Shown here: piece after piece, positions 1 to 32,000 of the stretch
Position numbering within the stretch: position 1 is the first letter of the stretch
Layout of the letters: each line of letters opens with the position of its first letter
Program-made: the position numbers and the translations under genes
Source of the DNA: Dubosiella newyorkensis
GTDB taxonomy: Bacteria > Bacillota_I > Bacilli_A > Erysipelotrichales > Erysipelotrichaceae
Reading direction: 5' to 3'
DNA length: 32,000 bases
NCBI RefSeq assembly: GCF_001945605.1
Contig: NZ_MPKA01000067.1
Coordinates: forward strand, 89,519 to 121,518
Notes under the pieces: model-generated
What the model saw: only the letters and a program-made list of their open reading frames with translations
Database searches by the model: none
What the model was told of the DNA's origin: nothing

Positions 1-930
1 GCAACCGATGAAGATGGAAACACGACCACAGAAACAGGAACTTTGATCCGGGAAGAGGATTCGAAAGCGCCAACTTTAGTCGATCCGGATCAAAAGATCA
101 CGATCAAGCAAGGTGAAGAGCTCGATCTTTCCGCGATCAAAGTCAAAGACGATTTCGATCCAGAACCGACTGTGACGATGGATGAAGAATTCGATTCAGA
201 AGAAGCGGGAAAACAGACGATCACGATCAAAGTCTCCGATCGTTCCGGCAATGAAAAAGAATACGAACAGATCGTCAATGTGAAGGAAGATCCAGCCTAT
301 GGCAAAAAAGTCGTCTATTTGACTTTTGATGATGGTCCAAGCGAAAACACCGCCAAGATCTTAGATATTTTAGACAAATACAACGCGAAAGCGACGTTCT
401 TCGTGACCGGAAACCACCCAGAATACAATAAATATATGAAACGGGCCGCTAAAGAAGGCCATACGATCGGCCTCCACACGTATACACATAACTATTCCCA
501 ACTGTACAGCAGCGAGGAAGCGTATTTCGATGACTTGCAGCAGATCTCGGATATGGTCGAAGATGTGACGGGCAAAAAATCAAAAGTGATCCGTTTTCCG
601 GGAGGTTCGAGCAATATGATCTCGGCCAATTATGTCGATGGTCTCATGACTACGCTTACCCAGAAAGTCCAAGAACAAGGCTATCAATATTTCGATTGGA
701 ACGTCGATTCGACCGACGCGAGCGGCAACCGGGTCCCTGTTTCGCAGCTTGTCGAAAACGCCACCGCGAGCGATGATCAATACATCAACATTTTGATGCA
801 CGATACAGATGCCAAAGACACGACCGTCGAAGCGCTGCCGGAAATCATTAAATATTATAAAGACAAAGGCTATGTGTTCTTGGGGCTGGATACGGATTCG
901 TACGCGCCTCATCACAATGTCGTCAACTAA
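1..930 (+). CDS. Secreted polysaccharide/peptidoglycan deacetylase (CE4, NodB homology domain) with an N-terminal Ig-like repeat. The 5' end lies outside the window.
   Basis: Frame 1 is open from base 1, so the track's Met at 43 is internal. NodB motifs are all present: TFDDGP, HTYTH, RFPGGS, DWNVDSTD, ILMHD. The upstream part (KITIKQGEELDL...TITIKVSDRSGNEKE) looks like a DUF5011/Ig-like surface repeat. Confidence 0.85.
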   Translation, partial: ATDEDGNTTTETGTLIREEDSKAPTLVDPDQKITIKQGEELDLSAIKVKDDFDPEPTVTMDEEFDSEEAGKQTITIKVSDRSGNEKEYEQIVNVKEDPAYGKKVVYLTFDDGPSENTAKILDILDKYNAKATFFVTGNHPEYNKYMKRAAKEGHTIGLHTYTHNYSQLYSSEEAYFDDLQQISDMVEDVTGKKSKVIRFPGGSSNMISANYVDGLMTTLTQKVQEQGYQYFDWNVDSTDASGNRVPVSQLVENATASDDQYINILMHDTDAKDTTVEALPEIIKYYKDKGYVFLGLDTDSYAPHHNVVN

Positions 931-950
931 AGAGCGGAAACGCTCTTTTC
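931..950 (+). terminator. Weak hairpin after the deacetylase gene (AGAGCG-gaaa-CGCTCT followed by TTTTC)
   Basis: Perfect 6 bp stem directly after the TAA stop, with a short T tract. The GNAT RBS follows at about 955-962, so read-through is possible. Confidence 0.4.
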
Positions 951-966
951 TAGAAAGAGGAGAAAG

Positions 967-1485
967 ATGGAAATCGAACTTAAAAAATGGAGTTTCGAGG
1001 ATGAAGAAGCTCTTACCAAACTATGCAACGCGATCGATCGAAGCTACTTATCCGATCGTCTTCCAAATCCCTATACGAAAAGCGCAGCCCAGTGGTGGCT
1101 CAATATGATCCAGGAAAACGAGAATAAAAACGGCGTGTTTCGAAAGATCGTCGCTCAAGGCAAGATCGTTGGCACGATCTCGGTCGAAAAAAAAGATGAT
1201 GTTAACCGGAAAGACGCGGAAATTGGATACTATGTGCTACCCGAAGAATACGGGAAAGGCATTATGAGCGAAGCCGTTAAGAAAATTTGCGAACTCGCTT
1301 TTCAAGAGCTCGACATCATTCGAATCACTGGATCGGTTTTCGAACCGAATATCGCCTCGAGAAGAGTGCTTGAAAAAAATGGTTTCTTGCTTGAAGGCGT
1401 TTTAAAAAGCGCGGTATTCAAAAACGATACGATCTATGATCTTTGCCTTTATGGAAAAGTTAAAGAAGATAAAAAAACTGGCTGA
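967..1485 (+). CDS. GNAT family N-acetyltransferase (RimJ/RimL-like)
   Basis: GAGGAG RBS lies 5 nt upstream of the ATG. The 172 aa protein has the typical GNAT core (IGYYVLPEEYGKGIMSEAV...ASRRVLEKNGFLLEG). Confidence 0.85.
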   Translation: MEIELKKWSFEDEEALTKLCNAIDRSYLSDRLPNPYTKSAAQWWLNMIQENENKNGVFRKIVAQGKIVGTISVEKKDDVNRKDAEIGYYVLPEEYGKGIMSEAVKKICELAFQELDIIRITGSVFEPNIASRRVLEKNGFLLEGVLKSAVFKNDTIYDLCLYGKVKEDKKTG

Positions 1486-1507
1486 AATTTTTTTCAGCCA
1501 GTTTTTC
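1471..1507. terminator. Bidirectional intrinsic terminator between the convergent GNAT and HAD genes
   Basis: Perfect 10 bp stem CTGGCTGAAA/TTTCAGCCAG with a TTTT loop, flanked by an A run (1471-1477) and a T run (1502-1506). Confidence 0.8.
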
Positions 1508-1509
1508 AT

Positions 1510-2352
1510 TCAATCGATCAGCTTCAAATATTTGAACGCGTTGTAGAGGCCATCCTCGTTCACATCGTCTGTGATATAATCAGCCGCTGCCTTGATGCCT
1601 TCTCCTCCATTGCCCATCGCCACATTGTAGTGACAAAGCTCGAACATCGAAAGATCGATATTCGCGTCCCCAAAAGAAATTGTATCGGCTTGATCGGCCT
1701 TCAAATGATCGAGAAGCACTTCGATCGCATGCTTTTTCGTGATCCCTGTCGGCCCTAGATCGCCAAAGAGCGCCTGCTCGCCTTTGCCGCCCCAAGTATT
1801 GGCGACCAACTCAGGAAACGCCTCCTTGGAGTCAAGATGATCTTGATACGAAGAAAGAATAAAGCTGATCTTGTTCACATCTTCGCGGTAAAGATCTTCG
1901 TTTTCCAAGAAGATGAATCCATTCACGAAAGAGTTGGCGCTCGCCTTGGCGCTTGCTTCATCCGCTCCTTTCCCGGTCGCATATTTCTGCATCACGATCG
2001 GGCCTTGCTCTTTCATATATTCGTTGGCGTACATGCCTGAATTGGCTTCCAAATAAAAGCCGAGTTTTCTTTCGTTGCACCAGTCAACGATCTTTTGAAC
2101 CTCTTCTTTGCTCAATCCTTGATGCATCACGACCTGACCCGCATCTTCCACATAGGCGCCATTCCCGCCGATCATTCCATCTAGTTCTGGCAAATCGCGC
2201 TGTTCGATCTCCGCCTTCGAGCATCCCGTGCAAATATAGACTTTATGCCCGTTTTTGCGCGCTTGATCCACCGCTTTTTTCGCGGAGGCGGGCGTTTTCG
2301 CTTCATAATCGATCAATGTGCCATCGACATCCAAAAATACGATCTTACTCAT
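1510..2352 (-). CDS. Cof-type HAD-IIB family hydrolase (sugar phosphatase-like)
   Basis: Motif I is FLDVDGTL, and the C-terminal motif is FGDANIDLSMF...MGNG. I chose the start at the ATG 2350-2352 because GGAGG lies 7 nt upstream. The longer track ORF (to 2394) lacks an RBS. Confidence 0.85.
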   Translation of the reverse strand: MSKIVFLDVDGTLIDYEAKTPASAKKAVDQARKNGHKVYICTGCSKAEIEQRDLPELDGMIGGNGAYVEDAGQVVMHQGLSKEEVQKIVDWCNERKLGFYLEANSGMYANEYMKEQGPIVMQKYATGKGADEASAKASANSFVNGFIFLENEDLYREDVNKISFILSSYQDHLDSKEAFPELVANTWGGKGEQALFGDLGPTGITKKHAIEVLLDHLKADQADTISFGDANIDLSMFELCHYNVAMGNGGEGIKAAADYITDDVNEDGLYNAFKYLKLID

Positions 2353-2379
2353 TCCTGTTCCTCCTTCTTTCTTTTTTTC

Positions 2380-2388
2380 ATTATACCA
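2380..2388 (-). promoter_or_regulatory. Candidate extended -10 promoter (TGGTATAAT) for the HAD gene
   Basis: The minus strand reads TTTGATTTGGTATAATGAAAAAAAGAAAGAAGGAGG. This is a TGnTATAAT consensus, but the -35 is poor. Confidence 0.4.
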
Positions 2389-2422
2389 AATCAAAAAAAG
2401 CGAATATATGGAACGCTGTTAC

Positions 2423-2447
2423 AAAAAAAAGACCCGTTCTCCGGGTC
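2423..2447 (-). terminator. Intrinsic terminator closing the 11-gene filament/signalling operon
   Basis: The minus strand reads GACCCGGAGAACGGGTC followed by TTTTTTTT. The stem is 6 bp GC-rich with a 5 nt loop, and it overlaps the PocR stop codon. Confidence 0.8.
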
Positions 2448-2934
2448 ATTCGCAAAGCGTTTTGTAGTAAGAAAGAAGCGCCAATAAAAGCTGAATACTG
2501 TCGTTGACTTCTTCTTCATCCATTTCCACGATCTTCTCGTAATTTTGCATCATGATCTCTTTTGGCAGATCGTATTTCACAACGATATACTCGATCCAGC
2601 GTTCCTTGTCTTCGATTTGCTGAGAAGTGATGACGCCCTCCGAGACGATAACGCCTTTCACATCCTCAAAGTCTACAGGAACCGACCATTTCACTAGACC
2701 AGCGTGGCATGAATACATTTGGATCTCGTTTTTTCCTAACGCATTCGTATAATTCTCTATAGTGCAAGCTTCGCAATGTTCGAGCGCTTTATTACTCATT
2801 TTAATGCACTTGCAAAAGAAGTTTTTCTCCTTCGCGCTATCCACATCGCCAATATCTTGAACAAAATATGAGCGAAGACCTGTTATTTGATGATAGAAAT
2901 CCATTGCTTTTTGAATTGCTTCCAATGATCTCAT
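2446..2934 (-). CDS. Stand-alone PocR sensory-domain protein (no output domain)
   Basis: PocR hallmarks are present: FFCKC...HCEAC and YSCHAGLVKWSVPV...KGVIVSEGV. At 162 aa it has no HTH or kinase domain. Confidence 0.7.
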   Translation of the reverse strand: MRSLEAIQKAMDFYHQITGLRSYFVQDIGDVDSAKEKNFFCKCIKMSNKALEHCEACTIENYTNALGKNEIQMYSCHAGLVKWSVPVDFEDVKGVIVSEGVITSQQIEDKERWIEYIVVKYDLPKEIMMQNYEKIVEMDEEEVNDSIQLLLALLSYYKTLCE

Positions 2935-2995
2935 AATCCTAAATCCCTCCGATTCGTATTCTTTTCTTTTATTTAACCACAGAATGAAAGCGTAT

Positions 2996-5458
2996 TCAAG
3001 ATATGGAAGGCGCAGACAAATATTTCCGCAACATCTGCATCACCAAAGCGATATCGATCGGCTTTGGAATATGGGCATTCATGCCCGCTTCTTTCGCGCG
3101 GGTCGCGTCTTCATTGAACGCGTCGGCCGTCATCGCCAAGATCAATACATCCGCATCCGCCCTCTTGGAATGGCGGATCCTTTTCGCCGCCTCATAACCA
3201 TCCATGTTCGGCATCCGGATATCCATCAAAATCGCGTCATAATAGCCGACCGAACTCGATTCGAAAAGATCGAGCGCCTCTTTTCCATCCTTCGCCCGCT
3301 CCAAAAGCAAACCTCGCTCCTCGAGAAGATCGTGCGCGATCTCATAATTGAGCTCGTTATCTTCCGCGATCAAGATCCGCTTTCCAGCAAGAGAACTATT
3401 CTCTTCCTTCTTTTCCACTTCCTTTTCTTCAAGCGTAAAGAACGGCTGTATCCCTTCATATAAAGAAGAAGGAAACAGAGGCTTTTGAATAAATCCATCA
3501 ATACCCGCCTCTTTGGCTTGGCTTTGGATCTCCGAAAAATCATAAGCCGAAATCAAAATGATCGGGATCGGCTCGGCCACCTGTGCACGGATCCTTTTCG
3601 CCAATTCGATCCCATCGCAAGATGGCATCTTCCAGTCGAGAAGAACCACATCATAGTGCTTCTCCTTGAGCTTGTTCAGCGCCTTGTTCACATCGATATA
3701 GGATTCCAAAGAAATTCCCATCTGTTCGAGCGATTCCGACACCGTTTCGAGAAAGAGCGGATCATCATCGATCACCATGAGATTGAGCGGAGGCAAAGAA
3801 ACAACCGTTCCTTGTGCGCTGGCCTTCTTCAGATCCAAAATGACATGGAACTGGCTGCCCGAGCCGATCTCACTTTCGATCAAGATCTGTCCGCCCATCG
3901 CGTCAATAATATGTTTCGTGATCGCCATTCCTAAACCACTGCCCTCTGTATGATCCACGACCTGGCTTCTTTCGCGCGTGAAAGAATCATAGATCTTGGC
4001 GATAAATTCTTTCGACATGCCAATACCCGTATCTTCCACGACCATATGAAGACGAATGAATTCAGGCTTGTCCTCTAAGGCCTCTTCTCGTAAGCTTACC
4101 GTGATCCGTCCGCCCTCTGGCGTAAATTTGATCGCGTTCGATAATAAATTCATAAAGATCTGGGACATCCGCACAGAATCGCCATATACGTTTTCATACT
4201 CCACGTTGCTCAAAAGCACATCAAAATCTTGATGCTTCGCGAGAACTTGGGGCTGAGCGATCGCCACAATGTCCCCCACAAGCTCTTTGAGCGATAAAAC
4301 TTCATATTGCAGCGTCAATTTGCCGCTTTCGATCTTCGACATATCGAGCACATCGTTGATCAAACTCAAAAGATGCTTACTCGACTGCATGATCTTCAAA
4401 AGACAATGCTTCACTCGATCTCTATCCTCTTCATGCGCCAATGCGATCGTCGTCATTCCCATGATCCCATTCATTGGCGTCCGGATATCGTGCGACATTT
4501 TTGACAAGAATTCGCTTTTGGCGTTGCTAGCCACCATAAGCTTGTCATTTAAGATCCGAAGCTGCTCGATCTGACGCTTCGAGAACCGATAATATTGATA
4601 AAATCCGATCAATAAAACGCCAAAGATCAAGACAGAACCAAGACCGATCCAAAAGATCGTCTTCATGTTCAACCCATTGATCAAATCGTTGATCACGCCA
4701 AAAGGCATCGTCGTGATCAAATACGATTTTGTATACGGCAAAGGCGTCGCATAGATCCGGATCCTTTCTCCATGCTCCGTCCAGACATTCGAATACGTCT
4801 CGTTTTTCTCCATCGCTTGCTGTAGACCTTTGACATCTTCGGATTTCCAACGATCAAAATAAGACCCATTGAAACCGTCGTCCGAATCGCGGATCACATA
4901 CGAGCCATCGTTGGCAATGATCAAGCTCGCCACCGGACTTTTCTCTTCCGGCTTAAATAGACGAGCCGCCAAGTCGGTAGCCGGAATCTCGCCCACTAAA
5001 GCTTTTCCACGATACGGGATCCCAAAAGCGATCACTCTCCCGTTTTGAGAGGTGCCTGTGCGAACGACGATCTCGCCATCTTGGATCCCCTTCAAAAAAG
5101 AAGCTTTACTGTTGAGCTCGCTTGGATCGCCATAGAGAAGATCTACATTTCCTTGACTATCGTAGATCGCCAAAGAACTCATCCCTTTTGTCTTGGCGCT
5201 CTCGATCATATCGGCTTGATCTTCATTCAAGCCGATCTCCGCGAGTTGGTCCAGCCTTGTCTCTACGATCGTCTCGAAATGCTGGACATTTTTATCGCTG
5301 ATCCCTTCCATATAAATGTTTCCGATTTCAGTGATCGTCTTCACGCTATCGTGCTGCAGGACATAGATCAAGCCAGTCATGATGGCTACACTCAACACGA
5401 TGAACCCAATAAAACAAAGGAGCATCGGCTTTAATGAAAAATTCTTTTGTTCATTCAT
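2996..5458 (-). CDS. Hybrid sensor histidine kinase: TM, approx 230 aa extracytoplasmic Cache-like domain, TM, HisKA, HATPase_c, REC, REC
   Basis: H-box is MSHDIRTPMNGI and the G-boxes are DTGIGM and GSGLGM. Two receiver domains carry acceptor Asp residues in VLLDWKMP and ILMDIRMP. Two hydrophobic segments flank a Cache-like region. The ATG overlaps the Hpt stop (ATGA). Confidence 0.9.
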   Translation of the reverse strand: MNEQKNFSLKPMLLCFIGFIVLSVAIMTGLIYVLQHDSVKTITEIGNIYMEGISDKNVQHFETIVETRLDQLAEIGLNEDQADMIESAKTKGMSSLAIYDSQGNVDLLYGDPSELNSKASFLKGIQDGEIVVRTGTSQNGRVIAFGIPYRGKALVGEIPATDLAARLFKPEEKSPVASLIIANDGSYVIRDSDDGFNGSYFDRWKSEDVKGLQQAMEKNETYSNVWTEHGERIRIYATPLPYTKSYLITTMPFGVINDLINGLNMKTIFWIGLGSVLIFGVLLIGFYQYYRFSKRQIEQLRILNDKLMVASNAKSEFLSKMSHDIRTPMNGIMGMTTIALAHEEDRDRVKHCLLKIMQSSKHLLSLINDVLDMSKIESGKLTLQYEVLSLKELVGDIVAIAQPQVLAKHQDFDVLLSNVEYENVYGDSVRMSQIFMNLLSNAIKFTPEGGRITVSLREEALEDKPEFIRLHMVVEDTGIGMSKEFIAKIYDSFTRERSQVVDHTEGSGLGMAITKHIIDAMGGQILIESEIGSGSQFHVILDLKKASAQGTVVSLPPLNLMVIDDDPLFLETVSESLEQMGISLESYIDVNKALNKLKEKHYDVVLLDWKMPSCDGIELAKRIRAQVAEPIPIILISAYDFSEIQSQAKEAGIDGFIQKPLFPSSLYEGIQPFFTLEEKEVEKKEENSSLAGKRILIAEDNELNYEIAHDLLEERGLLLERAKDGKEALDLFESSSVGYYDAILMDIRMPNMDGYEAAKRIRHSKRADADVLILAMTADAFNEDATRAKEAGMNAHIPKPIDIALVMQMLRKYLSAPSIS

Positions 5459-5802
5459 ATTTTCTCGATCGCTTGAATCGCCCGCTCATACACGGGCACA
5501 GTTTCCTCAAAAACAAGCACGCCCTGCTCATCCCATTCATGCCGCAAGAGATCCGATAATTGATTGGCTTGCATATACAGATCGTGCATGCCTAAATTCT
5601 GGCATACCCCTTTCAGTGTGTGGGCCGCCAAAAACGCTTGTTCCCGATCTTTGTTTTGGATCGCTTCCTGCAATGAAGCAAAGCTAGGATCGTCGATAAA
5701 TTTCTTTAAAAACTTCACGATCATCTTATCGCTTGGAAGTCGCTTTCGGACCTCCTCGTACGAACCTCCTAATTCCTTAAAACAATCTTTTAATGTATAC
5801 AT
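5455..5802 (-). CDS. Hpt (histidine phosphotransfer) domain protein
   Basis: The 115 aa protein has the phosphorylatable-His motif AAHTLKGVCQNLG. AAGGAG RBS lies 6 nt upstream. Confidence 0.8.
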   Translation of the reverse strand: MYTLKDCFKELGGSYEEVRKRLPSDKMIVKFLKKFIDDPSFASLQEAIQNKDREQAFLAAHTLKGVCQNLGMHDLYMQANQLSDLLRHEWDEQGVLVFEETVPVYERAIQAIEKI

Positions 5803-5803
5803 C

Positions 5804-7843
5804 CTACTCTCCTTTATAGATTTTTAGACAACCGCGGCCGCTCCGCTTCGCTTCATAAAGCATAAAATCCGCCACATTGAACAAATCGTCAAAATTCCGT
5901 TTGATATATTCTGTACTTGCCACACCCATACTGATCGAAATCGGAAACCCTTTATAAGAGCCACTGCTGATCGTATGGAAGATCCGGTCCATGATCGTCT
6001 CCAAATTCCCTGGATATTGAAGCATGATCAAAAACTCATCGCCGCCGATCCGCCCGGCAATATCGAGCTTGCGGATCGAGCCTTGGATCCGTTTGGCTAA
6101 ATAAGCAAGCACCTCGTCTCCAAAGGCGTGTCCATATTCATCGTTGGCGTTTTTGAAAAAATCAAGATCAAGGATCGCAATCGCGTACTCCATCATTTCG
6201 TCCGCTTCCTCGAGCCGTTTTTTCACTTGGATCTGGGTATAATTCTTATTTAAAAGACCAGTCAATTCATCGATCGAAGCGCTTCGCTCCAACATCTCGT
6301 GCGTCATCTTTTGAGAATGGATATCCAAAAGCAAGCCTAAATAGCCACGCACATCTTTTGGATCCTTTTCATGATAGAGCGGATGCAAAATGATCCGCCA
6401 CCAATGCGGCTCTCCGCCATGCTCCGTCGAAAAATTAAAATCGATATCGTCCTCTTTCCCTTTTGAACATTCGATCTCGTGCAGGATCCGATCTATATTT
6501 TCTTTTCCTAGCTTTTCAAGCAAAAGAGGATCGTGCTGCGGATCCAGGATCGAAGAAGGGATCTCGTATTTTTTCGCCATCGAAGACGAGATCGTCAAAA
6601 ACATCGGATCGAGCGAGATCTCAAAACGGATCTCCTGAGTCTTCTCTGAATAAAACGTATACGAGATCTGATCGCGCTTCGAAATCAGATCAAGCGCTTC
6701 TGCCGCAAAATCATCCCGCAACGAAGGCGTCAAGATCGGATCGGTGCATAAATCAAGGAACTCGCGCCGATCGCTGATGACCTCCATCTTTGCCATCTGC
6801 ACGATCTCTTTGAGCTCCTTTTGCACCGTCGGATCTTTGAGCACTTGCAGAAGCAACGGATTGAAGCAGCCACATTCGCCATTCAAGATCATATCGATCG
6901 CTTTTTGCGGAGGGAACGCTTTCTTATAGACACGCTCCATCGTCAGCGCGTCATAAACGTCCGCGATCGCGACCACTTGCGCGCTGATCGGGATCTCGCT
7001 TCCCTTCAGGCCATCCGGATACCCGCTTCCATCAAAGCGTTCATGGTGCCATCTGGCGATCTGCTTTGAAACGATCATAAGCGGTTCGTTGCGATAATTC
7101 GGCACTTTATTCAAAATGTCATATCCGTTTTTGGCGTGCTTCTTGATCTGCTCGAATTCTTCTGGATCGAGGCGAGAGGGTTTGTTTAAGATCTTGGAAG
7201 GCACTGTGATCTTTCCGACATCGTGCAAGGAAGAAGCGAGCGCGATCTGCTCGATCGTCTCATTGTCCAATTTGAGTTGCGGATCGATCTCGGTCAGCTT
7301 TTTTAAAAGGACTTTCGTGATCTGCCGCACATTCAAGACGTGCTGTCCGCTCTCCTCGTTTCTAAATTCGACAATATGCGACAAGATGTTGATGAGCATG
7401 TCGCTTTGCTTGCCTTGCTCCTTAACCTGCTTTTGGACAAGGTATTGGAGCCGTTTTTGTTTGGCGTGCGCCAAGATCGTATTTTCGACACGATGTCGAA
7501 CGATCGAGACATTGAACGGGCGAACGATAAAATCAAAAATCCCATATCCATACGCTTGATCGATAAACTCGCCATCGCTCTCTGCCGTGATCATGATGAT
7601 TGGGATCTGGCTTAGCCAACCTCTTTGTTTCATGATCTTCAAAAACTCAAAACCATTCATGTGCGGCATATAGTAATCCAGCAAGATCAAAGAAATCCCA
7701 TGCGGATCTTTTTCCACGACTTGAAGGCCCTCGAATCCGTTATCCGCTTTGATGATTTCATATTGCTCCTCCAAGATCTCGCTGAGCATCTCCTGATTGA
7801 AGGCCGAATCATCGACGATCAATATTTTTGGCTTTTGATCCAT
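5804..7843 (-). CDS. Response regulator with REC, HD-GYP phosphodiesterase, PAS-like linker and GGDEF diguanylate cyclase domains
   Basis: REC: ILIVDD...LILLDYYMP. HD-GYP: LHDVGK...HHERFDGSGYPDGL. GGDEF: GRIGGDEFLI, with an RxxD I-site (RKLD) exactly 5 residues upstream. Confidence 0.9.
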   Translation of the reverse strand: MDQKPKILIVDDSAFNQEMLSEILEEQYEIIKADNGFEGLQVVEKDPHGISLILLDYYMPHMNGFEFLKIMKQRGWLSQIPIIMITAESDGEFIDQAYGYGIFDFIVRPFNVSIVRHRVENTILAHAKQKRLQYLVQKQVKEQGKQSDMLINILSHIVEFRNEESGQHVLNVRQITKVLLKKLTEIDPQLKLDNETIEQIALASSLHDVGKITVPSKILNKPSRLDPEEFEQIKKHAKNGYDILNKVPNYRNEPLMIVSKQIARWHHERFDGSGYPDGLKGSEIPISAQVVAIADVYDALTMERVYKKAFPPQKAIDMILNGECGCFNPLLLQVLKDPTVQKELKEIVQMAKMEVISDRREFLDLCTDPILTPSLRDDFAAEALDLISKRDQISYTFYSEKTQEIRFEISLDPMFLTISSSMAKKYEIPSSILDPQHDPLLLEKLGKENIDRILHEIECSKGKEDDIDFNFSTEHGGEPHWWRIILHPLYHEKDPKDVRGYLGLLLDIHSQKMTHEMLERSASIDELTGLLNKNYTQIQVKKRLEEADEMMEYAIAILDLDFFKNANDEYGHAFGDEVLAYLAKRIQGSIRKLDIAGRIGGDEFLIMLQYPGNLETIMDRIFHTISSGSYKGFPISISMGVASTEYIKRNFDDLFNVADFMLYEAKRSGRGCLKIYKGE

Positions 7844-7845
7844 AC

Positions 7846-8901
7846 TTATCGGACCTTTCTTTGAAAGGCGATCGGATCTTGGACAAAGCCGAGCGCCTTT
7901 TCCTTTGAGACGATTTTATTTCGCACCAGTTCTGCGATCGAATCGTCCATCGAGATCATTCCTTGTTCTTTGGAAGTATGGATCACGTTGTTGATCTGGA
8001 AGATCTTGCCTTCCCGGATCAAATTCGCGATCGCCGGAGTCACGATCATGATCTCGAAAGCAGGATGCAGCTTGCCATCTTCTCCAGGAATGAGCTGCTG
8101 CGAGACGACCGCTTTGAGCACCATCGAAAGCTGTACCCGGATCTGCGATTGCTGATTGGGCGGAAAGGCGTCGATGATGCGGTCGATCGTCTTGGCCGCC
8201 CCTAACGTATGCAAGCTCGACAAGAGCAGCTGTCCTGTCTCGGCGGCGCTGATCGCCGTTTGGATCGTTTCAAAATCACGCATTTCTCCAAGCAAGATCA
8301 CATTGGGCGTTTGTCGAAGCGCGGCCCTTAGCGCCGCGGCATAATCCTTGGTATCGAGCGAGATCTCTCTTTGCGAGATCAAAGAACGCTTATGCGAATG
8401 GATGAATTCGATCGGATCTTCAAGAGTGATGATATGCCCACCCTTATTTTCGTTGATACGATCGATCAAGCACGCTAAAGTGGTCGACTTTCCGCTTCCC
8501 GCAGGCCCTGTGACCAGCACCATTCCATTTTTTGTGTTGGCCAGCTCTAAGATCGAAGGCAAGATTTCCATATGCTTTGGATCTGGCAAGCCAAAAGGGA
8601 CGACCCGTACGACGCAGGCAAAAGAGCCTCTTTGTTTATAGGCATTGCATCGAAACCGTCCAAGAGAAGGAATGGCGAACGAAAAATCATCATCGCCGCT
8701 TTTTTTCAGCGTTTCTTTGTCGCGATCTGCTATTTTATAAATCTGGTCGATCCACATCGAAGAATCGCTGGGCATGATTTTCTTTTCAAAGAGCGGTTTC
8801 AATTTCCCTTCGGATTTGACTTGGATCGTGGCGCCCGGAATGATAAAAAGATCCGAACTTTTCTGAAGGATCGCTTCCTTCAAGATCTCTGAAATATCCA
8901 T
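7846..8901 (-). CDS. pilT: PilT-family type IV pilus (retraction-type) ATPase
   Basis: Walker A is GPAGSGKST; also HIITLEDPIEF and LLGEMRDFETI. The PilT-specific motif AIANLIREGK is present. I chose the start at ATG 8899-8901 (AGGAG upstream, 2 nt after the preceding stop). The track ORF extends to 8952 without support. Confidence 0.9.
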   Translation of the reverse strand: MDISEILKEAILQKSSDLFIIPGATIQVKSEGKLKPLFEKKIMPSDSSMWIDQIYKIADRDKETLKKSGDDDFSFAIPSLGRFRCNAYKQRGSFACVVRVVPFGLPDPKHMEILPSILELANTKNGMVLVTGPAGSGKSTTLACLIDRINENKGGHIITLEDPIEFIHSHKRSLISQREISLDTKDYAAALRAALRQTPNVILLGEMRDFETIQTAISAAETGQLLLSSLHTLGAAKTIDRIIDAFPPNQQSQIRVQLSMVLKAVVSQQLIPGEDGKLHPAFEIMIVTPAIANLIREGKIFQINNVIHTSKEQGMISMDDSIAELVRNKIVSKEKALGFVQDPIAFQRKVR

Positions 8902-8903
8902 GC

Positions 8904-9269
8904 TTACTTCTCCTTTCCGTCCCATACTGGAATATGGGTGTCTTCGATCCAATCGGCTTTAGATTCGATCGTTTCCTTTTTGATTTGTACGCCTCCTGCC
9001 TCATTCACAAGCAAGACTTGAAGAACGCGGTTATCATCGATCGGGATCGTCACGCTCTCTTGAAAAGGCTCTTCCCCTCTCTCCATCCTCAAGCGTTTGA
9101 TTTCTAGCTCGCTGATCGCTTCATGATACGCTTTAGAGGAGGCGATCGCTTGATCCACACGGGTATCTTGCATCTTGGCCGAATACAGCCCGAGCGTTCC
9201 AAAACAAATGAGCGCGAGCACTAAGGCGATCAGCACAAAAGACGCCGTTCCAATTCCTTTATTTCGCAT
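8904..9269 (-). CDS. Small N-terminally anchored pilin-like protein (ComGG/PilX-like architecture), 121 aa
   Basis: N-terminus is MRNKG-IGTASFVLIALVLALICFG: a basic leader ending in Gly, then a hydrophobic helix, with no Glu at +5. AAGGAG lies 6 nt upstream of the ATG at 9267-9269. It overlaps the upstream gene by 11 nt. Confidence 0.6.
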   Translation of the reverse strand: MRNKGIGTASFVLIALVLALICFGTLGLYSAKMQDTRVDQAIASSKAYHEAISELEIKRLRMERGEEPFQESVTIPIDDNRVLQVLLVNEAGGVQIKKETIESKADWIEDTHIPVWDGKEK

Positions 9270-9636
9270 CGCCATCTCCTTGTCCTTTGACCTTGCTTTC
9301 AAGATGGATCAATTCTTGATCTTGAAAAGACAATCTCAGATCGATCGTATGCAGGCCCTCTTCGTAAGAAGTCTTCTTTTCGAGAACATACTTTCCGTCT
9401 TCATCTTCTTCCATATAGGCGTCCATCCGGACCTGAAAATCTCGCCCTTCTTGTGGGTCGATCCGATACGCTTCGATCAGCTCCCCCATATAGATCTGGC
9501 CATAGCTTTTCGCTTGGGCCCTCTCATGGATCAAAAAGGTCTTGGCGTAGAGCTGGACGATCACCACCGAAGCGAGCGCAAAAAAGAAAAGAATGATGAT
9601 CATTTCCATAAAGCTCGCGTTCCGATTTTTTTTCAC
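9259..9636 (-). CDS. Small pilin-like protein with a degenerate prepilin signal, 125 aa
   Basis: GTG start with AAGGAG 7 nt upstream. N-terminus is KKNRNASFMEMIIILFFFALASVVIV, which resembles the KGFTLIEMLIVL class III signal, but Gly-1 is replaced and the Glu position is shifted. Confidence 0.6.
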   Translation of the reverse strand: MKKNRNASFMEMIIILFFFALASVVIVQLYAKTFLIHERAQAKSYGQIYMGELIEAYRIDPQEGRDFQVRMDAYMEEDEDGKYVLEKKTSYEEGLHTIDLRLSFQDQELIHLESKVKGQGDGDAK

Positions 9637-9640
9637 GATC

Positions 9641-10072
9641 TCACTCCTTTCTTTGATGGACTAAGCGTTGTTCTTTCCCTTCTCGATTTCTTAAAATGAT
9701 CTCGAACCGGCCATTTTCTTCTTCCACGATAAAACCAGGAAGCGATACGATCTTTTCTTGCGGTTTTTTTTCAAATGGCAGCTCGGAAAGAGCGCTCCAT
9801 TCGTAGAGCGTTCCATCGATCTCGTAGATATACGTCGAATATCCATCGTATTGAAGGCAGAGCGCTCCATTTTCGATCTGAATATCCTCGTATCCGTTCC
9901 GCAATTTATTTTGAATATATAAATAGGCGGTCCGCAGGTTGTTGGACGCCTCGTCTTGCGAGGTGATCGTTCCATACACACGTGTACCTAGAAGGACAAG
10001 GATCAGCGAGAACAAGACGAACAAGCCATAAAGCGTAAAGATGAAAAAATCTTGCCAGCTTCTCTTCTTCAT
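9641..10072 (-). CDS. Small N-terminally anchored minor-pseudopilin-like protein (ComGF/GspJ-like architecture), 143 aa
   Basis: ATG at 10070-10072 with GGAGG 9 nt upstream, 2 nt after the preceding TGA. A single TM helix (FFIFTLYGLFVLFSLILVLL) is followed by a beta-rich domain. Confidence 0.6.
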   Translation of the reverse strand: MKKRSWQDFFIFTLYGLFVLFSLILVLLGTRVYGTITSQDEASNNLRTAYLYIQNKLRNGYEDIQIENGALCLQYDGYSTYIYEIDGTLYEWSALSELPFEKKPQEKIVSLPGFIVEEENGRFEIILRNREGKEQRLVHQRKE

Positions 10073-10074
10073 CT

Positions 10075-10368
10075 TCAATTTCCTCCTCGCTCGATCACGA
10101 TGATCCGCGGCCGCAAGTTTTCTGCGAGCACTTCGTAGCGAACGATATATCGCTCTGCATCATAATGGATCGACTCGTCGCTAAGCAGCTCCTGCAAGCT
10201 AGCCGGATAGCGGCCCTCTAAAGCGTATTGGTTGACGATCGCTTCCTCCAAGCTTTCTTGAAGCAGCTTGGTCGATTCGCTGCTAGTCTTTGCGCTGATC
10301 AAGCCGATCGCGAAAATAGCGATCGCGATGATCGAGAAAAGCGCGAGCCCTAAACGAAATTTACGCAT
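10075..10368 (-). CDS. Small pilin-like protein, candidate major subunit, 97 aa
   Basis: N-terminus is MRKFRLG-LALFSIIAIAIFAIGLISA. It is followed by EAIVNQYALEGRYPASLQELL, which is very similar to the conserved GspG/type IV pilin segment (helix, then x-Y-x-x-x-G-x-YP-x-x-L-x-x-L). GGAG RBS is present. Confidence 0.65.
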   Translation of the reverse strand: MRKFRLGLALFSIIAIAIFAIGLISAKTSSESTKLLQESLEEAIVNQYALEGRYPASLQELLSDESIHYDAERYIVRYEVLAENLRPRIIVIERGGN

Positions 10369-10377
10369 ACCTCGCTC

Positions 10378-11424
10378 CTAGCCCATCGAAAGCATGAGCG
10401 AGATCAGCGGCAGCATCGTCGAAAGAAGGATGCCGCCAACGATCAGTGTCAGCAGCGCCACGATTGTTGGCTCGACGATCGATACGATATGCTCGATCCC
10501 TTCATCGACTCGCTTTTCATACAAATCGGAAAGCTCCATAAAGACTTGGTCGACTTGGCCTGTTTCGTTGCCGACTTCGATCATTTTTTCTTGAAGGGGA
10601 GCGAAAAGATGGGAGGCTTCGATCGCTTGATCGAAATCATTGGTTTTCAAAAATGTCTCATAGCACGTTTTCGCTTGTTTTTGAGAGCTTGCTGTCGGCA
10701 TAAAGCGCGGCAGAAGCTCGATCGTCTCCTCTAAGGAGTATCCGCTTCTTAGCGCCATCGACACGACTTGTGAAAAACGCTGAGCGGCTTGGGCTTCAAA
10801 GATATGGTGCAATGGCGGAATAAAGCGCGCCGCCTTGAGCAAGATCTCTTTACCTTGATGGCGTTTATATAAAATATAAAGGAGGATGGCCGCGATTCCG
10901 ATCAATGCTGTCAAGACAAGGATGGCGTAGCCGATCCCGATCCCGATATTCAAGATCGGCGTTTCTTCTTGGGAAATCCCTAGGTTTTCATAGACGCGGA
11001 TAAAGACTGGGATCACCTGGATGACCATCACGCCAATGACGATCGCCATCATGAATAAAAGAATGAGCGGATAGGTCAAAGCGGAGCGAAGCGTTTCTTT
11101 CAAGCGGGCTTCTTTTTTATAGTATTCGGAAAGAAGATGAAGGACGCTTTCTAAATTGCCTGTCAGTTCGGCGATCTTGATCATTTGCAGAAAATAAGCG
11201 GGGAAAGCGTTTGTTTCTTTGAACGCTTCATACATCGTTTTTCCTTGCTTGATGTAGGTGTTGATCGTTTCTAACAGGGCCCCGTATTCGCTTTGACGAT
11301 ACGAGGAAGCGAGAATATCGATCCCATCGTAAAAGAGGATCCCCGATCGTAAGATCATCGAGCATTGGGAACATAAAATAGCGAGTTGTTCGGCGCTCAT
11401 CGTGTATTTTGATTTTGTTGGCAT
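10378..11424 (-). CDS. Type II secretion system F family (PilC/GspF/ComGB-like) inner-membrane platform protein
   Basis: Two T2SSF repeats (e.g. LTYPLILLFMMAIVIGVMVIQVIPVF and EPTIVALLTLIVGGILLSTMLPL). ATG at 11422-11424 with AGGAGG 8 nt upstream. The track's TTG at 11430 is too close to the RBS. Confidence 0.9.
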   Translation of the reverse strand: MPTKSKYTMSAEQLAILCSQCSMILRSGILFYDGIDILASSYRQSEYGALLETINTYIKQGKTMYEAFKETNAFPAYFLQMIKIAELTGNLESVLHLLSEYYKKEARLKETLRSALTYPLILLFMMAIVIGVMVIQVIPVFIRVYENLGISQEETPILNIGIGIGYAILVLTALIGIAAILLYILYKRHQGKEILLKAARFIPPLHHIFEAQAAQRFSQVVSMALRSGYSLEETIELLPRFMPTASSQKQAKTCYETFLKTNDFDQAIEASHLFAPLQEKMIEVGNETGQVDQVFMELSDLYEKRVDEGIEHIVSIVEPTIVALLTLIVGGILLSTMLPLISLMLSMG

Positions 11425-11426
11425 GC

Positions 11427-12287
11427 TCAATACCTCCTGTCTTCTATATAGTCTTCGGTTTTGTTTTTATTGTTTTTGCCATAGGTCGGATCGTACCATG
11501 TCCATTCGCCATCGATCTCGACTTGGTTCCAGGCATGATAGATCCCTTCGCTGGATAGATCCCCCATCACAAGGCGGGTCGGGATATTTTGGGCGCGCAG
11601 CATCGCGGCCATAAGGGCGGCATAGTCGAAGCAGATCCCTTTTTTTTCTTGAAGCACTTGTTCAAGATTGGGGATATAGCCCGCCTGGACATTGGCGGCC
11701 TTTTCGTTGTCGTAATCCATGTATTGGATGAGGTAGTTATAGATGGCGTCGATCTTTTCTTGATCGCCCTCGAGTCCATCGCACAGATCGTACGACAATA
11801 AAATGGCGGGATATTCGTGGGTATACCACACGAATTGATTGGGAAAGACAAAAACGCGGTCCTCCTGTTTTTGTTGAACAGATAGATCTTCCGAATAGAT
11901 CTGGGCGTATTTGTTGTCTTGTATATTTTGATAAAACGTGATCGAATATTCACCATTTCCCATCTGCAGTGGGAAAACGCTGTATTCCATATTGGAAGGG
12001 AGAGTATAGGTGTATTGGTCGGTGCCAAGCTGGATGCGGCATTTCAGCTTCGCATCAAAAGGCTGGAGCGTCCGGACCATGACATAGCCATCGCTCGTGT
12101 TGGAGGCGTCGATCTCGATCTGGCCATTCGATAAGACGACTTCGTTCGAAGAAGAAGGCTCGTTGATCGTGATCTCGCCTTTGTAGATCGAACCCGGCTC
12201 GATTTCTTGAAATTTTGTAGACTGAGAGGAGCAAGCGCTAAAAAAAAGACAAAAAAGCGCGAGGATCCATCGATATACACGCCACAT
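11427..12287 (-). CDS. Transglutaminase-like cysteine protease-fold lipoprotein
   Basis: Lipobox is LFFSAC after a signal peptide. A Cys-His-Asp triad is present in KKGICFDYAALMAAMLRAQNIPTRLV, YHAWNQV and WYDPT. Confidence 0.85.
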   Translation of the reverse strand: MWRVYRWILALFCLFFSACSSQSTKFQEIEPGSIYKGEITINEPSSSNEVVLSNGQIEIDASNTSDGYVMVRTLQPFDAKLKCRIQLGTDQYTYTLPSNMEYSVFPLQMGNGEYSITFYQNIQDNKYAQIYSEDLSVQQKQEDRVFVFPNQFVWYTHEYPAILLSYDLCDGLEGDQEKIDAIYNYLIQYMDYDNEKAANVQAGYIPNLEQVLQEKKGICFDYAALMAAMLRAQNIPTRLVMGDLSSEGIYHAWNQVEIDGEWTWYDPTYGKNNKNKTEDYIEDRRY

Positions 12288-12316
12288 TTGCCTTTCCCCC
12301 CTTTCTTATTTTAGAA

Positions 12317-12345
12317 AATATAACATATTTCACCCTTTTTAGCAA
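12317..12345 (-). promoter_or_regulatory. Sigma-A-type promoter of the filament/signalling operon
   Basis: The minus strand reads TTGCTA, a 17 nt spacer, then TGTTATATT (extended -10), about 30 nt upstream of the transglutaminase ATG. It is the only good promoter match in the 147 nt intergenic region. Confidence 0.6.
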
Positions 12346-12402
12346 ACGTCCTATGCACCTGACTTGAAAATCCAAAATTTATGTGATTTTATGAATTTTT
12401 AC

Positions 12403-12438
12403 CAAAAAAAATAGAAGATGAACTCTTTCATCTTCTAT
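12403..12438 (-). terminator. Intrinsic terminator of the uvrA-hprK-trxB unit
   Basis: Perfect 12 bp stem ATAGAAGATGAA/TTCATCTTCTAT with a 4 nt loop, followed on the minus strand by T8. It overlaps the trxB stop. Confidence 0.85.
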
Positions 12439-13343
12439 TCACGAACTCTTCGAAAAGCCATTTGGCCAACTAAGGCGCCTTCGCCTGTCGCGGTCACGAC
12501 TTGTCTGAGCTGCTTGTCGACAATATCCCCTGCCGCGTACAAGTTTTTCACGCTCGTTTCCATGTCGCGGTCGACCATCACGTAGCCATGCTCATTGGTT
12601 ACACCTAGATCTTTGACGGCTTCGCTTAAAGGATCGGAGCCGATATAAGGGAAGATCCCCGCGCATTCGATCGTTTTTTCTTCGCCTGTCTTCACGTTTT
12701 TGATCACGATGCCTTTGACGATCTCATCAAAGAGCACTTTTACTGGCACGTGCTCGCGGATGATCTCGATCTTGTCGTTGTGCTCTACATCGTATTGAAG
12801 CTTGGATTCGGCCCGGAATTGATCGCGCCGGATGACGATATAGATCTTATTGACGAACTGCGTCAAATAAATCGATTCCTCAAGCGCGGAGTTTCCGCCC
12901 CCGATCACGACGACATCTCTTCCTCGAAAGAAGGCGCCATCGCAAACAGCGCAATACGAAACGCCTTTCCCGATGCCTTCCTGTTCGCCAGGAATGTTCA
13001 TCATCCGCTCTTTCGTTCCGGTCGCGAAAAGGACAGCTTTAGCTTTGATCGTATTTCCATCTTTTAAATGGATCGTTTTGTCTTCATCGACCTTTTCGAC
13101 TTCTCCAGCCACATAGTCGGCGCCAAAAGCGAGCGCTTGATCGAACATCGTCATCGCCAGCTCCGCGCCTCCCATTTCTTTGATGCCTGGATAATTTTCG
13201 ATATGATACGTTTTTAACAGCTTTCCGCCTGGAGCGCCCGCTTCGATGATGCATGTATCGAGTCCGGCACGAGAGGCGTACAAGGCCGCGCTCATGCCTG
13301 CAGGTCCAGCGCCCACGATCACAAATTCATATTCTTTTTTCAT
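12435..13343 (-). CDS. trxB: Thioredoxin-disulfide reductase
   Basis: FAD motif is VGAGPAGMSAA, the redox-active motif is CAVCDG, and the NADPH motif is VIGGGNSALEE. I chose the start at ATG 13341-13343 (AGGAGG upstream). The track's 28 aa basic extension would overlap hprK. Confidence 0.92.
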   Translation of the reverse strand: MKKEYEFVIVGAGPAGMSAALYASRAGLDTCIIEAGAPGGKLLKTYHIENYPGIKEMGGAELAMTMFDQALAFGADYVAGEVEKVDEDKTIHLKDGNTIKAKAVLFATGTKERMMNIPGEQEGIGKGVSYCAVCDGAFFRGRDVVVIGGGNSALEESIYLTQFVNKIYIVIRRDQFRAESKLQYDVEHNDKIEIIREHVPVKVLFDEIVKGIVIKNVKTGEEKTIECAGIFPYIGSDPLSEAVKDLGVTNEHGYVMVDRDMETSVKNLYAAGDIVDKQLRQVVTATGEGALVGQMAFRRVRE

Positions 13344-13368
13344 CGATCCTTCCTCCTTGATCGTTGAT

Positions 13369-14316
13369 CTACGCTTCCTCTTCTTCGTCGCGGTTTTTCG
13401 CGATCTCCTTGAGGACGCGTTCTTCAAATTCTTTTGCTGAATCGGTACCTTGGATCAGCAATAAATAATTCATCACAGCCGTTTCAATGATGGTGGCCAT
13501 TGGCCGCCCCGCGCTGACAGGGATCCGCATTTCTAAGATCTTGATTCCAAGGATCTCTTGATACGTTTTTTCTTCGATGCCTACCCGGTCATAATCGCTT
13601 GTGCTTCTAAACGATTCGAGCGTGATCATCAGATCGATATTGGTCTGTTTCGTGATCGAGGCGATCCCATACATTTTTTCAACATCGATGATACCGACTC
13701 CTCTAAGTTCCATGAACCCTTCGATCATCGGCGTTGGCCGGCCGATCAGCTGATTATGGATCCGGAAGCAGTCGACCCGATCATCCGCGACAAGCTGATG
13801 GCCGCGCTGGATGAGCTCTAGAACGATTTCGGATTTTCCCATCCCGCTTTTTCCGGTGATCAATACCCCCACGCCATGAACCCGCACGAGTTCGCCATGA
13901 AGGATCATCGACTTGGCGAGTCTTTCATCAAGATAATTCGTTATGTTGACGATCACGTGCGACGTTTTTTCCTCCGAGCTGAAAACGGGAAAGTTTTTAC
14001 GGTTCGCGATCTCTTTGAGCACTTCTGGACAAGCGTTGCCATTGGTGATCAAGATCGCTGGCGTTTTTGGCCCTGTCAAATATTCAAAGGCGCGTCGCTG
14101 CGAGATCTCGTCCATTTCGGAGTGGATATATCCGATCTCCTTGTCGCCAAGGACCACAAGACGTTTGACTTGGGTGCCTGGGAAATAGCCGGCGAGCTCC
14201 AAGCCCGGACGGTTCGTATCGACTTGGGTGAGCGGTCGCTGCAAAGCTTGGGCGTTTCCTGTGATGACGTTCCACATAAATTTTTCTACGATGTCTTTGA
14301 CAACGACTTTGCTCAT
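13369..14316 (-). CDS. hprK: HPr kinase/phosphorylase
   Basis: P-loop is GVLITGKSGMGKSE, with downstream LVADDRV and ELRGVGII motifs. At 315 aa it is the typical size. Confidence 0.92.
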   Translation of the reverse strand: MSKVVVKDIVEKFMWNVITGNAQALQRPLTQVDTNRPGLELAGYFPGTQVKRLVVLGDKEIGYIHSEMDEISQRRAFEYLTGPKTPAILITNGNACPEVLKEIANRKNFPVFSSEEKTSHVIVNITNYLDERLAKSMILHGELVRVHGVGVLITGKSGMGKSEIVLELIQRGHQLVADDRVDCFRIHNQLIGRPTPMIEGFMELRGVGIIDVEKMYGIASITKQTNIDLMITLESFRSTSDYDRVGIEEKTYQEILGIKILEMRIPVSAGRPMATIIETAVMNYLLLIQGTDSAKEFEERVLKEIAKNRDEEEEA

Positions 14317-14322
14317 AATGTT

Positions 14323-17142
14323 CTACTCCTGTTCTAATAGTGGTTTTAAATATTGGCCTGTGTAGCTTTCTTTGACTTGAACGATTTCTTCTGGAGTGCC
14401 TGTGGCGACGACTTGTCCGCCATCGACTCCGCCTTCTGGACCAATATCAATGATATAGTCGGCGTTTTTGATCACATCGAGATTGTGTTCGATCACGACA
14501 ACTGTATCTCCATTATCTACTAGGCGCTGTAAAACCTCAATGAGTTTTTTGACATCATTCGAATGAAGCCCGGTCGTCGGCTCATCGAGAACGAACAGCG
14601 TCTTGCCCGTGGCTTTTTTCTGCAGCTCGCTGGCGAGCTTGACGCGCTGGGCTTCGCCTCCCGATAAAGTGGTGGCGCTTTGTCCTAGCTTGATATAAGA
14701 GAGTCCGACATCTTTGAGTGTTTGAAGCTTGTGACGAATTTTTGAAATATTCGAGAAGAATTCAGTCGCTTCTTCCACTGTCATTTCTAACACGTCGGCG
14801 ATCGTTTTGTCTTTGTATTTGACTTGAAGCGTTTCTTCGTTATAACGCTTTCCGTGGCATACATCGCAAGGCACATATACGTCAGGCAAGAAATGCATCG
14901 AGATCTTTTTGATCCCATCTCCTTGGCACGCTTCGCATCGCCCCCCTTTGACATTGAAAGAAAAGCGGCCTTTTTCATATCCTAGCAGCTTGGCTTCTTT
15001 CGTTTGGGCGAATAAGTCGCGGATATCGTCGAACACACCCGTATAGGTGGCTGGATTGGAGCGAGGGGTCCGCCCGATCGGATCTTGGGAAATCTCGACG
15101 AGCTTGTCGATCTGTTCCATGCCTTCGATCTTTTTGCAGGCGCCTGGCTTGATGCGCACACGGCCCAATGAATGCTGGATGCCGTGGGTGAGCACCTCGG
15201 TGACGAGCGATGATTTTCCTGAGCCCGAAACGCCGGTCACGACAGTCAGCGTGCCTAATGGAAAGTCGACGCTCACATTTTTGAGGTTGTTCTGCGTCGC
15301 CTTGATCACACGCACCTTTTGGCCATTGCCTTTCCGGCGACTCGTTGGCACTTGGATCTTTTTGCGACCGGACAAATAGTCGCCTGTGATCGAATTAGGA
15401 TTGGCCATGACTTCTTCTGGGGTCCCAGCGGCCACGATTTCTCCACCATGCACGCCGGCGCCAGGTCCGACATCCACGATATAGTCGCTCGCGCGCATCG
15501 TGTCTTCATCGTGTTCGACTACGATAAGCGTATTGCCTAGATCGCGCATATCTTTGAGCGTATGGATGAGTTTGTCATTATCCCGCTGATGGAGTCCGAT
15601 GCTTGGCTCGTCCAAGACATACATGACGCCTGTCAGCTTGGAGCCGATCTGGGTCGCAAGACGGATCCGCTGCAGCTCGCCGCCAGATAGGGTGCCAGAG
15701 AGCCGATCCAAGCTCAAATAGGTCAAGCCGACATTGGATAAAAATTCAAGGCGCGACTTGATTTCTTTGATAATGAGCGCGGAGATCTTTTGCTGGGAAG
15801 GATCGAGCTGCAGATCGTTCATGAATCGAAGGGCGTCCTTGACTGACATTTGGGTCCATTCATAAATATTTTTTCCGCCCACTTTGACGGCGAGCACTTT
15901 GGGATTCAAGCGAGCTCCATGACACGTTTGACATTCTGTCTCGCCAATGAAGGAGCCATACCATTCGCGGTTCCAGCTCGAATTGGTTTCAAGAAAGCGG
16001 CGTTCGATCATAGGCACGACGCCTTCGATATAATCGTATTTTTCGGAATTGGTTCCCGATCTTGAATAGAGCGTATAGCGGATCTTTTCGTGGGAGCCAT
16101 ACAAAACATAGTTGAGCTTCTTTTTCGGGATCTTATTGATCGGTGTATCGACAGAAATATCGTAATGGTCCAAAAGCGCCTTCATGCGCTGCCATTCGAG
16201 ATTTTCCGTATTTACGATATTTTTATAATAGTGGATCCCCCCTTGGGCGATCGAAAGGCTTCGGTCAGGGATCAAGAGGTCGAGATCGACTTTTTGTTCG
16301 ATACCAAGACCTTTGCATGTCGGACAAGCGCCTAATGGCGCATTGAAGGAAAACAGCTTTGGTTCGAGTTTTGGAACGGTGAAGCCGCAGATCTTGCACG
16401 CGTAGTTGCTCGACAGCAAGATCTCTTCATCGCCCGCTAAGACACTCACCATCCCTTCGCCTAGATTGGCGGCGGTTTCTAAAGAATCATAGAAGCGGGA
16501 GCGGTTGTCGCTTTTGACGATCCGGTCGATGACGATATCGATATCGTGCTTCTTGTTTTTTTCTAATGGCTCCATTTCTTCGATCATGACGATCTGTCCA
16601 TCGATCCTGGCGCGGATATAGCCTTCCTTGATCATTTTATCGAGCACATCTTTGAAGGTTCCTTTTTTGCCCCGCACAAGAGGAGCCATGATCGTGCAGC
16701 GCGTCCGGTCAGGAAGGATCATCATTTGATCGACCATTTCGCTGATCGTGCTGCCGCTGATCGGTTCTCCATGCTCTGGACAATAAGGCACGCCGATCCG
16801 AGCGTAAAGCAAGCGCAAATAGTCGTAGATCTCGGTCACGGTCCCGACTGTGGAGCGCGGGTTGTTGGAGGTCGTTTTTTGATCGATGGCGATCGCAGGA
16901 GAAAGTCCATCGATTTGATCGACGTCTGGCTTTTCGCTGTTGCCTAAAAATTGACGGGCATACGCGGAAAGCGATTCCATATAGCGTCTTTGTCCTTCGG
17001 CATAGATCGTATCGAAGGCGAGGGACGTTTTTCCAGATCCCGAGACACCCGTCATGATGACAAGCTGGTCGCGCGGGATCTTTAAATCGATATTTTTTAA
17101 ATTATTTTCACGAGCCCCTTTAATCGTTATATATTGATCCAT
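14323..17142 (-). CDS. uvrA: Excinuclease ABC subunit A
   Basis: Two ABC ATPase modules ([12 protein letters not shown] and [11 protein letters not shown]; LSGGE signatures) and zinc-finger Cys clusters (CKICGF...[14 protein letters not shown]...CDVCHG). The start at ATG 17140-17142 has AGGAGG upstream. Confidence 0.95.
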
Positions 17143-17251
17143 TTCAAGTCCTCCTTTATCCATATTTTCTGTATTCTCGTTATGATTATACAGATTTTCG
17201 CTTAGTTTGTCTCTTTCTTATTATACTTGTTTTTCACTTTTTTGACGCATG

Positions 17252-17287
17252 AAAAGCGTGGTCCAAATTGGAGCCACGCTTTTTTTA
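17252..17287 (-). terminator. Intrinsic terminator immediately after the giant surface-protein gene
   Basis: Stem AAAAGCGTGG/CCACGCTTTT with an inner TCCA/TGGA pairing, A/T runs on both sides, and a start 2 nt after the TAA stop. Confidence 0.75.
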
Positions 17288-17288
17288 A

Positions 17289-20200
17289 TTAAAGGATATC
17301 CTTTCTCTTTTTCCAAAGGAGTCCAATGCCCAACAAGCTCAAAATAAGCAGGCTTGTCCATGCAAGATGGTTGGTTTGAGCGGCCGTGTTGGCGCTTGTC
17401 GGTTTGGTTGGCGTGCCGTTTTTCGAAGAGGCCGGCGTACCAGGCTCTACGGAAACGGTGACTTCATTGGTAGGAACGCGCTGATCTTGATAGAGCAGGA
17501 CGCCCGTGTTGATCCAGGCGCTGTTTTGAGTCACGACTGGGATCTTCACTTTAAAGGATACATCGACGCTTTCGTCAGGAGCGAGGTGATCGATCTTCCA
17601 TCTCACGATACCGTTTTCGATCGTTCCATCATGATCGATCGAGTTAGGAACAAAGCGAAGTCCTTGCGGAATCGCGTCTTTGACTTGCAGATCACGCACT
17701 TCTTCTTTTCCTCGATTCTGGATGCGGAGGATGTAGGTGATCGTATCGTCGATATGCGCTTTGATCCGGATCTTGGATGGTGTTCCATCGTTGTGGGCTT
17801 GCAGCTTTTCGATCGTGATATTTGGTTCTTCTTTTGGCGTTTCGATCTCGACTTCATTGGATGGAGTCGGCTCGTCTGGACGGGTCGATTCGCTCGCCTG
17901 CGCGATATTTTTCCAAAGTCCATCTTGAGCTGGGACTTCGATCGCGAAAGAGACGGTTCTTTCTGTTCCTGTCTTCATCGTGCCTAAATGCCATGTGATC
18001 GTGCCGTTTTCCACCACGCCATCGTCGGATACGCTGCCTTCGACAAGGATCAATCCGCTCGGTATCGTATCAGAGACGACCACATCGTTGGCATCGGCCT
18101 GTCCTGCGCTTGTGACTTTGATAAAGTAGGTGACGATATCTTTTTCATCGACGCTCAGCTTGTCTTTCGTTCGATTGCCTTCATTGCGTTTTTGCGATTT
18201 TTCGATCTTAAGGCTTGGAGCGAACGTTTCGACTTCGACTGGTGGCGTCTTCTTTGGTTCTGGTTCTTCGTCATCGTAAGCGGAGGCGACATTGATCCAT
18301 CGCGTATATTCTTTGACGGCTGGCACTTTGACTTGGAACGACACCGTTTTCTTTTCCTTAACGTTCAGGTTGGCGATCTTCCATGTGATCATACCCTCTT
18401 TTTCTTGGCCTTGATCGCTGATCGAGTCTTGAACAAGGCTCAAACCGTCTGGAACGATATCTTCGATGACGACATTGTGGACGGCCAGGTTTCCTTTGTT
18501 TTCGACGTCGATTTCATACGTGATCGTGTCCCCGGCTTTGGCTTGAAGCCTGCTTTGGGTGAAGGAGCCTCCATTTTTCGCTTGGCGTTTGAGGATTTCT
18601 AGATTTGGCGTATTGATCTCGATTTCGACTGGCGGCGTTTTGAATGGTTCTGGTTCGTCAGGATGACTGAGGCTTGCGATATTTTCCCAGCGAGTCGCCT
18701 CTTTGATGTCTGGAACTTTGACTTTGAACCACACTTCTTTTTCTTCGTTTGGTTCCAATGTACCGATGTTCCAAATGATCTCTCCTGTTTCAGAGCGTTC
18801 ATATGGATACGTTGGATCGATTTCCACAAGCTGCAGATCGCCATTTTCATGGGTCGGGATCGAGTCTTTGATCTGCACGTCATGGGCTGGCAGCGCGCTT
18901 TTATTGGTCGCTTTCAAATAGTAGGTGACAATATCTTGCGCTTTTCCATGAAGCAATTCTTTGTGCCGGTCTCCCTCGTTGAGTTTATGTTCTTTTTCAA
19001 GAACGACTTTTGGCGCGTCGGTCTCGACTTCGACTTTATTGGATGGGATATCGACTGGATCGCCTGTCTCTGGATTGTTTGGATTGTTGTCGTAATGCGT
19101 TTGGGCGCCATTCTCCCATAGTGTGTATTCCATCACGCTTGGAAGCTTCACCGTGAAGGTCACGGTTTTGGATTGTCCGATCTTGAGATCGCCGATTTTC
19201 CATGTGATCGTTTGCGTTTGCTTGTCGTACGATCCGTTGTCGCTTGCTTCTTGATAGTTCAAGAAGAGCGTGTGGGTTTTCTTATCGCTTGGTAGCGTGT
19301 CTTCAATGACGACATTTTTGGCGATCGCTTTGCCGGTGTTCGTAACCGTTAAACGATAGGTGAGCGTTTCGCCTATTTTCCCTGTGCGTCTTTGGGTCGT
19401 GAAGTCTGGATCGCTTTCGAGCTTTTGGTCTTTGAAGATCGTTAGTGCTGGCACATCGGTGGCGACTTCGACTTCATTGGAGTCTTTTGGCTCTTCCTCT
19501 TCATAGACGAGAGTGGCGATATTTTTCCAAGTCGTTTTTTGATCGACTTTTGGCACTTCGACGCTGAACGAGACTTGTTTGGTTTCTTCTGCTTCGATCG
19601 CGCCTAGATTCCAAAGGATCTGTTTTGTTTCTGGATCATAGATGCCTTGGTCGCTGATCGTATCTTGTTTCAATTCCAGTCCATTTGGCACGACATCTTT
19701 TACAAACACGTTTTCGATGGTATGCAGGCTTGGATTGTGGATCTTGAGCGTGTAGGTGACTAGATCGCCAGATTCAACAGCTTGGAATTGTTTTGTCATT
19801 TCTTGGTTGTTGATGGCTTGGAATTTTTCGATGTTCAATTCTTTGACGATCGTTTCGATATGGACCGTATTCGATTGTTTTGGCTCTTCGCCTTCGGCTT
19901 GCACGCTTCCTGTATTTGGCCAACGGGTGTCTTGTTCGACGATCGGCACTTGGATCTGGAACGATACGATTTTCGTTCCGCCTTTGGCTGGTAGTGTTCC
20001 AACATTCCAGCGCAGCGTGCGCGTCGCTTCGTCATACTTTCCTTCGTTGAAGGCTTTGACAAAGAGAAGGCCCTCTTCGATCGTATCGTTCACGATCACG
20101 TTTTTGGCTTCTTCTTCTCCTGTGTTGGTCACGACAAGATCGTAGGTGACTAGATCGCCAGGTCGTACTTGGAGCGGGTCGATACCATCATAGCGGATGT

Positions 20201-23200
20201 CTTGGCCGACAGATTCATATTTATGAATGCTCACATTTGGCTTGGCTGGTTCGGTTTCGACCGTCACTTTGTTAGATGGTTCTGGATCGATTTCGTCGGA
20301 TCTTACATAGGCGATGTTGGTCCACGTGTTGGATTGGTCGACTTTTGGCACTTGGACTTGGAATGTGAGCGTGCGGCTCGTTTGGGCGGCTAGATCGCCA
20401 ATATTCCATGTGATATTGCCTTCCTCATCGAGTGTGGCATCGACGAGCGACTGTTCTAAAAGGATCAGTCCATCTGGCACGTGGTCGGAAACGATCACGT
20501 TTTTAGCGATCGCATCTCCTGTGTTTTTGATCGTGAGCTTATAGGTCACGATATCGTTTGTTTCCACAGTTTCTTGATCACGTGTGAAGTTTTTGAAGTT
20601 GATCGATTGTTCTTTTTCGATCGAAAGTTGTGGTTTCTGGTCGATATTTTTATACGTGTTGGTGAATACGATCGTGTCGTTGGCTAATGGCTGATCGTTC
20701 ATATCGGTGTACTGGATCGAGTCGACGTGCAGCGTGCCCGAGCGCTGCGTGACGTTCACGATCGCTTTATAGTGGGTGGTTTCGTAGCTCATGCCCGAAA
20801 TTTGGTTGTTGATTTCTTGGATCTCATAGACGTAGCGTCCTGGCTTCGTGTAGGTGATCGCATCGAATTCGAAGCGTCCAAAGGCGTTATTTGTTGTTGT
20901 CGTTCTTTCTGGCAGCGGCGTGTCTTGGGCTGGCATCGTTTCGATTTCTTTCAGGCGTGTTGGCAGCTTGAGTTTTTTCTGCGCTTCATTTGGCGTGCTT
21001 CCGTTTCCCGTTTCTTCGATTGGCAAAGACGAACGATAGATGTGGAAGCTTTCGTCGAGTGGTTCTTCTTCGAATTCTTCTTGTTCGCTTGGCTCGTTTT
21101 GGATCGTTTGTTCCGTGTTTTCGAGCGATCTTTGACTTTCTGTTTCGGTTCCGATCGCCGAGATCTTGAACTGGAATTCTTGGCCTTTCATTTCGAAGAA
21201 GTCGCTGGCTGGATCCATGGTTTTGAATCCATGGATCTTCGCGTTGTCGGTGCTTGGTTTCAGGTTTCTGAATGTGACTTGCGCGTCTATGCCATTCGAG
21301 ATCGTTCCTTTGGCGCTACCGATCGTGTCGATGTGTAGATATTTATCGATCCAGCGATCTTTCGTGCGTTCCTCGATCGTATATGTGGCTTGTTGCCCTA
21401 GGCCATACACGATGAGGGTTTCCTCGTGTTTGAGCGAGAATTCCACTTTTCCATTGGCGTCGAGTTGGATCGTTTCCTCTTCGATCGTATTGGAGGTGAG
21501 GCGCTTGGTTTCTAGTGTTTGATTGGCGAGCACGGTTCCTAGATCGAGTTCGAATGGGAATTCAAAGTTGATGTCGGTTTCATCGAGTGTTTGGCCAGTG
21601 CCTGGGATCAATTGTTTGCTGATTCTTAAGCCGGCGTCGTTTGTAAAGACATGGTCTTGTTCTCGATTTTTTTCTTCGACGCGCAAAGTTCCATTTTCAT
21701 CTTTGACTTCGAGCATGTATTCGATCGGATCGAGCGCGTATTGGATCGTCTCATCTTTTCCTTCGACTTCTTGGATCGTCACGGAGTAGAGGCCTGGCTG
21801 TTCGAATTCGATGAGGGCAAAATTGATCGTTCCATCGGCGTTGTTTTTGGCTTGGCGATCGAAGGCGATCGTTGGATCGTCCACTTTTTCGACGTGCATC
21901 TTGAATTGGTAGGCGTCTTCTTGTAGCGAAGCGCCTAGAAGTTGTTTAAAGAGCGTTGGTCTCCAAGTTCCGCTTGGCTGGTACGTGTTGGTGAACTGGA
22001 TTGAGTCGACAATATTGTCTTCCGCTTTATTTTGTTTATAGATGGTCGGTGTGGCTTCCAAGTTCCCGTTTTCGTACGTGACTTGGATCGAGATCACATA
22101 TTCTTCGCTTGAATATTTGATGTGTTCGATCGAGCCTCGATGTTCTTTGACTACGTACTCGAACGTCTTTCCTGCGTGGCTTTGGTCAAAGATGATTGGG
22201 TCGAATGTCGTATTGACGATATGGGCGCCATTTCCTTGCACGCTCACTTGTTCATGTTCTGGCATTGGCGCCTCTGGCGTGATCGCTTCGAGTGTGAAGA
22301 CGAATTGATCAGTGGCTTCCATTGGGCGTCCGATCATGTTTTTGGTGACTGGGATCGCATAGCTTTCTTCTGGTTTGTAAGTATTGGTGAAGCTGATCGT
22401 TTCAACGTTTGTTGTCGGATTGGAATACGTTGGTTCCACGACAAGGGTTCCATTTCCTTGACTGACTTTGACTTGAACGGTGTATGTGGCAGGATCGTAG
22501 TTCATGCCAGATAGGCCGGTCGAAAGCTCTTTGATCGTATACGTATAGTCTCCTATTTTGGTGTAGGTGATCGGCGCGAATGTCGCTTCTACTTCGTTTC
22601 CACTTGTTGGCAAGATGGAAAGGATCGGATTGGTTGGCATTGGCGCGTCCTTTTCTCCTGTAATCTCAAATAAGAATCGATCGCCTTGGGTGAACGTTCT
22701 TCCTTCTAGTTTTTTCGTGACAGGAATTCGCAAGGTTCCTTTTGGCTGATACGTATTCGTGAAGGCGACTGGAGCGTCTTCGTTCACAACGGTTTCATTT
22801 TCTTTCACATCGAATGTGATCGTGGATCCTTCAAGTTTTGGCGTGAGTGTGATCGTATGGATTTGTGGATCATAGTTCATGCCTTGTTCTGTTCCGGCGA
22901 TCTCGTCGATCAAGAAGGTGTAAGACTGTCCTGTATCGACTTTGGTGAATGGGCCGATTTCAAAGCGGGCTTTGGATAAAGCTAGTTTTCCATCGACTAC
23001 TTGGGCGCTGATCGTTATTTCATCCTTGTCTGGAAGGAATCGTCTTGATTGCGCATTTCCTCGAATACGGAATGTAAAATTGTCCGATGCCAAAACTTCA
23101 CGTCCTTCGATCGTCTTTTCGATCGGGATGATCGTAGTGGCTGGAAGGACCGCGGTGTTTGTAAAGACGACTGGTGGTGTTCCTTCTTGGATCGTGCTTG

Positions 23201-26200
23201 TGATCGTTCCATTCGTGTTTTCAGCTTGAACGTTTACCGTATAAATGTTCGTATCATAGAGCATGTCTGGATCGTTTCCAGCTTGTTCCATAATCTTGTA
23301 GGTGTAGGTCCTTTTTGTATTGACTGGGACTTGCGTGTCATCGAGCGGGATCTCGAATTTTCCCGTTTCTTGTGCCATTTCCAAGATCTTGTTTTCAGGA
23401 AGCGGCTGTCCTTCTTCCCCTTGGATCTCGAAGCGGTAGATGTCCGTTCCAAATTCTTTGTTTACGAGTTTCTTTTTGACTGGGATCTCGATCTTGCCGA
23501 TCGCATGATAGGTGTTGGTGATCATTAATGGCTGCGAAGATGAGATTGGAACGAGTTTTTCTTCTCCGTTTTCCATTTGTACTTCATGCAGGTCGACTTG
23601 GAGTTTTCCATCCGCATTTAAGTTAACGGAAGCGCGTACTTTCCGTTCGCTTGTATCGTAGTCGACTCGTTCTAGATCTCCTTTTTCTTCTTGGATCGTG
23701 AAATCATACGATTTTCCTACATCTTTGAGTGTAAATTCTCCAATGTTGAAGGCGCCTTTCGTGTCTTTTGTTAGATCGATCGTCAGTTTTGATGGGGATT
23801 TGATCTTGGATTGAGAGTTTTCATCGCCTCGAATGTGGAATGTAAAGAGGTCTTCTGCTTGAGCTGTTCTTCCATTCAATGTTTTTTGGATTGGGATCGA
23901 TGCGGTGATTGGATCCACTTTGGTGTTGATGATTTCGATCGGATTCGTGTCGACCATTTCCGTTACGATTTCATCTTTTTTCGTCGTTTCATTGGTTTTG
24001 ACTTGCGCGTGAACCTTCACAGTATACAGTTTCGTTTCATACCGCATATTTGGATCGGTTCCCACTTTTTCCTGAATCGTATAGACAAAATCTTTTGATT
24101 CATTTTTAGGCACATCCGCTTCGGTCAAAGGAATCACGAATGTATTTGTTGCTGTGCCTGTGCCTTCTTTTCCTAAGATCGTCAAGACCGGATTGGCTGG
24201 CATTGGCGCGTTGCCCTCTCCTTTTAGAACGAATTCATATTCCGTTTTTCCATCGAATGTAGTGTTCTGCAATGTCTTGCTGACTGGAATTTCAATTTGT
24301 CCAATCGATTGGAAGGTGTTTGTAAAGAGGACTGGATCGTTATTCGAGAAAGGTTGTTTATTTTCTCCATCCATCGTGTAGACTTCGGCTTTCAGCTGTT
24401 TTCCGGAATCGCTTTCCATCAATGAAATGTCCATGTGTACTTCGGCTTTATGGGTATCATACAACAACTGCTCGATGGATCCGGCTGCTTCGCTGATCGT
24501 AAAGACATAATTTCCTACGTCTGTGCGGTCAAGCTCTTTAAACTCAAAGTTGGCTTGATCCGTTCCTGTTTTGGATTGAATCGAGATAATATCTCTTGCG
24601 ACAAGTTCTTTTACTGGTTTTGGATTTCCTTCTTTGTCTTCGATTTTAAAGAAGAATTCGTCACCGGCTTGTATCTCTCTTCCCACTAAATTCTTCTGGA
24701 TAGGAAGTGCCATATTGATTGGCTGGATGTAATCGTTGGTAAACTCGATTGCGGCTTCCTTACCACTTTCATCGGTCATCGTGGAAGTGGCTACGAGTTT
24801 TCCACTCTCCGCATCTTGGCTCACATGAACTATCACCGTGTATTTGGCTTTAGAGTATTCGACATTTTCTTCGTTGCCTGCTTCTTCCGTGATCGTATAG
24901 GTATTGTCTTTATTGATATGTGTCGAATCAAATTCGATTGGCGCGAATTGCCCGGTCAATGTGCTGGTAGCGATTGGCGTCGCGGTTCCGCTTTCACTCA
25001 CGTTTTGAAGTGTGATCGTATCCTTTTCTGGCATTGGCGCGCCCGCTTGTCCCGCAATTTTAAACCGATACGTTTCTTTGCCGTTAAATTCTCGTCCTGT
25101 CATCTTTTTGGTGACTGGAATTTGAACGAGCGCGATTTGTTTTGCGGTATTGACAAAGTCGACCGTCACCTTTTTATTGTCGGTTGTGTTGGCAACGATC
25201 GTGCCGGAAGCCGATTTTAAAGCGGTATTTCCATTGATGCTTTCGACATCAAAATGAAGGTCGCCGGCTTCCGTAATGAGCGTTTCCTCATTGACTTCAT
25301 ATTTGGTGTCTGCCGGAATGTTGTATAGTGTCAGTTCATCGTCTTTTTTCAGATCGAAAGTATACGTTCCGTCTTTTCCGATTTCTTTTTCTCCTGTTTC
25401 TTGTTTTCTAGGTTCAGCTGACGGATTTTCCGATTTTGTTCCTCGTTTTAAAATGTATGGAACTTTTGTCAGTTTCCTGCCTTCTGGAGGAGTGAGCGTG
25501 ACATGGAATCGGAACGCTTCATCAGTGGTGGCTGAATTTGTCGCGAGCGCTTTGGTCAGCACAAGAATTCCTGGATCTTCCGCGTTAATAAATTTAACGT
25601 AGTTTTCTCCTTTAATTAAATTGGCGAATTGTTTTCCTTCCTGGTACTCGCCTTGTTTCAGTCCTTCATCGATCGTTCCACTCAGGAAGGTCGTTGAAAT
25701 ATCATTCGTACTTGTTAAATCGGTTTTGTTTCCGCTATGATCGATCTTCTTAATTTCTTGGATATCGTATTTATAACCGCCGTTTTTCGTACCTGTTTCG
25801 CCTGGACCCAATCGTGGCAATCCGGTAATCAACGCTTTTTGAGCGTCCTTCAATTTGAATGTTTCTCCGTTGGCGATGTATTTTGGTAAAGAAGAATCGT
25901 TAATGAGAGTGTCTTCTGTCGTTCCATCGGCTTTTTTCGTGACATTATAAAACTCGATGGCGTATTTGTTGTTTAAGGATCCACCATTTGGATCTTCTAA
26001 ATTCAGTTGGAATTCATACCGATCATCGGTTGGCGCGACGGATCCTGCCGCTTCGGAACGTTTTACTTCTTTTTCAACCATGATTTGGCCGTTCATCGCG
26101 GTTTCTTCCATATCCAGTTCCTGGAACGGAACGGAAAAGCGCATATAGCACGATGAACCAGACGCTCCACGCTCTAAATAGTAGACCGCCAGCTGATAAT

Positions 26201-28316
26201 GATCGGCATTTTCTTCCGTTTTCGCGTTTTGGGCGGCACGGGTTACTTTTTCTTGAGAATTTTTTCCTTGTTCATTTTTATGTCCTGAAACCTTATAGGC
26301 ATATACAGTTTCATCTTCGCCATTGACATCTTTGCGTTGTTCCACAAATGTTTTGTTTTCGCCGTCAATAAAATCCCATAAGTTGACAAAGGTTCCCATG
26401 GATGTGTGAACGCCACCTAAATCCGCGATTTTCGTGGATTTCGCGATCTTCGTATAATTCCCCTTTTCGTCTTTTTCCATCTTGTTCAAGAAGACAAACA
26501 TGTCGTCGTCTCCATAGAAGAAATAACGTAGTGGTGCGCAGTATCCCTCTTGAAGCACGAATGGAATGGTCGTCGTCATTCCAAAATAAGCGTTGTGGTC
26601 GTGGCCGCAATCGCTTGTTGGGAGTTTTTGATTATTTGGATCGGTTTGAGCAGGATCCACCGCTAAACGATAATTTGTCTTACTTCCCTCTCCAAATTTG
26701 ATATCGTGTCCAACCGTTCCCCAGGAAGAAGCGAGATCCATCGGCCAAAATTTGTTAGAGCGAATTCCTGCCGTCACGATTGGAAGTTGGGTCAATCCAT
26801 CCAGTCGTTTCGTAGCGTCTTGATTTGAAACCACAGACTGTAAAGTATAGGTACCGCCCGTACGCTGAAAATCTAATTTGAAGCTTTCTGCAGAATTGGC
26901 TTTATAGACGGTCCGTCCTGTCGGATCAACATGAGGATCGGTTGAAAATAAAGCGGGCGCGTTGACGCCTTCCGCCCACTGTAGCGTGCCATCCGCATTC
27001 ATTCCGGTCGCAAGTCCAAAAGTCGCGCCTTGTAAATTGGATCCATTCCAGGAAACAGATGTATTCCATTTGGATTGGCCAAACCGGTTGTTTGTTTCAT
27101 TGGATTTATTCAATGAATTTCCATTCCATAATTGTTGGTCCAAACCTGTATGGGCATTCGCGTTCCCAAACGCAAAGAATCCAACTGCCTCATCCTTCTC
27201 AGCATTCAGACTGTTCGTATTGATTCCTAGAGATCTTGTATTGACCCATACTTGTTGGTTGTTAGCAACTTTTTGGTCGGCTACTTCTCTTGAAATTTCA
27301 TTCTTTTGTTTAGCCGCTTCATCTTTTGAAGCGTAAACCTTTCCATCTGTAATGTCATAGTCGAAAAAATCAACATCTTTCACTTCCTGATTGCCTGTTG
27401 TGGGTTCGAATACTAGACGGATCACCATATCATTCGTGACGAGTACGGTCGCTTGTGTTAGATTACTTTTATCCCCTTGTACGTTATACCGTACACCATG
27501 TTCATCTGGTTGAATATTTTCGATATTCGCGTTTTTTTCATTGTTCGTAAACACAAATTTCGAAGGATCATGACGCAATGGATCTGTTTTCAATCTTGGA
27601 GCTTTGATGATTGTGAAGTCATCCCGACTGATGCTGTCCTTATTTGTTTGGTTAGAACGTAGCCATACTTCGGATAGTGTATAGTTTTGATTATAGCTAT
27701 TTTCGCTTGTCCCGTTGTAAAGCTTGTTCATATATCGCATTTGCGGTTTCAAAAGAAATGGAACGGTTTCATCGGCGAACATTTTGTATAGCACCGATTG
27801 GGTCTTTACTGTTCCATCTGTAGGATTAGAAAACTTGATTCTCGACTTTGGATCCAGGCTTCGCTTCGTTCCATAAGAAAAATTAGGATCTACATTGGTT
27901 GGAAGCTGTCCTTTTCGCAAGTTTGTATTCCAAACTACCAATGGTTTTTGATCTTCGTAACTTTTACCACCCGATAAATATTGTTGAAGATCGGATGCAT
28001 TTTCGGGTTTATTATAAGCATCTGTTCCTTGCTTAGATCCCAATGATTCTTCTGTACTGTAGTTGATTTTCCCGTTATTGTATTCATCCTCTACGTTCCC
28101 TAGAACCATCGCTGGGAAATTATAGTAGTGCTGGATCGTGATGTTTGGGTTGATCGTAGTGTCTTCTGGCAAATTGTATGTCGAAGACTCTTTTGTCTCT
28201 TCGGCTTGGATCGGGATTCCTGACAATAGCTGAGAGCCAACCATCCCAACGCATAAGCTCATGCTTAAGAGCTTTTTCCATAGTTTTTGGGTACACAAAA
28301 AGTTCATCTTTTTCAT
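17289..28316 (-). CDS. Giant multidomain surface protein/adhesin (approx 3675 aa). Order: signal peptide, unknown N-terminal region, fibro-slime/PA14-like domain, Cna-B/SpaA-type domains, about 10 Spy0128-type pilin isopeptide domains, 8 DUF11 repeats, C-terminal TM anchor.
   Basis: One uninterrupted ORF. The signal peptide is MKKMNFL...LLSGIPIQA-EE. Domain motifs are listed in the repeat and other features below. I prefer the ATG at 28314-28316 because the track's TTG at 28343 lies inside the leader terminator U tract. Confidence 0.9.
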   Translation of the reverse strand: MKKMNFLCTQKLWKKLLSMSLCVGMVGSQLLSGIPIQAEETKESSTYNLPEDTTINPNITIQHYYNFPAMVLGNVEDEYNNGKINYSTEESLGSKQGTDAYNKPENASDLQQYLSGGKSYEDQKPLVVWNTNLRKGQLPTNVDPNFSYGTKRSLDPKSRIKFSNPTDGTVKTQSVLYKMFADETVPFLLKPQMRYMNKLYNGTSENSYNQNYTLSEVWLRSNQTNKDSISRDDFTIIKAPRLKTDPLRHDPSKFVFTNNEKNANIENIQPDEHGVRYNVQGDKSNLTQATVLVTNDMVIRLVFEPTTGNQEVKDVDFFDYDITDGKVYASKDEAAKQKNEISREVADQKVANNQQVWVNTRSLGINTNSLNAEKDEAVGFFAFGNANAHTGLDQQLWNGNSLNKSNETNNRFGQSKWNTSVSWNGSNLQGATFGLATGMNADGTLQWAEGVNAPALFSTDPHVDPTGRTVYKANSAESFKLDFQRTGGTYTLQSVVSNQDATKRLDGLTQLPIVTAGIRSNKFWPMDLASSWGTVGHDIKFGEGSKTNYRLAVDPAQTDPNNQKLPTSDCGHDHNAYFGMTTTIPFVLQEGYCAPLRYFFYGDDDMFVFLNKMEKDEKGNYTKIAKSTKIADLGGVHTSMGTFVNLWDFIDGENKTFVEQRKDVNGEDETVYAYKVSGHKNEQGKNSQEKVTRAAQNAKTEENADHYQLAVYYLERGASGSSCYMRFSVPFQELDMEETAMNGQIMVEKEVKRSEAAGSVAPTDDRYEFQLNLEDPNGGSLNNKYAIEFYNVTKKADGTTEDTLINDSSLPKYIANGETFKLKDAQKALITGLPRLGPGETGTKNGGYKYDIQEIKKIDHSGNKTDLTSTNDISTTFLSGTIDEGLKQGEYQEGKQFANLIKGENYVKFINAEDPGILVLTKALATNSATTDEAFRFHVTLTPPEGRKLTKVPYILKRGTKSENPSAEPRKQETGEKEIGKDGTYTFDLKKDDELTLYNIPADTKYEVNEETLITEAGDLHFDVESINGNTALKSASGTIVANTTDNKKVTVDFVNTAKQIALVQIPVTKKMTGREFNGKETYRFKIAGQAGAPMPEKDTITLQNVSESGTATPIATSTLTGQFAPIEFDSTHINKDNTYTITEEAGNEENVEYSKAKYTVIVHVSQDAESGKLVATSTMTDESGKEAAIEFTNDYIQPINMALPIQKNLVGREIQAGDEFFFKIEDKEGNPKPVKELVARDIISIQSKTGTDQANFEFKELDRTDVGNYVFTISEAAGSIEQLLYDTHKAEVHMDISLMESDSGKQLKAEVYTMDGENKQPFSNNDPVLFTNTFQSIGQIEIPVSKTLQNTTFDGKTEYEFVLKGEGNAPMPANPVLTILGKEGTGTATNTFVIPLTEADVPKNESKDFVYTIQEKVGTDPNMRYETKLYTVKVHAQVKTNETTKKDEIVTEMVDTNPIEIINTKVDPITASIPIQKTLNGRTAQAEDLFTFHIRGDENSQSKIKSPSKLTIDLTKDTKGAFNIGEFTLKDVGKSYDFTIQEEKGDLERVDYDTSERKVRASVNLNADGKLQVDLHEVQMENGEEKLVPISSSQPLMITNTYHAIGKIEIPVKKKLVNKEFGTDIYRFEIQGEEGQPLPENKILEMAQETGKFEIPLDDTQVPVNTKRTYTYKIMEQAGNDPDMLYDTNIYTVNVQAENTNGTITSTIQEGTPPVVFTNTAVLPATTIIPIEKTIEGREVLASDNFTFRIRGNAQSRRFLPDKDEITISAQVVDGKLALSKARFEIGPFTKVDTGQSYTFLIDEIAGTEQGMNYDPQIHTITLTPKLEGSTITFDVKENETVVNEDAPVAFTNTYQPKGTLRIPVTKKLEGRTFTQGDRFLFEITGEKDAPMPTNPILSILPTSGNEVEATFAPITYTKIGDYTYTIKELSTGLSGMNYDPATYTVQVKVSQGNGTLVVEPTYSNPTTNVETISFTNTYKPEESYAIPVTKNMIGRPMEATDQFVFTLEAITPEAPMPEHEQVSVQGNGAHIVNTTFDPIIFDQSHAGKTFEYVVKEHRGSIEHIKYSSEEYVISIQVTYENGNLEATPTIYKQNKAEDNIVDSIQFTNTYQPSGTWRPTLFKQLLGASLQEDAYQFKMHVEKVDDPTIAFDRQAKNNADGTINFALIEFEQPGLYSVTIQEVEGKDETIQYALDPIEYMLEVKDENGTLRVEEKNREQDHVFTNDAGLRISKQLIPGTGQTLDETDINFEFPFELDLGTVLANQTLETKRLTSNTIEEETIQLDANGKVEFSLKHEETLIVYGLGQQATYTIEERTKDRWIDKYLHIDTIGSAKGTISNGIDAQVTFRNLKPSTDNAKIHGFKTMDPASDFFEMKGQEFQFKISAIGTETESQRSLENTEQTIQNEPSEQEEFEEEPLDESFHIYRSSLPIEETGNGSTPNEAQKKLKLPTRLKEIETMPAQDTPLPERTTTTNNAFGRFEFDAITYTKPGRYVYEIQEINNQISGMSYETTHYKAIVNVTQRSGTLHVDSIQYTDMNDQPLANDTIVFTNTYKNIDQKPQLSIEKEQSINFKNFTRDQETVETNDIVTYKLTIKNTGDAIAKNVIVSDHVPDGLILLEQSLVDATLDEEGNITWNIGDLAAQTSRTLTFQVQVPKVDQSNTWTNIAYVRSDEIDPEPSNKVTVETEPAKPNVSIHKYESVGQDIRYDGIDPLQVRPGDLVTYDLVVTNTGEEEAKNVIVNDTIEEGLLFVKAFNEGKYDEATRTLRWNVGTLPAKGGTKIVSFQIQVPIVEQDTRWPNTGSVQAEGEEPKQSNTVHIETIVKELNIEKFQAINNQEMTKQFQAVESGDLVTYTLKIHNPSLHTIENVFVKDVVPNGLELKQDTISDQGIYDPETKQILWNLGAIEAEETKQVSFSVEVPKVDQKTTWKNIATLVYEEEEPKDSNEVEVATDVPALTIFKDQKLESDPDFTTQRRTGKIGETLTYRLTVTNTGKAIAKNVVIEDTLPSDKKTHTLFLNYQEASDNGSYDKQTQTITWKIGDLKIGQSKTVTFTVKLPSVMEYTLWENGAQTHYDNNPNNPETGDPVDIPSNKVEVETDAPKVVLEKEHKLNEGDRHKELLHGKAQDIVTYYLKATNKSALPAHDVQIKDSIPTHENGDLQLVEIDPTYPYERSETGEIIWNIGTLEPNEEKEVWFKVKVPDIKEATRWENIASLSHPDEPEPFKTPPVEIEINTPNLEILKRQAKNGGSFTQSRLQAKAGDTITYEIDVENKGNLAVHNVVIEDIVPDGLSLVQDSISDQGQEKEGMITWKIANLNVKEKKTVSFQVKVPAVKEYTRWINVASAYDDEEPEPKKTPPVEVETFAPSLKIEKSQKRNEGNRTKDKLSVDEKDIVTYFIKVTSAGQADANDVVVSDTIPSGLILVEGSVSDDGVVENGTITWHLGTMKTGTERTVSFAIEVPAQDGLWKNIAQASESTRPDEPTPSNEVEIETPKEEPNITIEKLQAHNDGTPSKIRIKAHIDDTITYILRIQNRGKEEVRDLQVKDAIPQGLRFVPNSIDHDGTIENGIVRWKIDHLAPDESVDVSFKVKIPVVTQNSAWINTGVLLYQDQRVPTNEVTVSVEPGTPASSKNGTPTKPTSANTAAQTNHLAWTSLLILSLLGIGLLWKKRKDIL
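17445..20630 (-). repeat. Eight tandem DUF11 (conserved repeat domain) units, approx 130 aa / 400 nt each, inside the adhesin gene
   Basis: The recurring pattern is (D/E)x(I/L)TYxLx(V/I)xNxGxxxAxNVx(V/I)xDxxPxGL ... (I/L)xWx(I/L)GxLxxxxxxxVxFxVxVP ... PSNxVE(V/I)ET. It was counted 8 times in the translation. Confidence 0.8.
20640..25145 (-). repeat. About ten Spy0128/FctA-type pilin isopeptide-linkage domain repeats (approx 130 aa each), interrupted by one Cna-B-like domain (approx 21255-21635) and an acidic linker (approx 20990-21130)
   Basis: Each unit has IP(V/I)xK near the N-terminus, (Y/F)x(I/V)xE mid-domain, and FTNT(Y/F) or a close variant at the C-terminus. Confidence 0.75.
26120..26650 (-). 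other. Fibro-slime/PA14-like carbohydrate-binding-type domain within the adhesin
   Basis: HNAYFGMTTTIPF...RYFFYGDDDMFVFLNK...IADLGGVHTS...YQLAVYYLERGASGSSCYMRFSV matches the remembered fibro-slime pattern F-x-F-x-GDDD-x-WVFIN...DLGG-x-H...ER. Confidence 0.6.
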
Positions 28317-28515
28317 TTTTCTTTTCCCTTTCTCTTCACGCAAAAAAACGCCTTTTTCGTATGAAAAGAGGCGCTTGTAAGCTATGTTATTGTTTAGTTA
28401 TTTTTTCTTCCCATACTTTCTATTGAAACCATCTTGATAGGATGTTCCTTTTTAGGGGAAGCTTGGAGCGATCCTATCTTGGTCGTTTCCTTATTGCTCA
28501 ATCGTTTATTTTCGT
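28317..28515 (-). promoter_or_regulatory. Approx 200 nt structured 5' leader of the adhesin gene (candidate attenuator or riboswitch, class unassigned)
   Basis: It lies between the candidate promoter and the ATG. It contains a perfect 8 bp inverted repeat GATAGGAT...ATCCTATC closing a 27 nt loop, and it ends in a strong terminator hairpin. No ORF is present. Confidence 0.5.
28342..28374 (-). terminator. Intrinsic terminator located inside the adhesin leader, approx 25 nt upstream of the start codon
   Basis: The minus strand reads CGCCTCTTTTC-ATAC-GAAAAAGGCG followed by TTTTTTT (10 bp stem with one bulge). There is no upstream minus-strand gene for it to terminate, because the neighbour is divergent. 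Confidence 0.7.
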
Positions 28516-28521
28516 ATAATA

Positions 28522-28551
28522 ATGATACTATTTTTAGTGATCGAATGTCAA
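28522..28551 (-). promoter_or_regulatory. Candidate promoter of the adhesin gene
   Basis: The minus strand reads TTGACA (28546-28551), an 18 nt spacer, then TATCAT (28522-28527), in an AT-rich divergent intergenic region. Confidence 0.45.
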
Positions 28552-28613
28552 AATTATTTAAAATGATATATTTATTTTAATACAATATATTTGTTTTTGT
28601 TCTTTTCTTCTCT

Positions 28614-28642
28614 TTATGAAAGGGCTATCAGTACTGTATAAT
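28614..28642 (+). promoter_or_regulatory. Candidate promoter of the MFS transporter gene
   Basis: TATAAT at 28637-28642 is preceded by TG, with a weak -35 (TTATGA) 17 nt upstream. The AGGGAGG RBS follows at 28653-28659. Confidence 0.45.
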
Positions 28643-28667
28643 GAGTGAAGAGAGGGAGGTTTTTTTT

Positions 28668-29855
28668 ATGCAGTCTTCTATGAATGCTCGTTATCAGGCG
28701 ATCAACTTCTCATTCTTCTTAATGATGGGTTCGATGATCGCGTTCGCGTCCAATTATTTATTGACGCTTGGTTATTCGAATGCGCAAATAGGAATGATCT
28801 TAGCGCTCTATTCGATCGTTTCCTTTTTTATGCAGCCTTTCTTCGCGTCCTTTGCGGATACGCATCCTTCCATTTCTTTGCAGAAGTTGATCAATGGTTT
28901 GTTGTGTATGATCATGGTCGCTTCTTTGATTTTGTTCGCTTCTTCAAAAACTTTCGGGCGAGGTCTTTTATTGTCGATGTTGGTCATTTTGATCTTTGCC
29001 TGCATGATGTCGGTCATTCCTTTAGTGAACGCGGCGGCTTTCATGTATGAAAAATTTGGGATCAAGATCAATTATGGACTGGCTAGAGGTCTTGGTTCGG
29101 CGGCGTATGCCATCATCAGCATGATCCTTGGTTATGTCCTGGACGCTTTTTCTCCAACGATTTTGCCTTTGATCTATTTTATTTTGGCTTTATTGACTTT
29201 TTTAGCCGTATCGAGCTATCACTATAAATATTCTGGCCAAGAAAAGCGAGAAGAACAACATTTTGAACAACAAGAAAAGAGTAAACAAATTTCTCTTTTA
29301 TCGTTTTTGAAAAAATACAAGAGCTTAACGATTCTTTTGTTTGGTTATATGCTTGTGTATATTACGCATATGATCATCAATAGTTTTTATATTCAGATCA
29401 TCGAGCATGTTCATGGTACGAGTTCGAATCTTGGGATCGCGGTCTTTATTGCCGCCATTGTCGAATTGCCTGCGATGTTTGGTTTTGAGAGGCTTGCTAA
29501 AAAGATCAATATCAAGGCGTTGCTTTTGATTTCTTTGTTGTTTTATATCGCGAAGCATGTGGTCACTTTCTTGTCTTTCAATATTTGGGGGATCTATTTG
29601 GCGGCTTTTCTTCAGATTGGCGCGTATGCTCTTTTTACTCCGGCTATCGTTTACTATATCAATCAGATCGTGAGCGCATACGATAGTTTGATGGGTCAAA
29701 CGGCCAATACGATGTTCGCGACGGCTGGTGGAATTTTTGGTTCTTTGATTGGTGGAATCGTTATCGATTATTTTGGAATTTCGATCGTTCTTGCCTTAGG
29801 CGTCGTTTTATCGATCCTTGGAACCTTGATTTGTTGGGTCGGTTTAAAAAAATAA
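28668..29855 (+). CDS. MFS transporter (12 predicted TM segments)
   Basis: Hydrophobic helices are spread throughout, with a charged central loop (YKYSGQEKREEQHFEQQEKSKQ). I chose the start at ATG 28668 because AGGGAGG lies 8 nt upstream. The track's ATG at 28641 lies inside the -10 box. Confidence 0.8.
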   Translation: MQSSMNARYQAINFSFFLMMGSMIAFASNYLLTLGYSNAQIGMILALYSIVSFFMQPFFASFADTHPSISLQKLINGLLCMIMVASLILFASSKTFGRGLLLSMLVILIFACMMSVIPLVNAAAFMYEKFGIKINYGLARGLGSAAYAIISMILGYVLDAFSPTILPLIYFILALLTFLAVSSYHYKYSGQEKREEQHFEQQEKSKQISLLSFLKKYKSLTILLFGYMLVYITHMIINSFYIQIIEHVHGTSSNLGIAVFIAAIVELPAMFGFERLAKKINIKALLLISLLFYIAKHVVTFLSFNIWGIYLAAFLQIGAYALFTPAIVYYINQIVSAYDSLMGQTANTMFATAGGIFGSLIGGIVIDYFGISIVLALGVVLSILGTLICWVGLKK

Positions 29856-29858
29856 ACA

Positions 29859-29893
29859 AAATAGAGACGATCCTCATCGATCTTCTCTATTTT
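29859..29893. terminator. Hairpin between the convergent MFS and signal peptidase genes
   Basis: Stem AAATAGAGA/TCTCTATTT (9 bp) with an inner CGAT/ATCG pairing, and A/T-rich flanks on both sides. Confidence 0.55.
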
Positions 29894-30362
29894 AATGTTG
29901 TAGCTTTTGTCCTAGCACATTCAACAAAGCTCCCACAACAGCCAAGGCGATCAAGAATATTTTTCCATTGATCATGCTCAGCGCTCCAAAGATGGCTCCT
30001 AAAGCTGGCGCATGAAATTGAACGACGCCTATGACTTGTCCATACGATACGGGTTCAAAGTCTTCTTGGGTGTTAGCGTCTCCTTTTGTGATCAATGAGG
30101 CTTTTGGAATATCGTTTTGCACGACTCGGTGGGTCACGATACTTCCTCGATGTTCAAAAGCGATCACTTCTCCTTCTTGGATCGTTTCTGGTTCTTCATA
30201 TTGAACCATGATCAAAGAACCTACTGGAATTTCTGGTTCCATGCTGCCAGAAACGACATTAAATAGCTCTTTTCCAAATAAAGAAGGAAGAAACATCAAG
30301 AGTCCTACAACGATCACAAGCGCCAATAAAAGCGTTCCTATTCCTTTACAAAGTTTTGCCAT
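29892..30362 (-). CDS. Signal peptidase I, SipW/ER-type (Ser-His) subfamily
   Basis: Catalytic Ser is in VVSGSMEPEIPVGS and catalytic His is in SIVTHRVV. There are N- and C-terminal TM anchors. GGAGG lies 7 nt upstream of the ATG at 30360-30362. The start overlaps the upstream HAD gene by 17 nt. Confidence 0.85.
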   Translation of the reverse strand: MAKLCKGIGTLLLALVIVVGLLMFLPSLFGKELFNVVSGSMEPEIPVGSLIMVQYEEPETIQEGEVIAFEHRGSIVTHRVVQNDIPKASLITKGDANTQEDFEPVSYGQVIGVVQFHAPALGAIFGALSMINGKIFLIALAVVGALLNVLGQKLQH

Positions 30363-31170
30363 GTGTATCCTCCAAAATATATTGTTCAAGAAAGCGGGCT
30401 ACTCCATCTTCGTTGTTTGAAAATTCCGTTTTATAGTTTGTATGTTCGAACAAAAGCGGATTGGAATTTTTCATGGCTACGCCCGTTGTTGTTTGAAGCA
30501 TATCCAAATCGTTTCTTTCATCCCCAAAGGATAGGATATTTTCCAAAGATAGGTTCAATTGCTTGGCTAATCGCTGGATAGCTTGTCCTTTCGTGACTCT
30601 TGGGTCCAAGAATTCCAACAAAGTCGGAGTAGAACGAACCATGTAAAAGTTAGGATCGGAAAGTGAATGCGTTTCTAAAAACTTATCTAGATCTTCTTTT
30701 TTCCAGCTTGTGAGCAGCTTGTTGATTGTCGAAGTATAATAGGGTTCTAGACCATCTTCCACGACTTCGAATAGATTTCTTTTGGCGATCGAGAAAGCAT
30801 CCTCGTTCGGTTTGAGTGTATGCACTTCATACTGTTCAAATACATGCGCGTTATATGGCTGTCCTTCTAAAAACTGAAAGATCGTCTTTATATGTTTTCC
30901 ATCCATTTTATAAAACGATTCTTGGCTTCCAGAATCTCGATCAAGGATCATACCTCCATTAAAGCCAATGATCCAAGAACACACATCTTCCATGTTCCAT
31001 GGTTTAAGCAGTCGTTCTACAGCGAATGGAGGTCTTCCAGTACAAATTCCAAATTGAATCCCTGCATTCTTTAACCGTTTCAAAACAGACACCGTATACG
31101 AAGAAACTCGCTTTTGATCATCCAATAAAGTACCGTCCAGATCCACAAGAACTAGTTTGATTTCTTTCAT
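30346..31170 (-). CDS. Cof-type HAD-IIB family hydrolase (second copy in the window)
   Basis: Motif I is LVDLDGTLL and the C-terminal motif is FGDERNDLDML...MKNS. I chose the start at ATG 31168-31170 (AAGGAG upstream). Confidence 0.85.
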   Translation of the reverse strand: MKEIKLVLVDLDGTLLDDQKRVSSYTVSVLKRLKNAGIQFGICTGRPPFAVERLLKPWNMEDVCSWIIGFNGGMILDRDSGSQESFYKMDGKHIKTIFQFLEGQPYNAHVFEQYEVHTLKPNEDAFSIAKRNLFEVVEDGLEPYYTSTINKLLTSWKKEDLDKFLETHSLSDPNFYMVRSTPTLLEFLDPRVTKGQAIQRLAKQLNLSLENILSFGDERNDLDMLQTTTGVAMKNSNPLLFEHTNYKTEFSNNEDGVARFLEQYILEDTHGKTL

Positions 31171-31262
31171 AATCGTCTCCTTCTCAAACATTCTTGATTT
31201 CATTATATCCGACCAAAAGAAAACAACCAATCTTTCAATTGGATGCTTTCTTGATTCGATGA

Positions 31263-31502
31263 TTATTTCATGGAACGTTGGATTTCTTGAAGCTTTTCGA
31301 TCGGTAATCTTGTGATTGTAGCGATTTCTTGAAGCGAGAATGTATTCATCTGAAGCATGGTTCTTGCGGTTTCTCGCTTTTCTTCCTCGATTCCTTGGGC
31401 TTTTCCTTGCTCAATTCCTTGTTCCCTGCCTAGCACAAGCCCTCGTTTCATTCCTTTTCTTTCTAAACTGCTCTTGTACGCGCTGCTGAATGCTCCATCC
31501 AT
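31263..31502 (-). CDS. Rpn/PD-(D/E)XK-transposase-family C-terminal module only (79 aa). It is either a small paralogue or a gene remnant.
   Basis: It is colinear with, and similar to, the C-terminal half of the adjacent gene (MDGAFSSAYKSSLERKGMK...GREQGIEQGKAQGIE...FSLQEIATI). It has its own GGAG-type RBS 13 nt after the upstream stop. Confidence 0.5.
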   Translation of the reverse strand: MDGAFSSAYKSSLERKGMKRGLVLGREQGIEQGKAQGIEEEKRETARTMLQMNTFSLQEIATITRLPIEKLQEIQRSMK

Positions 31503-31805
31503 AGCTTTCTTCTCCCTAAGAAATCTTTTTATTCAATTCTTCTTGAATCTCTTTGATCTTCTCGACCGAACATCTTGCGATCGTAGCGATTTCTTGAAGC
31601 GAAAATTCATTCATTTGAAGCATGAATCTTACTGTTTCGCGTTTTTCTTGTTCGATTCCTTGCGCCTTTCCTTGCTCGATTCCTTGCATAATTCCTCGCT
31701 TCATTCCTTGTTCGATTCCTTGCTCTCTGCCTAGCTTGATTCCTAGTTTCATTCCTTTTCTTTCCAAGCTGCTCTTATATGCGCTGCTGAATGCACCATC
31801 CATTG
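31263..31805 (-). repeat. Tandem direct duplication of the Rpn-like C-terminal coding module
   Basis: Long near-identical DNA stretches are shared, e.g. GTAGCGATTTCTTGAAGCGA and CATTCCTTTTCTTTC...GCTGCTGAATGC..CCATCCAT in both copies. The upstream copy carries extra EQG-type units. Confidence 0.7.
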
Positions 31806-32000
31806 TTTCCATCTCCTCTTCTAGTTCTTGATCAAATGGGATCGAATACTTTTCTTCCAAGATCTTTCTTTTCTCTTTCGCGCTCATCGTTTTCCTGAAT
31901 GTCGTATTCAGAAAATCAAGCAGATCCGATCCGGAAGCCTCCTCTTCATCCTGGCTCAAGCAGATCAGGATCCCTTCCATCAGATCGTAATCTTTCCCCT
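31516..32000 (-). CDS. Rpn-family recombination-promoting nuclease/putative transposase-like protein. Only the C-terminal part is in the window.
   Basis: The frame stays open to base 32000. The C-terminus has the family-typical G(I/M)xQG(I/M)EQG repeats followed by a helix-turn-helix-like tail (FSLQEIATIARCSVEKIKEI). Confidence 0.55.
   Translation of the reverse strand, partial: GKDYDLMEGILICLSQDEEEASGSDLLDFLNTTFRKTMSAKEKRKILEEKYSIPFDQELEEEMETMDGAFSSAYKSSLERKGMKLGIKLGREQGIEQGMKRGIMQGIEQGKAQGIEQEKRETVRFMLQMNEFSLQEIATIARCSVEKIKEIQEELNKKIS

Follow-up and report, generated by a model that had tools for sequence, protein, structure and literature searches.

Our analysis of a 32,000-nucleotide stretch of the Dubosiella newyorkensis (Erysipelotrichaceae) genome, hereafter the window, supports the view that filament-type and signalling genes form one compact unit of 11 close-packed minus-strand genes (positions 2446-12287 in the ORF list, with starts from the public gene calls), numbered G1 to G11 from the upstream end. 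With moderate confidence, we favor a model in which this operon specifies a c-di-GMP-wired pseudopilus cassette that has a PilT-type ATPase as its only motor and carries its own relay. A first-pass annotation had described a filament module joined in one transcription unit to its sensor kinase, an Hpt protein and a c-di-GMP enzyme. The operon itself is confirmed and the interpretation is partly supported: our literature search likewise found no published description of such a cassette-signalling architecture, but the filament module is not peculiar to this locus, as its core is a seven-gene cassette widespread in Clostridia, in most copies of which the in-operon phosphorelay is missing.

The gene order and junctions were as originally reported. 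Spacings run from +9 nt (G2/G3) down to an 11-nt overlap (G5/G6), G9 and G10 share an ATGA overlap at 5455-5458, and the sole larger gap is the 61 nt from G10 to G11. Judged from this spacing, the eleven genes are probably co-transcribed. The single promoter-like site and the strong terminator proposed for the unit could both be located. A putative sigma-70-like promoter (TTGCTA-17-(TG)TATATT with a TG-extended -10; 12317-12345, minus strand) lies in the only sizeable intergenic gap, upstream of G1 and immediately 3' of the terminator of the upstream trxB gene (12409-12440, minus strand; a 14-pair stem, then a T run), which sets the 5' boundary. An intrinsic terminator (GACCCGGAGAACGGGTC plus T8; 2431-2447, minus strand), with five of six stem pairs G-C, forms the 3' end. 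The promoter match did not hold up as a statistical signal: a consensus scan returned 12 promoter-like sites where chance alone would give 13.0 +/- 4.1, and the call is therefore based on position and the extended -10. The leader would be only ~25 nt long, and a riboswitch search gave no Rfam match.

Pfam and TIGR profile scores bear out the domains first assigned to the proteins. G1 (11427-12287; 286 aa, WP_076341588) is an exported transglutaminase-like, papain-fold enzyme with a lipobox (FFSAC) and a Transglut_core match (2.4e-21); its catalytic triad (C219, H251, D266) is invariant in 73 of 73 orthologues, all of which carry an export signal. G2 (10378-11424; 348 aa) is a GspF/PilC-type platform protein with two T2SSF repeats (9.4e-41), although no NCBIfam equivalog model (GspF, PilC or ComGB) scores it above its cut-off. 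The sole ATPase of the unit is G7 (7846-8901; 351 aa), a PilT-family hexameric ATPase that scores 400 bits with TIGR01420 (cut-off 319) and, at full length, 303 bits against Aquifex PilT versus 89 bits against PilB/GspE cores. Its Walker A, Asp box, Walker B, His box and AIANLIRE motifs are all present. To our knowledge, every characterized PilT serves for retraction and has a PilB-type extension motor beside it. Consistent with the first-pass annotation, the window and the 10 kb around each of 89 related loci contained no PilB/GspE-type ATPase and no prepilin-peptidase motif; nor was a second platform protein found there, and PilB, PilD and PilMNO never adjoin the cassette in the 89 loci.

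Between platform and motor lie four small proteins, a four-slot pattern that is conserved across cassettes. They are pilin-like, as first proposed, with G3 the weakest case. G3 (slot 1; 10075-10368; 97 aa) possesses an N-terminal transmembrane helix and a conserved CYAxEGxYP domain, and its AF2 model (pLDDT 80.7, best model only) predicts a helix over residues 2-51 plus a beta hairpin. Type IV pilins rank top in a Foldseek search with this model, but at E > 1, and profile matches to CofA and TcpA are weak; the possible pilin assignment is not statistically significant and only suggestive. The prediction for G4 (slot 2; 9641-10072; 143 aa; DUF4860, 2.1e-6) is firmer (pLDDT 96.2; helix 3-58 plus eight strands), and the model is predicted to fold like the minor pseudopilin XcpW/GspJ, with chain 5bw0_C of the XcpV/XcpW complex as its best PDB match (prob 1.00, TM 0.52). 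G5 (slot 3; 9259-9636; 125 aa) begins MKKNRN followed by ASFMEMIIILFFF, a classical hydrophobic N-terminus with E5; all 48 of 48 family members share this glutamate, a PDB profile search gave type IV pilins, in register with G5, as its best five matches, and UniProt names G5 a prepilin-type N-terminal domain protein. The earlier statement that the locus lacks a canonical pilin is thus half right: G5 has the classical N-terminus, and there is no obvious major pilin among the unit's proteins. Residue -1 of G5 is Asn in 34 of the 48 members; with Asn rather than Gly there and no local prepilin peptidase, it is doubtful that a classical peptidase processes G5. G6 (slot 4; 8904-9269; 121 aa), which starts MRNKGIG followed by TASFVLIAL, has a GspK/PilX-like N-terminus without E5. 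Gly(-1) is kept in 42 of 44 members, two of which match PilX_N, and hhalign relates G6 to slot 3 with a probability of 86.5%.

The remaining genes include those of the putative signalling chain. Its kinase, Hpt, receiver, HD-GYP and GGDEF domains retain every phospho-acceptor and catalytic motif intact. G8 (5804-7843; 679 aa) is a response regulator in which REC and HD-GYP (HD_5) domains are followed, after an unassigned stretch of ~170 aa, by GGDEF; its D56, HDVGK, GSGYP and RKLD-x5-GGDEF motifs are conserved in six orthologues. An A5 tract in the HD-GYP coding region (7128-7132, minus strand) occurs as an A6 allele that splits the gene in many strains. G9 (5455-5802; 115 aa) is a single-domain Hpt phosphotransfer protein (5.4e-10) with a conserved HTLKG histidine. 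G10 (2996-5458; 820 aa) is a membrane hybrid histidine kinase (HisKA-HATPase-REC-REC) with two transmembrane segments, a ~230-aa extracytoplasmic domain, an SHDIRTP H-box and both receiver Asp residues; its orthologue in locus L007 gives a weak dCache_1 match. A recognizable c-di-GMP receptor (PilZ or MshEN) was absent from the operon. G11 (2446-2934; 162 aa) is a stand-alone PocR sensory domain protein (1.1e-19) that had been counted as part of the system. It lies inside the transcription unit but is absent from L007 and L092, and is clearly an opportunistic passenger rather than a conserved member.

The core (the transglutaminase-like exported protein, GspF, four small proteins and the PilT-family ATPase) occurs in the same gene order in 76 of 80 species-representative loci from Clostridia, the first gene being included in 71 of the 76. 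The same seven-gene make-up spans groups as far apart as Christensenellales, Lachnospiraceae and Erysipelotrichaceae; the cassette is widespread in Clostridia and Erysipelotrichia. Its immediate surroundings show a strong and recurrent enrichment in genes for c-di-GMP and phosphorelay functions: of the GGDEF domains, 21 fall within 4 kb of the cassette and none farther out, and of the Hpt domains, 13 and none. The ten-gene block from the transglutaminase gene through the REC/HD-GYP/GGDEF, Hpt and kinase genes recurs in four further lineages (L007, L090, L091 and L092) that share 64-69% PilT identity and each have a different chromosomal neighborhood. In L072 and L074, the order is changed: a G8 orthologue (38-39% identity over the full length) and Hpt are encoded on the upstream side of the cassette. 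Elsewhere, REC-EAL-GGDEF or plain GGDEF genes abut it (L036, L037, L040, L042 and L023), and a SARP regulator with a degenerate GGDEF domain that retains its I-site (invariant RxxD) adjoins it in 37 of 76 loci. In all, 49 of the 76 have some c-di-GMP or phosphorelay neighbor, and 27 have no recognizable one. The cassette has captured the signalling chain in the Dubosiella clade, and relatives repeat the link to c-di-GMP through other arrangements, with non-orthologous genes recruited independently. This linkage in relatives is the opposite of the unrelated neighbors that would have told against the original interpretation.

We envision a scenario in which the outer domain of G10 senses an extracellular cue and phosphate would pass from its receiver(s) through G9 to the receiver of G8, where phosphorylation could toggle between c-di-GMP hydrolysis by HD-GYP and synthesis by GGDEF. 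The local c-di-GMP level would then gate the PilT-type ATPase on its GspF platform; alternatively, the HD-GYP/GGDEF protein may touch the motor directly, as in Xanthomonas RpfG-PilT, where PilT and PilU are the targets of an HD-GYP/GGDEF/PilZ complex (PMC3749722). The gated motor would move a short pseudopilus back and forth, and PilT of the Vibrio cholerae MSHA pilus promotes extension as well as retraction (PMC9815625). The tip could consist of G6 (K-like), G4 (J-like) and G5 (I-like, with E5), while G3 may be the repeating subunit. The transglutaminase-like enzyme would act at the wall or surface end of the device, perhaps by opening or cross-linking the wall or by processing a protein of the surface. 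Where relatives have no in-operon relay, the adjacent SARP regulator with its I-site-only GGDEF probably sets cassette transcription under c-di-GMP. Filament formation and its control by c-di-GMP are, in this sense, what we infer from the genes.

It is possible, though we think it rather unlikely, that the cassette is no machine in itself but adds PilT, a spare platform and four minor pilins, for retraction and priming, to a type IV pilus or ComG pseudopilus whose extension ATPase, prepilin peptidase and major pilin are encoded elsewhere in the genome, with c-di-GMP tuning retraction of that pilus. G7 is a bona fide PilT, the small proteins resemble K, J and I minor pilins rather than a major pilin, and neither a peptidase nor PilB is local. 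Moreover, comG and tad loci that bring their own peptidases are common in Erysipelotrichales (PMC12786226), and a second pil operon is often found in those Gram-positive genomes that have pilT (PMC3244431). However, the cassette has its own platform protein and exported enzyme, keeps the same seven genes across such distant groups without ever adjoining PilB, PilD or PilMNO, and contains an E5 pilin whose Asn(-1) misfits the specificity of a shared classical peptidase.

Less probable still is a secretion or processing device built around G1 as a Cys-His-Asp protease or cross-linker. The pseudopilus would serve as a T2SS-like piston, or as a scaffold across the wall, for the export, positioning or activation of G1, and G1 would respond to a change in c-di-GMP by cleaving or cross-linking the wall or a surface protein. 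LapG, a c-di-GMP-controlled protease that releases the LapA adhesin, offers a functional analogy. The near-constant first position of G1, its invariant triad and export signal, the resemblance of G4 to a T2SS tip pseudopilin, the strong c-di-GMP linkage and a 3684-aa surface adhesin encoded 5 kb upstream in the window all fit such a device. Yet a Sec/lipoprotein signal of its own should let G1 be exported without any pseudopilus; the enzyme matches Transglut_core (PF01841) rather than the LapG family, there is no LapD-like receptor, and uvrA, hprK and trxB separate the adhesin, which is not a conserved neighbor elsewhere, from the operon. That the phosphorelay and G8 control c-di-GMP globally or serve unrelated targets, with nothing but a transcript in common with the cassette, is very improbable: the missing receptor, the 27 cassettes without signalling neighbors and the passenger PocR are consistent with it, but the same partners stay with the cassette when the order is rearranged (five lineages have them downstream, L072 and L074 upstream), non-orthologous c-di-GMP genes were recruited independently, and the GGDEF and Hpt domains, in the same loci, are confined to within 4 kb.

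Among known systems, the locus resembles type IV pili in its full-length PilT-family ATPase with an AIRNLIRE-type motif, its PilC/GspF platform and pilin-like proteins with a short basic leader, a hydrophobic alpha1 helix and, in one, E5; it differs in lacking PilB, PilD, PilMNO and a recognizable major pilin, in the Asn at -1 of its E5 pilin and in having an exported transglutaminase-like enzyme as a constant member. Its four pseudopilin-like proteins recall the T2SS tip complex GspK-GspI-GspJ (XcpX-V-W), with G4 folding like 5bw0_C, G6 GspK/PilX-like without E5, and G5 small with E5. Unlike a T2SS, the locus has neither GspE nor GspC/L/M nor a secretin, and it sits in a monoderm host; its ATPase is of the PilT clade, and G2 reaches 137 bits against a GspF equivalog cut-off of 424. 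Like ComG of Bacillota, the locus packs a single short ATPase, a single platform and several small pseudopilins into a compact operon of a monoderm, but the equivalogs are missed (ComGA, 126 versus 300 bits; ComGB, 125 versus 240), the gene order differs, a transglutaminase gene is present and the tie is to c-di-GMP rather than competence regulation. c-di-GMP controls type IV pili through MshEN domains of MshE/PilB or through riboswitches, as in V. cholerae MSHA and C. difficile pilA1; the second-messenger gating of a type IV filament that we propose would be similar, without an MshEN domain or riboswitch. Compared with the Xanthomonas RpfC/RpfG DSF pathway, our locus has a separate Hpt protein, no PilZ adaptor, and HD-GYP and GGDEF fused in one protein whose gene directly follows pilT. 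What the two would share is a hybrid kinase and phosphorelay that feed a REC-HD-GYP regulator (PMC3749722), which in Xanthomonas, complexed with GGDEF proteins, modulates the PilT motor post-translationally (PMC3749722).

The seven genes at the head of the operon recur together in many other genomes. These encode the transglutaminase (TGase)-like exported protein G1, the GspF platform protein G2, four small proteins (G3-G6, or slots 1-4) and the PilT ATPase G7. An alignment of G7 relatives, run against one genome per GTDB species, returned 80 loci with PilT identities of 54-63% from Lachnospiraceae, Oscillospiraceae, Christensenellales, Peptostreptococcaceae, Caproiciproducens, Murimonas and others. 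When these loci were compared by tblastn with the eleven window proteins, 76 of the 80 kept the order GspF, small ORFs, PilT, and 71 of those 76 had the TGase-like gene first. The interval between GspF and PilT nearly always holds four ORFs of about 100, 160, 135 and 150 aa. The slot-1 family alone comprises 2938 clusters at 90% identity, every one annotated hypothetical, and relatives of the DUF4860 protein in slot 2 form 374 clusters at 50% identity. In none of 89 loci is there a further T2SSE or T2SSF gene within 10 kb of the cassette, which bears out the first-pass claim that a PilB/GspE-type assembly ATPase is missing locally. In one relative (L009 1765-7186) the genes ahead of the cassette encode a MoxR-type AAA ATPase, a 387-aa protein without annotation and a 751-aa transglutaminase-domain protein, the second of that type in the locus.

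In the window the cassette opens a compact unit of eleven minus-strand genes between 12287 and 2446. Computed with the start codons of the public gene calls, the junctions from G1 to G11 measure +2, +9, +2, +4, -11, +2, +2, +1, -4 and +61 nt, the tight spacing with one larger gap that had been described, and the -4 junction between G9 and G10 is an ATGA at 5455-5458. Nine of the eleven genes have a ribosome-binding site of the GGAGG/AGGAG type; that of G8 is weak, and G10, whose start codon lies inside the ATGA overlap, is without one. The sole sizeable gap upstream of the operon (12288-12434) contains the trxB terminator (14 pairs, 12440-12409) and then TTGCTA-17-(TG)TATATT. What stands of the single good promoter claimed earlier is this site, which is backed by position and not by statistics: the scan as a whole gave 12 promoter-like sites, no better than the 13.0 +/- 4.1 expected in shuffled sequence. 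The single strong terminator placed at the 3' end is indeed there, as a GC-rich hairpin (5/6 GC pairs) followed by T8 at 2447-2431. Between 2200 and 12700 the scan found 21 terminator-like sites against 11.2 +/- 3.5 in shuffles; of the others, most of those within coding regions are weak 5-7-pair stems with poor T runs, and the one longer stem, inside G2 (9 pairs, 10456-10432), has no clean T run. Scanning the entire window with Rfam and for tRNAs gave no match, and hence no c-di-GMP riboswitch. The proteins G1-G8, all eight of those looked up, match D. newyorkensis RefSeq entries exactly (WP_076341581-WP_076341588), and the operon locus was found again in many mouse-gut metagenome assemblies.

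The same window carries a giant adhesin gene (17289-28343, minus strand) for a 3684-aa surface protein with many FctA/DUF7601 and CLIPPER (DUF11-like) repeats, a C-terminal hydrophobic anchor and a KKRK tail; an LPXTG motif is not obvious, and the whole gene has a strongly negative AT skew (-0.25 to -0.39). The idea that this adhesin and the operon are functionally linked was rejected, since the other loci do not conserve it as a neighbour. A gene for a 165-aa Peptidase_S24/S26 signal-peptidase-like protein of the SipW-like short type (29892-30389, minus strand) is separated from the start of the adhesin gene by about 1.5 kb, in which an MFS transporter is encoded, and a 154-aa ORF at 31516-31980 (minus strand) matches no Pfam family and contains a repetitive 'GIEQG / MKRGIMQGIEQGKAQGIEQEK' segment.

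The domain calls of the first-pass annotation all hold. G7 matches PF00437 (1.7e-39) and, over residues 20-359, TIGR01420 with 400.1 bits against a cut-off of 319.1; against Aquifex PilT in the PDB it reaches 303 bits along the full length, versus 89 bits to PilB/GspE cores, and it has all ATPase boxes as well as AIANLIRE, its form of the AIRNLIRE motif, at residue 290. By these sequence measures it is a true PilT of the PilT/PilU family (TIGR01420). G2 contains two T2SSF repeats (PF00482, 9.4e-41) and falls under every curated equivalog cut-off. G1 has a lipobox and a Cys219-His251-Asp266 triad that is present in 73/73 orthologues, all 73 of which also carry an N-terminal signal or anchor sequence; because the triad is invariant and the export signals are universal, G1 is very probably a papain-fold enzyme active outside the cytoplasm. 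No ORF in a six-frame translation of the window, or of 89 related loci, contains the prepilin-peptidase motif GxGD[VFA]K, and the annotated neighbours of the cassette include no Peptidase_A24 member, in line with the earlier remark that no such peptidase is encoded locally. Known systems, MSH among them, likewise borrow a peptidase whose gene lies elsewhere (PMC6668835).

All four small proteins had been called pilin-like; there is reasonable support for three of them. Slot 3 (G5) has a classical pilin N-terminus, with Glu in 48/48 sequences followed by Phe in 45/48, and the best five PDB matches to its profile are all type IV pilins with this Glu in register as E5. The statement that the locus lacks any canonical pilin thus needs softening, but residue -1 of this protein is unusual, being Asn in 34/48 sequences and Gly only once. 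Slot 4 (G6) has the leader junction G-[PV]-G|A-x-S-[LI], with Gly(-1) in 42/44 and no E5, like GspK/PilX, and aligns to slot 3 with an hhalign probability of 86.5%. For G4 (slot 2, DUF4860) the case comes from predicted fold: the model (pLDDT 96.2) packs a 56-residue helix on an eight-stranded sheet, and its best PDB match is the XcpV/XcpW minor-pseudopilin complex (5bw0_C; prob 1.00, TM 0.52, E 0.06). G3 (slot 1) is the exception. Its conservation peaks in the globular part, around the motif CYAVEGxYP...N..P, and its TM segment varies, whereas normal pilins show the opposite pattern; its best model (pLDDT 80.7, the remaining four 47-72) has a long helix and a hairpin, and type IV pilins top its fold list below significance. 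A word-indexed search with the single G3 sequence recovered only the identical Dubosiella protein, and the family emerged only with an alignment as query. G3, G5 and G6 went unrecognised in Pfam and NCBIfam scans, with family members as queries the matches were only scattered and weak (PilX_N 2/44, ComGE 2/48, T2SSI 1/48), and PDB profile searches with slots 2 and 4 returned nothing meaningful.

The three genes that follow the cassette have the motifs expected of a signalling pathway. The hybrid histidine kinase G10 has two TM segments around an outer domain of ~230 aa, then an H-box (SHDIRTP) and two receivers (DWKMP and DIRMP); the Hpt protein G9 retains its histidine (HTLKG); and in the REC-HD-GYP-GGDEF protein G8, D56, HDVGK, GSGYP and RKLD-x5-GGDEF, with its RxxD I-site, are conserved in six orthologues. 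With His, Asp and Hpt His in separate modules, G8-G10 make up a predicted multistep phosphorelay set in which G8, its GGDEF and HD-GYP active sites intact, is the predicted c-di-GMP turnover enzyme. No operon protein has a PilZ or MshEN motif. Between HD-GYP and GGDEF, G8 has ~170 residues (~345-515) that match no Pfam family and could form an extra sensory or interaction domain.

G8 also varies within the species. The window has five A in a poly-A tract (A5; 7128-7132, minus strand) where many D. newyorkensis assemblies have six (A6; comparison locus L093 2271-4311), and the A6 frameshift splits the gene within HD-GYP into a 241-aa ORF (REC and half of HD) and a 424-436-aa ORF (the GYP half and GGDEF). 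Split forms are found on >200 contigs, and about as many carry intact forms. These alleles may reflect strain polymorphism or slippage-based switching; A6 alleles should uncouple the receiver from the cyclase, and their frequency offers ready strain pairs for gut-colonisation phenotyping.

The filament and signalling genes had been proposed to form one hard-wired unit, and a gene-neighbourhood comparison agrees in part. The block from the TGase-like gene through G8, Hpt and the kinase is kept in four further lineages (L007, L090, L091 and L092; PilT identity 64-69%), where the visible flanks (glnA/ANTAR, era/recO, glyS/dnaG) are unrelated to the trxB and HAD hydrolase genes of the window. The PocR gene G11 is not a conserved member of this block: it is missing from all four loci and is therefore a passenger. 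Outside this clade the partners change. Two Christensenellaceae loci (L072, L074) have a full-length G8 orthologue and Hpt upstream of the TGase-like gene, and in others a REC-EAL-GGDEF, GGDEF, PBP-GGDEF or Hpt protein abuts the cassette. With HMMs built from these loci's own domains, 21 GGDEF and 13 Hpt domains were found within 4 kb of the cassette and none of either beyond (506 kb versus 421 kb searched). A c-di-GMP or phosphorelay neighbour accompanies 49/76 cassettes, or 34/51 of those with full flanks. Because these gene arrangements are independent, they support a functional link between cassette and c-di-GMP beyond this operon.

Clustering of flanking ORFs uncovered a further partner, which is not in the window and which lies directly up- or downstream of the cassette, on the same strand, in 37/76 loci (for example L060 11078-12307). 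This protein of ~400 aa combines an OmpR-type winged helix (Trans_reg_C), a BTAD (SARP)/TPR region and a degenerate GGDEF domain; in an alignment of L060 and 36 other loci RxxD is invariant and SxxQx stands in place of GGDEF. Given the known architecture of I-sites, a degenerate GGDEF domain with RxxD has the layout typical of c-di-GMP receptor domains, and we propose the SARP-GGDEF proteins as a candidate family of c-di-GMP-responsive transcription factors.

From the inventory of parts, the intact motifs and the conservation of the linkage, we infer a scenario in which the G10 kinase would sense an outside cue and, via Hpt, phosphorylate G8, which would toggle between c-di-GMP synthesis and breakdown. 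Either c-di-GMP, or G8 by direct contact, would gate the PilT motor at the GspF platform; this motor would move a short pseudopilus with a K/J/I-like tip, and the TGase-like enzyme would act at the wall or surface. A bolder reading, which we consider somewhat less likely than not, is that a PilT-clade ATPase, both extending and retracting, is the sole motor of a four-protein pseudopilus that has an obligatory exported transglutaminase-like enzyme as its working end and serves as a dedicated c-di-GMP output. The Asn(-1) E5 subunit would be matured by something other than a classical prepilin peptidase, or not matured, and the c-di-GMP wiring would consist of the in-operon phosphorelay and bifunctional enzyme in the Dubosiella clade and of the c-di-GMP-binding SARP regulator in most Clostridia. 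In the V. cholerae MSHA pilus, PilT can promote extension besides retraction (PMC9815625). The main rival, which we consider rather unlikely, would make the cassette an add-on that supplies retraction and minor pilins to a pilus whose genes lie elsewhere; comG and tad loci are common in Erysipelotrichales (PMC12786226). A secretion or processing device centred on G1, itself a variant of the pseudopilus model, seems improbable. Mere adjacency of signalling genes and cassette is very improbable, because the partners have been recruited in rearranged and non-orthologous forms.

To our knowledge, c-di-GMP signalling in Gram-positive anaerobes is poorly mapped, with few direct outputs known. Here, a conserved seven-gene machine of many gut and rumen Clostridia and of the mouse commensal D. 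newyorkensis has a neighbourhood in which c-di-GMP enzymes, Hpt relays and a candidate transcription factor that would bind c-di-GMP predominate. It represents a testable, apparently dedicated c-di-GMP output. It is also a natural experiment on whether a PilT-clade ATPase can by itself power a filament and on whether pilins without Gly(-1) are processed.

Judged from sequence, the ATPase and platform place the cassette in the type IV filament superfamily, and its pilins probably do so too. The cassette was set against, and found distinct from, ComG (ComGA 125.8 bits versus a cut-off of 300, ComGB 124.7 versus 240), T2SS (GspF 136.9 versus 424, GspE 115.8 versus 630, and no GspC/L/M, secretin or other further Gsp gene in the window) and Tad/Flp (33 bits to the TadA-family model versus 373, and no Flp-type pilin). 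It differs from type IVa pili, whose PilB/PilD/PilMNO set is absent from the operon. The likeness to Lap (LapG/LapD) is analogy only: G1 matches Transglut_core/DUF553 alone, and there is no LapD-like protein. As the first-pass annotation had supposed, no equivalent system was found in the literature on PilT with transglutaminase, on Dubosiella pili or on PilT in Erysipelotrichaceae and Clostridia, where the cassette, DUF4860 and, in this context, the SARP-GGDEF partner are undescribed; coverage was partial, leaving out most subscription journals, and such absence is not proof. The nearest regulatory precedent for the operon is RpfC/RpfG of Xanthomonas, in which RpfC, a hybrid kinase, phosphorylates RpfG, a REC-HD-GYP protein that acts on PilT/PilU with GGDEF proteins and a PilZ adaptor (PMC3749722).

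Follow-up and report, generated by a model that had tools for sequence, protein, structure and literature searches.

Type IV filaments (T4F) are defined by pilins that carry a class III signal, by a dedicated peptidase and by an assembly ATPase, and genome surveys rely on these features. The Com pilus (ComGA-GG, ComC) is encoded in monoderm hosts by a compact operon that carries single ATPase and platform genes together with four or five consecutive genes for pilin-sized proteins (about 100-145 aa); the operon lacks PilM/N/O, and the peptidase ComC is encoded elsewhere in Bacillus and Streptococcus. Type IVa pili combine a full-length PilT-type ATPase bearing an AIRNLIRE-like signature and a PilC-like platform with two T2SSF domains with pilins whose hydrophobic N-terminus contains Glu5, and in the classical view a PilT-family ATPase drives retraction rather than assembly. 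The T2SS pseudopilins GspG-GspK embody the idea of a short pseudopilus made from several small subunits, among which GspK lacks Glu5. For detection in genomes, the 'generic' model of Denise et al. needs a recognizable major pilin (PMC6668835). The PilFind rule, [GAS]-x4-[DE], calls for a short basic leader, Gly (rarely Ala or Ser) at -1, hydrophobic residues from +1 to +4, and Glu or Asp at +5 followed by at least 14 uncharged residues (PMC3244431).

Here we analyze a gene cluster of Dubosiella newyorkensis that resembles each of these systems in part. Within the stretch of DNA under study (32,000 nucleotides; hereafter, the window), an operon on the minus strand encodes, in order, a transglutaminase-like lipoprotein, a PilC/GspF-like platform, four small proteins that we designate P1-P4, a full-length PilT-family ATPase and a c-di-GMP/two-component module. 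Our main reading, in which we place evenly balanced confidence, is that P1-P4 are small bitopic subunits of a conserved, unannotated machine of the T4F superfamily found in monoderm gut Firmicutes. As judged from its sequence, the cluster would be an undescribed variant of that superfamily, for which filament formation and the mode of subunit processing are predicted. Literature searches on DUF4860, on Dubosiella together with type IV pili, and on transglutaminases together with T4F returned no description of it.

The small proteins are encoded consecutively on the minus strand: P1 (97 aa, 10075..10368), P2 (143 aa, or 145 aa from an upstream TTG; 9641..10072), P3 (125 aa, with a GTG start; 9259..9636) and P4 (121 aa, or 132 aa from an upstream TTG; 8904..9269). 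An earlier, sequence-only reading of the same DNA had proposed these four open reading frames, and we recovered each at the position and length given there, along with every string that it had quoted (RLGLALFS, NASFMEMIIILFFF, NKGIGTASFVL and EAIVNQYALEGRYPASLQELL) and the layout that it had ascribed to all four proteins, namely a short basic N-terminus, a single hydrophobic segment and a small soluble part. A Shine-Dalgarno sequence of the GGAGG/AGGAG type lies 6-10 nt 5' of every P1-P4 start, and the spacing between genes in this region ranges from -11 to +9 nt; both features speak for genuine, coupled genes. On identical contigs, public gene calls arrive at identical lengths (97, 143, 125 and 121 aa), and these calls, together with the Shine-Dalgarno sites and the conservation described below, argue against chance open reading frames.

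Upstream of the cluster lies a promoter-like site, TTGCTA-17-TATATT with an extended TG (12317..12345, minus strand; a consensus match only), which comes just after the terminator-like hairpin that ends trxB (12409-12440). The opposite end is occupied by a lineage-specific regulatory module (2446..7843, minus strand), which is probably co-transcribed with the cluster. Its minus-strand genes encode a response regulator with HD-GYP and GGDEF domains (5804-7843), an Hpt protein (5455-5802), a hybrid histidine kinase (2996-5458) and a PocR sensor (2446-2934). Gaps or overlaps of 2-4 nt separate its genes up to the histidine kinase, and a terminator-like hairpin lies at 2431-2447. D. muris (L007) has the same response regulator-Hpt-histidine kinase module without PocR, and most other lineages have not kept it.

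The ATPase (351 aa; 7846..8901, minus strand) is assigned by its alignments to the PilT family of hexameric ATPases. It scores 400.1 bits against TIGR01420 pilT_fam, above the cut-off of 319.1, and aligns end to end with Aquifex PilT (residues 3-351 vs 4-352 of 2gsz_A, E=2.4e-89), whereas matches to PilB/GspE structures are much weaker, at about 1e-24. The window copy carries the signature AIANLIRE, and most relatives read AIRNMIR[DE]. It is the only ATPase encoded in the cluster. The platform gene (10378..11430, minus strand) encodes a PilC/GspF-like inner-membrane protein of 348-350 aa with two T2SSF domains (Pfam T2SSF, E=9e-41). This protein lacks the N-terminal PF28597 region of canonical PilC, is 26-28% identical to the nearest canonical PilC proteins, and falls below the cut-off of all NCBIfam equivalogs (ComGB, 124.7 vs 240; PilC, about 135 vs 700; PilC and GspF models, 132-137 bits vs cut-offs of 424-700).

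In its full-length PilT-type ATPase, its two-domain platform and the Glu5-containing hydrophobic N-terminus of P3, the cluster is like a type IVa pilus. It is unlike one in that its platform has no PF28597 region and in that the cluster, along with about 1 Mb of related neighbourhoods, lacks a PilB-type ATPase, PilM/N/O, PilD and a canonical pilin. The T2SS offers a parallel for several small subunits, with P4 lacking Glu as GspK does; yet no T2SSG or Gsp model is reached, and the cluster has no GspE, GspL, GspM or secretin. A Tad system was rejected, as the ATPase is not of the CpaF type and the platform is not of the TadB/C type.

The first gene of the cluster (11427..12287, minus strand) encodes a transglutaminase-like (papain-fold) lipoprotein of 286 aa (Pfam Transglut_core, 76.5 bits). 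Its lipobox Cys is 98% conserved among relatives and its catalytic residues C219, H251 and D266 are 91-93% conserved; the protein is predicted to be catalytically intact.

The core cluster is common to more than 100 metagenomic and genomic loci, including those of Blautia, Coprococcus comes, Robinsoniella and other Clostridia. Queried with P1 or P2, word-seeded homologue searches returned only self matches, and a genome-contig search with the platform protein matched only D. muris. We retrieved metagenome loci with a 93-nt degenerate DNA pattern for a P1 motif; this yielded 120 loci, all of which (120/120) contain true P1 relatives, followed downstream by the same series of genes (~165, ~150 and 140-200 aa). 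The order transglutaminase-platform-P1-P2-P3-P4-ATPase is kept from Dubosiella to relatives whose platform is only 29-30% identical, and also across the 120 metagenome loci. Of 66 related loci, 61 have the transglutaminase gene immediately 5' of the platform gene; P1 is immediately preceded by the platform gene in 80 of 86 loci, and the ATPase gene adjoins P4 in about 36-37 of 46, being absent from that position in about 9. This arrangement is far beyond chance. Named P1 relatives that we checked, from Blautia, Coprococcus, Robinsoniella and others, are all annotated 'hypothetical protein'.

P1-P4 are encoded between a platform gene and a T4F ATPase gene, the genomic setting expected of pilins; their co-encoding with both machine components holds at the locus. 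None of the four bears the standard pilin signal, in agreement with the sequence-only reading, which had noted the lack of a canonical G-F-T-L-x-E motif, and all four window proteins fail a PilFind-type rule. Pfam N_methyl (PF07963) and NCBIfam TIGR02532 gave no match to the window proteins at E<=1, and neither model features in the E<=10 listings for 10 orthologues and for members of the P1-P4 family alignments. All P1-P4 family members fall short of the curated pilin models, among them N_methyl, TIGR02532, T2SSG and the ComG equivalogs. The further suggestion that all four proteins look like pilins holds in part: it fits P3, with Glu at +5 and in-register pilin matches, and P4, with an invariant Gly and weak ComGG matches, and it fails for P1 and P2, which show no class III motif in any relative and have no sequence link to pilins.

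The window contains no A24 peptidase gene. In about 1 Mb of related neighbourhoods, we found neither the A24 signature G-x-G-D-[VIA]-K, in any lineage, nor a conserved polytopic protein other than the platform, and we accordingly rejected a prepilin peptidase inside the cluster.

By sequence, P3 appears to be the only pilin-like protein among the four, and it behaves as a degenerate type IV pilin. Its N-terminus reads KKNRN|ASFME, with Asn at -1, Glu at +5 and then about 20 uncharged residues; the 125-aa protein had indeed been described as having a Glu without a Gly at -1. Across 51 relatives below 85% identity, the Glu is invariant and stands exactly five residues past a small -1 residue, which is Ser in 63%, Asn in 20% and Gly in 12%, with one large subfamily reading Asn-1/Pro+1. 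The PilFind-type rule is passed by 38 of the 51, or by 48 if Asn is allowed at -1, and the window protein fails it only because its -1 residue is Asn. Searched against PDB sequences, the P3 profile aligns best, in register but without significance, to type IV pilins (Geopilin 9egp_A, E=0.065; PilA5 8qqj_J, E=0.72), and weak NCBIfam matches to ComGG, ComGE, ComGF, PilV, GspI and GspH recur in the family. Against single E. coli sequences, hhalign gave non-significant probabilities (GspG, 7.6%; GspI, 4.6%). A sensitive whole-library search with P3 reached 18 representatives, all of them P3-like and none a canonical G|FTLxE pilin; the Glu is kept in 16 of the 16 whose sequence was read.

A single-sequence AlphaFold2 model of P3 (pLDDT 67.5) consists of a 52-residue helix (residues 6-57) followed by four strands, a topology that, at the modest confidence of the model, fits the lollipop fold, in which an N-terminal alpha-1 helix of about 50 residues packs against an antiparallel beta-sheet. 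Foldseek comparison of this model with the PDB gave no match at E<=0.001; the second-ranked match, which is not significant, is the Streptococcus sanguinis minor pilin PilA (7o5y, E=0.23, TM 0.29).

P4 may be a ComGG-like or tip-type subunit. Its N-terminus reads MRNKGIG|TASFVLIAL, and in the family an invariant Gly precedes the hydrophobic stretch; [TAS][SAP]S[LI]LL comes next, and there is no Glu (in 44 relatives, Gly 100% and Ser 89%). The most frequent of its weak NCBIfam matches is ComGG_2, found for 4 of 21 members (best E=0.013), and hhalign relates the P4 family to the P3 family at a probability of 77%. The P1, P2 and P4 profiles gave only chance matches to PDB sequences (flagellin, ACE2, ABC transporters).

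These weak ComG matches bear on whether the cluster is instead a diverged competence pseudopilus operon for DNA uptake, with P1-P4 as ComGC-GG and ComC encoded elsewhere. The two are alike in their monoderm host, in their compact operon with one platform, one ATPase and pilin-sized proteins of about 100-145 aa, and in having neither PilM/N/O genes nor a peptidase in the operon; ComGG_2 is the most frequent weak NCBIfam match of P3 as well as of P4, and ComGE and ComGF occur too. However, these matches are confined to a minority of P3 and P4 relatives (best E=0.0012), with none for P1 or P2, and the family search found no similarity between P1 and ComGC. No small protein reaches a ComG model, and class III signals are either degenerate or missing. 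Gene order departs from that of com in that the ATPase gene is last; this gene encodes a full-length PilT protein (400 bits) that scores only 125.8 bits against the ComGA model, whose cut-off is 300; the platform is likewise under the ComGB cut-off. The cluster begins with a conserved gene for a transglutaminase-like lipoprotein and, in Dubosiella, also carries a c-di-GMP module, and its neighbourhoods showed neither comE nor comF genes. We consider a Com operon quite improbable.

P2 belongs to DUF4860 (Pfam PF16152), a family without assigned function. The window protein, named 'DUF4860 domain-containing protein [Dubosiella newyorkensis]' by NCBI, scores 28 bits, above the gathering threshold of 25, and its orthologues in L007 and a second related locus (L009) score 46.1 and 47.0 bits. 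The basic N-terminus of P2 leads into a transmembrane helix that opens with a conserved polar residue (Asp 64%, Gln 12%, Ser 12%), and an alpha/beta domain comes after the helix. As the sequence-only reading had said of the 143-aa protein, there is no recognizable cleavage motif: the PilFind-type rule is passed by 0 of 59 relatives. DUF4860 holds a constant place between the platform gene and the PilT gene. We found no mention of this family in the literature searched and no report of this placement.

P1 belongs to a new protein family, in which a basic N-terminus and a single transmembrane helix precede a small alpha/beta domain; no link to PDB, Pfam or NCBIfam entries was found, and neither the P1 nor the P2 profile matched pilin-related families. 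Its invariant residues are Y48, A49, G52, Y54, P55, L58, Y69, Y78, N84 and P87. A single-sequence AlphaFold2 model (pLDDT 56) places helices at residues 4-27, 30-50 and 58-62 and strands at 74-81 and 86-93, amounting, at low confidence, to a helix with a kink at 28-29, a second, short helix and a hairpin, and Foldseek returned no meaningful matches to it. Two claims made earlier for P1 are not supported. The close match to the helix-to-globular transition of GspG is a short local resemblance, as aligning the P1 profile to E. coli GspG with hhalign gave a probability of only 0.7%; the Y-P...L..L of P1 does resemble the GspG alpha-beta loop. The proposed cleavage site RLG-LALFS falls at an alignment column where most relatives have Ser or Pro.

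The family could alternatively consist of small Sec-secreted proteins, in which the helix is a cleavable signal peptide and the mature domain of about 65 residues is a substrate or extracellular partner of the machine or of the transglutaminase. The N-region is basic, and most relatives have a small-x-small motif past the hydrophobic stretch (I-S-A|K in the window; G-[IV]-S-S-[ILV]-S in the family, with Ser in 52% at -3 and 61% at -1). Yet the hydrophobic segment is itself strongly conserved (F 66%, F 87%, G 61%) and is preceded by a conserved cytoplasmic M-x-R-F, features that are unusual for a disposable signal peptide, and hhalign aligns this segment with the alpha-1 helix of P3, at a probability of 79% for the two families. 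We regard secretion of P1 as very unlikely. Similarities detected by hhalign among the P1-P4 families lie mostly in transmembrane or helical segments and could be compositional.

The PilFind-type rule is passed by no relative of P1 (0/62), P2 or P4 (0/44), and the class III motif is missing throughout these families, as would also be expected if P1, P2 and perhaps P4 were bitopic assembly or alignment components, analogous to PilN/PilO or GspL/GspM, that remain membrane-embedded and couple the platform and ATPase to the outside, with only P3, or pilins encoded elsewhere, being polymerized. P1 has a cytoplasmic tail of 15-20 residues that begins M-x-R-F (R 60%, F 82%), which we take to recall the conserved cytoplasmic peptide of PilN-type proteins; aromatic positions in the transmembrane segments are strongly conserved; and the cluster has no PilM/N/O-like genes elsewhere. 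Against these points, neither PilN, PilO nor T2SSM occurs in the E<=10 Pfam and NCBIfam listings for the members, the soluble parts, at 65-100 residues, fall on the small side for ferredoxin-like PilN/PilO domains, hhalign ties P1 and P4 to the pilin-like P3 (77-79%), and the sizes and order of P1-P4 resemble comGC-comGG, judged by the B. subtilis gene sizes. We consider this explanation unlikely, and we rejected a PilN, PilO or GspM identity of the small proteins, for which those listings gave no model match.

Our main reading, that P1-P4 are bitopic subunits of a T4F-superfamily machine, can be laid out as follows. The PilC-like platform and the PilT-family ATPase would form the membrane motor; P3, with its invariant Glu5 and small -1 residue, would be a true but degenerate type IV pilin; and P4, which has no Glu5, would be pilin-like in the manner of ComGG or GspK-type subunits. 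P1, P2, P3 and P4 would be extracted from the membrane into a short pseudopilus or priming complex, and the transglutaminase-like lipoprotein may act at the outer face, with either the subunits or the cell wall as its target. Since standard recognition would require less degenerate signals and one large P3 subfamily reads Asn-1/Pro+1, classical cleavage by a prepilin peptidase is unlikely for at least P1, P2 and the Asn/Pro forms of P3. Several observations weigh against the reading as a whole: the structures are single-sequence models of modest (P3) or low (P1) confidence; about 9 of 46 loci have no adjacent ATPase gene, and no prepilin peptidase is nearby; and the motor belongs to a retraction-type family, while P1, P2 and P4 fail the PilFind-type rule in every relative.

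A bolder version, which we put forward as a tentative possibility, is that the cluster encodes a new class of T4F-like nanomachine, widespread in human and mouse gut Firmicutes, with unprocessed pilin-like subunits, a PilT-family ATPase as sole motor and an obligatory transglutaminase-like partner. Assembly would proceed without classical prepilin-peptidase processing because the signals read Ser or Asn at -1, Pro at +1, or contain no motif at all, and the transglutaminase might cross-link or trim the subunits or open the cell wall.

The cluster retains the platform and a PilT-type motor, but its small subunits escape every pilin model, and it would therefore be invisible to genome surveys of the kind that need a recognizable pilin; yet it is common in abundant gut commensals, among them Blautia, Coprococcus comes, Robinsoniella and Dubosiella. 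If it builds a filament, it would become testable whether cleavage at Gly-1 is truly essential for pilin polymerization, whether a PilT-family ATPase can assemble as well as retract, and what a transglutaminase-fold enzyme adds to a surface filament of a monoderm bacterium; a function would also be assigned to DUF4860 and to three unannotated protein families.

The four consecutive small ORFs proposed by the sequence-only reading, and all the strings it quoted, are present in the window: P1 (10075-10368, 97 aa), P2 (9641-10072, 143 aa), P3 (9259-9636, 125 aa, GTG start) and P4 (8904-9269, 121 aa), all on the minus strand. Their lengths are identical in independent gene calls from identical public contigs, a GGAGG/AGGAG-type ribosome-binding site lies 5' of each start, and the spacing between the genes is -11 to +9 nt. 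They belong to one co-oriented, closely packed minus-strand series, which runs from a promoter-like site (12317-12345), just past a strong terminator-like hairpin 3' of trxB, through genes for a transglutaminase-like lipoprotein (Pfam Transglut_core; 11427-12287), a platform protein resembling PilC/GspF (two T2SSF domains; 10378-11430), P1-P4 and a PilT-family ATPase (7846-8901, 351 aa). A response regulator (HD-GYP + GGDEF), Hpt, hybrid histidine kinase and PocR sensor follow (2446-7843), and a terminator-like hairpin (2431-2447) marks the downstream end. Because gaps or overlaps are only 2-4 nt up to the histidine kinase, and no strong-stem terminator-like hairpin precedes 2431-2447 (only weak consensus matches inside genes), this c-di-GMP module and the pilus-like genes appear to share one transcript in Dubosiella. 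Its response regulator-Hpt-histidine kinase part is also found in D. muris and is absent from most other lineages. Elsewhere in the window, just upstream of uvrA, lies a giant minus-strand ORF (17289-28343, 3684 aa); the FctA, CLIPPER and DUF7601 repeat domains listed in public calls of the same gene suggest a very large Gram-positive surface adhesin. Another minus-strand ORF (29892-30389, 165 aa) matches Peptidase_S24 and the signal peptidase I-like S26 weakly; it is some 20 kb from the cluster and probably unrelated to it.

Word-seeded searches with P1 and P2 returned no match besides the proteins themselves, and a wider set of relatives was reached via platform homologues. D. muris shares the gene order (platform identity 45-46%), and so do metagenome contigs with platform identity of only 29-30%; one of these, L009, shows it from the transglutaminase gene up to where the ATPase gene begins, and three shorter contigs (L012-L014) hold only parts of it. 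A metagenome scan with a 93-nt degenerate DNA pattern, built on the conserved P1 motif Y-A-x-x-G-x-Y-P-x-x-L ... Y-D ... Y, yielded at least 120 loci, mostly from human gut, with a true P1 relative encoded in every one listed. Among the matches listed, 80 of 86 loci have the platform gene immediately 5' of P1, and 61 of 66 have the transglutaminase gene immediately 5' of the platform gene; the transglutaminase is as regular a component as the platform. Genes of ~165, 150 and 140-200 aa lie 3' of P1, and a PilT-like gene (351-369 aa) comes next in ~36-37 of the 46 listed loci with sufficient downstream DNA, a count that takes in loci with an over-extended ORF start. In the other ~9 (L025, L038, L041, L047, L069, L076, L078, L080, L086) the fourth small gene is the last of the cluster and the next gene is on the opposite strand, so that the ATPase would be encoded elsewhere or be absent. 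Exact-sequence look-up placed P1 relatives in Blautia (massiliensis, faecis, faecicola), Coprococcus comes, Robinsoniella peoriensis, Ruminococcus sp. and Lachnospiraceae or Clostridia MAGs, all named 'hypothetical protein' by NCBI. In one locus (L054) an additional gene (576 aa) separates P4 from the ATPase; in four (L016, L017, L064, L133) a 56-63-aa ORF lies 3' of the ATPase, followed in the first three by a 10-TM permease-like gene of ~460 aa.

Recurrent neighbours include two-component genes (19 loci) and a SARP-like regulator (~10 loci). In ~10-11 loci, L058 and L113 among them, an ECF-type sigma-70 factor is encoded 5' of the transglutaminase and on its strand, ~3.4 kb before P1; ~9-10 others have at a comparable place a small membrane protein that may be an anti-sigma factor. 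These loci suggest a regulatory input unlike the c-di-GMP module of Dubosiella.

The sequence of the ATPase marks it as a true member of the PilT family: it scores 400 bits against TIGR01420 (cut-off 319) and contains the AIANLIRE motif, and its full-length alignment with solved PilT structures reaches E=2.4e-89, as against only ~1e-24 for PilB and GspE. Together with the PilC-like platform, it recalls type IVa pili, from which the cluster differs in having no PilB, PilM/N/O, PilD or canonical pilins; the likeness to type II secretion is conceptual only. The standard arrangement, with which this atypical cluster contrasts, is illustrated by L011, where P0011, a distant homologue of the platform (28% identity), is encoded. 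This canonical type IV pilus locus also specifies PilM, a protein like PilO, and ATPases of the PilB (MshEN + T2SSE) and PilT types. In its working, the Com pilus would come closest to such a minimal monoderm machine, with a single ATPase and a single platform, several small subunits, and a peptidase in trans. We nevertheless regard a strongly diverged Com pilus as improbable, as every test of ComG membership failed; scores of the window proteins against the NCBIfam ComGA, ComGB, PilC and GspF equivalogs all fell far under the cut-offs.

The sequence-only reading held that the four proteins resemble pilins but lack a canonical class III signal, the pilin leader with Glu at +5. The second part was borne out, neither Pfam N_methyl nor NCBIfam TIGR02532 being matched by P1-P4; support for a pilin-like nature is clear in P3 and plausible in P4, and did not extend to P1 and P2. 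Family statistics were drawn from representatives below 85% identity. In P3 (n=51), a basic leader is followed by S-S/L-F-L-M-E-L-I-I-A-I-L-F-F-S-L-A-S-A-V-C (slash, end of the leader), with an invariant Glu; the residue five before it is Ser in 63%, Asn in 20% and Gly in 12%. In spacing and composition this matches a class III signal (G/F-T-L-I-E-L), apart from a degenerate -1. A PilFind-type rule, [GAS]-x4-[DE] plus 14 uncharged residues (PMC3244431), is satisfied by 38 of 51 members, or 48 of 51 with Asn allowed, and P3 of the window fails it solely through Asn at -1. Only 18 relatives emerged from a sensitive search through 1.84 billion representatives; the 16 inspected all keep the Glu, many as R-N/P-A-L-[IV]-E-L, and none has G/F-T-L-x-E. 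The two best relevant matches of the P3 profile to PDB sequences, neither significant, were in-register alignments to type IV pilins (Geopilin 9egp_A, E=0.065; T. thermophilus PilA5 8qqj_J, E=0.72). Recurrent weak NCBIfam matches were to ComGG (4 of 32, best E=0.0012), PilA, ComGE, PilV, GspI, ComGF and GspH. A single-sequence AlphaFold2 model (pLDDT 67.5) has a continuous helix (6-57) and then four strands, a predicted topology that would fit a pilin; Foldseek gave no significant match for it, with the S. sanguinis minor pilin PilA in second place.

The P4 family (n=44) has an invariant Gly followed by [TAS]-[SAP]-S(89%)-[LI]-L-L, with no acidic residue; its commonest weak NCBIfam match is, as for P3, ComGG_2 (4 of 21 members), and hhalign relates it to P3 at 77% probability. 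P2, a Pfam DUF4860 member (NCBI name 'DUF4860 domain-containing protein'), begins H-x-[IV]-D-x-L-F (n=59; Asp 64%, Gln 12%, Ser 12%), and sequence and profile comparison of its family revealed no pilin link. Nor did comparison of the P1 family (n=62) with PDB, Pfam and NCBIfam, and the family has no class III motif; hhalign against P3 gave 79%. When the GspG-like motif earlier ascribed to P1 was checked with hhalign, vEGxYPxsLxyL aligned to hhYPttnqgLesL of GspG at a non-significant 0.7% probability. There is some chance, though well short of even, that P1, P2 and P4 are membrane-resident alignment proteins, not filament subunits. P1 has a conserved M-x-R-F at its extreme, cytoplasmic N-terminus (R 60%, F 82%; 10320-10368), a 15-20-residue basic tail, a transmembrane segment whose aromatics are conserved and, right behind it, an S-x-S motif preceding a small domain with ten invariant residues. 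The S-x-S could be a signal peptidase I site, and P1 a Sec-secreted protein, which we think rather unlikely.

No prepilin peptidase is encoded in the 32-kb window, and the signature of the A24 peptidase family (PilD/ComC), G-x-G-D-[VIA]-K, is missing from ~1 Mb of related neighbourhoods, in which the platform is the only conserved polytopic membrane protein and the recurrent neighbours, besides cluster genes, are regulators and the small membrane protein. In comG operons ComC is encoded elsewhere, so a peptidase-free neighbourhood does not prove absence. Known A24 enzymes strongly prefer Gly at -1. Ser or Gly there in P3 could be compatible with cleavage; Asn-1 plus Pro+1 in P3, and the lack of any motif in P1 and P2, are probably incompatible with it. 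The transglutaminase-like lipoprotein is probably an active extracellular enzyme: across 46 distinct relatives its lipobox Cys is 98% and its Cys-His-Asp triad (C219, H251, D266) 91-93% conserved, and it has a conserved N-terminal domain (D60, G67, Y68, P106, Y127) without family assignment. Acting outside the membrane, it would be unable to remove a cytoplasmic leader; we speculate that it cross-links or trims subunits, or remodels the cell wall locally.

We give about an even chance to the cluster being a type IV filament superfamily variant, as yet undescribed, of monoderm gut Firmicutes, a reading not in every respect exclusive of its rivals. The platform and ATPase would form the motor; P3 would be a degenerate but genuine pilin and P4 a Glu-less pilin-like subunit; P1 and P2 would be further small subunits or accessories, and the transglutaminase a partner on the outer side. 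The literature searched contained no description of the cluster or of DUF4860. Since genome surveys such as that of Denise et al. require a recognisable pilin (PMC6668835), a cluster of this kind would escape them.

Follow-up and report, generated by a model that had tools for sequence, protein, structure and literature searches.

Riboswitches normally conserve their aptamer and let the expression platform drift, and those of the c-di-GMP-II class control pilin and adhesin genes in Clostridioides difficile. Other leaders act as classical 1:2 / 2:3 / 3:4 attenuators, a group that includes the protein-dependent LicT/SacY-RAT and ANTAR systems (reviewed in PMC12591593). A further architecture is cATT, the zipper-type attenuator of pLS20-family conjugation operons: between its two pairing strands lies a long stem-loop, already formed, that zips up, and the default state is the antiterminator. 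Conservation of that leader is highest in the segment competing for the terminator arm, a segment that the authors regard as a possible protein-binding site (PMC13401043).

How does the leader of a giant adhesin gene from Dubosiella newyorkensis compare with these systems? D. newyorkensis is an immunomodulatory mouse-gut commensal, and the 11-kb gene encodes by far the largest predicted surface adhesin of the species. We analyzed the gene in its window—the whole 32,000-nt stretch of D. newyorkensis DNA under study—and in orthologous loci from three clades. Conservation and complementarity argue that its leader is a real, genus-restricted transcription attenuator, and the predicted layout is that of a classical 1:2 / 2:3 / 3:4 attenuator, with a default state that is predicted to be off. 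With a probability of roughly 0.5, we propose that this cis-acting attenuator gates the adhesin gene and that its input is a trans-acting macromolecule.

Architecture of the adhesin leader

The adhesin combines a signal peptide, 10 FctA/Spy0128-like isopeptide domains, 8 DUF11 repeats, and a C-terminal membrane anchor (Table 1). Independent gene callers chose the same ATG, giving a product of 3670-3675 aa. The upstream neighbor, a gene for an MFS transporter, is divergent, as originally predicted; its likely start at 28668 lies next to a Shine-Dalgarno sequence, GAGGGAGG. A hybrid histidine kinase, an Hpt protein, and T2SS/type-IV-pilus-like genes are also present in the window, 16-25 kb from the leader. 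UvrA and HprK are encoded there as well.

Table 1. Positions of leader elements and genes in the window
Feature	Position	Strand	Remarks
-35 hexamer TTGACA	28551-28546	-	adhesin promoter; invariant across all three clades
-10 hexamer TATCAT	28527-28522	-	18-nt spacer from -35
Putative transcription start	near 28515	-	
5' leader RNA, ~199 nt	28317-28515	-	putative start to ATG at 28316
35-codon TTG ORF	28394-28501	-	not conserved
Inverted-repeat arms GATAGGAT / ATCCTATC	28478-28471 / 28443-28436	-	perfect 8 bp
P1 hairpin	28436-28478	-	RNA arms GAUAGGAU / AUCCUAUC; 27-nt loop
Segment 1, CUUCCC	28456-28461	-	inside P1 loop; pairs with GGGAAG of box
16-nt box AGAAAGUAUGGGAAGA	28421-28406	-	16/16 columns invariant in 7 leaders
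3' 11 nt of box	28416-28406	-	putative antiterminator 5' strand
Mini-ORF AUG	28411-28409	-	inside box
Variable A-rich linker	28374-28405	-	length ~33-34 nt conserved, sequence not
Terminator hairpin and U-tract	28374-28342	-	GCGCCUCUUUUC-AUAC-GAAAAAGGCG + U7
Terminator 5' arm and loop, CGCCUCUUUUCAUAC	28373-28359	-	15/15 columns invariant
Terminator 3' arm, GAAAAAGGCG	28358-28349	-	
U7 tract	28348-28342	-	
Shine-Dalgarno region	28333-28321	-	purine-rich
ATG	28316-28314	-	adhesin start codon
Adhesin gene	17289-28316	-	3675 aa; monocistronic, own 3' terminator
MFS transporter gene	28668-29855	+	divergent neighbor, context only, not part of the element
Response regulator gene (HD-GYP and GGDEF domains)	5804-7843		

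The original prediction described a TTGACA-18-TATCAT promoter, an ORF-free leader of about 200 nt, a perfect 8-bp inverted repeat, and a strong terminator with a U7 tract about 25 nt before the start codon, and nearly all of this is borne out. The promoter is an 11/12 match and the top promoter match in the 11.7 kb scanned; the predicted adhesin promoter is of the sigma-70 type and is conserved. A transcription start near 28515, inferred from the promoter position, gives a leader whose minimum free energy (MFE) is -39.1 kcal/mol (z = -2.2). The description of the leader as free of ORFs was nearly right: it does contain one 35-codon TTG ORF, which is frame-shifted or stopped in orthologous leaders.

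The terminator has the features of an intrinsic one, with a G+C-containing hairpin (11-bp stem, one-base bulge, 4-nt loop) directly followed by a U-tract that ends 25 nt 5' of the adhesin ATG. The hairpin folds at -12 to -13.4 kcal/mol (z = -2.3), and it is retained in 7/7 leaders. A simple terminator scanner overlooked it, solely owing to the one-base bulge. Between the terminator and the adhesin ATG there is nothing promoter-like, and the space is too small for a promoter; every adhesin transcript must therefore read through the leader terminator. With the upstream neighbor divergent and no room for a downstream promoter, the terminator would act, as had been argued, on the adhesin transcript.

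The inverted repeat forms the arms of a hairpin, P1. Perfect inverted repeats of at least 8 bp were seen in 23/1000 dinucleotide shuffles. The P1 loop holds segment 1, whose pairing with the box (CUUCCC:GGGAAG) is present in the MFE structure of the nascent leader. Segment 1 is a candidate anti-antiterminator strand with weak statistical support. We also considered the inverted repeat as a DNA operator or an invertible switch and rejected both, given an arm spacing of 27 nt vs. 20-22 nt between clades; for an invertible switch, the element is moreover too short.

Orthologous leaders in three clades

How widespread is this leader, and which of its parts are conserved? The N-terminal 640 aa of the adhesin have only 12 homologues in a collection of 5.8 billion proteins. 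The closest (P0001; 61% identity) is encoded on Logan contigs that led to clade B, and the 240 nt upstream of it are a recognizable homologue of the leader. From the two blocks common to the window and clade B leaders we built a DNA pattern, and we scanned exact patterns. The genome scan returned one match, in Dubosiella muris NM09_H32, upstream of an adhesin orthologue of 68% identity. A looser metagenome scan listed 26 loci, five of which are true relatives (L014, L016, L017, L021, and L025); the remaining loci among the matches listed are chance or palindromic hairpins, the pattern being partly self-complementary. Among the other protein homologues, P0002 has an integrase/XRE context and no comparable leader, P0008 and P0011 come from high-G+C organisms with unrelated upstream regions, P0003 is a fragment, and the contigs of P0004, P0006, and P0007 break in an (AGAC)n array, leaving their leaders incomplete.

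Seven distinct orthologous leaders, each directly 5' of an adhesin orthologue, fall into three clades: clade A (D. newyorkensis, as in the window, and L025), clade B (an uncultured relative; L001, L014, L017, and L021), and clade C (D. muris; L009/L016). The N-terminal adhesin proteins are 61-68% identical between clades. Because the flanking genes differ—a divergent MFS gene in clade A, a co-directional Bax1-I gene with its own terminator in clade B, and unrelated ORFs in clade C—promoter, leader, and gene move as one unit. At the level of strains there is little variation: the leader is identical in the six loci that match the MFS protein of the window (L039-L042, L045, and the window itself), and the sole difference in L043 and L044 is a 2-nt deletion, which removes two A residues from between the Shine-Dalgarno sequence and the ATG. 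The scans of genome and metagenome collections located the exact box-plus-terminator pattern upstream of the adhesin gene alone, and in no genus other than Dubosiella. The box occurs once per locus, with no second copy in the window or in any fetched locus.

The original prediction expected the leader to be conserved in related genomes, which holds across three clades for two blocks; most other leader sequence has diverged. The longest invariant runs of the 241-column alignment are AGAAAGTATGGGAAGA (16 nt) and CGCCTCTTTTCATAC (15 nt), which correspond to the box and to the terminator 5' arm and loop. Besides the -35 hexamer, these are the only two blocks invariant in all leaders; next in length are the U-tract and a short stretch of the terminator 3' arm. 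The -10 hexamer is aligned with TATTAT, which has a TGn extension, in clade B and with TATGAT in clade C. In the linker that separates the two blocks, 4/34 columns are invariant, and the identity between clades is 26-32%, which is essentially random.

The 5' region is likewise variable (16/118 columns invariant; 29-47% identity between clades), and 10 nt of it are missing in L014 and L017. Clades A and B both retain P1, with a single compensatory change from U-A to C-G between them and a C.A mismatch in L025; P1 is absent in clade C, and the D. muris 5' region, which cannot be aligned, has a different hairpin layout. Non-homologous pyrimidine stretches, functionally equivalent to CUUCCC, occur in clade B (UUCCAUACU) and clade C (UUUCGUCUUUU), and the stretch lies within the P1 loop in both clades that have one. 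We considered CsrA as well: ACAGGAUG-like motifs are present in clades A and B, and there are none in clade C.

The terminator hairpin persists despite one-sided changes in its 3' arm, which reads GAAAAAGGCG, CAAAAAGGCG, GGGAAAGGGCG, AGGAAAGGGCG, or CGAAAAGGGCG in different clades; its energy ranges from -8.4 to -14.1 kcal/mol across the leaders, and the U-tract varies from U6 to U8 between lineages. An invariant terminator loop beside a varying 3' arm is what a double pairing duty of the 5' arm and loop would produce.

More distant adhesin homologues, at ~36% identity (L004, L005, and L036), have leaders that are not homologous to the Dubosiella leader. In each, nevertheless, the ribosome-binding site is immediately preceded by a terminator-like hairpin with U7-10, and ~60 nt further upstream lies a second hairpin of this type. 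An (AGAC)n array forms the 5' arm of the second hairpin, and all three assemblies break off there. Judging from these hairpins, control by termination may recur across this adhesin family.

A predicted terminator/antiterminator switch

The two invariant blocks are complementary to each other. The box and the terminator 5' arm and loop can pair over 11 contiguous bp, two of them G.U (GUAUGGGAAGA : UCUUUUCAUAC), with UCUUUUCAUAC, the putative antiterminator 3' strand, lying within the terminator 5' arm and loop; the pairing takes up most of the 5' arm and the whole loop. The AGAAA at the 5' end of the box, also invariant, lies outside this helix. The presence of two complementary invariant blocks suggests a terminator/antiterminator switch. 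When the upstream leader was shuffled 1000 times for each clade, a contiguous helix of this length arose in 5, 10, and 21 cases (0.5-2%). By energy alone the duplex does not stand out (68-205 of 1000 shuffles do at least as well), owing to a purine-rich leader and a pyrimidine-rich terminator arm. The helix that would be mutually exclusive with the terminator, as an attenuator has it, is in other words rare in shuffles by its length and not by its energy. Its pairs are invariant in 7/7 leaders (three clades, one genus) and hence carry no covariation signal.

Folding predictions place the two states close together. The antiterminator helix is present in the RNAalifold consensus and in the MFE structure of the isolated box-to-loop segment of every leader. 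When the whole nascent transcript up to the terminator loop is folded, the MFE structure contains the helix in 3/6 leaders tested (the window, L001, and L014) and lacks it in L025, L021, and L009. The antiterminator segment folds at -9.3 to -14.2 kcal/mol, compared with the -8.4 to -14.1 kcal/mol of the terminator. Once the 3' arm is available, the terminator state is favored by 2.6-6 kcal/mol (13 kcal/mol in L021), and terminator pairs have a mean equilibrium probability of 0.71-0.98, compared with 0.08 or less for antiterminator pairs. Because the stabilities are similar and the terminator fold dominates the predicted equilibrium, the leader looks like a balanced switch that is off by default. 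The premature-termination control that was originally proposed gains support from the conservation of the promoter, the terminator, and the complementary antiterminator strand in three diverged clades.

Under the mechanism we propose, transcription from the promoter would produce the ~199-nt leader, and the nascent box would first be captured by the upstream pyrimidine stretch (CUUCCC in D. newyorkensis). The terminator would then form and RNA polymerase would release a ~170-nt transcript, the default off state. Full-length adhesin mRNA would be made only when GUAUGGGAAGA pairs with UCUUUUCAUAC; this pairing of the box with the terminator arm would act as the antiterminator and exclude the terminator. 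A trans-acting macromolecule—most likely an RNA-binding protein, possibly an sRNA—would recognize the box or the antiterminator helix and would either stabilize that helix or block the competing upstream pairing. The trans-acting input is suggested by the fact that only the antiterminator strands are invariant, while the upstream "sensor" diverges and is replaced in D. muris. We consider such a factor more likely to be the input than a small molecule bound by an aptamer. We infer termination itself, switching, and the nature of the effector from sequence features, conservation, complementarity, and predicted energetics. The anti-antiterminator pairing speaks against this reading in one respect, being short, different in each clade, and easily obtained by chance. 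Neither the window nor the immediate surroundings of the adhesin gene in any clade encode a candidate RNA-binding regulator, and no CAT/PRD, ANTAR, HutP-like, or NusG-like genes were seen in the window.

Could the input be a small molecule after all? The original prediction raised a riboswitch, perhaps one for c-di-GMP. An unclassified small-molecule or second-messenger riboswitch, such as a c-di-GMP ON switch, would use the region from the transcription start to the box (P1, its loop, and a possible pseudoknot with the box) as its aptamer and the box and terminator as its expression platform. The layout is canonical, the default is predicted to be off, P1 is kept between clades A and B with its compensatory pair, and the pairing of segment 1 with the box would make a pseudoknot with the P1 loop; the precedent of the C. 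difficile adhesins and pilins points the same way. The c-di-GMP enzyme that had been noted in the window is indeed encoded there, as a response regulator with both GGDEF and HD-GYP domains, which at 20 kb from the leader is circumstantial. Against this, the leader matched no Rfam family when the whole window was searched at gathering thresholds (Rfam 15), and at E up to 10 the leader and the clade B and C loci gave scattered sub-threshold matches (Vimentin3, S774, icaR 3'UTR, drum, and others), none recurring across clades. The covariance models singled out by the prediction fared no differently in the window leader or the clade B and C loci: c-di-GMP-I (GEMM-I, RF01051) had no match at the gathering score or at E up to 10, and c-di-GMP-II (RF01786) had none. 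The T-box leader (RF00230; specifier loop plus T-box antiterminator bulge) was without a match in the leaders of any clade. Where a riboswitch would have a conserved, structured 5' domain, the putative aptamer is here the least conserved part of the leader across the three clades, unalignable in D. muris, mismatched in P1 of L025, and shortened in L014 and L017, and the exact pattern is limited to one gene in one genus in the collections scanned. This conservation is the reverse of that of riboswitches—the platform is invariant and the putative aptamer variable—which argues against a small-molecule aptamer. The riboswitch claim is left unsupported, and we regard it as quite improbable.

The leader might also be a factor-independent damper: the terminator would be constitutively leaky, and the antiterminator would either set a fixed read-through fraction or make that fraction depend on polymerase speed, NTP pools, or temperature, so as to keep expression of a costly 11-kb gene low or heterogeneous. 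Because antiterminator and terminator are similarly stable, kinetic partitioning could plausibly occur with no factor; the locus has no linked regulator gene, the U-tract varies in length between lineages, and the pLS20 zipper-type attenuator works in purified transcription with no factor added (PMC13401043). Such a damper needs hairpin stability only, however, and leaves unexplained why 16 + 15 nt are invariant, including the terminator loop and the unpaired AGAAA, when the linker and the 3' arm are free to drift; we rate it as unlikely. Ribosomes could also intervene, a ribosome or 30S subunit on the Shine-Dalgarno-like box blocking the antiterminator and favoring termination. In every clade the box contains a mini-ORF that begins AUG GGA AGA and reaches a stop 0-3 codons on (MGR, MGRR, or MGRKNN), so that an AUG with a nearby in-frame stop is present in 7/7 leaders, and the terminator 5' arm resembles an anti-Shine-Dalgarno sequence. 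The AGAAAG of the box matches the complement of the extreme 3' end of Bacillota 16S rRNA. Yet there is just one Shine-Dalgarno-like sequence, and its 1-nt spacer to the AUG is very different from the normal distance; the longer leader ORFs are disrupted by a 1-nt indel in L025 and by stops in the other clades; and the mini-ORF may be a by-product of box conservation, all of which makes ribosome-mediated attenuation very improbable. Finally, promoter, leader, and terminator form a complete unit whose terminator is predicted to dominate at equilibrium, as would suit an independent gene for a ~170-nt small RNA, with the adhesin expressed from incidental read-through. That idea is scarcely credible: regardless of the neighboring genes, the unit always sits 25-45 nt before the adhesin start, this is the only promoter that the adhesin has, and most of the would-be small RNA is unconserved.

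Returning to the trans-acting factor, an invariant platform beside a drifting "sensor" region points, as far as sequence can tell, to a factor-dependent leader rather than a riboswitch. If conditional termination holds true, attachment to the host or to mucus would be a regulated state, possibly a bistable one, and the 16-nt box would be a well-defined target in the search for the regulator, as well as a means of fixing the adhesin in the on or off state. A bolder claim is that the leader is a new genus-restricted sensory RNA, either a riboswitch or the recruiter of a novel antiterminator protein, that turns on the adhesin upon a host or second-messenger signal, with the 16-nt box as its recognition element. 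We think this claim unlikely; what would be new, were it true, is a sensory RNA or an RNA-protein antitermination pair in control of a giant adhesin.

Relation to known attenuators

How closely does the Dubosiella leader resemble the systems described above? It differs from the c-di-GMP-I/II riboswitches of Clostridia pilin and adhesin genes in its unconserved upstream domain and in the lack of a covariance-model match in any clade. It shares with them a long leader with a terminator before a Bacillota surface-adhesion gene, and c-di-GMP enzymes are encoded in the D. newyorkensis genome. Leader-peptide attenuators (trp-type and antibiotic-sensing) are set apart by the absence of a conserved leader ORF in Dubosiella, where the mini-ORF lacks a properly spaced Shine-Dalgarno sequence.

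The likeness to cATT is closer. Both are leader attenuators before a very long transcription unit, both have an upstream segment with complementarity to the terminator 5' stem and loop, and in both the segment that competes for the terminator arm is the most conserved part of the leader. In contrast to cATT, the 33-nt linker of Dubosiella is essentially unstructured (-1.5 to -4.6 kcal/mol) and unconserved, and its default is predicted to be termination; the two leaders share no sequence similarity, and processive antitermination genes are not linked to the leader in Dubosiella, with no NusG-paralogue or ConAn-like gene near the adhesin. A zipper-type architecture is ruled out by the unstructured linker. 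Processive antitermination as a rationale was also set aside, there being no strong sense-strand terminators inside the 11-kb ORF.

Most of the layout is that of the classical attenuators. The regulated gene is directly preceded by an intrinsic terminator, whose 5' arm would also serve an antiterminator that excludes it, and the antiterminator strand can in turn be sequestered by a segment still further upstream. The terminator is thermodynamically favored, with a positive input needed; as in RAT elements, the conserved sequence is the antiterminator itself. The differences lie in the details of the known protein-dependent classes. The best match of the leader to a RAT (BglG/LicT-type, CAT/PRD) has 12-13 mismatches in 25 specified positions; the paired hexaloop hairpins of ANTAR systems are absent upstream of the Dubosiella terminator, the only hexaloop hairpin in the leader being formed by the terminator 3' arm and U-tract; and the window has neither a CAT/PRD nor an ANTAR gene of the classical systems. 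Classical antiterminators are, moreover, compact hairpins, whereas the Dubosiella one would be a long-range helix closing a variable loop of ~33 nt. If upheld, the leader would add an unclassified attenuator family to the poorly studied Erysipelotrichaceae. Outside the c-di-GMP-I/-II, T-box, ANTAR, RAT, leader-peptide, and zipper-type families that we tested, it is nonetheless, on its predicted helices, an element of a known kind, one that works like a terminator/antiterminator attenuator.

Homopolymers and hairpins ahead of adhesin start codons

Two short homopolymers near the adhesin start vary between genomes. Two assemblies that carry the window's exact MFS protein (L043 and L044) lack two A residues from the A-run between the Shine-Dalgarno sequence and the ATG of the adhesin gene (equivalent to window 28317-28321), and the leader U-tract ranges from U6 to U8, differing by lineage. 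These homopolymer polymorphisms fall where the efficiency of translation initiation and of termination is determined.

Repeats are also found in the leaders of the distant, 36%-identity adhesin homologues, which are not homologous to the window's leader. An (AGAC)n tetranucleotide array is the contig break point in all three independent assemblies (L004, L005, and L036) and supplies the 5' arm of one terminator-like hairpin (CAGAC-AGGGAAA-GUCUG followed by U7), while a second such hairpin, with U7-10, lies directly 5' of the ribosome-binding site. The two are predicted tandem leader terminators, and the array could allow slipped-strand phase variation. At the other end of the window's adhesin gene, the 3' terminator could act bidirectionally, between that gene and uvrA.

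Coordinates and composition of the terminators, repeat array, and gene cluster
Feature	Position	Strand	Composition or context
Adhesin 3' terminator	window 17245-17285	minus	hairpin with A7 on one flank and U4 on the other
Gene cluster	window 2996-12287	minus	
(AGAC)n array and two terminator-like hairpins	L004:1-112, L005:1-125, L036:1-125		leaders of 36%-identity adhesin homologues

The MFS start and a possible c-di-GMP-linked cluster

At window 28641-28670 (plus strand), the mechanical ORF of the divergent MFS gene begins at 28641. The true start is likely the ATG at 28668, which has GAGGGAGG and an extended -10 (TGTATAAT) in front of it; public gene calls give the 395-aa form.

The cluster in the table resembles a pilus or secretion module linked to c-di-GMP. 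Its products are a hybrid histidine kinase that carries two receiver domains, an Hpt protein, and an HD-GYP/GGDEF response regulator, together with a T2SSE ATPase, a T2SSF platform protein, and a transglutaminase-like protein. It also includes several small ORFs that gave no Pfam match, apart from one that matches DUF4860.

Adhesin architecture

The N-terminal ~640 aa of the adhesin (window 26397-28316, minus strand), presumably the binding tip, contain no Pfam domain, and a search across 5.8 billion clustered proteins found just 12 homologues of this region. In contrast to the single 3675-aa protein of the window, the clade B adhesin at L021:4437-14006 is divided into two ORFs, one of 2404 aa and, after it, a separate one of 765 aa consisting of DUF11 repeats. 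At the C-terminus (window 17289-17400, minus strand), a hydrophobic segment and a KKRKD tail resemble those of a sortase substrate; no obvious LPXTG motif lies ahead of them (...AAQTNHLAWTSLLILSLLGIGLLWKKRKDIL), and no sortase gene occurs within the window.
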